A stretch of 32,000 nucleotides of DNA from NCBI GenBank assembly GCA_043808785.1, contig JAZDEL010000003.1, positions 51,237 through 83,236 of the forward strand, given 5' to 3'. This document shows positions 1 to 32,000 of this stretch, one piece after another. This stretch comes from Candidatus Iainarchaeum sp. (GTDB taxonomy: Archaea; Iainarchaeota; Iainarchaeia; Iainarchaeales; JAZDEL01). The position numbers were made by a program, and so were the translations under genes. How positions within the stretch are numbered: the first letter of the stretch is position 1; each line of letters opens with the position of its first letter. The notes under the pieces are model-generated. The model had not been told where the DNA came from and made no database searches. It was given only the letters and a program-made list of their open reading frames with translations.

Positions 1-190
1 GCTCCCTTGCCTTGTCGGCGATGTTCTCTATTATTTTCATTGCCGCGTAAGGGCTGCCTTCCTTGTGCTGCGCCTTGACAATTATTCCGCCCGAGCACTT
101 CGCTATTGTCTCCGCCCCTGTTACGTCCGTGAGCAGCACTATTGTGTTGTTCGGCGAAGCATATATATGCACGACACCTGTCTTGCCCAT
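1..190 (-). CDS. rps11: 30S ribosomal protein S11 (uS11), 5' part only; runs off the window start
   Basis: Hand translation of the minus strand from ATG 190-188 gives [63 protein letters not shown]. This matches the uS11 signature (HIYAS.NNT..TD..GAET..SGG..VKA...SPYAAM). It follows S13-S4 as in the archaeal S13-S4-S11 cluster. It is truncated, so it is absent from the ORF track. Confidence 0.9.
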
Positions 191-192
191 AA

Positions 193-1038
193 TCACATCC
201 CTGCCTTCCCTTCGTCGGTTTCATCCGCAGTTCCGGGGAAACCTATAATCTCTTCCTTCTCCGGCTTCGCGCCGGGAATGTCGGAAGGAACTGTTTCGTC
301 CTCCGCGCTTGTTACTTTCGTGGCTTCCCCCGTGCCAGCTTCATCATCCGCACTCGCGGCCCCATCTGCAGCCTTCGCGCTTTCCTTCCCGCCGGCTTTA
401 GCATCGGCCTTCCCTTCCTCAGCAGTGCCCGAGCCCCTGCCGCCCTCCGCAGCAATCGCCTCGGCTTCCGCAGCGCTCCCCGCATGGGCATTGAGGCCGT
501 GCTTTCCCGCGTGCAGTTTCTTTATCAGCTTTGCATCTTCCTTTTTTTCAAGCTTTATTTTCATGGGCTTCCCGAAGTATGAAATCTTGCCCTCTTCGTC
601 GCGCAGCACTATGTAACCCGGGCAGTTTACCTTTTTCCCGTTTATTGCAATGTGCCCGTGCGCTATGAATTGCCTCGCCTGCTCAATTGTGTTTGCGAGG
701 TTCTTCCTCCACACCATTGTCTGCATCCTTCTCTCGAGCAGTTCCTTAACCGTAAGCCCCAGCACGTCGTCAAGCGTTGCGCCCTGCTTCAGCAGCCCCA
801 TCCTGTCAAGGCTGAGCATAAGGACACGCTGCCTTTCCTCGCGCTTCTCCGCGCCGAGCGCAAGCAGCTTCCTCGCGTTCTCCCTCTTCTTCCTGAGTAT
901 TGTCTCTATCCTGCGCAGTTCCCTCTTGTTCTTCAGGCCGTATTCCGTTAGCAGTACCCTTTCCCTCTCAAACCTGTTCTTGTCCCACCTCTTCCTCGGG
1001 ACCGTGTACTGCTTCTTCAGCCTTCTTGAGCCAGCCAT
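193..1038 (-). CDS. rps4: 30S ribosomal protein S4 (uS4) with a ~115-aa acidic Ala/Glu/Gly C-terminal tail
   Basis: ORF 193..1053; the codon at 1053 is GTG. The first ATG, at 1038, gives [20 protein letters not shown], a canonical archaeal uS4 N-terminus, and the S4 domain follows ([15 protein letters not shown]). The tail (nt 196-543) is [28 protein letters not shown]... Confidence 0.93.
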
Positions 1039-1106
1039 AAAAAACACACCCACTCCATCGGGTTCGCAGGGTTATTTCCCCTTCGCACCCTTCGAGGCAT
1101 CGGGTT

Positions 1107-1823
1107 TCACTTCCCCTTGCCGCCCTCCTTCTTGTCCGCGCCTCCGCCCGCTGCGGCCTTTGTAACGTCCTTCTTTACAACGCCTACCGCGCCGCCCTTT
1201 CCGCGGTGCGTGCTCTTCGTCTTCTGCCCCCTGACAGGCAGGCCCCACATAAGCCTAAGGCCCCTGTATGATTTTATCTCGCTGAGCCTCTGCAAATCCT
1301 TCCTGAGTGAAAACTGCAAATCGTTCTCCACAAGGTGAACCGACTCTCCGCTTTCAAAATCATTCCTCCTGTTGAGGATCCATGAAGGCAGGCCGTGCTT
1401 TTCCGGATGCATTATAAGTTCCTCTATTTCCTTCTCCTTTCCCTCGGGGATTTCCCCGAGCCTTGAATCAGCGCCAATCCCCGTCTCCGCCTCGAAAACC
1501 CTTGCAAACGCGTCCGCGGTGCGGGTGCTTATTCCCTTGATGCCCGTGAGCGCGCGCCTTATGGGCTTGCTTCCGTTCAGGTCGCGGTTCGCAATCCTGA
1601 CAATATACCTTATGTCCTTGCCGTCCTTTGGCTGCGCCATGAATTTTCCGAAATCGTGCCTCGGGTCTCTTGCGCGTTCCTTTCCCCCCGCGCCCTTCTG
1701 CGCGTCGTGCCCCGCGCCTTTCCTTGCACCATCCTGCCAGCCGCCCTTCTTATCCTGGCCCTGCTTGGGCGTGCCGCCCTTCTGCTTTCCCGCTTCATCC
1801 TTTCCTTCGCGCATAAAAACCAT
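1107..1823 (-). CDS. rps13: 30S ribosomal protein S13 (uS13) with a ~60-aa Lys/Gly-rich N-terminal extension
   Basis: The core IRYIVRIANRDLNGSKPIRRALTGIKGIS...SYRGLRLMWGLPVRGQKTKSTHR is uS13. The start is ambiguous: ATG at 1823, ATG at 1814 (preceded by the SD-like GAGTGAT), or internal ATG 1640 (MAQPKDGKDIRY), which would remove the extension. Confidence 0.9.
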   Translation of the reverse strand: MVFMREGKDEAGKQKGGTPKQGQDKKGGWQDGARKGAGHDAQKGAGGKERARDPRHDFGKFMAQPKDGKDIRYIVRIANRDLNGSKPIRRALTGIKGISTRTADAFARVFEAETGIGADSRLGEIPEGKEKEIEELIMHPEKHGLPSWILNRRNDFESGESVHLVENDLQFSLRKDLQRLSEIKSYRGLRLMWGLPVRGQKTKSTHRGKGGAVGVVKKDVTKAAAGGGADKKEGGKGK

Positions 1824-1850
1824 CACTCACTTGCCCTTCTGCCCCGGCAT

Positions 1851-2081
1851 TCACTCCAGCGCTTTCACAATCTCCTCGTGCTTCGCCCCTTTTGAAACCT
1901 CGATCATGTCGTTCGTCGGCATGAGGTGCCTTATGTTGCACCTGCGCCTTTTCACTCCCTTCCCGTCTATTGTAACGAACTCCTTTTCCTTTCCCGCGCC
2001 TGCCTCGACAATAACAACCTTTGCCCCCGCTTCCCTTCCGCGGGTTTTTATGCAAACCCTCCCCACTTCCATTGCGGGCAT
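1851..2081 (-). CDS. rpl14e: 50S ribosomal protein L14e (eL14)
   Basis: 76 aa: MPAMEVGRVCIKTRGREAGAKVVIV...GVKRRRCNIRHLMPT, a KOW-type eL14 pattern. TAATG overlap with the rpl34e stop. Confidence 0.9.
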   Translation of the reverse strand: MPAMEVGRVCIKTRGREAGAKVVIVEAGAGKEKEFVTIDGKGVKRRRCNIRHLMPTNDMIEVSKGAKHEEIVKALE

Positions 2082-2419
2082 TACTTACCCCCCCCGATTG
2101 AAGAGGTTACAAAACCGCGGAGTTTAACCCCCACAGCCTCGACCTTCTTAATCCCGCACTGCACCATTGTGCCCTCCTCGAAAACAAGCACCCTGCATTT
2201 CGTGCAGAGCACCCCCCCGAAAGGAACGCTGGGCCTGCGCCCGCTTTTTGAAAGTTTCTTTGTTGCGCACTTGCCCTTTCCGTGCGGAACACCGTGCAGC
2301 ACCGAGCCGCACGCAGCGCAGCAGTGCTTCCCCGACTTTCCAGTGAAGTACTTTATGCGCTTCCCGCCCGGTGCGCGGAAGAACTTCCTTTCCCTTCCCC
2401 TCTCCGCGCGCGTGGGCAT
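2081..2419 (-). CDS. rpl34e: 50S ribosomal protein L34e (eL34)
   Basis: 112 aa: RAPGGKRIKYFTGKSGKHCCAACGSVLHGVP...CTKC. This is the eL34 zinc-ribbon pattern. Conserved position after the DUF106 gene. Confidence 0.88.
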   Translation of the reverse strand: MPTRAERGRERKFFRAPGGKRIKYFTGKSGKHCCAACGSVLHGVPHGKGKCATKKLSKSGRRPSVPFGGVLCTKCRVLVFEEGTMVQCGIKKVEAVGVKLRGFVTSSIGGGK

Positions 2420-2898
2420 TACTTCACCTCCCTTGATTTTTTATAAATCCCCATCAATGAACTGAACACAAGGCTGAAAACAAGCGAGCAAAGTATATAC
2501 CATCCAAGCCAGTTGGTTTCATTGTAAAGCATTATGAAACTCGTGCCCCCAAACCAGGGCACCGGCACAGGCAGGTTTATTGTCGCGCTCGAATATGCCG
2601 CGCCTATGAGCATAAACGCGGGAAGGAAAATAACCATGCTTATCACCATAACCTTCATGCTCCCGCCCATCATCTTGCTCATGCCTTCCATCATTTCCTT
2701 CTCGAGCCTTTCGAGCTCGGCCTTTGCCGAGCCGTCATTGCGCTTCACAAGTTCCTGCATCCTCTTCTGCCTTGCCTTCATTTCCTTCTGCGCCGCCAGC
2801 ATCTCGTCGCGCCTGCCGAACTTAAGCTGGATGAACTGCGATACTATCGCAAGCAAAGCCGAAATGGCGACAATGTCTATCTGTGGGTTCACGAACAT
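2419..2898 (-). CDS. DUF106 family membrane protein (archaeal Oxa1/EMC3-like insertase homolog)
   Basis: Layout is an N-terminal TM, a charged coiled coil (KEMKARQKRMQELVKR..LERLEKEMMEGMSKMM), then two C-terminal TMs. It holds the conserved position between secY and rpl34e. ATG 2898 is preceded by GAGTGAT. The track start at 2907 is a GTG. Confidence 0.75.
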   Translation of the reverse strand: MFVNPQIDIVAISALLAIVSQFIQLKFGRRDEMLAAQKEMKARQKRMQELVKRNDGSAKAELERLEKEMMEGMSKMMGGSMKVMVISMVIFLPAFMLIGAAYSSATINLPVPVPWFGGTSFIMLYNETNWLGWYILCSLVFSLVFSSLMGIYKKSREVK

Positions 2899-2919
2899 GC
2901 TTATCACTCAAAATGCCTC

Positions 2920-2946
2920 AAAAAGCGGAATTTGGGGGATTTCCGC
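2920..2946 (-). terminator. Hairpin GCGGAA..TTCCGC plus T5 just upstream of the DUF106 gene
   Basis: The minus strand reads GCGGAAATCCCCCAAATTCCGC TTTTT. A TTTATAA box lies at 2960-2966 just upstream. Its role (terminator, pause site or 5' UTR hairpin) is unresolved. Confidence 0.35.
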
Positions 2947-3005
2947 ACTTTTTCTGCACTTATAAACTTCCCCAGCAATAACCTTATTAAGGTTCATTTT
3001 GCGCC

Positions 3006-3079
3006 ATTCCGTAGGCGCGCGAATTGGCTGCTGCCAATTGCGCCCGTTTTGGCCGCCCCAAAACAGGGCAATCCGGAAT
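3006..3079 (+). repeat. Y-shaped nested inverted-repeat element, copy 1 (intergenic)
   Basis: The outer stem is attccg 3006-3011 / cggaat 3074-3079. Hairpin 3017-3043 is gcgc-g-aattggc tgct gccaatt gcgc. Hairpin 3046-3064 is gttttgg ccgcc ccaaaac. It has the same architecture as 13163-13242 read on the opposite strand, with identical arms GCGCGAATTGG and ATTGCGCCC. Confidence 0.7.
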
Positions 3080-3137
3080 ATGTGGGCTGTTTTCAACAGC
3101 CCGGTAATATTTTGTGTCAAATTTCCCGCCATTGCAT

Positions 3138-4583
3138 TCACCCAAACAACTTGCCCAGCATGGGGTGCATATCCATAAGCTGCGCCCTTGCAAGTTCCTC
3201 ATAAAGCCTGTAAACAATCCCCACTGTCAGAAGTATTCCAGTTCCCGAGCCCAATGCGCCAGTGAGGTCCGCGAACCCCGCAAGCAGGGCAACGAACGCG
3301 GAACCAAGAACACTTATCGGCGGTATGTACCTGTCGAGCACGCCCCTCACAATGCGCGGGTCGCGCCTGAACCCGGGGATATGCATGCCCGCCCTGTTCA
3401 GCTGGTTAGCAACAGCCTCGGAACCCTGGCCGCCCATCTCAACCCAGAACTTTCCGAACACAACACAGACAATAACAAGGATTATTATGTAAAGGAACGC
3501 GTGGATCAGGCTGCCGCCGATTCCTATGAAACTCAATGACACAATGCTCTGCGCCATTTCCCCGATTGTTGTCCCCGCGAATCCGATAATTCCCGAAAAC
3601 CCGGCGCCAAGCGCGCTTCCGAACTGTATTATTATATTCTCGACGAGGCTGTAAGGCGGAATCACGATAGTCCCTATCTTATCCAGCACCGCGCCTACGA
3701 TCGGCAAATCCTTGCCCAATGTCGCCCACATCCTCACGTTTGCGAAAAGTGCGACGGCAAGTATCACGGGAATGTTCGAAACATAAAGGAACTTGACCGG
3801 GAACCTGCCCCCTGTTCCGCGCCTGCCCATTGTTATCGGTATATTGACATGCATGCCTTCCGCAAAAACAACCACAAAGAAAACCACGAGAGTGAAGAAA
3901 ACAGGGAGCAGGTAAATCATCGCATTAAGGAGGTTCTGCGTAACCTCGCTCATGAACAGCCAGAGCAGGCCCTGCCCGCCGAAAAACACGAGTTCCTGCG
4001 CTATATTGAACGGGTTGAACATGCGCCAGATCACGACTTCTGAAACCCCGCCCGCGATGAACAGCCCTATTCCCGAGCCTATGCCGTACTTGCTCACGAC
4101 CTCATCCATGTACATGAGCACTATTGCCCCGAGCGCAACCTGAAGTATCACGAATGGCAGCATCCCCGCCTCCGCGCTCAGGAAGCCGCTCATAACGTAA
4201 ACGCCCGCCTCGAAGAAGCAGAGCACTATTGCGAACAGTTTCTGCAGTGCGGTGAACCTTGCCTTGTCCTTCGGCTGCGAGAGGTCGATATTGAGTATTT
4301 TTCCCCCGACAAGCAATTGCAGTATGATCGAGGCAAGCACAATCGGGCCTATCCCTACTGTGAGTATCGTGCCTATCTTGCTTGCAAGTATTACCTGCAA
4401 TTGTTCGAGCTGCCCCGCGGATGAGGCGTTAAGCCCTATTACCGCAATGTTCCCCATTATGAAGAACAGCATCAGCACAGCGCCGGTCCAGATAAGCCTG
4501 CGCTGCAAGGTAGGCTTTGTCTCCGGTACTTTCACTTCCGGAAGCAGTTTGTAGACGGGCTCGAAAATGTCAAGGACATTCAT
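3138..4583 (-). CDS. secY: Preprotein translocase subunit SecY
   Basis: 481 aa and polytopic. MNVLDIFEPVYKLLPEVKVPETKPTLQRRLIWTGAVL is a typical archaeal SecY N-terminus. ATGA overlap with the rpl15 stop. Confidence 0.95.
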   Translation of the reverse strand: MNVLDIFEPVYKLLPEVKVPETKPTLQRRLIWTGAVLMLFFIMGNIAVIGLNASSAGQLEQLQVILASKIGTILTVGIGPIVLASIILQLLVGGKILNIDLSQPKDKARFTALQKLFAIVLCFFEAGVYVMSGFLSAEAGMLPFVILQVALGAIVLMYMDEVVSKYGIGSGIGLFIAGGVSEVVIWRMFNPFNIAQELVFFGGQGLLWLFMSEVTQNLLNAMIYLLPVFFTLVVFFVVVFAEGMHVNIPITMGRRGTGGRFPVKFLYVSNIPVILAVALFANVRMWATLGKDLPIVGAVLDKIGTIVIPPYSLVENIIIQFGSALGAGFSGIIGFAGTTIGEMAQSIVSLSFIGIGGSLIHAFLYIIILVIVCVVFGKFWVEMGGQGSEAVANQLNRAGMHIPGFRRDPRIVRGVLDRYIPPISVLGSAFVALLAGFADLTGALGSGTGILLTVGIVYRLYEELARAQLMDMHPMLGKLFG

Positions 4584-5116
4584 TCCTCTTCAGCCCCCGC
4601 ATCCGTGCCCGCGGCGCTTGCCCCGTCTCCCGATTCCTCGGCCTCGAAATCATCATCTTCCGTGCTTCCCTTAGCGGATGTTTCGCCCGCCTCTCCTTCG
4701 GTGCCCTCTATCTTCCCCCCCGCCTTTTCGATCGCCTCGATTGCGCCCGCGCTCGCGGAAAGGTTCCTGAGCAATATCTTATCCTTCACCTTTCCCCTGC
4801 CGAGGATTTTCGCAATCCCCTGCTCCTTCCCGTCTATGACCACAAGCCCGCCTTCCCTGCGCAGGGTTTTTTTTGCGTTCATTTCCGCGATAATTTTCTC
4901 GAGTTCGGAAACATTAACCGCCTTGCCCCCCTTCTTCGCCTTGAGTATTCTCTTTGTGCCGTAAACAAGGTAGAACTTGCTGAACTTGTGCTTGTGCGAG
5001 CCCGCGTTTCCTCTCCCCCCTCTGCACCCCGCGCCGCGCCTGTTCTTCTTGTTCCCGCCGCCGTGGTGCCTCTGCCCGCGCGCCTTGATTTTCTTCCTGC
5101 CTCTCCTTACAACCAT
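4580..5116 (-). CDS. rpl15: 50S ribosomal protein L15 (uL15) with a ~40-aa acidic C-terminal tail
   Basis: First ATG at 5116 (the track start at 5146 is TTG). MVVRRGRKKIKARGQRHHGGGNKKNRRGAGCRGGRGNAGSHKHK is the uL15 Gly/Arg-rich N-terminus. The tail is EGTEGEAGETSAKGSTEDDDFEAEESGDGASAAGTDAGAEEE. Confidence 0.92.
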   Translation of the reverse strand: MVVRRGRKKIKARGQRHHGGGNKKNRRGAGCRGGRGNAGSHKHKFSKFYLVYGTKRILKAKKGGKAVNVSELEKIIAEMNAKKTLRREGGLVVIDGKEQGIAKILGRGKVKDKILLRNLSASAGAIEAIEKAGGKIEGTEGEAGETSAKGSTEDDDFEAEESGDGASAAGTDAGAEEE

Positions 5117-5159
5117 TTCAACACCAGCCCTTTCAGCAAAATCCAAACATGCAAAACGA

Positions 5160-5627
5160 TTAAGCCATTTTCACTATCAGTTTATTTATTTCTTTTCCCC
5201 TGTATCCTAGCACGCCCCCCTCGGCGTAGCCCTTCTTTATCCCCGCCCTTTCGAAGCCCTTGCTTGGCGGGTTAAGCCTGAACACCGGTTTTATCCCGAA
5301 ATCCGCAAGCTTCTTTTTCCCAGAGAGCACAAGTTTTGCGATTTCCTCCGCGCCCTTAACCTTGTGCTTTGCGTAAAATGCGGAGTCAAGCCTCTTATTC
5401 CCCACAACGCGCCCGCGTTTCGCTATCACGTGCGCAAGTGCAGCCTCGCCGATTTCGCCGTATGTCAGGTAATCCCTTGACTTCTTAATCATGCCTTTTG
5501 CCGTGCCGTTCTCGGGCAGGAGCACCATATGGTTTGCCCTGTGCAGCCTGAGCAGTTCGAGCGTGTCCCTGATTTCCCACTTCACGTCGACCTCTCCCCT
5601 GACCCTTATTGCAGCATACATCGTCAT
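5160..5627 (-). CDS. rpl30: 50S ribosomal protein L30 (uL30)
   Basis: MTMYAAIRVRGEVDVKWEIRDTLELLRLHRANHMVL is the archaeal uL30 pattern. ATG at 5627 (5630 is GTG). Confidence 0.92.
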   Translation of the reverse strand: MTMYAAIRVRGEVDVKWEIRDTLELLRLHRANHMVLLPENGTAKGMIKKSRDYLTYGEIGEAALAHVIAKRGRVVGNKRLDSAFYAKHKVKGAEEIAKLVLSGKKKLADFGIKPVFRLNPPSKGFERAGIKKGYAEGGVLGYRGKEINKLIVKMA

Positions 5628-5648
5628 CACACCCTTTTGGTTAACAAT

Positions 5649-6380
5649 TCAGCGCTTCTCCTCTGTAGCAATTCCCTTCATCCTCGTTGTCTGCGCAAGC
5701 GCGTCAATCGCCGCGGCAACGAAATCCAGCGTGCTCATCGTGTTGCCCTTTGTCTTCGACCACACGTCGCGCAATCCCGCAAACCTAAGCACGTCCTTTA
5801 TGTTGTCCCCGACAACAAGCCCTGTTCCGCTGGGCGCGGGGAGGAGCAAAACCCTCACGCTCGAGGATTTGCCCTCCACTGTGAAAGGGACCGAATGTGC
5901 CGTGCCGCAGGTGCATTCCCACGAGCCGCAGCCGCGCCTTACCTGTACCATCGCAAGCTTCGCCTTTCTTGTAGCTTTCCTCACCGCTGGCCAGCGTTCC
6001 TTATCCGTGGCCATGCCCAAACCTATGTGCCCGTTCCCGTCCCCGACAAGGACAGAAACCCTGAACCTGAACATGCGCCCCGCGCGCCTGACCTTTGCAG
6101 TCTTCTTGAAATCGACCATTTTCTCCTGCAGGTCGGGCACAAGGTAATCTATAATCTCGGGCTCCATAACATGTGCGTTCTGCTCGAACAGCTGCGCAAG
6201 CGATGCAACCTCGCCCTTCTGCACCCTCCTGCCGAGGTCGGTTTTCGCAACCCAGCCCTCAAGTTCCTTGCGCTTCTGCTCCTCCGCATTGAACCTCGAC
6301 TCTGCGCCGTCCCTGCCTCTCCTCGGGCCGCCTCTAGGCGCGCCCATACCCATTCTGCCCCCTAATTTAACACCCATCAT
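5649..6380 (-). CDS. rps5: 30S ribosomal protein S5 (uS5)
   Basis: 243 aa: WVAKTDLGRRVQKGEV...RFRVSVLVGDGNGHIGLGMATDKE...GTGLVVGDNIKDVLRFAGLRDVWSK. These are the uS5 dsRBD and C-terminal domain. ATGA overlap with the rpl18 stop. Confidence 0.95.
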   Translation of the reverse strand: MMGVKLGGRMGMGAPRGGPRRGRDGAESRFNAEEQKRKELEGWVAKTDLGRRVQKGEVASLAQLFEQNAHVMEPEIIDYLVPDLQEKMVDFKKTAKVRRAGRMFRFRVSVLVGDGNGHIGLGMATDKERWPAVRKATRKAKLAMVQVRRGCGSWECTCGTAHSVPFTVEGKSSSVRVLLLPAPSGTGLVVGDNIKDVLRFAGLRDVWSKTKGNTMSTLDFVAAAIDALAQTTRMKGIATEEKR

Positions 6381-6889
6381 TTACCACCATATTTTTTTTC
6401 TATCGCATCCTTAACCGCAATGAACTGCTTTGCCGCGTCCTCCGAAATATGCTTCCCCGAAAACCTGTCTGCCGAAGGGAAAACCTTTTCGTCGCACTTT
6501 ATTTTCATCCCCGAATCTACCGCCCCCTTGAGCGCCGCAAACACCCTCGAGCCGTGCACCGGCGTGCTCAGCCCTATATCAAGTATCGCCTCCGCGGGCC
6601 CCTTTTTTCCGGCCTTTTTGCAGCAGAGGAACGCGGCAAGATATGCGGCAGGCAAATTGCCGCAGTGCATCTTCCAGCCGAACTCCTTCAATTCGCGGGA
6701 GTTTGCCGCGGAAACCATAACATCGCCCTTCTCCTCAAACCTCACAATCTGCACAATAGTGCTGTTGTTGGATTTCCTCACAACAAGCCTGTGCTTCCCC
6801 GACTTGAGCTGCGCAAGCCTCTTCGTGTAATCCGTCTTCTCCTCCCTTCTCCTCCTGAATGCCGGCTCGTATGTGGAAGTGTGGCTCAT
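6377..6889 (-). CDS. rpl18: 50S ribosomal protein L18 (uL18)
   Basis: 170 aa: FRRRREEKTDYTKRLAQLKSGKHRLVVRKSNNSTIVQIV is the uL18 pattern. Confidence 0.93.
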   Translation of the reverse strand: MSHTSTYEPAFRRRREEKTDYTKRLAQLKSGKHRLVVRKSNNSTIVQIVRFEEKGDVMVSAANSRELKEFGWKMHCGNLPAAYLAAFLCCKKAGKKGPAEAILDIGLSTPVHGSRVFAALKGAVDSGMKIKCDEKVFPSADRFSGKHISEDAAKQFIAVKDAIEKKYGGK

Positions 6890-7326
6890 TTTCCGCCCCC
6901 CCTTACATATGCCTCAAGGTATTTCTTTCCCCTGAAATAATTTCCCTTAACCATCTTGTACACCGTGCTGTAGGGCTTCTCCATTTTTACCCCGCCCTTC
7001 TTCAGTTCCGCAAGCATCTTCCTCTGCGCCCTTACGTTCCTTACCCACACGGACTTGCTCTGCATTCTCGCCTTCTTCGTCCCTGCCCTCTTTCCGTAGC
7101 CGCGCTTCCTGCCCTTCTTCCTTTTGGTGTGCATTGCCTTTGCCCTGCCCCTGCTCATGCCGATGAGCCTTTTCTTTTTTATAAGCCCGTCGGCAATCAG
7201 CGCCCTTACGTCCTCCTTTGTCATGCACTCCGCAATCTTAACGCTCTCCGCGGGGTTGAACCGCACCCGCGTTTCCCCGACTTTAAGTATGCGTGCTGCA
7301 AGCCTTCTTACCTTGTACAGTTCCAT
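6886..7326 (-). CDS. rpl19e: 50S ribosomal protein L19e (eL19)
   Basis: 146 aa: MELYKVRRLAARILKVGETRVRFNPAE...RGRAKAMHTKRKKGRKRGYGKRAGTKKAR is the eL19 pattern. Confidence 0.93.
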   Translation of the reverse strand: MELYKVRRLAARILKVGETRVRFNPAESVKIAECMTKEDVRALIADGLIKKKRLIGMSRGRAKAMHTKRKKGRKRGYGKRAGTKKARMQSKSVWVRNVRAQRKMLAELKKGGVKMEKPYSTVYKMVKGNYFRGKKYLEAYVRGGGK

Positions 7327-7428
7327 AACATCACAACCTTCAACAACTTTTCAAACAACAAACAAACCCCGCAAACCGTCGTTCGCGTTTTTTGGTTTTT
7401 TCTTTTTTTGTTTTTTCAGCCTTCGGTT

Positions 7429-8217
7429 TCAGGGGTTAACAATTCTCAAACCGAGTTTCTGCGCCTCCTCGAGCATCATCCTTTTCTTTTTCCTGCCGAT
7501 TTTCCCCGCAATCCTCACCGCCTTGTCCCTCCCCGCGGCCTTTATTTCCGCAAGGTTCCCCACAAGGACTTCCATATACCCCGAGGGGTGCATATGCCTT
7601 ATTTTCACGGGCGTCCTGTAACCCGGCTGGGGCAGCATTCCGTCCTCCTGCCTGCAGTGCATGTCTATGCCGCGGGGCGCGCGCCACCTGTTCCACTTCG
7701 CCTTGCTCGGAACCCTGAGCCAGCGCTTGCCGAACCTTCCCCTGAATGCGGGCTTCCACTTTTCGCTTATCGCCTCCGCGTTCCTCTTCGCCTCCTCGCT
7801 CTTCGGCTGTTTCTTAATCTCAATCCTTCCGAATTTCTTCCTGCGTTCGGCGCGCCTTTTTTCGTTCTCCTCGCGCGTTTTTGCGGATTCCTTCCCCGCT
7901 GTTTTTTTCTTCTCCGCTTCAGCCGGCTTTTTCCCCGCTTCAGATGTTTTTTCCGCGGGCTTTCCGCCATCGGCCTTTTTCTCCGCCTGCTTTCCCGTGT
8001 GCGCATCCGCGGATTTTTTCTTCTCCGTTTCGGCGGGCTTTTTTTCAGCCACGGCGGGCTTCTTCTCTGCAGCGGTTTCCGCGCGCGTTTGCGCCCGCGC
8101 GTCACGCGTGCCGCTTGCAGCGGCACTAGCCTGCACTTCGGCTTCTTTGCCCGCGGGCTTGCCCTTCTTCCCTTCCGCGCCCTTGCCTAATTTTCTCCCG
8201 TAAACTTTTTCAGCCAT
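7429..8217 (-). CDS. rpl32e: 50S ribosomal protein L32e (eL32) with a ~150-aa Lys/Ala/Glu N-terminal extension
   Basis: The C-terminal ~110 aa, KPAFRGRFGKRWLRVPSKAKWNRWRAPRGIDMHCR...GYRTPVKIRHMHPSGYMEVLV, is the eL32 core. First ATG at 8217 (8223 is TTG). The head is KKPAVAEKKPAETEKKK-type low complexity. Confidence 0.9.
   Translation of the reverse strand: MAEKVYGRKLGKGAEGKKGKPAGKEAEVQASAAASGTRDARAQTRAETAAEKKPAVAEKKPAETEKKKSADAHTGKQAEKKADGGKPAEKTSEAGKKPAEAEKKKTAGKESAKTREENEKRRAERRKKFGRIEIKKQPKSEEAKRNAEAISEKWKPAFRGRFGKRWLRVPSKAKWNRWRAPRGIDMHCRQEDGMLPQPGYRTPVKIRHMHPSGYMEVLVGNLAEIKAAGRDKAVRIAGKIGRKKKRMMLEEAQKLGLRIVNP
8083..8136. repeat. Segment in the rpl32e head homologous to the flanks of the rps3 insert
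   Basis: The exact 18-mer gcgcgtttgcgcccgcgc occurs at 8083-8100 and 13128-13145. The exact 14-mer gcactagcctgcac occurs at 8123-8136 and 13273-13286. The spacing is 22 nt here and 127 nt in rps3. The encoded peptides are VQASAAA...ARAQTR in both genes. Confidence 0.8.
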
Positions 8218-8267
8218 AACCAAAGCCTTTTAACCTTCCTTTTCAGCCAAACCTTCAAAACCATTTT

Positions 8268-8368
8268 CGTTTTTTATTTTTCCCCTTCCGCCAAAAACCG
8301 TTTTTTATTTTTCCCTTCCCTTCCGCAAACCCCCAAACCCGTTTTTTTGTTTTTTTATTTTCCCGCCC
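8268..8368. repeat. Three copies of a T-rich motif (coding strand: GGGAAAAATAAAAAACG) in the rpl6-rpl32e spacer
   Basis: cgttttttatttttccccttcc is at 8268-8289. cgttttttatttttcccttcccttcc is at 8299-8324. The variant cgtttttttgtttttttattttcccgccc is at 8340-8368. Confidence 0.7.
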
Positions 8369-8370
8369 TT

Positions 8371-8928
8371 TCACTTCCCCTTCACTATCAGCGTCTTCGG
8401 CTTCTGCACTATGTATATCCCGTCCTGGAAAATCCTTACGTCCTTGCCCTTCACCCTTGTCGCGCCCTCCAAATTTGCCGCGGTCTGCCCGGCAGCCTCC
8501 TTGTCGAACCCCCTGACCGTTATGTCCTTTCCCTTAATCTCCACCTTTGTCTGCCCCACTATTGCGGCTTTCCTCGGCTCCTTTGCCCCGGTGACATTGC
8601 TTATTTCAAGGTGGCTTCCCTTCAGCGTAACCGTCATGGGAAAGTGCGAATAAACAACCTCCAACTTATACTCGAACCCGTGCTCCAGCCCGTGAACCAT
8701 ATTGCGTATGTGCGCGGCGATTGTGTTTGTTGTCGAGGCGTTTTTCTTTTTCGCGTCCGCGGCCCTCACGATTATCGCCTGCCCATCCATGACTATCTTC
8801 ACGCTCCTCGCCCTGAATTTTTTCACGGCCTCGGTGCCGCCTTTTTTAATCTTCACAACGAGCCCGCTTACCTCCGCGGTTATTCCCGCGGGAAGCGCGA
8901 TTTTTTTCTCGTTTATTTTCTTCGCCAT
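8371..8928 (-). CDS. rpl6: 50S ribosomal protein L6 (uL6)
   Basis: MAKKINEKKIALPAGITAEVSGLVVKIKKGG...HIRNMVHGLEHGFEYKLEVVYSHFPMTV is the uL6 pattern. ATG at 8928 (8937 is TTG). Confidence 0.93.
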   Translation of the reverse strand: MAKKINEKKIALPAGITAEVSGLVVKIKKGGTEAVKKFRARSVKIVMDGQAIIVRAADAKKKNASTTNTIAAHIRNMVHGLEHGFEYKLEVVYSHFPMTVTLKGSHLEISNVTGAKEPRKAAIVGQTKVEIKGKDITVRGFDKEAAGQTAANLEGATRVKGKDVRIFQDGIYIVQKPKTLIVKGK

Positions 8929-8962
8929 AAAAACCAACCCAAAGGCAAGAAGCGCGCGGCAT

Positions 8963-9355
8963 TCAGTAAATGTACGCCAGCAGCCTCCCTCCGGTTGCTT
9001 CCCTTTTCGCGTCCGAGTGCGTCACTATTCCCTTCGGCGTGCTTATTATAAGCGCCCCTATGCCCCTTGAGGGCAGGTACCTCTTCTCGTATTTCTCGAA
9101 CCCGTTTTTCCCGACCGCATACCTCGGCTTTATCGCCTTGCAGTCGTTTATCCTGCCTGTAAGGTTTATCCTGTACATCCCGTCCCTGCCGTCATCGACA
9201 TACTCGTATGTTGAAATATAGCCCTGCTTCTGCATTACCTTGAGCACTTCCCCCAGCAGCTTCGAAGCAGGCCTTACAAGGCACTCCTTCTTCGAGGCAA
9301 GCTCGTGGTTCTTTATGTTTGCGAGCGCATCCGCCAGCGGGTCGGTCCTAACCAT
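8963..9355 (-). CDS. rps8: 30S ribosomal protein S8 (uS8)
   Basis: 130 aa: DPLADALANIKNHELASKKECLVRPASKLLGEVLKVMQKQGYI...GGRLLAYIY is the uS8 pattern. Confidence 0.95.
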   Translation of the reverse strand: MVRTDPLADALANIKNHELASKKECLVRPASKLLGEVLKVMQKQGYISTYEYVDDGRDGMYRINLTGRINDCKAIKPRYAVGKNGFEKYEKRYLPSRGIGALIISTPKGIVTHSDAKREATGGRLLAYIY

Positions 9356-9379
9356 TTTTCACACCTCTTCCAAACATCC

Positions 9380-9538
9380 TCAGTCGTATTTCCTGAATCC
9401 TATTTTTTCCGCAATGTCCTTGAAGCATCTCCTGCAAATGAACAGGCTGTACTTGCTTATCAGCCCGCGCCTTGTGCCGCATCTCCTGCAGCCGCCCTTC
9501 TTGTCGAACTTCTTTTCCTCTTTCCCCTCGGAATTCAT
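9380..9538 (-). CDS. rps14: 30S ribosomal protein S14 type Z (uS14), 52 aa
   Basis: Too short for the ORF track. Hand translation from ATG 9538 gives MNSEGKEEKKFDKKGGCRRCGTRRGLISKYSLFICRRCFKDIAEKIGFRKYD, with stop TGA at 9382-9380. It has the CxxC...CxxC zinc motif. ATGA overlap with the rpl5 stop. It sits in the expected L5-S14-S8 slot. Confidence 0.9.
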   Translation of the reverse strand: MNSEGKEEKKFDKKGGCRRCGTRRGLISKYSLFICRRCFKDIAEKIGFRKYD

Positions 9539-10056
9539 TTCACATCAGCCCCGAACTTTTGCTTTACAAAATCTATGGCATCACTTTTGGCTATCCTGTG
9601 CGCAACCGGTATTTTCTTTTTCGCCAGTTTCCTGCGCTTCAGCCTGTAGCCCGGCCTTTTGAGCGTTACAAGCACGTCAAATCCCCTTATTCCGAGCCTC
9701 GGGTCATATCTCACGTCCGGCATGTCAATGTACTCCTTTATCCCGAACCCGAAGTTCCCGCTGTTGTCGAAGTTCCTCGCCTGAAGCACGTTGTCCTTTG
9801 CCGAGAGCGCCCTCCTGAGAAAATCATCCGCCTTCTTTTTCCTGAGCGTAACCTTGAGCCCTATGTTCAGGCCCTCCCTTATGCCCCATGTGGGCTGCCT
9901 GACCCTGCATTTGGTGCGCATCGGCTTTGCGCCCGTAATGGTTTGCATTATCACAGCAGCCTTCTCAAGCTCTTCCCCAGGCTGCCCCACACCCATGTTC
10001 ACCGTGACCTTCTCTATGGCAACATTGCGCATTGCATTTCCCGCTTCCATAACCAT
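9535..10056 (-). CDS. rpl5: 50S ribosomal protein L5 (uL5)
   Basis: 173 aa: NAMRNVAIEKVTVNMGVGQPGEELEKA...GNFGFGIKEYIDMPDVRYDPRLGIRGFDV is the uL5 pattern. AGGTGA Shine-Dalgarno 7 nt upstream. Confidence 0.95.
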   Translation of the reverse strand: MVMEAGNAMRNVAIEKVTVNMGVGQPGEELEKAAVIMQTITGAKPMRTKCRVRQPTWGIREGLNIGLKVTLRKKKADDFLRRALSAKDNVLQARNFDNSGNFGFGIKEYIDMPDVRYDPRLGIRGFDVLVTLKRPGYRLKRRKLAKKKIPVAHRIAKSDAIDFVKQKFGADVK

Positions 10057-10110
10057 TCACCTTTTTTCAAAAAATTTCCCTTTACTCTGCACCCTTGCCC
10101 CGCCCCCGAA

Positions 10111-10848
10111 TCATTCCTTCTTCACTGCCTCTCCGAGCTCTATTCCCGCCTGCTTCTCGCCTATTACGAAAACGTTCTTTTCCGCCGTGCCGAACTCCGA
10201 GCCCTTTGCCTCAAGGCTCACAAGTTTTCCCCTTGCCATTGTCCCCTCTACAACCTTTGTTATCTTCGCGATTACGCCAGTGTGTGTTCCGCCCGTTATG
10301 TATGCGGTATTCCCCTCCTTCATGGAGTAAATTCCCGAGATTTTGTTTTCCGGCATCTCGAGTTTTATGCTGTCCCCGACCTTTGCGTCGTGCTTTCCAG
10401 CGAGCAGGGTTATTCCGCTGCTCGTGTGCAGCTGCACCTTGCCGCCCTTTACATTGCCCTTGCCCGTGACCTTTGCAATTCCCTCGAGCTTTCCCTTTGC
10501 GTTGATTTCCCCGAGCACAATCCTCCTCTTCCCGTCGAACATCACCCTGTAGCGCTTGTTCGAGGATTTGAGTTCGACAATATCGAACAGCCCGACAGCG
10601 AAGCCGTGGCTCTTCCTGACCTTGCCGTTTATTTTCATCTCACCTTTGTTGAGTATCATCTTTGCCTCGCCCAGCGTCCTGCAAACCCCGAGAATTTCCC
10701 TGAGAACAAACCCTGCCGGCACGGAACTCGCCTTGCTGTGCGGCCCGGCCCTTACCCTTATCGCCCAGACCGAGGACTTCCTCGGCAGGAACCTTGCCTT
10801 CGCCACAGAGAGCCTCTTCTGCCCCTTGCTTTCCCCTTTTCTTGCCAT
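10111..10848 (-). CDS. rps4e: 30S ribosomal protein S4e (eS4)
   Basis: 245 aa: KGQKRLSVAKARFLPRKSSVWAIRVRAGPH...GFAVGLFDIVEL...KVQLHTSSG is the eS4 S4/KOW arrangement. Confidence 0.93.
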   Translation of the reverse strand: MARKGESKGQKRLSVAKARFLPRKSSVWAIRVRAGPHSKASSVPAGFVLREILGVCRTLGEAKMILNKGEMKINGKVRKSHGFAVGLFDIVELKSSNKRYRVMFDGKRRIVLGEINAKGKLEGIAKVTGKGNVKGGKVQLHTSSGITLLAGKHDAKVGDSIKLEMPENKISGIYSMKEGNTAYITGGTHTGVIAKITKVVEGTMARGKLVSLEAKGSEFGTAEKNVFVIGEKQAGIELGEAVKKE

Positions 10849-11288
10849 TATTTCACCCTTGTGCTTTTGCCCTTATCTGCAGAACCCTTAACTTCCGCAG
10901 CCGTTGTGTTTTGGCTTTCGCCCTTTCCCCTAACCTCTCCCCTTCCCTTAACCCTCTTGTCGTCGCTCCTGTCAATCTCGACAATCATAACCTTGCTCGC
11001 GTTTATCGGTACCAGCCTCTCCGTGCCGTCGGCCTTTTTCCTCGCGAGCTTCTCTATGAACACGCGCTTCTTCTGGCTGTCGAACTTCGTTATCTTTCCG
11101 CCGAACCCCCTGTTCTTTCCGCGCATTACCTTAACCTTGTCCCCCTTCCTCAAAGTGAGCGAGCGCCTGCCCAGGGATTTGCGCAGTTCCTTCGAAAGGT
11201 TTGCGCTGAAATCCTTGCCGCGCGCGTGCATGGGCCTTGTGAAAAGCGCCTTCCTCTGCACCTTGGGTTTCTTGCTTTTCGTTTTCAT
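10848..11288 (-). CDS. rpl24: 50S ribosomal protein L24 (uL24)
   Basis: 146 aa: RSLTLRKGDKVKVMRGKNRGFGGKITKFDSQKKRVFIE is the KOW motif of uL24. Lys/Gly-rich C-terminal ~30 aa. Confidence 0.92.
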   Translation of the reverse strand: MKTKSKKPKVQRKALFTRPMHARGKDFSANLSKELRKSLGRRSLTLRKGDKVKVMRGKNRGFGGKITKFDSQKKRVFIEKLARKKADGTERLVPINASKVMIVEIDRSDDKRVKGRGEVRGKGESQNTTAAEVKGSADKGKSTRVK

Positions 11289-11300
11289 TTTGGTTCACCA

Positions 11301-11699
11301 TTAAACAACCGCGGAAGCGATGCCGGCAATCTTCGGCCACCTTTCCCCGACTTCCTTCGCAACAACTCCCTTCACTTCCGATGCCTTCGGCAGGCCCTTG
11401 TCATCGACAAGCACCGCGGCATTGTCCTCGAAGCACACGCGCATCCCGTTCGCGCGCCTGTATTCCTTCTTAATCCTCACTATAACCGCTTTCTCGACCT
11501 TTTTCCTTATCTCAGGTTTTCCCTTCTTCACCACGACAACAATCATGTCCGCAATCCCCGCCATGGGCCCCATCCTCTTCCTGCTTTTGTGGTGCAGCAC
11601 GGCAATGAGCTCGAGCTCCTTCGCGCCGGAGTTGTCCGTGCAGAAGAGCCTGCTCTTCTTCGTGAGCACCCTGCATACTGAAGCGTTAATTGCCTTCAT
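11301..11699 (-). CDS. rpl14: 50S ribosomal protein L14 (uL14)
   Basis: The track ORF 11301..11825 reads back into rps17. ATG at 11699 gives MKAINASVCRVLTKKSRLFCTDNSGAKELELIAVL..., the uL14 pattern, 132 aa. It shares one nt with the rps17 stop. Confidence 0.93.
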   Translation of the reverse strand: MKAINASVCRVLTKKSRLFCTDNSGAKELELIAVLHHKSRKRMGPMAGIADMIVVVVKKGKPEIRKKVEKAVIVRIKKEYRRANGMRVCFEDNAAVLVDDKGLPKASEVKGVVAKEVGERWPKIAGIASAVV

Positions 11700-12016
11700 T
11701 ATTCCGCCCCCTTCTGCGCTTTGCCCTCTTCCTTCGCGATCCCGAGCACGACAAAGCTCTTTGTCTTGCTTAGTTTCCTCGTCTCGCCTATTTTTACCAT
11801 ATCCCCTTCCTTTGCGTTCACGCACGCGGGGTTATGTGCGGCAACCCTCGAGCGGCTCTTGCTGTACCTCTCGTATTTCTGCACGTACTTGGTAAGCTTC
11901 CTCTCCACTGTAACCGTCCTGTCCCTCTTCGCGCTCACAACCCTGCCCGTGAGCACGTTTCCCCTGACCTTGACGTCGCCGTGCACGGCGCATTTCCTGT
12001 CATTGCATTCAGCCAT
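11699..12016 (-). CDS. rps17: 30S ribosomal protein S17 (uS17)
   Basis: MAECNDRKCAVHGDVKVRGNVLTGRVVSAKRDRTVTVE is the archaeal uS17 pattern. GGAGG lies 7 nt upstream of ATG 12016. ATGs at 12022 and 12091 are alternatives. Confidence 0.9.
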   Translation of the reverse strand: MAECNDRKCAVHGDVKVRGNVLTGRVVSAKRDRTVTVERKLTKYVQKYERYSKSRSRVAAHNPACVNAKEGDMVKIGETRKLSKTKSFVVLGIAKEEGKAQKGAE

Positions 12017-12112
12017 AATCATTCCTCCGAATTTCCCGCGTTCCTTCAAAAAAATTTCCCTCATCTCTCCATTTTCCGGCTTCCCACGCATTCCCAGTTT
12101 TCCGCCAAATTT

Positions 12113-12412
12113 TTACCTGCGCTTCCTGCAGAACAGCTTTACCCTGTCCTCGGGCCTTGCGAGTAGTTCACTGCCCCGCACCCTTGCAATGCCGTCGGCG
12201 CATTCAAACTCAAACACCGCATCTTTTTTTGGTATTTTTTTATCCCCCTTCCTTGTTTCAATCACGACCAAATTTTTCGTTTCGTCCACAACCCTTCCCT
12301 CGGCCCCCAGCATTCCCCTGTCGCTGCATTCCTCGACCCGTGCATTGAGCCCTATGAGCTCGTGCGCGGGAAGGTTCCGCCTTGTCGCAATATTTTTTTT
12401 TCCATCCTCCAT
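12113..12412 (-). CDS. rnp1: RNase P protein component 1 (Rpp29/Pop4)
   Basis: HELIGLNARVEECSDRGMLGAEGRVVDETKNLVVIETRKG...RVRGSELLARPEDRVK is the Rpp29 Sm-like fold pattern. It sits in the expected slot between SUI1/L29 and S17. First ATG at 12412, with GAGG upstream (the track start at 12472 is TTG). Confidence 0.85.
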   Translation of the reverse strand: MEDGKKNIATRRNLPAHELIGLNARVEECSDRGMLGAEGRVVDETKNLVVIETRKGDKKIPKKDAVFEFECADGIARVRGSELLARPEDRVKLFCRKRR

Positions 12413-12461
12413 TCCAAAATTCCTCTTTTCATAATTTTTCTTTTTCAAAATTTTTCCCGCA

Positions 12462-12761
12462 TCATGCGTCAATAAACTCTTCCTTATACCCTTCCTGCAG
12501 CAAAATCTTTTTCACATCCCTTTTATGGTCCCCCTGCAGTTCGATTCCGTTTTCCGTCACAGTGCCTCCGCACGCCAGCTTCCTTTTCAGGGCCTTTCCG
12601 AGTTCCTTCGCGTTTGCATCGCTGTCAAACCCCGAGACCGTGGTTACGAACTTGCCGAAGCGCCTCCTTATAACCTTCACCTTTATCTTCTGGCTCTCCT
12701 TAGCGATCTCGCCGCAGACGCACAGGTTCTTCGGCAGGCCGCATTTTTCGCACATGTCCAT
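12462..12761 (-). CDS. sui1: Translation initiation factor SUI1 (aSUI1/eIF1)
   Basis: 99 aa: CGLPKNLCVCGEIAKESQKIKVKVIRRRFGKFVTTVSGFD...LKRKLACGGTVTENGIELQGDHKRDVKKIL is the SUI1 domain. Confidence 0.92.
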   Translation of the reverse strand: MDMCEKCGLPKNLCVCGEIAKESQKIKVKVIRRRFGKFVTTVSGFDSDANAKELGKALKRKLACGGTVTENGIELQGDHKRDVKKILLQEGYKEEFIDA

Positions 12762-12796
12762 TTGCCGCTATTCACCCCTCCAAGTTTCCGTTTTTT

Positions 12797-13063
12797 TTAT
12801 TTTCCCTTTTCCTTAGCCTGTTCCGCTTTCGCCGCTGTGTTTCCGCCCTTCTTCTTCACATTTATTCCCATCTTTTTTTCCTTCAATATCGTAAGTATCC
12901 TTGCGACCATCCTGCGCATGTTCCTGGCTTTTGCCGGCTTCTCCGCACGCGTGCCGGATGCCGCAAGCGCCCTCTCTTTCGCTATGTCCGCGCGAAGGCC
13001 AACGAGCCTTGCCTCGAGTTCCTCGCCCGCAAGGTCGCGCAGTTCGTCAATCTTCCTCGGCAT
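12797..13063 (-). CDS. rpl29: 50S ribosomal protein L29 (uL29)
   Basis: 88 aa: IDELRDLAGEELEARLVGLRADIAKERA...ARNMRRMVARILTILKEK is the uL29 pattern. Lys-rich C-terminal ~22 aa. Confidence 0.9.
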   Translation of the reverse strand: MPRKIDELRDLAGEELEARLVGLRADIAKERALAASGTRAEKPAKARNMRRMVARILTILKEKKMGINVKKKGGNTAAKAEQAKEKGK

Positions 13064-13064
13064 T

Positions 13065-14156
13065 TCACTTCACCTTTTCCGCGGTTTCGGCCTTATCTTC
13101 CGCCTTTTCTTTTTCCGCAGCTTCCTTGCGCGTTTGCGCCCGCGCATGACGCATGCTGCCTCGCGATTCTGCCTTCCCGATTTGAAGCTTCGCTTCAAAT
13201 GGGCGCAATCGGGCATTGCCCAATTCGCGCGGCAGAATGCGCGCATTCGGCTCAAGCCGAACAGCGGCGGCAGCACTAGCCTGCACGTTGTCCTTCCCCC
13301 CGTGCTTTTTCACGTTCTCCTTTTTTTTATCTGCCGAAGCGCCATCTTTTTTCTCCGCCTTCTTTTCGCCTGCGCCGTGCTTCTTTGCCGCCTTCTTGGC
13401 TTCCTTCTCCGCAGCCTCTTTGGCCTCTTCCTTTGCCTTCTTCGCTTCCTCGGCAGCGGTTTCCTCCGCCTCCTTGAGCGATGCGGCCTCGCTTGCCGCC
13501 TTTTCCGCGGCCTCCGCAGCGGCGGACTTCGCCTTCTCAACCGCCTCGTCCCTGTCGTTAAGGATTTTGATAACGTCAATCTTATCGGGGAACGCCGTGT
13601 CCGGCCTCACAATCCTGACCTTTATCCCTATCGCGCCGACTTTCGGGTAAGCCGCGCTCTTTGCATAATCCACAAGCCTTGTCTGCTCGCCGACCTTTTT
13701 CATATAGCCTTCCGCAATGCGCTGGCTTTTCTTCCTCCCGCCCTTGCCCGCGAGTTTCCCCGAAACAACAATCTCAACGCCCTGCGCACCCGCAGCCATT
13801 ATATCCCTAACCGACCTGTAACCCACGCTCCTCCAGGAGAAGCCCCTCTCTATAAGCGCCTTCATCCTGTTCGCCATTGCCATTGCATCGAGTTCCGGCT
13901 TTGTTATTTCCTTAATCTCGATCTGCGGGTTCTCTATGCCGAAGCGCTTGTGTATTGTTTCCGTGAGCTGCTTTATGTTTGCGCCGCTCTTCCCTATCGC
14001 AAGCCCGGGCTTTGTGACGTTCACGATTATCCTCGTCACCATGGGCGTCTTCTCTATCTCGGATTTTGTGAACCCCGCGCGGTCGAGTTCGACCTTGAGG
14101 TACTCCTCGAGCTCCAGCCTTTTGAGGCCCTGTTCTATGAAATGCCTTTCTATCAT
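13065..14156 (-). CDS. rps3: 30S ribosomal protein S3 (uS3) with a ~160-aa C-terminal extension
   Basis: The N-terminal 200 aa is the uS3 KH plus C-terminal domain (TRIIVNVTKPGLAIGKSGANIKQL...GVEIVVSGKLAGKGGRKKSQRIAEGYMKKVG). The tail (nt 13068-13556) is AEKAASEAASLKEAEETAAEEAKKAKEEAKEAAEKEAKK... It includes the structured in-frame insert at 13146-13272. Confidence 0.93.
   Translation of the reverse strand: MIERHFIEQGLKRLELEEYLKVELDRAGFTKSEIEKTPMVTRIIVNVTKPGLAIGKSGANIKQLTETIHKRFGIENPQIEIKEITKPELDAMAMANRMKALIERGFSWRSVGYRSVRDIMAAGAQGVEIVVSGKLAGKGGRKKSQRIAEGYMKKVGEQTRLVDYAKSAAYPKVGAIGIKVRIVRPDTAFPDKIDVIKILNDRDEAVEKAKSAAAEAAEKAASEAASLKEAEETAAEEAKKAKEEAKEAAEKEAKKAAKKHGAGEKKAEKKDGASADKKKENVKKHGGKDNVQASAAAAVRLEPNARILPRELGNARLRPFEAKLQIGKAESRGSMRHARAQTRKEAAEKEKAEDKAETAEKVK
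13163..13242 (-). repeat. Y-shaped nested inverted-repeat element, copy 2 (in frame inside the rps3 tail)
   Basis: On the minus strand the outer stem is GCG-C-ATTCTGCC (13242-13231) / GGCAGAATCGC (13173-13163). Hairpin GCGC-G-AAT T GGGC AAT GCCC G ATTGCGC is at 13230-13203. Hairpin ATTTGAAGC GAA GCTTCAAAT is at 13200-13180. An extra hairpin TTCGGC TTGA GCCGAA lies at 13261-13246. A closing pair GCTGCC/GGCAGC lies at 13274-13269 / 13160-13155. Confidence 0.7.
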
Positions 14157-14162
14157 CGTAAA

Positions 14163-14633
14163 TCACTTCATTTCCCTTGCGAAAATCTCGAGGTGCGCGG
14201 ATTTCCTCTTTCTCCTTTTCCCGGCAATCCTCCCCTGCTTCTGGTAGCTTGCCCTTGCGAAGCCCTGCGAGGCGAACGCGTGCGTTATTATAAGGTTCTT
14301 GCCGTCCATCCCCTTGTAATCCGCGTTAGCCTTCACGCTCTCCAGCAGGGTTATGAAAATCTCGACAGTTCCGTGCGCGTACTTTCCCGTTTTTGTCCCG
14401 CTCACAGCCCTCCCTTTCCTGTGCGGCATTTTCCTCACGTATTTCTTGAGAGGTATGTGCTCCTTGTGCTCGAGTATGTTCCTCATGAACTGCAGCGCCC
14501 TCTCGAGCCTCATGCCCTTTATCTCGCGCATCAACTCTACGGAGTATTTCAGCGAGGCGCGCTGGTTCGCCATGCGCGCGCTTGCGAGCTTATGCTTCCT
14601 CCTTGCCTCTATCTGGTAATCTCTCTTGACCAT
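14163..14633 (-). CDS. rpl22: 50S ribosomal protein L22 (uL22)
   Basis: 156 aa: ASLKYSVELMREIKGMRLERALQFMRNILEHKEHIPLKKY...HLEIFAREM is the archaeal uL22 pattern. Confidence 0.92.
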   Translation of the reverse strand: MVKRDYQIEARRKHKLASARMANQRASLKYSVELMREIKGMRLERALQFMRNILEHKEHIPLKKYVRKMPHRKGRAVSGTKTGKYAHGTVEIFITLLESVKANADYKGMDGKNLIITHAFASQGFARASYQKQGRIAGKRRKRKSAHLEIFAREMK

Positions 14634-14660
14634 TTTTCATCCCTCGCTTTTGCCGCCTTT

Positions 14661-15065
14661 TCAGCCCCTCGCCGTGATTGCAGTGCTCGACTTTGTCGCG
14701 CCTATGCCCGCCTTTCCGTGCGTCAGCCTCTTCCTTGTGAGCGCGAACTCGCCGAGATAATGCCCTATCATGTTTTCCTTGACGTCAAGTATCTGGAACT
14801 CGTTCCCCTTGTGCACGGCAAACTGCAGCCCAATCATCTGCGGGATAACTATCAAATCGCGCCTGTGCGTCTTTATGGGCTTAACCCTTCCGCCCTTCTG
14901 CATCTGCACCCTTGCCATCTCCATTTTCTTCAGCACCTTCTTGTCGAAGCCGCGCAGCACGCTCCTCCTCCCGCGCGAGTCCAGCAGTTTAGCGAACCCC
15001 GCAAGGTCGAGCGTGAGCAGCTGCTCAAGCGCCTTTCCCCTGTATGAAAAATCTTTTTTTGCCAT
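14661..15065 (-). CDS. rps19: 30S ribosomal protein S19 (uS19)
   Basis: ATG at 15065 (15077 is TTG). MAKKDFSYRGKALEQLL...IKTHRRDLIVIPQMIGLQFAVHKGNEFQILDVKENMIGHYLGEFALTRK is the uS19 pattern. Confidence 0.93.
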   Translation of the reverse strand: MAKKDFSYRGKALEQLLTLDLAGFAKLLDSRGRRSVLRGFDKKVLKKMEMARVQMQKGGRVKPIKTHRRDLIVIPQMIGLQFAVHKGNEFQILDVKENMIGHYLGEFALTRKRLTHGKAGIGATKSSTAITARG

Positions 15066-15142
15066 GACCAACCACAACCTGAAAAACTAAAACCGACCCG
15101 TGCAACAAAACCAACGTTTTTTGTTTTGGTTTTCTTCGCCGG

Positions 15143-15868
15143 TCAGTTCTTCTTCCTCCTTCCCGTCCTGCTGGACGCAATTGCCCCGACCTTCCTTCCT
15201 GGCGGCGCGTTCCTCGAGGTCGACTTGCTCTTCCCCGGGTGGTGCTGCGACCCGCCGAACGGGTGGTCCAGTGCGTTCATTGCAACACCGCGAACCCTCG
15301 GGTACATTCTCGTCCTTGCCTTCATGAAATGGAATTTTGCCCCCGCTTTCACGAAAGGCTTCTCCTTTCTTCCGCCGCCCGCAGCGCAGCCGATTGTCGC
15401 CCTGCACCCCGGGCTTATAATCAATGTCTTGCCCGAAGGCATCTTGATATGAACTTTATTTTTGTCCCTTGTTATTATAATCCCGTACATGCCCGAAGCC
15501 CTTGCAAACTCCCCCCCGTCCCCCGGGCTCCGCTCTATGTTGAACACAGGGCACCCTTCGTTCATTTCCCCGACCATGCCGATATTCCCGATTTCCATTT
15601 TCGCGCCCTTGCCGCACTCTATCCTCTGCCCGACGAAAACCCCCTCCGCAGCCATGATTGTTTCAACTTTTCCCGCGCCGAATGAAACCCTTGCGAGCAC
15701 GCCCGTCCTTCCGGGGTCTGAAAGGAGCTGTACAACCTCGCCGTTAACCACGCCGTTCTTCTGCGCCTCGTCAAGCGCGGAATATGACATATCCGCAGTG
15801 CCGTTCTTTGTGGCAAGGAATGTCGGGCTCCCCTTCCCGCGCCTCTGGTGTATCAGTCTTTTTCCCAT
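15143..15868 (-). CDS. rpl2: 50S ribosomal protein L2 (uL2)
   Basis: The track ORF reads back into rpl23. ATG at 15868 gives MGKRLIHQRRGKGSPTF...VRGVAMNALDHPFGGSQHHPGKSKSTSRNAPPGRKVG, the uL2 pattern. Confidence 0.95.
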   Translation of the reverse strand: MGKRLIHQRRGKGSPTFLATKNGTADMSYSALDEAQKNGVVNGEVVQLLSDPGRTGVLARVSFGAGKVETIMAAEGVFVGQRIECGKGAKMEIGNIGMVGEMNEGCPVFNIERSPGDGGEFARASGMYGIIITRDKNKVHIKMPSGKTLIISPGCRATIGCAAGGGRKEKPFVKAGAKFHFMKARTRMYPRVRGVAMNALDHPFGGSQHHPGKSKSTSRNAPPGRKVGAIASSRTGRRKKN

Positions 15869-15911
15869 AAAAACACCTTTACAATTTCCCGCTTTCCTAT
15901 TGCCCCCGAAT

Positions 15912-16523
15912 TTACAATATCCCGAGCTTTGTGGCAACATCCCCCGCCTTGAAAGCCCTGTTGATTTTCACAATCGCCCTCTTCCTCGCCTTTGTGTCGT
16001 TCAGCACGTTCACCGCATCCACCTTAATTCCGTAAAGCGCCTCAACAGCCTTCTTTACCTCGCCCTTTGTCGCGGCCCTGCTGACTATGAACACAAGCTT
16101 GTTTTCCGCCTCTATCATGTTTACTGACTTTTCAGTTATGAGCGGGTGCTGTATAACGCCGTAAGCTGAAATCTGGTCGTCCTTTGTCACCTTGCGCGAC
16201 TTCATTTCCTCCACGATTTTCTTCGCTGCCTCGGGGCTAATTTTTGCAACTTCCCCCCTGCCTTTTCCCGCGCCTTTTGCATCCTTCCCTTTCCCCGCTT
16301 TGCCTCCTTTCTTTCCGCCGAGCGGAAGCCTGTCTGTAATCGAACCAACAACGCCTTTCTTTTCCTGCGCCTTTTTCTCGCCCCCTTTCTCCCCTGCCTT
16401 GTGCACATCCTTCCCGCCTTTGCTATCGTGCTTCTCGCTTTCGCCCTTCTCCGCGCCCGAGCCCTTGCCGCCCTTTGCGGCCTCTGCAGTGCCGCTGGTT
16501 TTCTTTCCGTAATAATGCGCCAT
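15912..16523 (-). CDS. rpl23: 50S ribosomal protein L23 (uL23) with a ~115-aa Lys/Gly N-terminal extension
   Basis: The C-terminal ~85 aa, YGVIQHPLITEKSVNMIEAENKLVFIVSRAATKGEVKKAVEALYGIKVDAVNVLN, is the uL23 core. The head (nt 16179-16523) is GGKGSGAEKGESEKHDSKGGKDVHKAGEKGGEKKAQEKK... Confidence 0.9.
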   Translation of the reverse strand: MAHYYGKKTSGTAEAAKGGKGSGAEKGESEKHDSKGGKDVHKAGEKGGEKKAQEKKGVVGSITDRLPLGGKKGGKAGKGKDAKGAGKGRGEVAKISPEAAKKIVEEMKSRKVTKDDQISAYGVIQHPLITEKSVNMIEAENKLVFIVSRAATKGEVKKAVEALYGIKVDAVNVLNDTKARKRAIVKINRAFKAGDVATKLGIL

Positions 16524-16527
16524 GCTC

Positions 16528-17331
16528 TCACTTCTCCCCGAGTTTTGTTATCGCGCTTTCCGTCCAGATTGTCAGCCTTCCCGGCATACACCCGGGCGCA
16601 AGCAGTTCGACGTTAAGGTTTCTTATCCCGCATACATCAACGCCCTCAAGGTTCCTTGCCGCCCTGAAAATATTCTCCGTGTTTCCCGCGACTATAAGTA
16701 TGCTCTTCGCCTTCTTGTATTTCCTTCCGCGCCTCTTTCCCTTTCCGGCGCGGACGTGCTTCCTTGCCTTCGCCCTCTCCACATCGCTCCACAATTTGAG
16801 TTTCTGCAGAACCTCGACAACATCGCGGGTTTTCTGCAGGTTCTCAAGCGCTGTATCGACAACAACCGGAATCGCAACCCCCTCCCCAAACTTGTGCCCG
16901 CGCTTCCTCACAATCTTCTCGCTTGCTGTTGCGGCAATCGCGGATTCGACAGCCTTCCTTTTCTCCTTGCGGTTTATTTTTTCCTTCGTGATTGTTTCGG
17001 GCTTGAGCTTGTGCGCTTTTGGCCCGCCGACAACCTGCGGCACAAGCGCCGCATTTCCCCCGCCGATAAACCTGCGGTTCTTCATCCTCGGCAGCCTTGC
17101 CTTTTCTATGTTAATCGTCCTGTGCCTCTGCGGCTTTCTCCTTGCGCCGATGTACTCAGCGGTGTAATTCCTTCCAGCCCTCGGGTTCGGCCCTTTCGGC
17201 TGTATCCTCGCGGTCTGCACTGAAATCACCGCGCGCTTTATCAGGCCCGCGTCTATCTCCGCCTCGAACGCGGAGGGCAGGGAAATGCTCCTGAGCTTCT
17301 CCCCTTTTAGTGAAAATACGTCTGCTTTCAT
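16528..17331 (-). CDS. rpl4: 50S ribosomal protein L4 (uL4)
   Basis: 267 aa: QPKGPNPRAGRNYTAEYIGARRKPQRHRTINIEKARLPRMK...LAPGCMPGRLTIWTESA is the archaeal uL4 pattern. Confidence 0.93.
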   Translation of the reverse strand: MKADVFSLKGEKLRSISLPSAFEAEIDAGLIKRAVISVQTARIQPKGPNPRAGRNYTAEYIGARRKPQRHRTINIEKARLPRMKNRRFIGGGNAALVPQVVGGPKAHKLKPETITKEKINRKEKRKAVESAIAATASEKIVRKRGHKFGEGVAIPVVVDTALENLQKTRDVVEVLQKLKLWSDVERAKARKHVRAGKGKRRGRKYKKAKSILIVAGNTENIFRAARNLEGVDVCGIRNLNVELLAPGCMPGRLTIWTESAITKLGEK

Positions 17332-17353
17332 ACAATCCCTGCCTCAAGCGAAG

Positions 17354-18502
17354 TTATGCCGCTTCCTCCCCCTCCGCTTCGCCCTCTGCGCGGGTTTCGT
17401 TCTTTCTCCCGCTGACCTTCAAATCAACAACCTTCCAGTTCTGCACCTGTGCCTTCCTCACGTTCCTGCGCATTGCAACCGCCCTTTTCGCAGGGCCGGG
17501 GACAGAGCCCGCAAGAAGCAAAAATTCATTCTCTATTTTCCCGTAATGCCTGAAACCCCCGACAGGGTTTATCGCGCTTGCATCGGCGCCCATCATTATA
17601 ATGCGCTTGTTGATTTCAGTCCTGTTGTGGTAGCCCATCTGCCCCGCCCTTGCAACCGTGTACATCACTGTCGAGGGGTTCCACGGGCCTATGCTTCCCA
17701 CAATCCTCTGGGTTTTCGATTTGGGCCTCTGTGTTTTCACCCCGAACCTTTTCACAGGCCCCTCGAATCCGTGCCCTTTGTTTACTGCCCTTACATCAAC
17801 AAACTGCTTTTCCTCAAAAACATCCCCTACGCGCAGTTCCTGCCCGAGCTTCGATTTCGCATATTCAAGCTGTGAATTTACTCCGCCTGTCAGCGCGATT
17901 TCCGAGACATCGGGCCTTTTCTTTTCCCCGCCGGAAAGCCTTGGCTGTGTGTGAACAAGAAGCCTTATTTCAAGGATTTTATCCTTTGCCTTCTCCATAT
18001 CCGCGAGAGCAGGCATTGCCTTTTCCGTGCCCTTCCCCCCCGCACCGGCGTTTACCACGGTTTCCCTTCCGCCTTTCCCTTCCTTCGCAAGTTCCGCACC
18101 CCTCCCGTGCCCCCTGCCCTTCTTTTTGAAGTTCCTGATTCTCCTTCTCAAATCCTTGTCCACATTATCCGCAAGCACATCCCCTAGCGCGTGCATCCCG
18201 TAAGTTCCCTCGACCTTGCCGTATGCGCGTATTCCGAAAACTTTCATGGGCGGGCATTCGATTGCGGTAGCGGGCACTATAATTTCCTGCCCGTAACTCA
18301 CAGCGCGCTCGTGCCTGTCTGTGCCCATCAGTTGCAGCATCCCGACTTTGTAACCCATAAAGTTCAATGGTTTCGCCACATCCCCCTTTCCCGCCCACGC
18401 CTCCTTGGGGCCGAACGAGCGGAAGCTCGGCGTCTGCTTTTTCGCGCGAACGCGCGGGTAATAGCTTTTGCTTCCCGAATGTGGCTTGCTTTTTCTCGAC
18501 AT
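17354..18502 (-). CDS. rpl3: 50S ribosomal protein L3 (uL3), first gene of the operon
   Basis: ATG at 18502 gives MSRKSKPHSGSKSYYPRVRAKK...GYKVGMLQLMG...VFGIRAYG...HTQP...GFEGPVKRFGVKTQRPKSKTQRIVGSIGPWNPS, the uL3 pattern. There is an internal Lys/Gly-rich insertion (RNFKKKGRGHGRGAELAKEGKGGRE). The upstream 27 codons of the track ORF have no support. Confidence 0.93.
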   Translation of the reverse strand: MSRKSKPHSGSKSYYPRVRAKKQTPSFRSFGPKEAWAGKGDVAKPLNFMGYKVGMLQLMGTDRHERAVSYGQEIIVPATAIECPPMKVFGIRAYGKVEGTYGMHALGDVLADNVDKDLRRRIRNFKKKGRGHGRGAELAKEGKGGRETVVNAGAGGKGTEKAMPALADMEKAKDKILEIRLLVHTQPRLSGGEKKRPDVSEIALTGGVNSQLEYAKSKLGQELRVGDVFEEKQFVDVRAVNKGHGFEGPVKRFGVKTQRPKSKTQRIVGSIGPWNPSTVMYTVARAGQMGYHNRTEINKRIIMMGADASAINPVGGFRHYGKIENEFLLLAGSVPGPAKRAVAMRRNVRKAQVQNWKVVDLKVSGRKNETRAEGEAEGEEAA

Positions 18503-18689
18503 CTGATTTCCGCCTGTTAAATTCACGCAGCCCCGTGCGGGTGCGTGCAATCCACGCCTGCGCGCCTCCAGCGGGAAGCGCACACATGCACGAGCGCAGG
18601 CTTACGCCTTACGCACGCGCAAAGCGCGAGTATGGTACACAGGAAAGCCGATGCTTTCTGTTTTCGGGGGATTCCGAAAATCCAAATCC

Positions 18690-18716
18690 AAAAAAAAGCA
18701 AAATCGCTTTTTTTGC
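18690..18716 (-). terminator. Terminator/attenuator-like hairpin plus U8 inside the rpl3 upstream region
   Basis: The minus strand reads GCAAAA AAAGCGA TTTTGC followed by TTTTTTTT (plus A8 at 18690-18697). Oligo-T on the coding strand is the archaeal termination signal. Confidence 0.4.
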
Positions 18717-18720
18717 ATTT

Positions 18721-18747
18721 ATATCCGCGCGGGTTCCGCGCCGATAT
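18721..18747. promoter_or_regulatory. 27-nt near-perfect palindrome between the two TATA-like boxes
   Basis: The sequence is atatc c gcgcgg gtt ccgcgc c gatat, an 11-bp stem with one C-C mismatch. It could be an operator or a 5' leader hairpin. Confidence 0.4.
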
Positions 18748-18782
18748 AGTGTACAACACTTACATATTTGCCCCGAGGAAAG

Positions 18783-18790
18783 TATATAAA
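18783..18790 (-). promoter_or_regulatory. Candidate TATA box (TTTATATA) for the r-protein super-operon or a leader RNA
   Basis: The minus strand reads GGTTTATATACT, a perfect archaeal TATA consensus about 285 nt upstream of the rpl3 ATG. A second candidate, ATATAAAT (17-24), lies at 18717-18724. Confidence 0.45.
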
Positions 18791-18884
18791 CCTTCTTGCG
18801 CGGGTTTCTGGACCTGCAGTGGGGAGCGGTTTCCCCGGGGTTTTTGCCGCTATGCCGCTAAAACCGCGTGCGGCTGTTTGCTAT

Positions 18885-18890
18885 AAAAAA
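18885..18890 (-). terminator. T6 tract about 60 nt after the stop of the Tyr-rich surface protein gene
   Basis: The minus strand reads GCTAATTTTTTATAGC, a candidate archaeal oligo-T terminator. Confidence 0.35.
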
Positions 18891-18950
18891 TTAGCGAAGC
18901 CAAAAGACTTTTTCCTGAGTTTTGCAGTGTTTTTCGGGTTCGAAGGGGGC

Positions 18951-21125
18951 TTAATGCGTGTTGCCCGAGCCGCACGCCTTCGGTTCGCACTTATGTTTAG
19001 GCATTGAAACCCTTCTTCCCGAGGTTGCCCTGTAAACCATCCAGAGCATTGTGAGGATAAGCACAACAAGCCCGATATTGACCGCGTTCCCGTTCAGCAC
19101 GGCGAATGCCGTCCCCGCAAGCCCTGTGAAGCTGGTTCCGTTCCCCGAACCCGCACCGGAACCCGCGTTGCTGTTTTGGTTCCCGCTTCCCGAACCATTA
19201 TCGCCGTTGCCCGAACCCGAACCGTTATCCGAACCCGCGTTGCTGTTTTGGTTCCCGTTGCCGTAACCCGAACCGTTGTTGTTTTCGTTTTCATTCTCTT
19301 CCTCGGCAGGCCAGTAACCGTTCTCCCCTTCCACAACGCGCGTGTATTTTTCGATTATGGTTTCGCCGTTAACCTCTACCCTGTAAACAACAAACCCTGT
19401 TTCGCGCCCGAGGTTGCTTATCCTCACAACCTTTTCCGCGTAGGTTTGCCGTGGGATGTTGATGGTTTGGGGGAAAACATCAACACCCTCACCAGCAAGT
19501 GTAATTATGGCTGCGGAATCGAAAGGGTTGTCTATTTTCAGTTCAATGTAACCAATGCCGCCCCTTGAATTGTCTATCTCCGCCTGTTCGGGAAAATTAA
19601 AACCAAACCCTGCCGCGCTAAAGTTCGCGGCTGCGTTTGTTTTGTTATTTTTGCCCCCTTTCATGTAAACCTGCACAGCGTTGCTTTTTATTGCGCAGCT
19701 TATGCCCGAACTGAAATGCCCGTTTGCGGTTATGTAAATTGTTCCAGTGTCATCCGCCTTTGCCTCGTTTGCGTAAGTCCAGAACCCTGTGCGGGCGCGC
19801 TCGCCCTTGAGAACAACAGAATCCTTCACATATCCCGAAGCGGAGAACTCTGTTGCATATTCCTCAACCTGCACGGAATCAACATAAAAATTCAGCGCTG
19901 AATTATTTTTCAGGTAAATCTCCGCGTACGCGCTCTCCCCGGCATCGACGCTTACCCCCGCGCGGTTTTCGAAACCGAGTGAGTAGCAATTGCCTTTGGG
20001 AGTGTAGGTGCCGGTGCCGCTGCCTTTGCTCTGCGAAGCACCGGTGCTGTATTCGCCTGTACTCACACTCACATCCTTCCATGAATTATCGCCCGCGTTT
20101 TTGGGTTCGTATGAGGAAGCACTGTACGCGTACTCATAATCTCCGCTCTTCTCCGCAGGCTTATCCTTTGCCTTGCCGCTAACGTGTATCGTGAACTCCG
20201 CTGCCCTAATATCCCCGAGCGAGCAGTTTGTTCCGTCCGTGAACACGCCGCTTACCTTGACATTCGCGCTTATGTCCGCGCTCGACGCGGTGCCGATTGC
20301 CTCGAGCCTTACCTTGATTTCCCTCGTGCTTCCGCTCGGCACAAGTGAATCGTAATCCTTCCCTGTCTCGGTTACATCGAACCCTCCGATGTAAACCGAA
20401 ACGTTCTTTATCGTGAAATTCTTTTTTGAATTATTTTTCACATAAACGGTTGCGTAACCCTTCTCCCCTGCCGTTATGTAGAAATCATCCGCACTCAGCG
20501 CCATCTCGGTGCAGTAAGCGCCCTGCGGATACTTGTAATCGTACCCTGTATATTCCCCGTAACCGACACTGCGCCCCGAACCATATCCTCCGCCGTAACT
20601 TACAGTGTATGTGGGGCCGTAATATGCCGTCCCGCCGCTGTATGCTCCGCTGTAATACCCCCTGTCCGCAGGCCAGTAGTATGCGTTCCCGTAATACACA
20701 TACCCGTAATCGCCAACCCAGTTAGGGTAATAATTCCAGTTCCCGCCCCAGTAGTAATAATTTGGCGCGTAGTAGGGCGAGTAATAATATCCGTAACTCT
20801 CCCCGTACCAGTACCTCTGCCCGTAATAAACAGGCGTGTCCCTGTACCAGTACCTGTTCCCTCCGTAATACCAGCCCGGTTCGTAATTGTAATAATTGCC
20901 CGAGTAATAAACCCTGTAGGGTGTGTCAAAATAGTAATAATTTCCGTAGTGGTATGCGTAATACGGTTCCGAATACGCGCTCCAGTGCCCGCCCGAGAAT
21001 ACCTCTACAGACCAATCATTGTTGTAATATCCGAATGCCCATCCCGCGCTCACGCCTGTTGCAATGAAAAGCAGGGCCAGGCCTGCGAGCGCAATTTTGC
21101 AGAAAATCCCCCAATTGCGGTTCAT
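18951..21125 (-). CDS. Anchored surface protein
   Basis: Domain order: signal peptide, 173-aa Tyr/Gly/Asn-rich region, two Cys-bracketed beta-sandwich-like domains, NPxD domain, Gly/Ser/Asn linker, C-terminal TM anchor. First ATG at 21125 (the track start at 21146 is GTG and abuts the TATA box). MNRNWGIFCKIALAGLALLFIATGVSAG is the signal or anchor. The C-terminus is TGLAGTAFAVLNGNAVNIGLVVLILTMLWMVYR followed by a basic tail. I recognise no family by eye. Confidence 0.8.
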   Translation of the reverse strand: MNRNWGIFCKIALAGLALLFIATGVSAGWAFGYYNNDWSVEVFSGGHWSAYSEPYYAYHYGNYYYFDTPYRVYYSGNYYNYEPGWYYGGNRYWYRDTPVYYGQRYWYGESYGYYYSPYYAPNYYYWGGNWNYYPNWVGDYGYVYYGNAYYWPADRGYYSGAYSGGTAYYGPTYTVSYGGGYGSGRSVGYGEYTGYDYKYPQGAYCTEMALSADDFYITAGEKGYATVYVKNNSKKNFTIKNVSVYIGGFDVTETGKDYDSLVPSGSTREIKVRLEAIGTASSADISANVKVSGVFTDGTNCSLGDIRAAEFTIHVSGKAKDKPAEKSGDYEYAYSASSYEPKNAGDNSWKDVSVSTGEYSTGASQSKGSGTGTYTPKGNCYSLGFENRAGVSVDAGESAYAEIYLKNNSALNFYVDSVQVEEYATEFSASGYVKDSVVLKGERARTGFWTYANEAKADDTGTIYITANGHFSSGISCAIKSNAVQVYMKGGKNNKTNAAANFSAAGFGFNFPEQAEIDNSRGGIGYIELKIDNPFDSAAIITLAGEGVDVFPQTINIPRQTYAEKVVRISNLGRETGFVVYRVEVNGETIIEKYTRVVEGENGYWPAEEENENENNNGSGYGNGNQNSNAGSDNGSGSGNGDNGSGSGNQNSNAGSGAGSGNGTSFTGLAGTAFAVLNGNAVNIGLVVLILTMLWMVYRATSGRRVSMPKHKCEPKACGSGNTH

Positions 21126-21147
21126 ATAATAACTTCTGCCGAACACC

Positions 21148-21155
21148 TATTTAAA
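21148..21155 (-). promoter_or_regulatory. TATA box (TTTAAATA) of the Tyr-rich surface protein gene
   Basis: It is centred about 26 nt upstream of ATG 21125, which implies a leaderless transcript. Confidence 0.6.
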
Positions 21156-21184
21156 CCTTTCCTTTCTTCACGGTAATGAGTGAA

Positions 21185-21916
21185 TTAGCCCTTCATTTTG
21201 CCTTTTCCGCGCGTTATAACCAGCACAGCGGCGATTATGAACAGCACAAAAGGCGCGGGTATTTCAGGTGCATCGAGCGGGTTATGGGCGTCCGCTATTG
21301 TGAAATAGGTTGTGGCTTCGTTGTTCCAGGTTTGCGGGTCCTGTTCGACGCGGGCGGCTGATGCGCCTGTACAGCCACCAGTATGTTCAGCCTCCCTTAT
21401 TTCATCAATAAAAACCCTGAGCCTGTAGGTGCCTTCCCTGATTTTTATTTCGTTGTCTCCTGCAGATACTGCAGCGGGATTTAAGACCCTTATGCAAGGG
21501 CGGGGGATGCCGTTATTTTCAGGGAAACCCCTTTCTTCGCCAGTTTCGAAATATTCCTGCTTCATTTCCAATATTGTAAACCTTTCAGGCTGGAGGCCGG
21601 GCGGGGGCCCCCCCTCGCTGGCATGCGTTGCAGCATCTATGAGTTCCGCACTTATATCCGCGCATAAAGGCTTGCCTGACACATTTTTTATTTGCAGGTT
21701 TATATACATCCAGTCTCCGTAGAAAAAGATGCCGTCTTTATCCCCAAGCCCCCCGGTGCCGACACAATCAGGGAATGTGTCTCCATTGCCACCGCCGTCA
21801 CTAAGCTCGAACTCAGTTATCGCAAGCAGGTCGGGAGGGTTGACGGCTGTTGCTGCGGTGGCCAGTGCAGGCAACAGCAGCATGCACACAAAAGCCAAAC
21901 GCGGAAAATTGCCCAT
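21185..21916 (-). CDS. Small secreted protein with a C-terminal TM anchor (243 aa)
   Basis: ATG at 21916 gives MGNFPRLAFVCMLLLPALATAATA, a signal peptide. The C-terminus PEIPAPFVLFIIAAVLVITRGKGKMKG is a Pro-rich motif, then a TM, then a basic cluster. Function unknown. Confidence 0.7.
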   Translation of the reverse strand: MGNFPRLAFVCMLLLPALATAATAVNPPDLLAITEFELSDGGGNGDTFPDCVGTGGLGDKDGIFFYGDWMYINLQIKNVSGKPLCADISAELIDAATHASEGGPPPGLQPERFTILEMKQEYFETGEERGFPENNGIPRPCIRVLNPAAVSAGDNEIKIREGTYRLRVFIDEIREAEHTGGCTGASAARVEQDPQTWNNEATTYFTIADAHNPLDAPEIPAPFVLFIIAAVLVITRGKGKMKG

Positions 21917-21947
21917 GGCAAAACACCGCATGAATAAGGGCTCGGGA

Positions 21948-21955
21948 TTATTTAA
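21948..21955 (-). promoter_or_regulatory. TATA-like box (TTAAATAA) of the 243-aa anchored protein gene
   Basis: It is centred about 35 nt upstream of ATG 21916. The upstream ATG at 21931 would lie before the predicted transcription start. Confidence 0.4.
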
Positions 21956-22056
21956 GCCTTTTGTGCCTAAGGTGCGGCTGGTTTTTTGGGCTTTGTGGAG
22001 CGGCAGTGCCGCGCTTTGCGGGCTTATAAGCAGTTTGCAGCGCTGAAATTATTGCG

Positions 22057-25000
22057 CTACTTCCTCGCCTGGATGTAGAGAATCATCCCGACAAGGATTA
22101 TTATGATCACAACAAGCCCGAGCACAACCGCATTCTCGGATAGCATTGCAAGCCCGGTTGCTATGAAGTCCTGCTGTGCAGGCTCCTCAATCGTGAGCGT
22201 GAGCGCCCTCTCGAGGTGCTTTCCCCCACCCTCCACAATCATTTTCCCAGTGAACGTGCCAGTTCCCTTGGGCTTGACGCTTGCGGACAGCGAAACACTG
22301 TCTCCCGCGGCAATGGTCTTGGTGCCGCCCGTTATTTCCCAATCCTCGGGGAAACCTTCAAGCGAGAACTTAACCTCGACGCTGCCTGCAGACTCGTTTG
22401 TAACCGTAACCGCGACATTTCCGCTGTCGCCTATGCTCATGCTTGTGGGGAAACTGCCAACGCTTATTTCAGTGGCTTCCTCCTCGTTGCCCTCCCCAGC
22501 ACCCTGCCCGCTGTTGAATGTTATCTTGGTTGTCCTGTTGCCTATATTGCACCCTGAAATTTCCGTGCTGTAAATAACATATGCAACATCGCGGTCGGAA
22601 GTTATGTCAATGCTCTTCGTGGTTGTGCTGTTCCTCCCCACAGTGAAAGAATCCTGGCTTATTGTGAGCCCCGCCCCCGAAAGCGTTATCTCAGCTCCCT
22701 TATCCAGCGGGTTTGTCACAGTGAACTGTATTGTGCCCGAGTTTCCGCTGAACGCGACCTCGTTGGGTACGGTGAGCGTGAAATCCGTGCAATCGTTGCC
22801 TGTTCCGCTGCCGTTATCGCTGCCGCCGTTATCGTAGCGGTCCTTTACCTTAACGCCGAAGTCCTCGTAGAGGCCGCTGAAGTAGCAGTAATCCCCGTTG
22901 GAGAGCCTGCCGCTTACCTTGAGCCTTGCCTTCCCCGTGCTTGTCGAGGAAACGCCGCTTCCGAAGAACTTAACCCTTATCTCCTTCCTGTTTCCGCTGT
23001 AAATGTAATCCCCGCCGTAATCATCAACGCTCGGGTAAATATTCGCGCTGAAGGAGCCGTAGAGCTTCGCTATTTCAACATCACTTATCGTGAACCTGCT
23101 GCCAGAGTTGTTCCTCACATAGAAGCTTTCAATCGTGCTCCCGTCCTCGTAAACCTCGACTGTGTGAGTGTCAAGGTAAATGTTGTGGCAGTTCGCGCTT
23201 TCCGAGCTTGTGCCCGTGTTCATTACCTTTATGCTCGTGCTCTCGTAAATATCCCGGTAATTGCAGTATGCGTTGCCGCTGAAGTGCCCCCTTGCCCTGA
23301 GCGTGAGCGTGCCCCAGGTTGTCGAGGAAACGCTGTCCGCGTCTATTTCAACCTCGACCGTGATGTAATCGCCGTCATAGATTGTCCTGCCGGAATAATC
23401 CGAAGAATCCAAAACCCTTGCATCAAACTTAGAGCCGCTTGTTTCGTAGGCCTCAACGCCCTCAAGGTAGAATGTCCTGCCCGAGTTGTTCCCGAGGCGG
23501 TAAGTGAATGTGTCGGTTGTGCCTTCCTTGATTTCCTTTGTGCCCGTAACCCACTCTATCTGGTTGCACTCGCTGTTTGAATAATCATAATAATACTCAT
23601 CATTTACCGTGAGAGTGAAACTCTCCGTGCCTATGTCGCCGTAATTGCAGCCCTTTCCGCTTTCCGTGAAATAGCCCGCAACCCTGACGTTAACAGTCCC
23701 TGATTCTGTTCCGCTTACGTTGTAAGTGTCCACGTTTACGTTGAAATATCCCGTTTCCCCGGCGCCTATGTACGTGTCGTACCCGCCCGCCGTAGCGTTA
23801 AAGTACGGGTTGCTTTCCGTAACCTCAATCCCCCTGACCCCGAACCCTTCGCCGCTGTTGTTCTTTATATAGAACTGCAGGGTTTCGTTGTCCCTGCTTT
23901 CCTCAAGTGTCCTGCCCCCTACCTGAATATCTATGTTGCCGCACTGCGGGTAGTCAGGATAGCTGGCTGTGTCATAGACGGTAACATAAAAGTACTTTGC
24001 GGGGATGCTGCCCGTGCAGTTTCCGCTGACATTAACCTTTGCGCGGCCTTTGCTTGTGCCGCTTACGGAATCTCCGCTTACCGTGACGTCAAACGATTTT
24101 GTGCTGCCTGCCGGCACGCTAAGCGTGCTGCCGTAGCCGGAGACCGAGAAGCTGCCGTACTCCCTCGAAACGCTTATGCCGGCATTGAACGCCTTGCTGC
24201 CGCTGTTGGTTATGCTGAACGTGCGCGACTGCGTGCTGCCCTCGTTTATGTAAAAATCCTGAGTCGAGACGCTTATGTCCCCGCAGCCGAGGTATGCCGG
24301 AGGCGCGCCCTTGTCCTTGGCCGTAACGCTGAATTTCGCGTATCCTATGTCCCTGTAATCGCAGATTACTCCCGCGCCGTCGAAGCGGCCCTTAACCATG
24401 GCATAGCTGTGGATTATGGTCTCGTTGTCCACATTGCCCGCGGTAACGTAAAAATCAACCGTTGTGTATCCGCCGTTTGCCGCAACCCTCTTGTTTGCCG
24501 CTGTCTTGTTGGTAAAACTGAGCGGTATAGTGCTGTCGTAATCGTATGCGTACGCATCCTCAATTATGAAATCATAGCCGTTGTTGTTCCTGATGCCGAA
24601 GTACACAGTCCTGCTCGTGCCCTCGTCCATTGAAAAGTCCCCGGGCGTGAGGCTTATGTCCGAGCATTTGGGCGTTGCGGGCTTCTGCTGCCCCTGCGCG
24701 ACATTTGCCGTCAGTATCTTGTATTCGCTGCCGTAACTTACCTGGTTCGCAAACTTAAGGTATATAAAATCCGTGTAATACCCGAATTCCGAGCTTGCCG
24801 CACCGGGCAGGTCGATATTGAACTCCTGGCAACCGTTCACCTTAATGCTCGCGGAAGCCTCCCTGTAGCCGAAATCCTTTTTGGTTCCGTCGGGCCTTAC
24901 GCCGTAGCTCTGCAGTTTTCCGTAAACCGTTTCGTAAAGGTTAGGGGTGCTGCCGTCGGAATCGACGCATACCCTCATTTCAATCGCTGCATAATCGCCG

Positions 25001-25188
25001 TCGCGGAAGGTTACTATGCTGCCTTTCTCGCCCGTGCTCTTGTTCACGAATTTCGCGTCATCGAGCCTTATGCTCAGCCCGCTCGCGGCGTTGGCAATGC
25101 CTGTAAAAACCAGAAGCGCCAGCGCAATAATCCCGAATGCAAAGAGTTTGTTGTTCACGTTATCACTCACAAGTGGTAATATTTTCAC
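22057..25188 (-). CDS. Large anchored surface protein (1043 aa) with six Cys-starting tandem beta-sandwich-like repeats (five of the full NNSG type) plus a CARDB-like domain and a C-terminal TM anchor
   Basis: The hydrophobic signal is NNKLFAFGIIALALLVFTGIANA. Repeats start at C175, C302, C416, C541, C667 and C800. The C-terminus is ATGLAMLSENAVVLGLVVIIIILVGMILYIQARK. There is no ATG at the 5' end. Candidate starts are GTG 25188 (TATA-proximal), 25170 or 25158. Confidence 0.8.
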   Translation of the reverse strand: MKILPLVSDNVNNKLFAFGIIALALLVFTGIANAASGLSIRLDDAKFVNKSTGEKGSIVTFRDGDYAAIEMRVCVDSDGSTPNLYETVYGKLQSYGVRPDGTKKDFGYREASASIKVNGCQEFNIDLPGAASSEFGYYTDFIYLKFANQVSYGSEYKILTANVAQGQQKPATPKCSDISLTPGDFSMDEGTSRTVYFGIRNNNGYDFIIEDAYAYDYDSTIPLSFTNKTAANKRVAANGGYTTVDFYVTAGNVDNETIIHSYAMVKGRFDGAGVICDYRDIGYAKFSVTAKDKGAPPAYLGCGDISVSTQDFYINEGSTQSRTFSITNSGSKAFNAGISVSREYGSFSVSGYGSTLSVPAGSTKSFDVTVSGDSVSGTSKGRAKVNVSGNCTGSIPAKYFYVTVYDTASYPDYPQCGNIDIQVGGRTLEESRDNETLQFYIKNNSGEGFGVRGIEVTESNPYFNATAGGYDTYIGAGETGYFNVNVDTYNVSGTESGTVNVRVAGYFTESGKGCNYGDIGTESFTLTVNDEYYYDYSNSECNQIEWVTGTKEIKEGTTDTFTYRLGNNSGRTFYLEGVEAYETSGSKFDARVLDSSDYSGRTIYDGDYITVEVEIDADSVSSTTWGTLTLRARGHFSGNAYCNYRDIYESTSIKVMNTGTSSESANCHNIYLDTHTVEVYEDGSTIESFYVRNNSGSRFTISDVEIAKLYGSFSANIYPSVDDYGGDYIYSGNRKEIRVKFFGSGVSSTSTGKARLKVSGRLSNGDYCYFSGLYEDFGVKVKDRYDNGGSDNGSGTGNDCTDFTLTVPNEVAFSGNSGTIQFTVTNPLDKGAEITLSGAGLTISQDSFTVGRNSTTTKSIDITSDRDVAYVIYSTEISGCNIGNRTTKITFNSGQGAGEGNEEEATEISVGSFPTSMSIGDSGNVAVTVTNESAGSVEVKFSLEGFPEDWEITGGTKTIAAGDSVSLSASVKPKGTGTFTGKMIVEGGGKHLERALTLTIEEPAQQDFIATGLAMLSENAVVLGLVVIIIILVGMILYIQARK

Positions 25189-25212
25189 TATAACTAATTG
25201 CGCATCCTTTTC

Positions 25213-25220
25213 TTTATAAA
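25213..25220 (-). promoter_or_regulatory. TATA box (TTTATAAA, palindromic) of the 1043-aa surface protein gene
   Basis: It is centred about 28 nt upstream of GTG 25188. Confidence 0.55.
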
Positions 25221-25271
25221 CCTTTCGTTTTGTTGAGTGAAGGAGTTAATTCGTCAAGTGACGGGGTTAAT

Positions 25272-25284
25272 GCGCGTTTGCGCC
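25272..25284. repeat. GC mini-hairpin motif gcgcgtttgcgcc, third exact copy
   Basis: The same 13-mer occurs at 8083-8095 and 13128-13140. Here it lies in the 3' UTR of the DUF457-like gene and is followed by a second ttgcgcc. Related hairpins are cgcgcaaagcgcg at 18616-18628 and roughly 22007-22018 (ccgcgctttgcgg). Confidence 0.75.
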
Positions 25285-25316
25285 ATTGCGCCACGCCATT
25301 GCCCCCGCCAATAATA

Positions 25317-25814
25317 CTATTGTGAGCAGTATGGTTGATTTTTCCGTATCCGCGAAATGTAGGCAAAAACAGCAATGACAAAGCAGATGCTGCAAAAAAG
25401 GTAAATCGCAAGCGGCGAAATTGCGCCATAGAATGGGTTGATTTCCAGAGGGTAAAATGGCTGCATATCAGGATAGAGCGGCGCATCCAGCAGAACATGG
25501 AGGTAAACGCCGAGTAGCGCAGAGGCGCACACCTTCAGCACCGAGGATTCCTGCCCAAGCCTGAAAAACGCCATTATTTGCCTGATTGGTTTCCTCAGCG
25601 CATACATAACCAAGCCCAGGGTCAGCCCCACAACCGTTGCACCTAGGAACGAATGAAAAAATCCGTGCAGAATGAAAGAGCCAGACATCAGGTTGAGAAG
25701 AGGCTCAATGTCAAGAATCACACCTGCAACCAAAAAAGCGGGTAAATCAATAAGCGAAAACAGCAACAGCCCGAACAGCAGGGAGGGGCCGAGGTGGAAG
25801 GGCGTGAGCGGCAT
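25317..25814 (-). CDS. Polytopic membrane protein, DUF457/YdjM-like putative metal-dependent hydrolase
   Basis: 165 aa with about 5 TM segments. Motifs are MPLTPFHLGP at the N-terminus, HGFFHSFLG mid-protein and YLHVLLDAP. These resemble the His/Asp motifs of the YdjM (PF04307-type) family. The assignment is from memory of motifs only. Confidence 0.55.
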   Translation of the reverse strand: MPLTPFHLGPSLLFGLLLFSLIDLPAFLVAGVILDIEPLLNLMSGSFILHGFFHSFLGATVVGLTLGLVMYALRKPIRQIMAFFRLGQESSVLKVCASALLGVYLHVLLDAPLYPDMQPFYPLEINPFYGAISPLAIYLFCSICFVIAVFAYISRIRKNQPYCSQ

Positions 25815-25825
25815 GGCGCACCCGT

Positions 25826-26587
25826 TCAGCTAAGCTCCGATATCAAATTTACTTCAGCAACTTTTGTGGCACCTTGGAACACATCTTTTTTTACCGTTAT
25901 TCTTTTTTCATAATCAATCCAAAAAACTTCTTTTTTAGTGGTTGTGCCATTTTCTATTATTTTATACTCTACTTTGAATGCTTTTCTCCCATTTATTAGA
26001 GGCGTTTCGACAACCTCAAAACGATCTTTATAATAGAACTCTTTGTCGCCAATCTTTGATTCTATAGGCCTCTCCATCTCAAAGTGGTCAGTTAATGAAA
26101 GCATCCACTGCCCAAAGAGAATACTCCCAATCTGCAAGTCAATATCGGCACTTCCACTGCCTTCTGTTATTGTTTTGCCACCCTGTATTCTTTTCAGGAA
26201 ATAGCCAGTTTCAGTATCAAAGTAATATGTTGCCTGACGGCCCTCCGTCCTGGCATCGCCAGTTGGCGTTGTGTATTTAGCCTTGTAGTCCTCAGAGATG
26301 ACATAATACTTCTTGCCCCTTATGCGCTCCATATCTTTAACGACAAACACTCTTGTTCCAGCCCCGCCCCAGCCAGGCATGGTTTCTTTGTATTCAAACT
26401 TATCACCTACTTTAAAAGAAGGCGACACATTCCCGTTTGGCGGCAAAACCTTAGTTGTTTCGAACTTAACTCCATTGCCACCTGATGGCGCATAATTTTC
26501 CACGTCTGCGCATCCGCTGATAAGTAACATTAAAGCTAAGAGAAAGCCTGCCAAGGTAGATTTCCCAGAAAGCATAGGACAACCCAT
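25826..26587 (-). CDS. Putative lipoprotein (253 aa), low-GC gene
   Basis: The N-terminus MGCPMLSGKSTLAGFLLALMLLISGCADVEN contains a lipobox-like ISGC. The rest has beta-rich composition. Hand-sampled GC is about 33-42 percent, against about 58 percent in the r-protein region. No family recognised. Confidence 0.7.
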   Translation of the reverse strand: MGCPMLSGKSTLAGFLLALMLLISGCADVENYAPSGGNGVKFETTKVLPPNGNVSPSFKVGDKFEYKETMPGWGGAGTRVFVVKDMERIRGKKYYVISEDYKAKYTTPTGDARTEGRQATYYFDTETGYFLKRIQGGKTITEGSGSADIDLQIGSILFGQWMLSLTDHFEMERPIESKIGDKEFYYKDRFEVVETPLINGRKAFKVEYKIIENGTTTKKEVFWIDYEKRITVKKDVFQGATKVAEVNLISELS

Positions 26588-26611
26588 ACATATTACGAAA
26601 AAAATTTAATA

Positions 26612-29600
26612 TTAACAGTCAGATAAGTGCCACTGTGCGACATTTATGGGCCAGTAGCCTTTGCCTATCATGTAATCTGTTGGCTCACTGTCTGGTTCTG
26701 GCCCTTCGGTGTCTATCGAACCGTCTGCCGAGGTATACCATCCTTGCCAGCGATACCCTTTTTCTATTGGTTTGCCAAAATCGCTCCCATAGTGTGGCAT
26801 GTAGGAATACTCAAATGGAACGACATGGTAACCTTTATTCTCAAAATATGCTTCCGCTTGCGAGAGAGTTGAAAATGTCTTTGTATTATCTACCGAACTG
26901 TCTTTGTTTTCGCACCCCCACAGCCCGGCATAATAGCACAGGCCGATGCACGGGTTTGGCATATCGGGGCCTACGCCGCCATTATCGCCGCCTGTAGGTT
27001 CGACATAAAGCTTTGCTGTTGCGCTTTCCGATTTTGAACCGCTTGTCACATTCAGATAAACCGTTATGTTTCTCTGGCTTGAACTATCGTTAGTGCATGT
27101 GACACGATATTCATCGCCATAGTCGTTAGTTTCGCAGTCGCTATATGCGGAGAGGCTCCAGCCGTAGTCATACTGCCCAGATCCACCATATGCATACGCA
27201 GTAAATGTCTGGCTCTCGCCCGACCAAACAATAGCGCTTTCCGGCTCTATTGAAACGCTCAAATCCTGCCCGCTATTGCCTGGCTCGACATAAAGCTTTG
27301 CGCTTGCACTTCCCGATTTTGAGCCGCTTGTAACATTCAGGTAAATTGTCCTGTTCATTGTGCTTGAGCTTTCATTTGTGCACGTGACACGGAACTCACG
27401 GTCGTAGTCGTCTTTTTGGCAGTTATCATACGAGGACAGGCGCCAGTCATAGGAGTATCCGCCGTCGCCACCTGAAACATTCGCATAGAACTTTTGCTCT
27501 TCGCCCGATTCGACTGTGGCGCTCCCGGGCTCAATCGAAACATCTAATTCACCTGTGCTCCCGCCCTCAATCGTAAAAGTGCCGCTTTCGGCTGAAGAAC
27601 ACTGCCCGTCATCGTCGCAAACGAATGCATAATAGTTCTTAGTTCCAGAGTCGCCCGAAGAAGTTCCATAATCGCAATAACTTGGGCTGTAGCTTGAATA
27701 GCCGTCTGCGCTGCACCACGTGCCGCCCGAGCAGCCGCCGCTATCGTGGGAACTGGTTTTGCATATAAACATTTTTGTCCTGTCGTTGCCAGGCAGCGAT
27801 GCATTGATATCCTGCGCAACTTGTGCAACAGGCGCAGCAACCGCCCCGACAAACTCGCGTACAAGCGGCAGTCCTATAACCACATTCCCTATTGCCTGCA
27901 CTACGTTGCCTGCGGGGGCGGGCTGAACTGCCGAATATTCAGGGTCGGACCAGTGAACCTCGAAGTTCACGGAATCGCCGGGCTCGACAGGGTTTGGGTA
28001 AACATTGACATATTCAATATAAGGCTCGTTGTTACCGCCGCCCTCGTTTTGTACATACACCGTGAACTGCCTCTCACCGATATCGCCGTATGAGCAGTAC
28101 TTTCCGCCATCGAAGCGCCCGCTCACTTTCACATACGCCGTTCCGCTCTCGTCACGATCGACAGAGTATGCCTCAACCCTAACCTCATAATTGCCGCTTC
28201 CATGTGAATTTATGCTCCCGTCATAGGAGCCTGTTCCGTTCGCTCCAAAGTAATTTCCGCCGCTTACCACTCCAACATCCACATTCTCGACATAAAACCT
28301 CTCGCCCGAATTGTTCCCGTAACTGAACTGGCGGTATTTTGTTTCGCCCTCGTTCAAGGTTACGTCATCAGCATTTATGTAAATGTCACCGCATCGCGGC
28401 TCTCCGGTGGAATTGCCGTCAACATAAATAGCCCTTGTTGTCTGGTCAGTCAGGCCGCCGCTGTCCATTACCGAGAGCCTTATTGTTTTGTTGCCGCCTG
28501 TGGAATAATAGTGTGCTTCGGCCTTATATTGCACATATTCAGTGTCCCAATAGCCATCGTCCTCCCAATCCCACCTTACTTGAAGTTGGTCGGCTGTATC
28601 TTCCGCATCATAAGAATTATTGGCATAAACCTCAAATCTCGTGCTTGTGTTTCCGGATGTCGGGTTAACGTCGAAAACCGCGTGAGGCTGCGTGTTTCCG
28701 CCGCTCCCGCCGGCAGCCACATATATTTTTGAAGTGTCTCTTGCAGTTCTCATGGGACCTTCAATCTCAGTTAGCCTGAATGTAATATCTAAAGCTAACT
28801 GATTTGAGGTCGGGTTGGTGCAAGTGAGGGTACAGCCTCTCAAGTCCGTGCAGAATTCAGCAGTGCAATAGTCATATGGCATAGTCCAATGTGGGGCGGC
28901 AAAAACCCCATCTATGGTTCCGGAAACTACGGCAAAAAAGTCCTGGCTCCCGCCAGATTCAATAAAAGTCTCTTCGGGGAAAAGCTGGACTGTTAATTCG
29001 CCGCTACCGCCCTGAACATTGATGCTTGCATCATCTATTGAGTAAAAATCTAATGTCCCTTGTTTTGCAACTCCTGCTGCAAAAACATACTGCCCGTTGG
29101 TGATTGGCGGGTGGTTGCTTGGGATCTCAAAAATCATGCCCACCGTGCCTTCGTCGTAAGGGGGAATGTACAAATTTGCAGGCAGAGTTGTGCGGATGTA
29201 CTGGGGCGTATTTGTCCAACTAGGGTAGAAATAGAGGTCTTGCTCTGGCGAAAGCATTACTAGATAAAAATCAACTGGCCTCTCAGCTTCTGGATTTGTG
29301 AGTCCTATAAAGAGTCCAATCAATTCGTTTTGTTTATATGTGCCGCTATTTGTTGTAACTGTTACTGTCGGTCCCGCACGGGCAGGCAATTTCCGCATGT
29401 CCTTAAGCGTTATTGTTTTGTTGCTTGTCTTTACCTCGCCAGATAGCAAGTTATATGTGGTTTGCCCGCTGGCGGTCTTGGTCGTGGGTGGCATTACGGT
29501 TTCGATGTCCCGTGTAATTGCCCTTACAGTTCCTCCATCAGCCATCGGCGTGTATATCGCCACCGCACCTGTTCCTGTGATGTTCGTTGTAGCCTTGTTA

Positions 29601-29860
29601 TCTTTTACGGGTTCGGGCACTTTTATCGGCTCATAAATTTTACTGGGGGCATTCACTTCCACAACCGCAGCCTTTGCAACCGCCGGTTGCGCCACCAATG
29701 CGCGGGGCTCGCTGTCGGCCACTGCCGGGACCTTATGCAGTGTTAGCTGCAGTGCGCCTGGTGCGGCGACAGCAAAAGAGAATGCCAGAAATGAAAGCAA
29801 AAAAAGTACGGAAAAAAGCGGCAATAAATGCCTCTTTCCTGCAGGCAAGGAAGCGCGCAT
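26612..29860 (-). CDS. Large secreted multidomain protein (1082 aa) with no C-terminal TM
   Basis: Domain order: signal peptide, unknown N-terminal region, Ig-like domain, PKD-like domain, one Cys-bracketed domain, Cys-rich module, two tandem Ig-like repeats, unknown C-terminal domain. The signal is MRASLPAGKRHLLPLFSVLFLLSFLAFSFAVAAPGA. The PKD-like segment is AVFDVNPTSGNTSTRFEVYANNSYDAEDTADQLQVRWDWEDDGYWDT...IRLSVMDSGG. The Cys-bracketed domain spans C490 to C589. Confidence 0.8.
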   Translation of the reverse strand: MRASLPAGKRHLLPLFSVLFLLSFLAFSFAVAAPGALQLTLHKVPAVADSEPRALVAQPAVAKAAVVEVNAPSKIYEPIKVPEPVKDNKATTNITGTGAVAIYTPMADGGTVRAITRDIETVMPPTTKTASGQTTYNLLSGEVKTSNKTITLKDMRKLPARAGPTVTVTTNSGTYKQNELIGLFIGLTNPEAERPVDFYLVMLSPEQDLYFYPSWTNTPQYIRTTLPANLYIPPYDEGTVGMIFEIPSNHPPITNGQYVFAAGVAKQGTLDFYSIDDASINVQGGSGELTVQLFPEETFIESGGSQDFFAVVSGTIDGVFAAPHWTMPYDYCTAEFCTDLRGCTLTCTNPTSNQLALDITFRLTEIEGPMRTARDTSKIYVAAGGSGGNTQPHAVFDVNPTSGNTSTRFEVYANNSYDAEDTADQLQVRWDWEDDGYWDTEYVQYKAEAHYYSTGGNKTIRLSVMDSGGLTDQTTRAIYVDGNSTGEPRCGDIYINADDVTLNEGETKYRQFSYGNNSGERFYVENVDVGVVSGGNYFGANGTGSYDGSINSHGSGNYEVRVEAYSVDRDESGTAYVKVSGRFDGGKYCSYGDIGERQFTVYVQNEGGGNNEPYIEYVNVYPNPVEPGDSVNFEVHWSDPEYSAVQPAPAGNVVQAIGNVVIGLPLVREFVGAVAAPVAQVAQDINASLPGNDRTKMFICKTSSHDSGGCSGGTWCSADGYSSYSPSYCDYGTSSGDSGTKNYYAFVCDDDGQCSSAESGTFTIEGGSTGELDVSIEPGSATVESGEEQKFYANVSGGDGGYSYDWRLSSYDNCQKDDYDREFRVTCTNESSSTMNRTIYLNVTSGSKSGSASAKLYVEPGNSGQDLSVSIEPESAIVWSGESQTFTAYAYGGSGQYDYGWSLSAYSDCETNDYGDEYRVTCTNDSSSQRNITVYLNVTSGSKSESATAKLYVEPTGGDNGGVGPDMPNPCIGLCYYAGLWGCENKDSSVDNTKTFSTLSQAEAYFENKGYHVVPFEYSYMPHYGSDFGKPIEKGYRWQGWYTSADGSIDTEGPEPDSEPTDYMIGKGYWPINVAQWHLSDC
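26993..27553 (-). repeat. Tandem duplication (2 x 285 nt) encoding two Ig-like domains
   Basis: aa 770-861 and aa 865-956 of the 1082-aa protein align at roughly 60 percent identity (LxVSIEPxSAxVxSGExQxF...YRVTCTNxSSS...YLNVTSGSKSxSAxAKLYVEP). Long near-identical DNA runs occur around 27000 and 27288. Confidence 0.85.
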
Positions 29861-29880
29861 ATAGGACTTTCTCCATCAAC

Positions 29881-29890
29881 TATTTTTATT
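29881..29890 (-). promoter_or_regulatory. TATA-like box (AATAAAAATA) of the 1082-aa secreted protein gene
   Basis: It is centred about 25 nt upstream of ATG 29860 and lies immediately after the rtcB terminator. Confidence 0.45.
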
Positions 29891-29900
29891 GGTTTGGTTG

Positions 29901-29924
29901 AAAAAAGTTCAACCATTTGGTTGA
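29901..29924 (-). terminator. rtcB terminator: hairpin TCAACC-AAAT-GGTTGA followed by T6
   Basis: The minus strand reads TCAACCAAATGGTTGA AC TTTTTT. The GGTTGA arm can alternatively pair with a downstream TCAACC (29896-29914). Confidence 0.55.
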
Positions 29925-29943
29925 TTTTCATATTCGCTATTTT

Positions 29944-31374
29944 TCACCCCTTCACAACCCCCAGCGGCACATGCCTGCTTACCTTTTTGCCGATGCCGCT
30001 GAGCACAACGGATTCAACAACCTCGTCAATATCCTTGTACGCGCTGCTCGCCTCCTCGGCAAGCCCTTCCCATGAAGCCGAGCGGATAACCTCTCCCTTC
30101 GCCTCTAATTCACGTTTCACATCCTGCCCTTTCCTGCGCCTTATCGCCTCATTCCTTGACATTACCCTCCCCGCGCCGTGCGCAACGCTGCCGAAGGTTT
30201 CCTCCAGCCCTTTCTCCGTTCCGACACAAACATATGACGCCCTTCCCATGTCGCCGGGAATTAGGGCGGGATGTCCAGTCTTGGCGTAAGCGCGAGGGTT
30301 CTCTGCCCTACCCTCAGGCATTGCCCTTGTTGCCCCCTTGCGGTGCACGAGCAGTTTCATTTTTTTGCCGTTAACGTTGTGCTCCTCCTCCTTCGCAACG
30401 TTGTGGCAGATATCGTAAAGCAAATCCATCCCCAGCGCCTCGGCATCCTTGCCGAACGCGGTGCTGAACACTTCCCTTACCCAGTGCATTATAACCTGCC
30501 TGTTGCAGAACGCGTAATTCACAGCGCACTTCATTGCCGCCAAATAATCCTGCCCCTCTTTGCTCGTAATGGGCGCGCAGCACAACTGCCTGTCGGGCAC
30601 CTGAATTTTATATTTGTCCATCGCCCCGAGCATTGTGTCCAGATAATCCGAAGCGACCTGGTGCCCGAACCCGCGGGAGCCGCAGTGAACCATGACCGTT
30701 ATCTGCCCCTTCTCAAGCCCGAACGCCTTTGCCGTTTCCGCATCGAAAATCTCATCAACGCGCTGAATTTCCAGAAAATGGTTCCCGCTGCCGAGGGTTC
30801 CGAACTGCGGCATGCCGCGCTGCATCGCCTTTTGCGAAACCTTCGATGCGTCAGCGCCCTTCATGCACCCGTTCTCCTCCGTATGCTCCAGGTCCTTTTC
30901 CCAGCCGTAGCCCTTCCTAATCACCCATTTCGAGCCCTGCTCCAGCGCCGAGGAAAGTTCCGCATTGCTTAGCCTGAACTTGCTTTTTCCCCCAAGGCCT
31001 GCGGGTACGGAATTGAACATTCCGTCAACAAGTTCGTGCATTTTCGGTTTTACATCTTTTTCGGTGAGGTTGGTTTTTATCAGGCGGATTCCGCAATTTA
31101 TGTCAAAACCAATTCCTCCAGGGCTGACAACGCCGCTTTCGTAATCGATTCCCGCAACTCCGCCTATGCAAAATCCGTAGCCCCAATGCAGGTCGGGGAG
31201 GCCTATTGCATGCTTCTGAATGCCCGGCAAATAAGCGGTATTAGTCAACTGCTGCAATGCCCCTTGCTCAATATTGTCGCGCAACTTTTCAGTAGCGTAA
31301 ACCCGCGCAGGAACGCGCATCCCCGCTTCCTGCGGAATTTCCCACACCGCATCGGATATTTTTTTGAAGTTCAT
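29944..31374 (-). CDS. rtcB: RNA-splicing ligase RtcB (3'-phosphate/5'-OH RNA ligase), intein-free
   Basis: 476 aa. Motifs are PDLHWGYGFCIGG, GIGFDINCG, GSGNHFLE, HCGSRGFGHQ and AHGAGR. Confidence 0.95.
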   Translation of the reverse strand: MNFKKISDAVWEIPQEAGMRVPARVYATEKLRDNIEQGALQQLTNTAYLPGIQKHAIGLPDLHWGYGFCIGGVAGIDYESGVVSPGGIGFDINCGIRLIKTNLTEKDVKPKMHELVDGMFNSVPAGLGGKSKFRLSNAELSSALEQGSKWVIRKGYGWEKDLEHTEENGCMKGADASKVSQKAMQRGMPQFGTLGSGNHFLEIQRVDEIFDAETAKAFGLEKGQITVMVHCGSRGFGHQVASDYLDTMLGAMDKYKIQVPDRQLCCAPITSKEGQDYLAAMKCAVNYAFCNRQVIMHWVREVFSTAFGKDAEALGMDLLYDICHNVAKEEEHNVNGKKMKLLVHRKGATRAMPEGRAENPRAYAKTGHPALIPGDMGRASYVCVGTEKGLEETFGSVAHGAGRVMSRNEAIRRRKGQDVKRELEAKGEVIRSASWEGLAEEASSAYKDIDEVVESVVLSGIGKKVSRHVPLGVVKG

Positions 31375-31413
31375 TTTCCCGCCCTGTTCCGCGCCAAATT
31401 TCGCCCGCGCGGT

Positions 31414-31866
31414 TCAGATATCAACAAGCACCTGCGCAACCCAGAGCGCGCCTTTCTTCTCAACCATGAACCTGTTCCACGTAACCGCCTTGATTTCCTT
31501 TTTCAGCAGGTGCCTTTCCGCGTCAATCTTCTCCCCGCGCAGTTCCGCCTCCATCATGAGCATGCCTGTCTTGAAATCCTTCCTCAGCGAGTTCACGCCG
31601 AAAAAGGAATAAAGCTTCTCCCTCGCGGTTATGCGGAACAAAATTTCCTCCAAAAACTTGTGCACAAGTTCCTCGAGGTCCTTTGCAGTAATGCTCACTG
31701 CCTCCCTCTCTGACGCCTTGACGCGCGAAAGGTCGTACATCACGTTCGCCATCGCCTCGGCGGAGTTGCTTATCATTTCCCTGTCGGTACGGCCGAAAGC
31801 GAGGAAAAGCGCGTCAGCGGTGTGCTCCAGATAGCGGTATTTTTCAAAGGTTTTTTTCGCCTGCAT
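31414..31866 (-). CDS. Archease (RtcB activator)
   Basis: 150 aa: YRYLEHTADALFLAFG...AVTWNRFMVEKKGALWVAQVLVDI. This shows the archease EHTAD motif and C-terminal pattern. It lies directly upstream of rtcB. Confidence 0.88.
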   Translation of the reverse strand: MQAKKTFEKYRYLEHTADALFLAFGRTDREMISNSAEAMANVMYDLSRVKASEREAVSITAKDLEELVHKFLEEILFRITAREKLYSFFGVNSLRKDFKTGMLMMEAELRGEKIDAERHLLKKEIKAVTWNRFMVEKKGALWVAQVLVDI

Positions 31867-32000
31867 CTATGAAAACCCCTTTAAACCTTTACCTTTTTCT
31901 GCCATCCCATATGCCTCGTAGACATGCATCTATTCGTGCGTCGCGCTTAGCCGAGAGGGCCCCGGCGTGAGAGGCACACTATGTAAAGTCCGTATCGGGC

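Follow-up and report, generated by a model that had tools for sequence, protein, structure and literature searches.

The window, by which we mean the whole 32-kb stretch of DNA analysed, carries all of its large ORFs on the minus strand in the ORF listing. Among them are the gene for SecY and, downstream of it, an EMC3/TMCO1-like (DUF106) gene, whose EMC3 assignment was made by Pfam at an E-value of 7.8e-23. The spacer between these two genes holds a 74-nt element, here called Y, in which an outer stem encloses two hairpins, and a 73-nt copy of the same element lies elsewhere in this ribosomal-protein operon, in the part of the S3 gene that encodes the C-terminal tail (Table 1). The earlier note had described the 74-nt spacer element and had likened its three-helix layout to that of the S3 insert, and we confirmed both copies at the positions listed. 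The same note had regarded the 230-nt spacer as unusually large; it does contain the element, but its length is not due to the element alone, as the SecY–EMC3 spacers of relatives measure 82–203 nt without Y. A small perfect hairpin adjoins the spacer copy and is followed on the plus strand by a T-rich run; this hairpin is missing in L065, a locus of the nearest available relative (Logan sample SRR22387960, loci L065 and L110).

Table 1. Positions of the two Y copies, of repeat B and of the surrounding genes and signals in the window.
Feature	Position	Strand	Sequence or remarks
SecY gene	3138-4583	-	
SecY–EMC3/DUF106 spacer	2900/2908-3137		between SecY stop (3138) and EMC3/DUF106 start (ATG 2899 or GTG 2907)
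Y element, spacer copy, 74 nt	3006-3079	+	outer stem ATTCCG/CGGAAT plus two hairpins
Conserved hairpin of spacer copy			GCGCGAATTGG..CCAATTGCGC with bulged G
Variable hairpin of spacer copy			CC-GTTTTGG..CCAAAAC-A-GG
Small perfect hairpin adjoining spacer copy	3084-3102		GGGCTGTT-NNN-AACAGCCC
Window-specific region, net 105 nt relative to L065	3001-3121	-	Y, adjacent small hairpin and short flanks; breakpoints ambiguous
Promoter-proximal block, 93 nt	2908-3000	-	directly downstream of the Y copy
Perfect palindrome, 15 bp	2980-2994		AACCTTAATAAGGTT; within the 2908-3000 block
BRE/TATA-like signal	2960-2966 (TTTATAA box)		GGGAAG-TTTATAA; within the 2908-3000 block
Hairpin plus T5	2920-2951		flanks A5/T5; within the 2908-3000 block
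S3 ORF	13065-14156	-	in-frame translation of Y copy: ILPRELGNARLRPFEAKLQIGKAE
Y element, S3 copy, 73 nt	13166-13238	-	inside C-terminal tail of ribosomal protein S3
105-nt block in S3	13162-13266	-	GTTCGGC-TTGA-GCCGAAT hairpin, then GCGCGC, then Y, then CGCG
Repeat B, 5' part in S3	13267-13286	-	GTGCAGGCTAGTGCTGCCGC; aa VQASAAA
Repeat B, 3' part in S3	13128-13161	-	AGGCAGCATGCGTCATGCGCGGGCGCAAACGCGC; aa GSMRHARAQTR
Repeat B, uninterrupted, 54 nt, GC-rich	8083-8136	-	L32e N-terminal extension; aa VQASAAASGTRDARAQTR

Other parts of the window contain further large minus-strand ORFs of 731, 1043 and 1082 aa (18951-21146, 22057-25188 and 26612-29860), which gave either no match or sub-threshold PKD/Ig-like matches only and may encode surface proteins; an RtcB ligase gene (29944-31374) lies beyond the 1082-aa ORF. 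On the plus strand, very long stop-free antisense ORFs of up to 840 aa (for example 12525-15047, 9472-11304 and 6859-8190) run opposite ribosomal protein genes and are presumably by-products of K/E/A-rich codon usage, not genes.

Between Y and the EMC3 start lies a promoter-proximal block that is probably a conserved promoter, operator or leader. The TTTATAA box (2960-2966, in minus-strand reading) and the hairpin with T5 that the earlier note had pointed out are both found in the sequence and are kept in L065, and the block as a whole is 97.8% identical to L065 (2 differences), compared to 83–87% for the flanking genes. A 77-aa ORF (2908-3141, minus strand) begins with a GTG that overlaps the stop of SecY and spans the spacer exactly, with Y in frame and read antisense; its counterpart in L065 (5127-5255) has 42 aa, and the difference of 35 codons includes Y. 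We rejected this ORF as a real gene and consider it probably spurious. It belongs to no Pfam family, is missing from relative L066, where the spacer is only 82 nt long, and overlaps the BRE/TATA-like signal, the palindrome and the hairpin plus T5. Moreover, the portion that it has in common with L065 shows the 97.8% DNA identity given above against 83–87% in the neighbouring genes, which is the signature of regulatory DNA, and stop-free frames are common in Y in any case, at four to five out of six.

The two Y copies share an identical core of 20 nt. The pattern GCGCGAATTGG-N9/10-ATTGCGCCC occurs twice in the window and not once in 100 dinucleotide-preserving shuffles, a two-copy match far beyond chance. 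Over structurally aligned positions the copies are ~68% identical, and of the 26 base pairs common to both, 19 are identical, six differ by two-sided changes, one differs by a one-sided change (TA to TG) and none is broken. Both copies fold into a three-way junction, with z-scores of −2.1 and −5.2 as RNA and −3.3 and −4.8 as DNA. With the S3 copy as its sole input, a covariance model retrieved the spacer copy with ends at exactly 3006-3079, and scored it at 31.8 bits (E 4.6e-6) on the plus strand compared to 22.2 bits on the minus strand; the higher plus-strand score supports the assignment of opposite orientations to the two copies. The identical arms and compensated stems described in the earlier note are thus borne out by the shared core and the pair tally, and the covariance scores agree with its placing of the copies in opposite directions relative to transcription. 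Its further step, from compensated stems to selection on structure, holds in part: the compensation is real, but selection is not the sole route to compensated palindrome arms in DNA. As terminal inverted repeats, the outer stems amount to 6–8 bp per copy, and only ATTC/GAAT is common to both.

Homologues of SecY place the source of the window among the DPANN archaea, as an organism of the Diapherotrites type. The nearest available relative has a SecY that is 95% identical at the amino-acid level and DNA that is only about 83–87% identical, and is therefore a different species. Y is missing from both orthologous sites in L065/L110 while the adjacent sequence is conserved. Both sites are likewise empty in more distant relatives, a presence/absence difference at orthologous sites of the kind looked for in MITEs: loci L066 and L067 lack the spacer copy, and the S3 proteins P0123-P0126 and P0157 lack the insert. 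At both loci the stretch missing from the nearest relative exceeds Y itself. Across the ~16 kb that could be aligned with this relative there are many indels of ≤35 nt, and the alignment is broken at four places only, namely the two Y loci and two places in the N-terminal extension of L32e; the two Y loci are the largest window-specific gains. On this comparison, a gain in the lineage of the window would be the parsimonious reading; a loss in the relative instead is conceivable, if improbable, given that the two are different species.

Insertion-like segments of other kinds were seen in the relatives. In L067, where SecY is 66% identical, the final 21 nt of the SecY gene with its stop (TTGGAAGGTTGTTAGGATGAA) are perfectly repeated (7206-7324), and between the repeats lies a 77-nt segment that contains two hairpins. 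This arrangement, at the gene junction that holds Y in the window, is the signature of an insertion with target duplication; we rejected this segment as a relative of Y, as its sequence is unrelated and it is not Y-shaped. In L065, about 54–66 extra nt at the EMC3 start (5268-5345) are bracketed by a 12-nt direct repeat, ATGYTYGTGAAC; this segment is not significantly structured, not Y-shaped and unrelated to Y, and was likewise set aside.

In S3, the reading frame runs through Y, and the protein has 363 aa in the window compared to 317 aa in the relative, a difference of 46 codons; the two agree exactly in the last codons and stop of S3 and in the overlapping start of L29. The S3 copy is accordingly an in-frame translated insertion, the property looked for in a Rickettsia palindromic element (RPE), with the caveat that an open frame comes easily to a sequence with so few stop-containing frames (one or two of six). 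The sequences flanking Y in S3 are collinear with a GC-rich repeat, B, which is uninterrupted in the N-terminal extension of L32e, and B runs in the same direction and frame in the two genes. In a long-gap alignment, the S3 and L32e copies of B differ by a single gap of exactly 105 nt (13162-13266), such that the Y block in S3 sits within B, between both arms of the B hairpin. This 105-nt interruption is the same size as the net gain in the spacer (105 nt). Repeat B is missing from both L32e and S3 of the relative, and L065 has 27 unrelated nt at the L32e position. Elsewhere in the window, an intergenic GC-rich hairpin (25262-25310, minus strand; z −3.1) contains GCAATGGCGCAAACGCGC, which equals the 3' part of B at 15 of 18 positions. 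The 1043-aa gene is preceded by a TATA-like box (ggtttataaag), and the hairpin stands ~50 nt upstream of that box. Within the L32e extension there is, in addition, an internal duplication specific to the window (7896-8043, minus strand), with a 37-nt repeat, 86% identical, at a spacing of 111 nt, which explains most of the 39-aa excess of this protein over that of the relative.

Searches for a third copy of Y by blastn-short, by the covariance model with filters off and by fuzzy patterns found none, either in the window or in the 55 kb covered from four relatives (loci L065, L066, L067, L110 and L111). The best candidate (L065 9276-9319, E 0.26) is an unrelated long hairpin and was rejected. 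In the region between rpoD and L18e in L065 (9265-9470), a long imperfect hairpin, CAACCTTTTGGAAGCGAAAC..GTTTCGCGCTCAAAAAGGTTG, is followed by what, judged by eye, resembles an intron-containing tRNA gene; the counterpart of this region falls beyond the limits of the window. Scans for the exact core in 185,579 GTDB species genomes, 241 million JGI metagenome records and IMG/VR gave no archaeal match. They returned 106 loci (64 in GTDB, 41 in JGI metagenomes and 1 in IMG/VR), and we rejected all of these, as the sequences are unrelated and do not show the hairpin layout; the records with names come from bacteria, the contigs from metagenomes and viruses are of similar kind, and several of the matches represent a single conserved gene of Roseobacter, in which the gap is 15 nt. 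Together, B and Y encode a 57-aa peptide, which had no match in a word-indexed protein library or in a library of 1.84 billion representatives, the word-indexed negative being weak as that search missed even the window's own proteins. With respect to the RPE family, neither protein library gave a peptide match. As far as public data go, Y would therefore appear restricted to this lineage.

Compared with each other in every combination of orientations, the flanks of the Y copies gave nothing significant except one match in K/E codons (p = 0.02 among 6 tests), and at the Y ends there is no direct repeat beyond a self-complementary AT that could represent a target-site duplication. A 7-nt AATGGCG repeat brackets a 125-nt span of the spacer, an assignment that conflicts with the homology of AAATTTGA to L065. 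Among the ten window ORFs scanned, Pfam identified no transposase, and no RAYT/TnpA gene was present in the same set. The earlier note's case for a mobile repeat had looked to further copies, shared flanks and target-site duplications, and on these points it gained nothing: the window, the 55 kb of relatives and the public collections yielded no third copy, the flanks are dissimilar and no target-site duplication is unambiguous.

No Rfam family reached its gathering score in the window, and relaxing the threshold to E up to 10 gave chance-level matches only (15.8 bits compared to a cut-off of 70.7). ARAGORN found no tRNA or tmRNA, and tRNA-like, riboswitch and ribozyme readings have no backing from the folds or from Rfam. 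An archaeal bulge-helix-bulge intron is marked by two 3-nt bulges a 4-bp helix apart at the exon–intron junctions; the predicted folds lack this motif, the unspliced S3 frame is intact to the conserved stop, and excision of 73 nt would shift that frame, so we rejected the intron reading. A GCGC-density scan for more GC-rich modules was uninformative.

On balance, we think that Y is probably a palindromic DNA repeat, non-autonomous and restricted to this lineage, that entered two sites after the split from the nearest sampled relative, a judgement that we hold with modest confidence. The earlier note had preferred a DNA-level mobile repeat to an RNA signal. The DNA-level part of this claim is strengthened by the empty orthologous sites, the place of the Y loci among the four alignment breaks and as the largest gains, the copy within a coding sequence and the lack of an Rfam match; mobility we infer, and against it stand the presence of only two copies, the lack of a clear target-site duplication and the dissimilar flanks. 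An unlikely but credible alternative is that Y arose locally, with fold-back or template-switch errors building nested hairpins, ectopic conversion among low-complexity ribosomal protein extensions spreading B and Y, and compensated stems emerging as a by-product of hairpin-templated synthesis or repair. Such an origin would suit the sharing of B between L32e and S3 in one orientation and frame, the window-specific L32e duplication with its 111-nt spacing, and an S3 region made up of nested variants of one 7–8-mer and its complement (GTGCTGCC, GTTCGGC, GCCGAAT, ATTCTGCC, GGCAGAAT and GGCAGCAT). At both loci, one arm of the outer stem resembles sequence at or beside the site: CGGAA is present in the empty site of L065, and in S3 the B stem next to Y, GTGCTGCC/GGCAGCAT, is similar to the outer stem of Y, ATTCTGCC/GGCAGAAT. 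This likeness hints at a local, templated origin for parts of the structure, and the lack of a clear target-site duplication, of a strong terminal repeat and of a transposase among the ten window ORFs points the same way. The spacer copy, however, is non-coding, 10 kb away, inverted and without flank homology to the S3 locus, and thus is not explained by simple conversion between paralogous tails. In addition, a 20-nt core that is identical in copies otherwise ~68% identical argues for constraint on the core, not for one recent copying event.

The same compensation can be read as the mark of a functional RNA, either an mRNA element that acts in cis (on stability, processing or protein binding) or, in the spacer, a plus-strand antisense RNA gene that would start from the near-symmetric TATA box at 2960-2966 and end at the hairpin plus T-run at 3083-3112. 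Six two-sided compensatory pairs with none broken speak for such an RNA, as does the terminator-like hairpin after the spacer copy on the plus strand, and the one-sided change gives T-G on the S3 mRNA-sense strand, where the other strand would have an A-C mismatch. We nevertheless regard this reading as improbable. The copies are oppositely oriented to transcription, both strands fold about equally, one copy lies within a translated region, and no Rfam match appears even at E up to 10. Y is also missing from relatives, the closest as well as more distant ones, while the regulatory block beside it is conserved at 97.8%, and the purine-rich BRE-like side of the TATA box should, from the known archaeal BRE/TATA arrangement, direct transcription to EMC3 and not to Y. 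Still less probable, and in our view very improbable, is that the inner palindrome (10-bp arms GCGCAATTGG/CCAATTGCGC with a spacer of 4–8 bp) is bound as duplex DNA by a dimeric protein and that the remaining fold is incidental. The palindrome is indeed the sole sequence-conserved part, one copy stands ~70 bp upstream of a TATA box, and a loosely similar GC-rich hairpin (25272-25296) lies at a like distance upstream of another TATA-like box. A duplex binding site, however, leaves the compensated outer stem and second hairpin unexplained, does not account for a second copy deep in a coding tail, and is at odds with the absence of Y from a relative in which the promoter block is conserved.

If Y is an inserted palindromic DNA repeat, a short non-coding sequence would have inserted twice, each time after the lineage split. 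The spacer insertion would do little harm, being directly upstream of the conserved SecY–EMC3 promoter block and not within it, and the S3 insertion would also be little harmful, as it adds whole codons to a disordered K/E/A-rich tail and would simply be translated. The invariant inner hairpin (GCGCGAATTGG..CCRATTGCGC, with a bulged G) may be recognised by a trans-acting enzyme, by analogy with REP/RAYT and IS200/IS605, and the other two helices might need only to pair, whatever their sequence. A need for pairing alone in those helices would lead to stems that are compensated yet divergent and to indifference to the direction of transcription. The copies differ by ~32% although both post-date a nucleotide divergence of ~14% from the relative, which suggests that they derive from diverged source copies, that is, from a family, and we infer that further copies of Y exist.

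More speculatively, and with clear doubt on our part, Y (perhaps as a ~105-nt unit with the small hairpin) could belong to a family of mobile elements, so far undescribed and recognised by their hairpins, in a Diapherotrites lineage. Its members would enter expressed genes, those for ribosomal proteins among them, by whole codons and in both orientations, as an archaeal counterpart of RPEs, and they would nest (Y inside B) and so help to build the long lineage-specific ribosomal protein extensions of DPANN archaea. Were such a family real, selfish palindromic DNA would be written into archaeal ribosomal proteins and operon spacers, and there would be a concrete mechanism for the growth of long, fast-evolving DPANN ribosomal protein tails. 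In genomes of this kind, a three-helix fold with compensated stems is not necessarily an RNA gene; presence or absence in a near relative was what decided the matter here. For now, Y is a two-copy, lineage-specific curiosity whose importance hinges on its genome-wide copy number.

DPANN archaea have reduced genomes and depend on a host, and in both respects the organism that carries Y resembles the hosts of RPEs. In-frame palindromic insertions have been documented for the RPEs of Rickettsia (PMC10969869). Like Y, RPEs are short palindromic repeats that insert in whole codons, add an extra translated peptide and also occur in intergenic positions (PMC10969869). The two have no sequence relationship and reside in bacterial and archaeal hosts, respectively. 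RPEs measure ~100–150 bp and form several families with dozens of copies per genome, compared to the two Y copies seen in the 32-kb window, and Y, unlike RPEs, forms a three-way junction with one invariant inner hairpin. DPANN genomes are also reported to be dense in MITEs (PMC11602168). MITEs and Y are both small and non-coding, have fold-back inverted-repeat ends and differ in presence and absence among related genomes. Y departs from MITEs in that its terminal repeats are only 6–8 bp long, with ATTC/GAAT alone in common, its conserved part is internal, it has no clear target-site duplication, and the ten window ORFs scanned include neither a related insertion sequence nor a transposase.

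With REP/BIME–RAYT systems and the PATEs derived from IS200/IS605, Y would have in common a recognition that rests on an imperfect hairpin with an extrahelical base, and these elements produce no target duplication, nor does Y show a clear one. The stems of REPs, too, are compensated across copies. REPs, however, are extragenic, 20–40 nt long, very numerous and equipped with a conserved 5' tetranucleotide, whereas one Y copy lies in the coding sequence of S3 and the copies have no common flanking tetra- or pentanucleotide. The flip/flop ITRs of parvoviruses resemble Y in that an outer palindrome encloses two small internal palindromes, and the inner part of Y occurs, as in flip and flop, in both orientations relative to the small hairpin and to transcription. 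This resemblance is architectural only, as the Y copies are 74-nt insertions within the chromosome and not replicon ends, with no Rep gene nearby. Y has no sequence similarity to any of these families, and the likeness that we see would be one of behaviour; on that footing, we rate Y broadly as a putative short interspersed palindromic repeat, most like RPEs and the MITE/REP elements.

Follow-up and report, generated by a model that had tools for sequence, protein, structure and literature searches.

A composite of nested hairpin modules in the C-terminal tail of ribosomal protein S3 from a Diapherotrites archaeon, and its probable origin as a palindromic repeat

The S3 gene and the block in its tail

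The window, by which we mean the whole 32,000-nt stretch of DNA analysed here, includes the genes for the ribosomal proteins S3 and L32e as well as the spacer between SecY and EMC3, and each of these three sites holds a copy of the same structured repeat (Table 1). A Pfam domain scan places the end of the KH and S3_C domains of S3 at about residue 182, and residues 183-363 form a Lys/Ala/Glu tail of low complexity, a part of the protein that is low-complexity and variable in every aligned Diapherotrites S3. It is in this tail that the repeat sits, as a nested composite of hairpin modules of about 160 nt, where it adds about 53 aa rich in Arg, Leu and Pro to the reading frame. The frame is open across the block up to the stop codon, which is located 1 nt ahead of the L29 start, and the native C-terminus ..EKVK is kept.

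The original prediction described this block as an in-frame 105-nt insertion flanked by sequence shared with the L32e gene. Indeed, the exact 18-mer GCGCGTTTGCGCCCGCGC occurs twice, at 8083-8100 and 13128-13145 (0 expected, 100 shuffles), and so does the exact 14-mer GCACTAGCCTGCAC, at 8123-8136 and 13273-13286 (0 expected by shuffling). The spacing between these anchors is 22 nt in L32e (8101-8122) and 127 nt in S3 (13146-13272), a difference of 105 nt; the S3 frame is kept throughout, and the encoded peptide is as originally given. The stretch common to the two genes exceeds the anchors, extending over 56 nt at 75% identity. However, two parts of the description have to be revised. The 105 nt hold as a spacing difference between anchors but not as a clean insertion, for relative to the closest S3 ortholog about 207 nt in the window stand where the ortholog has about 63 nt; and the flanks, although their sharing is exact, consist of stem B and motif F and belong to the repeat itself, not to host sequence.

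Table 1. Positions of the genes, family members and modules in the window
Feature	Coordinates	Strand	Remarks
Intergenic family member, SecY-EMC3 spacer	3001..3102	+	O(H1,H2) three-way junction 3005-3079; hairpin T (GGGCTGTT ttc AACAGCCC) 3084-3102
Ribosomal protein L32e gene	7429..8223	-	N-terminal low-complexity extension of ~160 aa
Short family member, in frame in the L32e N-terminal extension	8083..8136	-	B hairpin GTGCCGCT-GCA-AGCGGCAC at 8108-8126, plus F; encodes VQASAAASGTRDARAQTR
Ribosomal protein S3 gene	13065..14156	-	363 aa
Composite palindromic repeat element, in frame in the S3 C-terminal tail	13125..13288	-	encodes ..VQASAAAAVRLEPNARILPRELGNARLRPFEAKLQIGKAESRGSMRHARAQTRK..
Motif F (GCGGGCGCAAACGCGC)	13128..13143	-	identical 16-mer in L32e (8083-8098) and in L054 non-coding DNA upstream of L3 (5523-5538)
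Stem B 3' arm (GGCAGCAT)	13153..13160	-	predicted fold
Outer stem O 3' arm (GGCAGAAT)	13166..13173	-	predicted fold
Hairpin H2 (CC-ATTTGAAGC GAA GCTTCAAAT-C-GG)	13177..13202	-	3'-side bulge; 4 compensatory pairs vs intergenic copies
Hairpin H1 (GCGC-G-AATTGGGC AAT GCCCGATT-GCGC)	13203..13230	-	purine bulged
Outer stem O 5' arm (ATTCTGCC)	13231..13238	-	pairs with 13166-13173; closes three-way junction
Hairpin C (GTTCGGC TTGA GCCGAAT)	13245..13262	-	same module in L054 at 5502-5517 and 6700-6715
Stem B 5' arm (GTGCTGCC)	13269..13276	-	pairs with 13153-13160; 2 compensatory pair changes vs L32e copy

Predicted fold and modular organisation

The predicted fold of 13128-13290 on the reverse strand, in which the hairpins listed originally are recovered, reaches -90.3 kcal/mol, compared with -68.9 ± 4.0 kcal/mol for 200 dinucleotide shuffles (z = -5.3), none of which was as stable; the 84-nt core by itself gives z = -5.9. 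The modules follow a nesting order in which hairpin C and stem O lie within stem B, H1 and H2 lie within stem O, and motif F comes after. H1 carries its bulge on the 5' side and H2 on the 3' side, making them pseudo-mirror units, and such units are found either adjacent to or nested in one another.

Across copies, stems B, O, H1, H2 and T still pair, with one to four two-sided compensatory changes per comparison. This applies also to the closing stems, which vary in this manner between ATTCTGCC, ATTTTGCC and ATTCCG and between GTGCTGCC, GTGCCGCT and GTGTGGCT, and terminal inverted repeats conserved in sequence were not found among the copies. In the sense-oriented copies all five imperfect stem pairs are G.U and none A.C, and the predicted fold of the sense strand is more stable than that of its complement by 5-14 kcal/mol (-76.1 kcal/mol for the antisense of the S3 block, with similar differences for the L054 copies).

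An excised intervening sequence is one of three explanations put forward originally. That the block is removed from the mRNA, wholly or partly, as a bulge-helix-bulge (BHB) intron cut by the tRNA splicing endonuclease or by translational bypassing, is a highly improbable account in our view. Its length is a multiple of three, the structure is closed by long helices, and the crenarchaeal cbf5 gene provides a known case of a BHB intron in a protein-coding gene (PMC2738675). However, a scan of 13060-13420 for the BHB pattern (helix / 3-nt bulge / 4-bp helix / 3-nt bulge / helix) revealed none bracketing the block, its one match being a weak 36-nt candidate at odds with the predicted fold, and in that fold the junction of helices A and B is a 2x2 internal loop. 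Moreover, the S3 reading frame has no stop in the block, so that nothing requires its removal, and the spacer and antisense copies are not introns.

Further copies in the window and their distribution among relatives

The short L32e member lies in the N-terminal extension of that protein, whose true start is probably the ATG at 8217; it is absent from L32e of L106, which has 27 nt against 57 nt in the window, and also from L054. The second copy, noted originally at 3006-3079, is indeed present at about 3005-3079, located between SecY and EMC3 and oriented opposite to the S3 copy relative to operon transcription. The same spacer site is filled in the assemblies L054 and L056, with 84% identity over 109 nt between copies whose flanks are barely alignable between the lineages, and this conservation amid diverged flanks, as a pattern of sequence, hints at constraint rather than junk. 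In L106 the spacer copy is missing, window positions 3001-3116 corresponding to only 10 nt there. An sRNA gene with its own promoter was rejected for the spacer copy, because the conserved TATA box at about 2960-2968 is oriented to the downstream EMC3. Neither is the stretch after the spacer element (ATGAACCTTAATAAGG..) a decayed SecY 3' end; it is native spacer, found also in L106 and L054. The L054 spacer region carries a 39-nt duplication of the SecY 3' end.

A covariance model was trained on the window S3, window spacer and L054 spacer copies and limited to H1 and H2, because stem O is out of register when the three cores are aligned with MAFFT. Among the training copies it scores the window spacer at 103 bits and the S3 block at 77 bits, and it also matches the identical L056 spacer copy. 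Furthermore, the model detected copies independent of training in L054, at 5458-5539(-) (44 bits, E = 2e-9) and 6680-6764(+) (37 bits, E = 3e-7), and gave no match in about 20 other Diapherotrites loci. Module scans concur with the copies identified by the model. L054 has three copies: one in frame in the L3 tail, one in the spacer and one upstream of L3. Colinearity between the S3 block and that in the L054 L3 tail extends over their whole length, including what had been taken for flanks, and the two differ by the presence of H1 and H2 inside stem O, which in the L3 tail closes a GGAA loop only. In the copy upstream of L3, modules B, H2, C and F appear in a different order and orientation.

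The family, seen at three loci per lineage (for the source genome, within the 32-kb window), is polymorphic in presence and absence. The closest relative, Logan SRR22387960 (L001 and L106; 86% DNA identity, SecY 95% identical in amino acids), lacks all three window copies and yet has the same operon. Of the genes for S3, L32e and L3, only the last has the element in L054, and only the first two have it in the window. Half of the six copies seen are inside coding sequences (S3, L32e and L054 L3). All copies seen fall in the ribosomal-protein operon region, and the 17 kb of the window taken up by non-ribosomal genes contain none. The B and F module is sense-oriented in all four instances, and modules C, O and H are found in both orientations relative to transcription.

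The element is repeated within the contig, which comes from a metagenome assembly. That the S3 block is such a repeat-induced assembly chimera in the metagenome-assembled genome is hardly credible: neither the reading frame nor the native C-terminus nor the L29 start is disrupted, a homologous composite stands in frame in a different ribosomal protein in L054, which was assembled independently, and the separate assemblies L054 and L056 agree on the spacer copy.

Conservation of DNA rather than of peptide

To the original prediction the block looked like an element at the level of nucleic acid and not like a selected protein segment, and the comparison of reading frames supports this. In the 5' half S3 and L054 L3 share a reading frame, which gives PNARILP in both, and the S3 and L32e peptides have VQASAA and ARAQTR in common. 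The homologous 3' half, however, is read in different frames, as SMRHARAQTR in S3 and GRHGSRADPSAQ in L054 L3, and homologous DNA read in different frames across proteins indicates conservation at the nucleotide level, not at that of the peptide. When four open frames of the element, concatenated, were searched against 5.8 billion proteins, S3 itself was the sole match, so that in-frame copies of full length do not form a large family.

That the insert is a selected, functional Arg-rich extension of S3, perhaps one contacting rRNA or mRNA, and bears the hairpins incidentally is a very unlikely explanation. The frame held to the native C-terminus and the shared peptide segments speak for it; against it, besides the frame switch, these modules turn up in non-coding DNA as well and also in reverse orientation, the element has two open frames out of three in the sense direction anyway, and the block is absent from the closest S3 ortholog and its peptide from all nine aligned S3 orthologs, the closest included.

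Searches of reference collections and of the flanks

Comparison with Rfam 15 gave no match at gathering thresholds, the best permissive scores being 12-16 bits against thresholds of 50-71, and ARAGORN reported no tRNA or tmRNA. No transposase, RAYT or IS200/IS605 gene was present among the ORFs scanned in the 32-kb window. The H1 pattern matched 30 times in a genome-contig collection, always in bacteria and as a single module, and scans of viral contigs for H1, C and F likewise yielded single-module matches only; we discarded both sets as chance. As for insertion footprints, the spacer copy shows ATGGCG(S)(R)AAA-like repeats of uncertain meaning, and in the fast-evolving tails of S3 and L32e a clean empty site or target-site duplication is not definable.

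RNA function or tolerated repeat

According to the second of the original explanations, a cis-acting structured RNA, the hairpin modules would be selected in the transcripts of ribosomal-protein operons, their place in coding tails being a matter of function and not of tolerance, and they might act as a barrier to 3'-exonucleases, as a processing site, as a protein-binding site or as a signal for translational pausing or coupling. We consider this unlikely, but it has a number of observations in its favour: every stem is kept by compensatory changes, where sense-oriented copies pair imperfectly the mRNA would have G.U, the sense strand is the more stable one, the B and F module keeps its orientation, the spacer copy is conserved between diverged flanks, and all copies seen are in highly expressed ribosomal-protein operons. 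Against it, the closest relative does without all three copies in the same operon, the modules are shuffled and several occur in both orientations, and the positions vary from gene 3' tail to gene 5' head, 5' leader and 3' spacer; the element has no Rfam family, and the G.U bias, weak at n = 5, could reflect transcription-associated C-to-T mutation on the coding strand.

A related and quite unlikely account would treat the modules as a new archaeal class of structured element that prefers ribosomal-protein operons, spreads by insertion of hairpins beside existing ones or into their loops, and is kept for a role of the RNA hairpin in the mRNA. If this were true, the hairpins might for instance stabilise the mRNA, serve its processing, adjust translational coupling through pausing, or bind a ribosomal protein, and the ribosome would routinely translate through a three-way junction of -90 kcal/mol in an essential gene.

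The remaining original explanation, an element resembling MITEs or REPs that was exapted into a coding sequence, is favoured in its first part by the other sites, in coding and non-coding DNA, both orientations, presence and absence and nucleotide-level conservation; clear hallmarks of MITEs and evidence of exaptation were not found among the copies. On balance, the S3 block probably belongs to a small family of palindromic DNA repeats, modular and nested, that is restricted to this lineage and similar to REP/BIME or to RPE, and it is probably tolerated and translated in a disordered tail. It is a known phenomenon in a new variant, not a new kind of system.

A plausible scenario for such a family can be proposed. 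Its units are short GC-clamped hairpins of the type GCGC-ATTnnGnC-loop-GnCnnAAT-GCGC, set side by side or within each other's loops and gained and lost as modules, probably via recombination or slippage at a recurring junction motif (..AATGCGCSCATT..). A composite copy B[C, O(H1,H2)]F probably inserted itself into the C-terminal extension of S3, which is disordered and rich in Lys, Ala and Glu, in an orientation and frame that happen to be stop-free and with a net length change relative to the closest ortholog of whole codons, and for these two reasons translation would continue to the native ..EKVK stop. The ribosome would then read through the block, the tail tolerating the added patch, and we infer that the insert is translated and close to neutral. 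Spread would occur at the DNA level, presumably by a hairpin-recognising activity in trans, such as a Y1/HUH-type transposase as for REP and RAYT, or by gene conversion.

Low-complexity extensions of ribosomal proteins in Diapherotrites may, as this distribution suggests, be safe landing pads for repeats, and repeat insertion may be one route by which such tails grow and diversify. For ribosomal-protein phylogenomics and annotation, blocks of this kind are non-homologous insertions that should be masked. In addition, the modular nesting and the compensatory stem changes make a natural data set for asking whether a mobilising enzyme or an RNA-level function keeps the hairpins.

Comparison with known systems

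The archaeal BHB intron of cbf5 (PMC2738675) is likewise a structured extra segment within an archaeal ORF; unlike it, the S3 block has no BHB at its boundaries, its reading frame is open and members of its family lie outside genes. MITEs, including the archaeal ones of Sulfolobus and Haloquadratum (PMC10969869), are alike in being small, non-coding, structured and polymorphic in presence and absence, with in-frame fusions possible. However, the family described here has covarying closing stems in place of sequence-conserved terminal inverted repeats, no short target-site duplication that can be cleanly recognised and no parent insertion sequence, and its modules recombine instead of forming one fixed mobile unit.

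REP, BIME and REPIN elements (PMC3116915; PMC3337134), which RAYT (Y1) transposases mobilise, are imperfect palindromes, short and rich in GC, in which a bulge or mismatch is conserved. Their clusters alternate in orientation, as H1 and H2 do, their stems are kept across copies, and some copies sit at operon 3' ends, as the spacer copy does after SecY. They differ in being extragenic by definition and bacterial, as opposed to an archaeal host with three of six copies intragenic; in having a cognate RAYT gene and a copy number of tens to hundreds, as opposed to a 32-kb window in which no RAYT or IS200/IS605 gene was seen; and in their conserved flanking tetranucleotide, which was not identified here.

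A further likeness is to the RPE, the in-frame palindromic elements of Rickettsia ORFs, as Ogata et al. (2000) are reported in PMC10969869. These too are palindromic repeats of about 100-150 nt with stable predicted hairpins, in a host with a reduced genome, and they combine spacer copies with in-frame insertions into unrelated essential genes (here S3, L32e and L3), translated at tolerant positions. Each RPE family encodes a conserved peptide, whereas homologous DNA of the present family is read in different frames; the family is also modular and nested, its hosts seen so far are low-complexity tails of ribosomal proteins, and it belongs to an archaeon of the Diapherotrites and not to an alphaproteobacterium, so the two are likened by behaviour as described and not by family membership. 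On this likeness, selfish palindromic DNA in protein-coding genes, for which Rickettsia is the classic case, would now include a DPANN archaeon among its hosts and core ribosomal proteins among its sites.

Structure of the Repeat in the S3 Tail

The feature in the C-terminal tail of ribosomal protein S3 is real and well structured. It had been described as an insertion flanked by sequence shared with L32e, and the sharing itself is genuine: an 18-mer (8083-8100 and 13128-13145) and a 14-mer (8123-8136 and 13273-13286) occur exactly twice each, with 0 expected from shuffles, and they stand 22 nt apart in L32e vs 127 nt in S3. However, the supposed flanks are parts of the element, as seen from the L32e copy, which consists of modules B and F, and from a colinear block in L3 of a relative (locus L054). 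The S3/L32e similarity is also wider than these anchors, 56 nt at 75%. The nested helices of the original prediction coincide with the predicted fold of 13128-13290 on the mRNA-sense strand (-90.3 kcal/mol, vs -68.9 +/- 4.0 kcal/mol for shuffled controls; z = -5.3; 0/200 shuffles as stable), and the three-way-junction core (84 nt) by itself gives z = -5.9. All units share a common theme of GC clamp, ATTnnGnC, loop and GnCnnAAT, and are connected by a recurring junction, ..AATGCGCSCATT.. A 68-aa alternative-frame ORF (MLPPLFGLSRMRAFCRANW...) spans the whole element; it was rejected as an overlapping gene, since it simply reflects the other sense frame left open in a GC-rich repeat with few stops.

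Repeat copies, their modules, host genes and neighboring features (window positions unless a locus is named)
Feature	Position	Strand	Description
S3 gene	13065..14156	-	363 aa; KH and S3_C domains to about residue 182
Stem B		S3 sense	GTGCTGCC / GGCAGCAT; encloses C and O
Hairpin C		S3 sense	GTTCGGC-TTGA-GCCGAAT; within B
Stem O		S3 sense	ATTCTGCC / GGCAGAAT; within B; encloses H1 and H2
Hairpin H1		S3 sense	GCGC-G-AATTGGGC...GCCCGATT-GCGC; within O
Hairpin H2		S3 sense	CC-ATTTGAAGC...GCTTCAAAT-C-GG; within O
Motif F		S3 sense	GCGTCATGC, then F (GCGGGCGCAAACGCGC); after B
68-aa ORF	13070-13276	-	Alternative frame
L32e gene	7429..8223	-	N-terminal extension of ~160 residues, Lys/Ala/Glu-rich like the S3 tail
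L32e copy	8083-8136		B as simple hairpin (GTGCCGCT-GCA-AGCGGCAC), then GCGTGACGC and F
Spacer copy	3001-3102		SecY-EMC3 spacer; T and O(H1,H2)
Hairpin T	3084-3102		Perfect 8-bp GGGCTGTT-ttc-AACAGCCC
L054 copy 1			L3 C-terminal tail, in frame; colinear with S3 block from AGTGCTGCC via C and O to GGCGGCAC...CGCGCAGG
L054 copy 2			Directly upstream of L3 start codon; closed B hairpin, then H2 and C in opposite orientation, then F
L054 copy 3			SecY-EMC3 spacer; T hairpin and O(H1,H2); site and orientation as 3001-3102
SecY-end duplication	L054:20119-20157, L054:20286-20324		39 nt, direct
Closest relative's spacer	L106:5131-5170		Compared with 3000-3137
S4 gene	193-1053	-	Extension-bearing
S13 gene	1107-1826	-	Extension-bearing
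L15/L27A-type gene	4580-5146	-	Extension-bearing
L23 gene	15912-16523	-	Extension-bearing
Block upstream of L3 operon	18689-18756; L054:5226-5292	-	~68 nt
Surface-protein repeats	26997-27452, 22884-24068		Direct, diverged

Family Members and Stem Maintenance

The second copy (3005-3079) proved real, and L054 (NCBI GCA_043820655.1; S3 80% identical across the alignable region) holds three further members; an assembly artefact is an unlikely source of the block. The two spacer copies show 84% identity over 109 nt, the F 16-mer upstream of L3 is identical, and in the L3 tail stem O closes a GGAA loop only. A covariance model of H1+H2 built from three copies recovered the two L054 copies outside the training set (44 bits, E = 2e-9; 37 bits, E = 3e-7); in about 20 further ribosomal-operon loci of Diapherotrites (relatives' DNA, total ~245 kb) it gave no convincing match. 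Module-pattern matches in bacterial genomes and viral contigs were isolated single modules, attributed to chance.

Pairing is retained in every stem of every copy, with one to four two-sided compensatory changes per stem between copies (B 1-2, O 1-2, H1 1, H2 1-4, T 1); both pair changes between the B stems of L32e and S3 are fully compensatory, and the bulge positions of H1 and H2 are conserved. In sense-oriented copies the imperfect pairs are G.U in 5/5 and none is A.C, and sense strands are 5-14 kcal/mol more stable than their complements. In this tiny sample the pattern is compatible with selection on RNA, and a hairpin-dependent DNA mechanism plus transcription-associated C-to-T bias would fit it just as well. 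The principal rival to a DNA repeat, an RNA-level role of the hairpins in highly expressed operons, seems to us rather improbable.

Hairpin T adjoins the spacer three-way junction, and L054 retains it, one pair having changed in a compensatory way (GGGCTGTC/GACAGCCC). The hairpin is located downstream of SecY's stop codon, with no oligo-T tract after it on the operon sense strand. In L054 a direct duplication of the SecY 3′ end brackets the spacer element, and L056, a locus from a separate assembly, has it too. The duplicates disagree at 6 positions, always synonymously, and each encodes MEMHPVLGRLLG*; the window has no counterpart. The duplication may stem from illegitimate recombination with related-strain DNA or from att-like integration.

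Presence and Absence Among Relatives

The closest relative found, in Logan run SRR22387960 (loci L001 and L106; 86% DNA identity over 4.9 kb; SecY 95% identical), is without any of the three window copies. Its S3 tail has ~63 nt vs ~207 nt in the window, both ending alike in ..EKVK-TGA-A-ATG(L29); its L32e head has 27 unrelated nt vs the 57-nt B+F module, between flanks that align well; and in its spacer 10 nt take the place of window 3001-3116. L054 carries the element in L3 and none in S3 or L32e, and the window L3 has none. Because the occupied sites differ among these three organisms, copies were gained or lost since the lineages split. The spacer copy common to the window and L054 may be ancestral with loss in the closest relative, or reflect two insertions at a preferred site. 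The spacer of that relative has ATGGCGCAAAA and GCGGAA, matching sequence at the right edge of the window's spacer element (..CGGAATGGCGCAAAA..); these may be the footprint left by a deletion or microhomology at the target, fitting loss there or independent insertions.

Host Operon and Reading Frame

Part of the window is filled by a minus-strand archaeal ribosomal-protein super-operon (L3, L4, L23, L2, S19, L22, S3, L29, SUI1, Rpp29, S17, L14, L24, S4e, L5, S14, S8, L6, L32e, L19e ... SecY, EMC3-like, L34e, S13, S4), after which come large surface proteins, RtcB and archease. The S3 protein has a 100% identical NCBI entry, from a Candidatus Diapherotrites MAG (83-kb contig). Where the repeat occurs in coding DNA, it lies in low-complexity ribosomal-protein extensions. 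S3 beyond about residue 182 is a Lys/Ala/Glu-rich tail, and S3 tails and L32e extensions, the two aligned here, vary in length and sequence even among close relatives. Long Lys/Ala/Glu/Gly-rich extensions occur on many ribosomal proteins of the window. The block upstream of the L3 operon (TGTACACT.TATCGGCGCGGAACCCGCG.GGATATAAATGCAAAAAAAGCGATTTTGCTTTTTTTTGG) is near-identical in L054 between diverged flanks. Its features are a GC hairpin, the TATA-like ATATAAAT and a hairpin with T8 after it; it could represent either a small RNA or the operon promoter together with a terminator upstream. Two very large secreted/surface proteins (1082 aa, 1043 aa), with weak PKD and Ig-like matches, contain direct repeats (one pair 171 nt, 75% identity) bearing no relation to the hairpin family.

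S3 (..EPNARILP..) and L054 L3 (..KPNARILP..) share one reading frame across the 5′ half of the composite. In the 3′ half the two genes use different frames of homologous DNA: GGC AGC ATG CGT CAT.. gives SMRHARAQTR in S3, and G GGC GGC AC.., read GGG CGG CAC.., gives GRHGSRADPSAQ in L3. The element is open in two of three sense frames and fully in one antisense frame (another is interrupted once, by a stop close to its end), so an open frame through it is unremarkable. A search of 5.8 billion protein sequences with the four open frames concatenated matched S3 itself alone. Given this result, the frame difference, and the non-coding and inverted copies of the family, conservation lies at the DNA/RNA level; a selected peptide is unlikely, and the Arg/Leu/Pro-rich segment is a by-product.

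Proposed Origin and Comparison With Known Systems

Splicing or bypassing of the block is also unlikely. No bulge-helix-bulge (BHB) motif brackets it and the B/A junction is a 2x2 internal loop, which led us to reject a BHB intron; the sole BHB-like match is a weak 36-nt candidate in conflict with the fold. The block matched no known RNA family, tRNA or tmRNA. A classical MITE was rejected as well, since the closing stems covary and are not conserved terminal inverted repeats; no short target-site duplication is definable at the copies. Among the window's scanned ORFs there is no transposase gene.

We regard the block as probably a modular palindromic DNA repeat, REP/BIME-like or RPE-like; among the explanations first offered the REP/MITE-like one is best supported, once the shared flanks are assigned to the element. 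Such a repeat would spread or recombine at the DNA level. Disordered ribosomal-protein tails would tolerate it wherever the frame it entered had no stop codon and the length changed by a multiple of three, which preserves the native C-terminus as well as the 1-nt spacing between S3 stop and L29 start. The repeat would then simply be translated.

In open-access text we found no paper on such elements in Diapherotrites or archaeal ribosomal proteins. The block falls outside both the Rickettsia palindromic elements (RPEs) and REP/BIME/REPIN, with no sequence relationship found: the conserved peptide that marks RPEs is missing from this family, and its copies do not keep to the extragenic location of REPs. 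Still, the block's units and the way they cluster are like those of REP/BIME/REPIN (PMC3116915), and its closest functional analogue is the RPE, a palindrome of roughly 150 bp that lies in frame in many ORFs (PMC10969869).

What the first reader, a model, noticed from the sequence alone, without database searches (positions are those of the whole stretch)
18951..29860. Cluster of three large surface proteins sharing a repeated Cys-bracketed ~100-115-aa domain with an invariant NNS sequon
Eight copies of one domain occur across three genes:
- In the 1043-aa protein they start at C175, C302 (divergent), C416, C541 and C667.
- In the Tyr-rich protein they start at C212 and C387 (ORF-track numbering).
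- In the 1082-aa protein one spans C490 to C589.

The hand-derived consensus is C-x-[DN]-I-x(5-8)-[FV]-x2-[ED]-G-x(5-7)-[FY]-x-[VIL]-x-N-N-S-[GKA]-x2-F ... [VL]-[KR]-V-[SA]-G-x-F-x(3-5)-C-x-Y-x-D-I-x(5)-F-x-V-x-V.

The two Cys are 89-101 residues apart (96-101 in seven of the eight copies), which is consistent with an intradomain disulfide. The NNS motif is an N-glycosylation sequon at a fixed position. The domain looks CARDB/Ig-like, but I cannot assign it to a named family.

A second shared domain, containing NP[LF]D...ITL.G.G, precedes the anchors of two of the proteins.

All six genes in the block are secreted or membrane proteins. In a genome-reduced archaeon this would be a plausible cell-cell or host-attachment module.
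Basis: partly seen in the sequence, partly recalled or inferred. Interest (0 to 1): 0.7.

Follow-up and report, generated by a model that had tools for sequence, protein, structure and literature searches.

The report
Disulfide-stapled Ig-domain envelope proteins, Iainarchaeota
Three neighbouring genes of a tiny groundwater archaeon encode cell-surface proteins built from an unnamed, disulfide-stapled Ig-like domain, and relatives of these genes sit just upstream of the main ribosomal-protein operon across this lineage, which suggests a core cell-coat protein, not an optional adhesin.

Summary
Eight homologous ~120-aa Cys-bracketed domains occur in three minus-strand genes (leave-one-out HMM E 1e-16 to 1e-33). 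NNS is present in only 6 of the 8.

- **Source.** The window comes from a Candidatus Diapherotrites (Iainarchaeota) MAG.
- **Family.** No Pfam, NCBIfam or PDB-sequence model reaches threshold on the domain. It defines about 350 cluster representatives among 1.84 billion proteins.
- **Conserved features.** Across 313 copies the two Cys are kept or lost together. The Asn is present in 312 of 313, but N-x-S/T in only 73%.
- **Fold.** An AlphaFold model (pLDDT 96.7) is an Ig-like sandwich. The core is a remote homologue of DUF1573/HYDIN/ASH domains (hhalign 91.6%), and the Asn aligns with their N-x-G motif.
- **Architecture.** Typical members have a signal peptide, a variable tip domain, 2-5 stapled Ig domains, 1-2 unstapled Ig domains and a C-terminal membrane anchor.
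- **New finding.** In 11 of the 14 other loci with usable upstream sequence (10 distinct organisms), a member lies co-oriented upstream of rpl3, directly in all but one organism. L3 itself is only 36-57% identical among most of these loci.

Best reading: a lineage-specific core envelope or coat protein, possibly the S-layer. That function is inferred, not shown.

The parts
22057..25188 (-). p1043: signal peptide, private N-terminal domain (aa 35-168), five Cys-bracketed Ig domains, two further Ig-like domains, C-terminal TM anchor
   Evidence: It is identical to MFH1224798.1. CAI is 0.74, like the ribosomal genes.
24304..24684 (-). p1043 Cys-Ig copy 1 (aa 169-295; C175/C276; NNN, no sequon)
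23962..24303 (-). p1043 Cys-Ig copy 2 (aa 296-409; C302/C391; TNSG, no sequon; the shortest copy)
23590..23961 (-). p1043 Cys-Ig copy 3 (aa 410-533; C416/C514; NNS)
23209..23586 (-). p1043 Cys-Ig copy 4 (aa 535-660; C541/C642; NNS)
22831..23208 (-). p1043 Cys-Ig copy 5 (aa 661-786; C667/C768; NNS)
22522..22776 (-). p1043 'second shared domain' (aa 805-889), an unstapled Ig-like domain of the same superfamily
22213..22455 (-). p1043 last Ig-like domain (aa 912-992), HYDIN/VesB-like and choice-of-anchor-D-like, just below threshold
   Evidence: Pfam PF22544 scores 25.2 bits against a cut-off of 25.5. NCBIfam NF012200 gives E 6.4e-8.
22069..22155 (-). p1043 C-terminal anchor: TGLAMLSENAVVLGLVV motif, TM helix and basic end
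18951..21146 (-). Y731: signal peptide, Tyr-rich N-terminal domain, two Cys-Ig domains, shared Ig-like domain, N/G/S-rich linker, TM anchor, basic tail. The real start is probably M8 (ATG at 21125).
20532..21044 (-). Y731 Tyr-rich domain (aa 35-205), conserved in about 30 family representatives
   Evidence: Alignment A5 has invariant R48, G61, W62, Y95 and P111. The AF2 model is low confidence, pLDDT 59.9. Foldseek finds no PDB match.
20169..20531 (-). Y731 Cys-Ig copy 1 (aa 206-326; C212/C308; NNS)
19650..20006 (-). Y731 Cys-Ig copy 2 (aa 381-499; C387/C484; NNS)
19335..19598 (-). Y731 'second shared domain' (aa 517-604)
19026..19091 (-). Y731 TM anchor, preceded by FTGLAGTAFAVLNGNAVNIGLVV
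26612..29860 (-). p1082: signal peptide, mosaic secreted protein with one Cys-Ig copy, a near-threshold PKD domain, three copies of a different ~100-aa repeat and a Cys-rich stretch; no TM anchor
   Evidence: It equals P0059 at 99.9% identity.
28040..28408 (-). p1082 Cys-Ig copy (aa 485-607; C490/C589; NNS). This is the sequence that was modelled.
21185..21931 (-). p248: small signal-peptide plus C-terminal-TM protein between p1043 and Y731. A partner gene is conserved at the same place in L089.
25317..25814 (-). p165: polytopic YdjM-like membrane protein, probably not part of the old unit
   Evidence: Pfam PF04307 scores 30.6 bits against a cut-off of 29. CAI is 0.55.
25826..26587 (-). p253: lipobox-like (LISGC) secreted protein with GC 0.41, probably a later insertion
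   Evidence: No homologue in any fetched locus.
25213..25225 (-). BRE/TATA-like motif AAAGGTTTATAAA, 25 nt before the p1043 start codon
   Evidence: 5 matches against 0.47 expected by chance
21148..21160 (-). BRE/TATA-like motif AAAGGTTTAAATA, 23 nt before the ATG of Y731 M8
17354..18505 (-). rpl3, first gene of the ribosomal-protein cluster and the conserved downstream neighbour of the family
   Evidence: Pfam Ribosomal_L3 E 3.3e-69. Synteny.
29944..31866 (-). RtcB and archease, the frequent upstream boundary of the slot
   Evidence: RtcB is upstream in L001/L002, L003, L004 and L006, together with archease in the last three.

Best explanation
**What the genes encode.** p1043 and Y731 are type-I membrane-anchored proteins. 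p1082 is a secreted, mosaic relative. They are cell-envelope proteins of an Iainarchaeota (Diapherotrites) archaeon.

**Domain.** Their bodies are chains of a lineage-specific Ig-like beta-sandwich domain. It is a remote branch of the DUF1573/HYDIN/ASH ('PapD-like') Ig superfamily. Each domain is stapled by one disulfide between the segment just before strand A and the loop before the last strand.

**Proposed arrangement.** The chain of 2-5 stapled domains plus 1-2 unstapled Ig domains stands on a conserved C-terminal anchor (T-G-L/F ... N ... G, then a TM helix and a basic end). It holds a variable N-terminal tip domain away from the membrane. In Y731 that tip is a conserved Tyr-rich domain. 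In p1043 it is a domain shared only with its nearest orthologue.

**Proposed role.** A member of this family is kept upstream of rpl3 and co-oriented with it across genomes whose L3 proteins are mostly only 36-57% identical. I therefore read the family as a core, probably abundant, coat or S-layer-like protein of this lineage. In this genome the slot is expanded to two anchored paralogues plus an accessory secreted one.

**Shown:** repeat homology, fold class, paired Cys, architecture, phyletic range, synteny.

**Inferred:** that the disulfide forms, high abundance, any coat or lattice role, glycosylation.
For: **Repeats**
- Eight homologous copies in the window.

**Family**
- 352 representatives with E<=1e-3 among 1.84e9 proteins.
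- Across 313 copies: C7 99%, N33 about 100% (312/313), F39 94%, G95 98%, C103 97%. Cys are present as a pair or lost as a pair, never truly single.

**Fold**
- AF2 model with pLDDT 96.7 and pTM 0.86, all-beta.
- Foldseek matches VesB/VesC Ig, HYDIN and CEP192 ASH domains, PapD-like chaperones and siglec-adhesin domains, with probability 1.0 and TM 0.45-0.6.

**Superfamily link**
- DUF1573 is the most frequent sub-threshold Pfam hit, in 11 of 77 copies.
- The family profile retrieves a 10x DUF1573 protein, with the Asn aligned to its FTIRNxG motif.
- hhalign gives 91.6% probability, E 8e-7.

**Architecture**
- Of 150 representatives, 128 have an N-terminal hydrophobic segment, 123 have a C-terminal TM, and copy number is 2-5 in 144.
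- The unstapled Ig domain follows the last stapled copy in 78 to 143 of 150, depending on profile iteration.
- A loose anchor-motif regex matches 80 of 125 C-termini against 2.2% of control windows.

**Synteny**
- A member lies upstream of rpl3 on the same strand in L001/2, L003, L004, L005, L006, L008, L089, L009, L011, L090 and L091 (L091 may be the L006 organism). Gaps are 242-820 nt, and 2269 nt in L001/2, where two genes intervene.
- L3 identity among the family-selected loci is 36-57%. Against the L3-selected Iainarchaeum loci, two pairs (L005-L011 and L006-L009) reach 69%.
- About 150 rpl3 loci from other archaeal and bacterial lineages carry no copy.

**Expression proxies**
- CAI against the window's ribosomal genes is 0.74 for p1043 and 0.65 for Y731, compared with 0.65-0.77 for the six ribosomal reference genes listed.
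- The same RAAGGTTTAWAWA motif precedes rpl3, Y731, p248 and p1043.

**Other**
- Acidic pI of 4.4-5.2.
- No S-layer protein is reported for Iainarchaeota in the S-layer survey read here.
Against: - There are no expression, proteomic or imaging data, so abundance and lattice formation are pure inference.
- CAI rests on a 32-kb sample. The window's other non-ribosomal genes score in the same range (RtcB 0.68, archease 0.73, the 481-aa ORF at 3138-4583 0.73), so this is weak evidence.
- The one characterised S-layer protein from the nearest studied lineage, Micrarchaeum harzensis, is of the PF05123 type. No such domain is present here.
- Synteny can persist by descent alone next to a very stable operon.
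- Candidatus Iainarchaeum andersonii has no member in the 1.7 kb upstream of rpl3.
- One member, P0030 in L007, sits in a different surface-protein cluster.
- Many S-layer proteins lack Cys.
- Sequons are barely enriched over composition: 15 observed against 12.4 expected, 11 against 8.7, and 16 against 9.7.
- The Cys-Cys distance in the model could not be measured, because no coordinates were available.
Confidence: 0.45

Rival explanations
1. Host or cell-cell adhesins. The Ig chain is a stalk. The variable N-terminal tip (Tyr-rich in Y731, private in p1043) binds a partner cell or a polysaccharide. The three paralogues give different specificities.
For: - Tip domains are the most variable part. 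The p1043 N-domain is found only in its nearest orthologue.
- Several N-domain types occur across the family.
- Foldseek matches include siglec-like adhesin domains.
- The host is a DPANN archaeon, a group described as predominantly obligate ectosymbionts in the abstracts returned.
- The slot is expanded to three paralogues here.
Against: - Accessory adhesins are usually patchy and mobile. This family keeps one genomic position across deep divergence.
- No binding domain of known specificity was found.
- This reading does not exclude the coat reading, because coat proteins can also mediate attachment.
Confidence: 0.25
2. Ordinary lineage-specific surface proteins with no special structural role. 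The position next to rpl3 is inherited gene order without selection.
For: - Tandem Ig-like surface proteins are common.
- The fold matches are generic.
- Exceptions to the synteny exist in L007 and L010.
- The expression proxies are weak.
Against: - The other neighbours of the slot change between loci. RtcB is present in some, while an AAA/DUF4143 gene, a methyltransferase, a ferredoxin or a DGR region appear in others. The family gene stays upstream of rpl3 throughout.
- L3 divergence among these loci (36-57% in most pairs) is about the same as their distance to Methanobacteria L3, 39-47%.
Confidence: 0.2
3. The conserved Asn is a fixed N-glycosylation site on every domain, and the family is defined by this glycan.
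For: - S or T stands at +2 in 73% of 313 copies, far above background. Column 33 carries 229 sequons and the next best column carries 58.
- The Asn ends strand B at a turn.
Against: - The Asn is present in 312 of 313 copies, while 27% of copies have no sequon. This includes 2 of the 8 in the window.
- The same Asn is conserved in the DUF1573-type repeats of P0149, where +2 is Gly and no sequon exists.
- An Asn-x-Ser/Thr turn can be structural on its own.
Confidence: 0.3

Closest known systems
DUF1573 (PF07610), HYDIN/VesB/CFA65-like Ig (PF22544) and ASH (PF15780) domains. From memory these belong to the PapD-like Ig clan; clan membership was not checked here.
   Same: - Ig-like beta-sandwich fold.
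- Shared core from strand B to strand E with the pattern F-x-I-x-N-x-x-x-x-x-[LF]-x-[IV]-x-x-V, and the same conserved Asn.
- Structural matches to HYDIN, CEP192 ASH, VesB/VesC and PapD-like chaperones.
- Used as tandem arrays in surface proteins.
   Different: - No copy reaches any Pfam cut-off. The best DUF1573 E-value is 0.005, and 17-22 bits per whole protein against a cut-off of 26.1.
- The match covers only about 65 of 120 columns.
- This family adds an N-terminal and a C-terminal segment joined by a conserved Cys pair.
- It has S/T instead of Gly two residues after the Asn.
- It was found only in Iainarchaeota-like archaea.
   Same: Ig-like sandwich with an N-x-G-like motif after strand B. 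Common in archaeal surface proteins.
   Different: Only 2 of 77 copies give even a weak CARDB hit (best E 0.037). This is less than for DUF1573.
Archaeal S-layer glycoproteins built of Ig-like domains with a C-terminal anchor, such as Haloferax volcanii csg (from memory), and the Ig-like class in the S-layer survey
   Same: Signal peptide, acidic, large, tandem Ig-like domains, C-terminal hydrophobic anchor with a conserved motif before it, N-x-S/T sites.
   Different: - No sequence similarity to any known S-layer family.
- No PGF-CTERM or other known sorting-signal model hit.
- Has conserved disulfides.
- Lattice formation and abundance are untested.
Micrarchaeum harzensis S-layer protein SLP_Mh (Micr_00292)
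   Same: Envelope protein of a related DPANN phylum, about 100 kDa, acidic, glycosylated.
   Different: SLP_Mh carries S-layer domain PF05123 and related domains. The window proteins have none of these.

Membership tests
Pfam DUF1573 (PF07610) | Score at or above the curated gathering cut-off (26.1 bits) | tested here: not met
   11 of 77 single copies give sub-threshold hits, best E 0.005. Whole family proteins score 17-22 bits. The window proteins show no DUF1573 hit at E<=1.
Pfam DUF1573 (PF07610) | Homology of the domain core (profile-profile) | tested here: met
   hhalign of A2 against the DUF1573 repeats of P0149 gives probability 91.6%, E 8e-7, over 65 columns. The family HMM aligns to 10 DUF1573 repeats with the Asn in register. 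Caveat: P0149 was itself picked out by the family profile.
Pfam CARDB (PF07705), DUF11 and PKD | Score at or above the curated cut-off on the Cys-bracketed repeat | tested here: not met
   CARDB hits 2 of 77 copies, best E 0.037. PKD_4 hits only p1082 aa 389-475, outside the repeat, at 26.0 bits against a cut-off of 27.
Ig-like beta-sandwich of PapD-like/ASH type (fold level) | Beta-sandwich topology with significant structural matches to members | tested here: met
   AF2 model with pLDDT 96.7 and eight strands. Foldseek probability 1.0 and TM 0.43-0.60 to HYDIN, CEP192 ASH, VesB/VesC and FaeE/FimC.
Intradomain disulfide | The two Cys co-vary and lie within bonding distance | tested here: inconclusive
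   Co-variation is met: 304 copies have both, 4 have neither and none has a true single Cys. Distance was not measurable because no model coordinates were available. The Cys positions (before strand A, and in the loop before the last strand) are compatible with a bond.
N-glycosylation site at the conserved Asn | N-x-S/T conserved together with the Asn, and glycan attached | tested here: inconclusive
   The Asn is present in 312 of 313 copies and the sequon in 229 of 313. In the window it is 6 of 8. Glycan attachment cannot be tested with these tools.
Archaeal S-layer protein (functional class) | Secreted, large, multi-domain, anchored to the membrane | tested here: met
   Hydropathy shows signal-like N-termini and C-terminal TM in p1043 and Y731, and in 106 of 150 relatives.
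Archaeal S-layer protein (functional class) | Homology to a known S-layer family (PF05123/PF05124, Methanosarcina tile protein and others) | tested here: not met
   No such hits in Pfam, NCBIfam or PDB sequences.
Archaeal S-layer protein (functional class) | Among the most abundant proteins, and forms a 2D lattice | not testable with these tools
   Only proxies are available: p1043 CAI of 0.74 is like the ribosomal genes, and it shares a promoter-like motif with the rpl3 upstream region.
Archaeosortase substrates (PGF-CTERM and relatives) | Match to a known C-terminal sorting-signal model | tested here: not met
   No NCBIfam hit at E<=1. A different conserved motif, T-[GA]-[LF]-x-x-[LF]-[GA]...N...G, precedes the TM helix.

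The most novel reading that the evidence does not exclude
This family is the so far unidentified S-layer or cell-coat protein of the phylum Iainarchaeota. It would be a disulfide-stapled Ig-domain protein whose gene has been held upstream of the rpl3 ribosomal operon since before the known lineages split. It would carry a lineage-specific C-terminal sorting and anchor signal and, in one subfamily, an outward-facing Tyr-rich domain of a fold not seen in the PDB.
Probability: 0.3. Interest if true: 0.6.

Novelty: new variant of a known kind. Interest (0 to 1): 0.45.

Why it matters
- **A gap in what is known.** I found no described envelope protein for Iainarchaeota (Diapherotrites), a DPANN phylum. 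The S-layer survey read here lists candidates for several other DPANN phyla but none for this one.
- **A concrete candidate.** A conserved, easily located gene (the one upstream of rpl3) with a confident domain model gives a target for metaproteomics, antibodies, cryo-ET interpretation and glycoproteomics.
- **A new profile.** It would turn several hundred 'hypothetical proteins' into a recognisable family.
- **Limit.** At the level of fold and general design this is a familiar kind of protein, a tandem Ig-like surface protein.

Tried and rejected
- **Word-indexed homologue search.** The search for homologous proteins with the 8-copy alignment and then the 77-copy alignment returned nothing, although the exhaustive search found 352 relatives. 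The tool seems blind to this family, so the third search was not spent.
- **Locating the window's own contig.** The look-up of encoding contigs for the window's p1043 and RtcB gave no record.
- **Scanning genomes with the domain.** I used an L3 alignment instead and scanned the flanks with the domain HMM.
- **PDB by sequence.** Only chance-level hits, E>=0.17.
- **Viral structure library.** Only generic Ig matches.
- **Tyr-rich domain.** The AF2 model is poor (pLDDT 59.9) and its Foldseek search found nothing with E<1, so there is no fold assignment.
- **DGR targeting.** A diversity-generating retroelement lies near the member in L008, but its variable repeat lies in another gene. Rejected as an explanation.
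- **Recent duplication or assembly artefact.** DNA-level repeats among the Cys-Ig copies are short (46-49 nt) and 61-74% identical, so these duplications are old. The longer DNA repeats lie in p1082's other repeat (171 nt, 75%) and in the Y731 linker (66 nt, 77%).
- **Structured RNA.** Rfam finds nothing in the window.
- **Partners of p253 and p165.** No homologues in any fetched locus.

Full report
**1. What is in the window**

Region 18951-29860 holds six ORFs, all on the minus strand:
- p1082 (26612-29860)
- p253 (25826-26587)
- p165 (25317-25814)
- p1043 (22057-25188)
- p248 (21185-21931)
- Y731 (18951-21146)

Upstream lie archease and RtcB. Downstream lie rpl3, rpl4, rpl2 and the rest of the ribosomal-protein cluster. 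p1043 is identical to MFH1224798.1, a 'hypothetical protein' of a Candidatus Diapherotrites MAG. The 'genome-reduced archaeon' guess is therefore right.

**2. Check of the observation**

- Cys positions and spacings are exactly as reported.
- The eight segments align at 19-27% identity to the first copy.
- Each is recovered by an HMM built from the other seven, with E between 2.9e-16 and 1.7e-33.
- A six-frame scan of the whole window finds these eight and nothing else.
- The 'invariant NNS' is wrong for two copies: RNNNG in copy 1 and TNSGS in copy 2 of p1043.
- The second shared domain is real: 29% identity over 76 aa, E 3e-9.
- By hydropathy, five proteins have signal-like N-termini. p1043, Y731 and p248 have C-terminal TM helices. 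p165 is polytopic and YdjM-like. p253 has a lipobox-like LISGC. p1082 has no anchor.

**3. The domain family**

No Pfam, NCBIfam or PDB-sequence model reaches threshold on the repeat.

An exhaustive profile search of 1.84 billion cluster representatives finds 352 proteins at E<=1e-3 and 107 at E<=1e-30. From the best 150 I extracted 313 near-full copies. Their conservation is:

| Position | Conservation |
|---|---|
| Cys 7 | 99% |
| Asn 33 | 312 of 313 |
| Phe 39 | 94% |
| Gly 95 | 98% |
| Cys 103 | 97% |

The two Cys are both present in 304 copies and both absent in 4. The 5 apparent singles simply have the second Cys displaced by one or two alignment columns. This is the pattern expected of a disulfide pair.

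N-x-S/T at the Asn occurs in 229 of 313 copies, or 73%.

**4. Fold and nearest relatives**

An AlphaFold2 model of the p1082 copy, built with a 77-sequence alignment, has pLDDT 96.7 and pTM 0.86. It is an eight-stranded all-beta domain. The first Cys lies just before strand A and the second lies in the loop before the last strand. The Asn ends strand B.

Foldseek against the PDB gives many matches with probability 1.0 but TM of only 0.43-0.60. They include the Ig linker of a sialidase, VesB/VesC Ig domains, HYDIN and CEP192 ASH domains, PapD-like chaperones, MSP and siglec-adhesin domains. The viral library gives only generic Ig hits.

Three sequence results point the same way:
- DUF1573 is the commonest sub-threshold Pfam hit, in 11 of 77 copies.
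- The family profile retrieves P0149, a protein with ten DUF1573/HYDIN repeats (Pfam E 4.5e-84). The alignments put the family's Asn on the Asn of the FTIRNxG motif of those repeats.
- hhalign of the family against those repeats gives 91.6% probability, E 8e-7, over 65 columns.

The domain is therefore a divergent, unnamed branch of the DUF1573/HYDIN/ASH Ig superfamily, not CARDB. The Asn looks like an inherited fold feature. What is specific to this family is the Cys staple and S/T in place of Gly at +2.

**5. Protein architecture**

- Of the 150 best relatives, 128 have an N-terminal hydrophobic segment and 123 have a C-terminal TM helix. Copy number is 2-5 in 144 of them.
- The 'second shared domain' follows the last stapled copy in 78 of 150 on the first profile pass and 143 after three iterations. 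It also cross-matches the first half of the stapled domain, so it is an unstapled relative.
- In p1043 another Ig-like domain, HYDIN-like at 25.2 bits against a cut-off of 25.5, follows it.
- The C-terminal anchors share a motif: T/A/S-G/A-L/F-x-x-L/F-G/A ... N/T-A ... G, then the helix and basic residues. A loose regex matches 80 of 125 C-termini against 2.2% of control windows.
- N-terminal tip domains vary. The p1043 tip is shared only with its nearest orthologue.
- Y731 belongs to a subfamily of about 30 representatives whose tip is a conserved domain with 15-36% Tyr. Its AF2 model is only moderately confident in a ~90-residue beta core, and it has no PDB match.

**6. Genomic context, the main new result**

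*Loci chosen through the family protein.* Seven of eight have the gene upstream of rpl3 and co-oriented with it:
- P0002 (L001/L002)
- P0005 (L003)
- P0004 (L004)
- P0076 (L005)
- P0025 (L006)
- P0118 (L008)
- P0046 (L089)

The exception is P0030 (L007), which lies in another surface-protein cluster.

*Loci chosen without reference to the family.* I scanned genome and metagenome collections with an L3 alignment and then ran the domain HMM over the 10-kb flanks.
- Four of the five loci with L3 at least 44% identical to the window's carry a member directly upstream of rpl3: L009, L011, L090 and L091 (L091 may be the L006 organism).
- The fifth, Ca. Iainarchaeum andersonii (L010), has only 1.7 kb of upstream sequence, and it holds other genes.
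- None of the remaining loci, about 150 from other archaeal and bacterial lineages, has a copy. A few of these have too little upstream sequence to be informative.

*Depth of conservation.*
- Gaps to rpl3 are 242-820 nt, and 2269 nt in L001/L002, where two genes intervene.
- L3 identity among the family-selected loci is 36-57%. Against the L3-selected Iainarchaeum loci, two pairs (L005-L011 and L006-L009) reach 69%.
- These values are about the same as the distance to Methanobacteria L3, 39-47%.
- The position has therefore been kept across very deep divergence, while the genes further upstream change.

*The window compared with relatives.*
- L089 repeats the window's order: p1043 orthologue (48% identity), p248 homologue, Y731 orthologue (48%), then rpl3.
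- Most other loci have one family gene in the slot. The window has three, plus three unrelated membrane or secreted genes.

**7. Two layers inside the block**

| Gene | CAI against the window's ribosomal genes |
|---|---|
| p1043 | 0.74 |
| Y731 | 0.65 |
| p248 | 0.56 |
| p165 | 0.55 |
| p1082 | 0.55 |
| p253 | 0.49 |
| six ribosomal reference genes | 0.65-0.77 |

- p253 has GC of only 0.41, and the GC profile dips at 25-29 kb.
- RtcB, archease and the 481-aa ORF at 3138-4583 also score 0.68-0.73, so the CAI contrast is only a weak proxy for expression.
- A BRE/TATA-like motif, RAAGGTTTAWAWA, occurs five times in the window against 0.47 expected. Four of the five are on the minus strand: upstream of rpl3, and 18-25 nt before the start codons of Y731 (counting from M8), p248 and p1043.
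- By inference, p1043-p248-Y731 are the old, individually promoted and probably leaderless unit. p1082-p253-p165 look like later additions.

**8. Interpretation**

*Shown:* a real, unnamed, lineage-restricted Ig-like domain family with a paired-Cys signature. It builds signal-peptide and TM-anchored proteins, and its gene is positionally conserved upstream of rpl3.

*Inferred:*
- The Cys pair forms a disulfide.
- The Ig chain is a stalk or lattice body that presents a variable tip.
- The family is a core, abundant envelope or coat protein, a possible S-layer.

I give the coat reading about 0.45. The adhesin reading gets 0.25; it is not exclusive, since the variable tips fit it. The 'ordinary surface protein with inherited synteny' reading gets 0.2. 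Whether the Asn is glycosylated is open. Its conservation is explained by fold homology, but the 73% S/T at +2 still leaves room for a glycan.

**9. Comparison with what is known, and novelty**

- At the level of design (signal peptide, tandem Ig-like domains, C-terminal anchor) this resembles known archaeal surface and S-layer glycoproteins.
- At family level it fails every curated threshold tested and has no counterpart among solved structures by sequence.
- The characterised Micrarchaeum S-layer protein is of a different type, PF05123.
- The S-layer survey lists no Iainarchaeota candidate.
- Searches of the held literature found no description of this family.

I rate it a new variant of a known kind, with interest 0.45. 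The interest comes mainly from the conserved position and the lack of any known envelope protein in this phylum.

Noticed in passing
window 20532-21044 (Y731 aa 35-205): A conserved domain with 15-36% Tyr across about 30 relatives (consensus FDYPYRxYYxGxYYYYxPGWY; R48, G61 and W62 invariant). It is not mere low complexity. The AF2 core is a run of short beta hairpins at pLDDT 75-86, the rest is disordered, and there is no PDB match.
   Followed up: partly
window 18783-18795, 21148-21160, 21949-21961, 25213-25225 (minus strand): A shared BRE/TATA-like motif, RAAGGTTTAWAWA, lies upstream of rpl3, Y731, p248 and p1043 (5 matches against 0.47 expected). It is absent upstream of p1082, p253 and p165. 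The 40 nt upstream of Y731 and p1043 are 70% alike.
   Followed up: partly
window 21125-21146: The GTG start used for Y731 lies 1 nt after the TATA-like motif. The real start is more likely the ATG of M8 at 21125, 23 nt after the motif (a leaderless transcript), giving 724 aa.
   Followed up: no
window 25300-29900: GC and GC3 drop here: p253 has GC 0.41 and GC3 0.40, and p1082 has GC3 0.51. Together with low CAI, this suggests that p1082-p253-p165 were added to the slot later or came from elsewhere.
   Followed up: partly
window 26981-27565 and 28706-29029 (p1082 aa 766-960 and 278-385): p1082 holds three copies of a second, different ~100-aa repeat with its own Cys pair (...C...VTCTN...). Copies B and C are 61% identical, and the DNA is 75% identical over 171 nt (26997-27167 and 27282-27452). 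There is also a Cys-rich stretch at aa 700-754, and the protein ends in Cys.
   Followed up: partly
window 22069-22180 and 19026-19130; C-termini of 125 relatives: A conserved motif precedes the TM helix: T/A/S-G/A-L/F-x-x-L/F-G/A ... N/T-A ... G. A loose regex matches 80 of 125 C-termini against 2.2% of control windows. It could be a lineage-specific sorting or anchoring signal. No known CTERM model matches.
   Followed up: partly
window 19131-19313: The N/G/S-rich linker of Y731 is encoded by an imperfect 72-nt tandem duplication (19144-19209 and 19216-19281, 77% identical).
   Followed up: no
window 18506-18583: The longest rpl3 ORF starts at a GTG 26 codons before the ATG that aligns with other L3 proteins. 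The extension is probably not translated. A T-run follows the Y731 stop at about 18885-18890.
   Followed up: no
L008 1-2600: A diversity-generating retroelement (bAvd, reverse transcriptase, template repeat 1224-1345) lies 3.5 kb upstream of the family member. Its variable repeat (147-268, 84% identical) is in a different, truncated gene.
   Followed up: yes
L001 801-3743 and L002 163-3105: RtcB in this relative is 980 aa long and carries an intein (Intein_splicing between two RtcB halves).
   Followed up: no
L090 7364-9694: The family gene upstream of rpl3 is split into two adjacent ORFs (7364-8149 and 8153-9694). This is either a stop or frameshift in the assembly or a pseudogene.
   Followed up: no
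L089 4905-5156; L003 12329-12466; L004 12031-12204: Small ORFs (83, 45 and 57 aa; the 83-aa one is Cys-rich with a signal peptide) sit between the family gene and rpl3 in relatives. No counterpart is evident in the window.
   Followed up: no

Follow-up and report, generated by a model that had tools for sequence, protein, structure and literature searches.

The minus strand of the window (the whole stretch of 32,000 nucleotides analysed here) encodes an anchored surface protein whose N-terminal part is about one-third tyrosine. We read this part, with moderate confidence, as an ordered aromatic binding head, placed distal to the membrane on a lineage-specific surface protein conserved across the Iainarchaeia (Diapherotrites, DPANN). 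A Sec-type signal peptide is followed by the Tyr-rich head, three Ig-like domains and a spacer of Gly, Ser and Asn, and the protein ends in a C-terminal transmembrane anchor whose tail is basic; this architecture is common to all family members found. A sequence-only reading of the same DNA had placed the Tyr-rich region directly after the signal peptide, which holds also with the ATG start given below, and at a membrane-distal site of an anchored archaeal surface protein, which holds as well.

Composition and reading frame

The Tyr-rich region occupies 20514-21032 (-), i.e. residues 39-211 of the GTG-start version of the open reading frame (18951-21146, -). It contains 55 Tyr among 173 residues (32%), confirming the earlier hand count, besides 30 Gly, 12 Ser, 11 Asn, 10 Pro and 9 Trp. 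Lys and Arg are very scarce in the head. Ile, Leu and Met are all absent from the region and 18 of its 173 residues (10%) are charged; the description "almost no charged or aliphatic residues" is therefore right for these three aliphatic residues and slightly overstated for charge. Against a background of 3.6% Tyr, derived from 16 further long ORFs on the minus strand of the window (listed mechanically and only partly checked as genes), the excess has a binomial P of ~6e-36. Tyr peaks at 39 per 100 amino acids and does not exceed 12 in any other stop-free frame. DNA tandem repeats were sought in the region and none were found, and the self-alignment of the head yields an internal repeat score of 95, within that of shuffled sequences (88 +/- 10). 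Repeat expansion, tandem or internal, was rejected as a source of the composition, the score being no higher than composition alone gives.

The homologues and a dN/dS of ~0.2 across the region (~0.20 against the homologue L001) confirm the reading frame, and by this evidence the Tyr-rich stretch is real and translated. The sequence-only reading had named a downstream start or the use of another frame as what would overturn it. An ATG and a GTG are indeed present just past the region (residues 215 and 236 of the GTG-start ORF, 208 and 229 in ATG numbering), residue 150 within it is a further GTG codon, and additional frames are also open across it. That the Tyr-rich frame is untranslated is nevertheless extremely improbable and close to refuted: over 45 homologues keep the frame open, non-synonymous change lags behind synonymous change, the extracellular Ig domains require an upstream signal peptide, and a conserved promoter lies immediately 5' of the ATG at 21125.

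Start codon, promoter and signal peptide

The most likely start is this ATG at 21125 (724 aa) and not the GTG at 21146, because the GTG lies directly against a conserved TATA box and Met is the first residue in all homologues. The TATA box TTTAAATA (21148-21155, -) is preceded by a purine-rich BRE and kept in the promoter alignment; we assume the roles of both elements from the general archaeal promoter consensus. It is situated ~26 nt 5' of the ATG, a distance that points to an mRNA with little or no leader. Just 5' of BRE and TATA box lies the inverted repeat TTCACTCATTACCGTGAAG (21166-21184, -; repeat sequence also TTCACTNATTACSGTGAA), a single copy in the window. Copies that are identical or differ at one position precede the orthologues in L001, L002/L004, L003 and AR10 (L032/L046). 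AR10 shares the repeat although its protein is only ~32% identical, and the promoter block is conserved as far as AR10. The repeat is a candidate regulator-binding site. The gene would possess a conserved promoter of its own, composed of BRE and TATA box with the inverted repeat upstream. Scans of 18.5-21.4 kb for Rfam families and for sigma-70/terminator signals returned nothing relevant. The signal peptide MNRNWGIFCKIALAGLALLFIATGVSA (21045-21125, -; residues 1-27 in ATG numbering), with n-, h- and c-regions read by eye, is conserved in all homologues and predicted as a helix at residues 4-26 by AlphaFold2 (AF2).

Anatomy of the Tyr-rich head

The head core comprises ~130 aligned columns with a mean of 27% Tyr, in addition to invariant Trp, Pro, Gly and Arg, and is divided into two blocks. 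Block 1 (20865-21044, -; residues 28-87) is nearly gap-free, with the family motif GYxxSDFYFEvYSGxxYxY..TPYTYxY..YYYFDYP[FY]RVYSxGxYxYYxPGWY; P54, Y56, Y65, R71, Y78, G84, W85 and Y86 are invariant in 28-37 sequences. AF2 predicts seven short strands here (pLDDT 58-73). Block 2 (20667-20795, -; ~residues 111-153) is gap-free, with the family motif YxYYPxxYYYYxGxWxYxPxWxxxYGPxYYGxYYxP and invariant Y123, Y124, W130, P134, W136, Y140 and Y145. Its pLDDT of ~60-73 drops to ~46, and the prediction consists of two strands and a doubtful helix.

The blocks are separated by the clade-specific insert 1 YGGNRYWYRDTPVYYGQRYWYGE (20796-20864, -; ~residues 88-110, boundaries approximate; pLDDT <50), located at an indel hotspot of the family where other members carry different inserts. 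Clade-specific insert 2 DRGYYSGAYSGGTAYYGPTYTVSYGGGYGSGRSV (20565-20666, -; ~residues 154-187) is a Gly/Tyr/Ser-rich low-complexity spacer with pLDDT 34-38, partial in the homologue P0003 and missing in P0004 and most family members. A conserved junction GYGEYTGYDYKYPQGAYC (20511-20564, -; residues 188-205) leads from the head into Ig-like domain 1; its G194 and C205 do not vary in the family, nor does TGYxYKYPQ within the clade of the window. Some family members possess a CxxC pair at a fixed loop of the head. A disorder-type pattern, i.e. composition kept with free positions and variable length, is seen in the two inserts only and not in the core. True low complexity looks limited to these inserts (~88-110 and 154-187).

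Ig-like domains, spacer and anchor

Ig-like domain 1 (20178-20513, -; residues 205-316), with Cys205 and Cys301 at its bounds, is predicted at pLDDT ~95 from the 27-sequence alignment and matches Ig-like, cohesin and PapD-like beta sandwiches in Foldseek (E down to 2e-6). Ig-like domain 2 (19659-19988, -; residues 380-489), with Cys380 and Cys477 at its bounds, is an AF2 beta sandwich of pLDDT 57-74 and paralogous to repeats of the neighbouring gene at 22057-25188 (E 2e-13). Ig-like domain 3 (19329-19604, -; residues 508-599; AF2 strands, pLDDT 64-78) aligns with the corresponding domain of the neighbour p1043. The Gly/Ser/Asn-rich spacer (19131-19328, -; residues 600-665) contains four N-x-S/T sequons, differs in length among homologues and has pLDDT <50. 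The C-terminal anchor (18951-19130, -) comprises the motif TG[FL]xxLxxNAxxxG, a hydrophobic helix (666-698) and a basic tail in the cytoplasm, and ends with the stop codon; AF2 gives a helix at 666-702 followed by the basic tail. Members throughout the family share the motif, as does the paralogue p1043. A PGF-CTERM/archaeosortase signal was sought in the anchor, with no NCBIfam match at E <=0.01.

Family range and locus

The family was recovered by an exhaustive profile search and a degenerate DNA motif. The profile of the region finds 27 related protein clusters (50% identity clusters, E <=1e-3), nearly all of 560-750 aa and matching at the N-terminus, and the motif scan finds the gene in 18 species genomes and ~14 metagenome contigs. 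All 18 genomes are archaeal, including the complete AR10 genome, and the more precise labels among them are Iainarchaeum or Diapherotrites. Bacterial matches of the DNA motif are nearly all chance, several with in-frame stops, and a Tannerella ORF (L022) was dismissed as an unrelated GGYY low-complexity protein. Word-indexed protein searches with the head alignment and with the full-length alignment returned nothing new, probably because low-complexity words swamped the index.

In most genomes the gene is placed between RtcB and the L3 ribosomal operon, and it occurs once per locus recovered; in the clade of the window more surface-protein genes are clustered beside it. Judged from these comparisons, the gene is an orthologue conserved across the Iainarchaeia at a fixed genomic position. 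The sequence-only reading was to fail if equivalent Tyr-rich tips proved common in related lineages. They are the rule there, with 27 clusters, 18 species genomes and ~14 metagenome contigs, and the tip is not a singular feature. The composition itself, which was to be checked in orthologues, is conserved: Tyr makes up 24-36% of all 29 heads compared and mostly 2-7% of the sequence elsewhere.

Conservation and selection

In the alignments the Tyr-rich part is the most conserved section of the protein. Non-synonymous change (pN) in the region versus the Ig domains is 0.079 vs 0.109, 0.229 vs 0.345 and 0.241 vs 0.361 in three homologues. The head alignment contains 16 invariant columns, eight of them non-Tyr, and 36 columns conserved at >=80%; in ten shuffles, invariant columns number 0-1, non-Tyr invariant columns 0 and >=80% columns 6-14. 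Ig-like domain 1 has only four invariant columns. Indels of the head are restricted to few sites, with 129 gap-poor columns. Alignments of Tyr-rich sequences overstate conservation, a bias that the shuffles and the non-Tyr invariants reduce and do not abolish, and a conserved array of short motifs could give similar conservation without a globular fold.

Structure prediction and family searches

The confidence of AF2 in the head is very low with four sequences and moderate with 27. The 27-sequence model shows the core as nine short strands (pLDDT 58-73), with the inserts below 50 and Ig-like domain 1 at ~95. At this moderate confidence, the core is predicted to consist of short beta hairpins. 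Foldseek matches of the whole model cover Ig-like domain 1 only.

Searches of Pfam-A, NCBIfam and the PDB with the Tyr-rich region gave no significant match, and none of 28 family members has a Pfam match at E <=1. Family members with names are all annotated as "hypothetical" or "uncharacterized", and no description of the head was found in the literature on tyrosine-rich archaeal, DPANN or S-layer proteins. By these searches the head belongs to no described protein family. The statement of the sequence-only reading that no described archaeal surface protein has this feature is thus borne out, with Pfam, NCBIfam, PDB and literature empty.

Proposed role and alternatives

We propose that the core, at the tip of the Ig-domain stalk, forms an ordered aromatic structure rich in beta hairpins and would there display many Tyr and Trp side chains for binding a conserved partner. 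Candidate partners are a second copy of the head protein, a glycan, or a further component of the envelope or S-layer; stacking of aromatic rings and hydrogen bonds of the Tyr OH groups would hold the partner. Insert 2, rich in Gly, Tyr and Ser, may serve as a flexible spacer from head to stalk. Nothing in the 32,000-nt window points to the binding partner of the head. A bolder version, possible and clearly more speculative, is that the core represents a previously unseen fold, in which tyrosine ladders in the interior and on the surface are braced by Trp and Pro, and which throughout the class serves a key envelope protein as its head for recognition or assembly, e.g. in S-layer docking or partner-cell contact.

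The sequence-only reading favoured a disordered, composition-driven sticky tip, working by non-specific adhesion, dityrosine cross-linking or amyloid/condensate formation. Its extreme Tyr, Gly, Asn and Pro composition without Ile, Leu and Met, the low AF2 confidence with a shallow alignment, and the variable Gly/Tyr/Ser low complexity of residues 154-187 with [GS]Y[GS] motifs are consistent with such a tip, as are cross-linked Tyr-rich extracellular proteins elsewhere, e.g. Eimeria wall proteins (PMC4776368), and the Tyr-rich Bacillus subtilis coat proteins CotC and CotU, which form high-mass assemblies (PMC7944565). We consider it improbable as the main reading, with the evidence neutral on dityrosine cross-linking, because conservation is specific to positions and above that of the folded Ig domains, indels are localised to few sites, and beta hairpins are predicted in the core with the deeper alignment. 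Trp, Pro, Arg and Gly are moreover invariant at fixed positions, repeat structure is absent, and the eight annotated genes of 17.3-31.4 kb (part of the 32 kb) include no peroxidase, laccase or tyrosinase.

The head could also be an adhesin tip specific to a host or substrate, through which a DPANN cell, possibly an episymbiont, would attach to a host cell, to polysaccharide or to a mineral surface. Tyr and Trp prevail in carbohydrate- and protein-binding sites, the head occupies the far end of a stalk of an estimated ~15-30 nm, and additional surface-protein genes adjoin in the clade of the window. Host-recognition tips, however, usually evolve fast and differ in copy number, whereas the head is the slowest-evolving part of a single-copy gene, and matches to carbohydrate-binding or adhesin families are lacking; we consider this reading unlikely. 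An S-layer lattice protein, with the Tyr-rich head making lattice contacts, is unlikely too. Signal peptide, Ig array, glycosylatable spacer and C-terminal transmembrane anchor resemble the architecture of archaeal S-layer glycoproteins; the gene is single-copy and class-wide, has a strong conserved promoter and adjoins a ribosomal operon; and conservation is highest in the head, as self-contacts would predict. Yet a preprint predicting S-layers across prokaryotes lists a different protein, A0A2G9N319 of 1039 aa, as the S-layer protein of Iainarchaeota (10.1101/2024.05.28.596244, Table S1).

Significance

DPANN surface proteins are almost wholly uncharacterised, yet must serve envelope assembly and any cell contact. 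The present family is a clean, testable target with a fixed locus, and conservation is greatest in a domain of ~30% Tyr that has no relatives in Pfam, NCBIfam or PDB. The head could represent an Iainarchaeia-specific module of the envelope or of attachment, and YYFDYP[FY]RVY…PGWY provides a compact lineage marker. A structure of the head would show how so Tyr-rich a domain is built, of relevance to protein design and to minimalist Tyr-based binding surfaces. If the core were indeed a new fold, it would constitute a new domain family and a natural "tyrosine-only" binding surface.

Comparison with known systems

Archaeal S-layer glycoproteins (e.g. of Haloferax volcanii) possess Ig-like arrays and a C-terminal membrane anchor. 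The present protein shares with them a signal peptide, tandem Ig-like sandwiches (three AF2 beta sandwiches, supported by Foldseek), a sequon-bearing spacer and a C-terminal hydrophobic helix with basic tail. It differs in that sequence homology is undetected, the PGF-CTERM/archaeosortase signal is absent, its own TG[FL]xxLxxNA motif being present instead, and the head has ~30% Tyr; we know of no S-layer protein with such a head.

The choline-binding and clostridial cell-wall-binding repeats (CW_binding_1, PF01473) bind ligands through aromatic side chains. They likewise place aromatic "GW.Y"-type short beta hairpins, predicted in our case, on surface proteins, and the only PDB sequences touched by the head profile are cell-wall-binding repeats (4nby and 4nc0, non-significant at E 6.1-9.5). 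Unlike CW_binding_1, the head lacks tandem repeats of ~20 residues and a Pfam match (0/28), and has far more Tyr. In its Gly/Tyr/Ser composition, insert 2 (154-187) resembles two eukaryotic groups, intracellular or keratin-associated, namely FUS-like [G/S]Y[G/S] low-complexity domains and high-glycine-tyrosine keratin-associated proteins. In contrast to FUS-type domains, the head contains only four [GS]Y[GS] motifs in 178 residues, and its core is rich in Tyr, Trp and Pro at positions that are fixed.

Tyr-rich composition classically serves dityrosine chemistry (PMC4776368; PMC7944565). The oocyst and sporocyst wall proteins of Eimeria and Toxoplasma and the B. subtilis CotC and CotU are, like our protein (32% over 173 residues), extracellular and unusually high in Tyr. 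Unlike these oxidatively cross-linked proteins, the head is conserved site by site and anchored on an Ig stalk, with no oxidase among the eight annotated genes nearby and no homology to them. The extracellular loop 3 of Bacteroidota BamA, a loop of a bacterial beta barrel, is rich in Tyr, Gly and Asn, of phylum-wide conserved composition and unknown function, and flexible, hence invisible in cryo-EM (PMC12578637). Both are extracellular stretches enriched in Tyr, Gly and Asn, but the BamA loop has 38 residues, whereas the archaeal head is a position-conserved domain of ~130 columns at the tip of its protein.

Coding status and topology of the tyrosine-rich region

The minus strand contains an ORF of 731 codons (18951..21146), in which residues 39-211, numbered from a GTG, correspond to positions 21032-20514. 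These 173 residues include 55 Tyr, 30 Gly, 12 Ser, 11 Asn, 10 Pro and 9 Trp, but no Ile, Leu or Met. The sequence-only reading had counted and placed the Tyr correctly; its description as having almost no charged residues was slightly overstated (18 of 173, 10%). Background Tyr is 3.6% in the 16 other long minus-strand ORFs of the window, a mechanical list in which gene status is not confirmed for all entries (binomial P ~6e-36 for the region), and Tyr peaks at 39 per 100 residues versus at most 12 in other stop-free stretches of the six frames. The composition is real and extreme, and does not stem from recent repeat expansion, because Tandem Repeats Finder reports no repeats in the region and its halves align no better than chance (95; shuffles 88 +/- 10).

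The DNA immediately 5' of the ORF (AAAGGTTTAAATAGGTG…TTATTATATG) carries a putative TATA box, TTTAAATA, at 21155-21148 (-), near-consensus for Archaea, behind a purine-rich BRE. The GTG at 21146 directly adjoins this box, the ATG at 21125 lies ~26 nt downstream of it, a spacing that would fit a leaderless mRNA, and all homologues start at a Met equivalent to this ATG; ATG numbering (724 aa) is therefore adopted. A ~60-nt promoter block is conserved 5' of the family gene (21125-21190 (-) in the window; at 9942, 2606, 4952 and 5549 in the related loci L001, L002, L003 and L032, the last from archaeon GW2011_AR10). It comprises an inverted repeat (TTCACT[C/A]ATTAC[C/G]GTGAA), BRE, TTTA[A/T]ATA, GCAGCA and TATTATA, is kept even where the proteins are only ~32% identical (window and AR10), and could serve as a binding site for a regulator. 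L002 and L003 have lost the ATG that follows the TATA box, and their coding start is found ~70-100 nt farther downstream.

A Sec-type signal peptide (residues 1-27, read by eye) precedes the Tyr-rich region, or head (28-204), which begins at the mature N-terminus. From an alignment of four sequences, AF2 predicts beta sandwiches at 205-316, 380-489 and 508-599, then a Gly/Ser/Asn spacer without structure (600-665) and, at the C-terminus, a helix (666-702) with a basic tail behind it. By this topology the Tyr-rich part is extracellular and forms the membrane-distal end, as had been proposed. Of 11 N-x-S/T sequons none falls in it.

In codon alignment with L001 the region has a dN/dS of ~0.20, and pN, the proportion of non-synonymous differences, is lower there than in the Ig-domain part in all three comparisons (0.079 versus 0.109 for L001, 0.229 versus 0.345 for L002, 0.241 versus 0.361 for L003). 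Tyr is retained at 49, 38 and 33 of the 55 positions in the three homologues. A wrong frame or a downstream start is all but ruled out by these data.

Family distribution and genomic context

The nearest homologues, P0002, P0003 and P0004 (82%, 48% and 43% identity), are encoded at a position identical to that of the target, immediately upstream of L3-L4-L23-L2; P0003 is listed in NCBI as a hypothetical protein of 'Candidatus Diapherotrites archaeon'. An exhaustive profile search of 1.84 billion representative proteins with the region retrieved 27 proteins at E <=1e-3, nearly all 560-750 aa long and matching at residues ~20-170. Their downstream architecture is shared, as is a C-terminal TG[FL]xxLxxNAxxxG-plus-transmembrane motif. 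Composition is conserved in the orthologs, with 24-36% Tyr in 29 of 29 heads against mostly 2-7% in the remainder of the proteins.

A degenerate DNA pattern built from invariant residues (Y-[FY]-[DNHY]-x3-R-x6-Y-x2-[FY]-x2-GWY) detects 31 loci in GTDB species genomes. True members number 18, all archaeal, with Candidatus Iainarchaeum or Diapherotrites as finer labels, and include the complete genome of AR10; the other loci match by chance, and in-frame stops interrupt several of them. With this pattern, metagenomes add ~14 members. One chance match, a 524-codon ORF in a Tannerella sp. MAG (L022 2298-3869 (+)), combines a Gly/Tyr/Trp low-complexity run (…GGYYGGYYGGYYGGW…) with Ser/Thr-rich flanks and has no relation to the archaeal family. 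All named family members are 'hypothetical' or 'uncharacterized'. The uniqueness implied by the sequence-only reading thus gives way to a Tyr-rich head that is the rule in Iainarchaeia.

In most family genomes recovered, the gene has RtcB and the L3 operon as its immediate neighbours on either side, a fixed position that points to a single conserved orthologue, not a mobile or multicopy adhesin. In the window's clade additional surface-protein genes are inserted between RtcB and the Tyr-rich gene. On its upstream side the target has genes for a secreted and anchored protein (248 aa), an Ig-repeat surface protein (1043 aa), a YdjM-like membrane protein, a protein of 253 aa, a PKD-containing protein (1082 aa) and RtcB; downstream lies archaeal L3, first in the ribosomal-protein operon. 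The secreted/membrane gene block (21185-29860 (-)) is seen only in this clade, and its 253-aa protein has a lipobox-like LISGC. In the window only a ~370-nt gap separates the Tyr-rich gene from L3, versus toxin-antitoxin-type genes (DUF3368/UPF0175, PIN) and other small ORFs in L001, the contig of the closest relative (12362-14231 (+)). Upstream of the AR10 member, a 1001-aa ORF (L032 2444-5449 (+)) aligns with RtcB through no more than its final ~390 residues, as would fit an RtcB that contains an intein or is extended in some other way; that of the window is a plain 476 aa. GC skew is negative across 1-32000, the cumulative skew declining steadily to -6.5; all eight genes annotated at 17.3-31.4 kb are on the minus strand, so at least that stretch is co-oriented.

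The 1043-aa neighbour, which lacks a Tyr-rich head, is a paralogue of the target's Ig-like part (E 2e-13). Both proteins end in TG[FL]xxLxxNAxxxG, a membrane-spanning helix and a basic tail (18951-19130 (-) and 22057-22170 (-)). This anchor motif is not matched by PGF-CTERM or any other NCBIfam model and could act as a sorting or anchoring signal particular to the lineage.

Conservation and predicted structure of the head

Invariant positions in 28-37 aligned heads are P54, Y56, Y65, R71, Y78, G84-W85-Y86, Y123, Y124, W130, P134, W136, Y140, Y145, G194 and C205, within the consensus GYxxSDFYFEvYSGxxYxYxxTPYTYxYxxYYYFDYP[FY]RVYSxGxYxYYxPGWYxFxxYWxxxP…YYxYYPxxYYYYxGxWxYxPxWxxxYGPxYYGxYYxPP…TLxGQxYxPxQxAxC. 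The real heads possess 16 invariant columns, 8 of them non-Tyr, 36 columns at >=80% and 43% identity to the window, against 0-1, 0, 6-14 and 25-30% in ten residue-shuffled sets; the adjacent first Ig-like domain (Ig1, residues 205-316) has 4, 4, 12 and 33%. Gaps are confined to few sites, and 37 of the 129 gap-poor columns are Tyr-majority, with Phe as the commonest substitute. The conserved core covers residues ~28-87 and 111-153. Clade-specific inserts interrupt it (~88-110) and follow it (~154-187, rich in Gly, Tyr and Ser), and a conserved junction (188-205) closes the head. Some members, the window protein not among them, have acquired a CxxC pair in the core, always at a set place in a loop where gaps occur, either before YxYYP (P0008, P0010, P0014, P0017, P0025) or as PCxxC after YYYP (P0011, P0012, P0027), which suggests a disulfide-stapled turn.

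With four sequences AF2 models the head at pLDDT ~20-38. A deeper run on residues 24-322 with 27 family sequences reaches ~95 in Ig1 and 58-73 in the core, where it predicts nine short strands (38-44, 47-51, 58-60, 63-66, 70-74, 77-81, 84-87, 123-126, 129-132); both inserts stay below 50. The strand-turn period of 7-8 residues matches a weak aromatic autocorrelation at lags 7-8. Foldseek against the PDB yields only Ig-like, cohesin and PapD-like matches over ~110-140 columns, i.e. Ig1. Pfam gives no match for any of the 28 heads, NCBIfam none for the full target protein, and the PDB-sequence profile search nothing significant (best, cell-wall-binding repeat proteins, E 6-10). The region is without known relatives in the databases searched.

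Possible roles and comparison with known systems

The core would be an ordered, beta-hairpin-rich aromatic module that sits on a stalk of Ig domains and acts as an interaction head, with the Gly/Tyr/Ser insert as a flexible spacer. The sequence-only reading had envisaged a low-complexity tip that is adhesive, cross-linked through dityrosine or amyloid-like, which the composition fits and for which Tyr-rich coat and wall proteins provide precedents (PMC4776368; PMC7944565); position-specific conservation is at odds with it, and no oxidase gene is found among the eight annotated genes (17.3-31.4 kb). It may still hold for the inserts, and oxidative chemistry stays conceivable. That the target is the S-layer protein of these archaea is weakened by a preprint assigning this role in Iainarchaeota to a different protein of 1039 aa (10.1101/2024.05.28.596244, Table S1). 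For the proposed interaction head, slower evolution than the stalk and a single orthologue with a conserved promoter make a conserved partner, such as the protein itself or another component of the envelope, likelier than a host receptor that changes rapidly.

The head constitutes an orphan domain that is clearly delimited, surprising and open to testing, although as yet no long-standing question depends on it. Archaeal surface proteins that are secreted, contain Ig domains and are anchored at the C-terminus are a familiar type; the head is an undescribed domain of exceptional composition, and literature searches found no described archaeal surface protein with such a feature, in agreement with the sequence-only reading. 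In composition it resembles a bacterial element, extracellular loop 3 of Bacteroidota BamA, which is 38 residues long, of unknown function and likewise Tyr/Gly/Asn-rich (PMC12578637).
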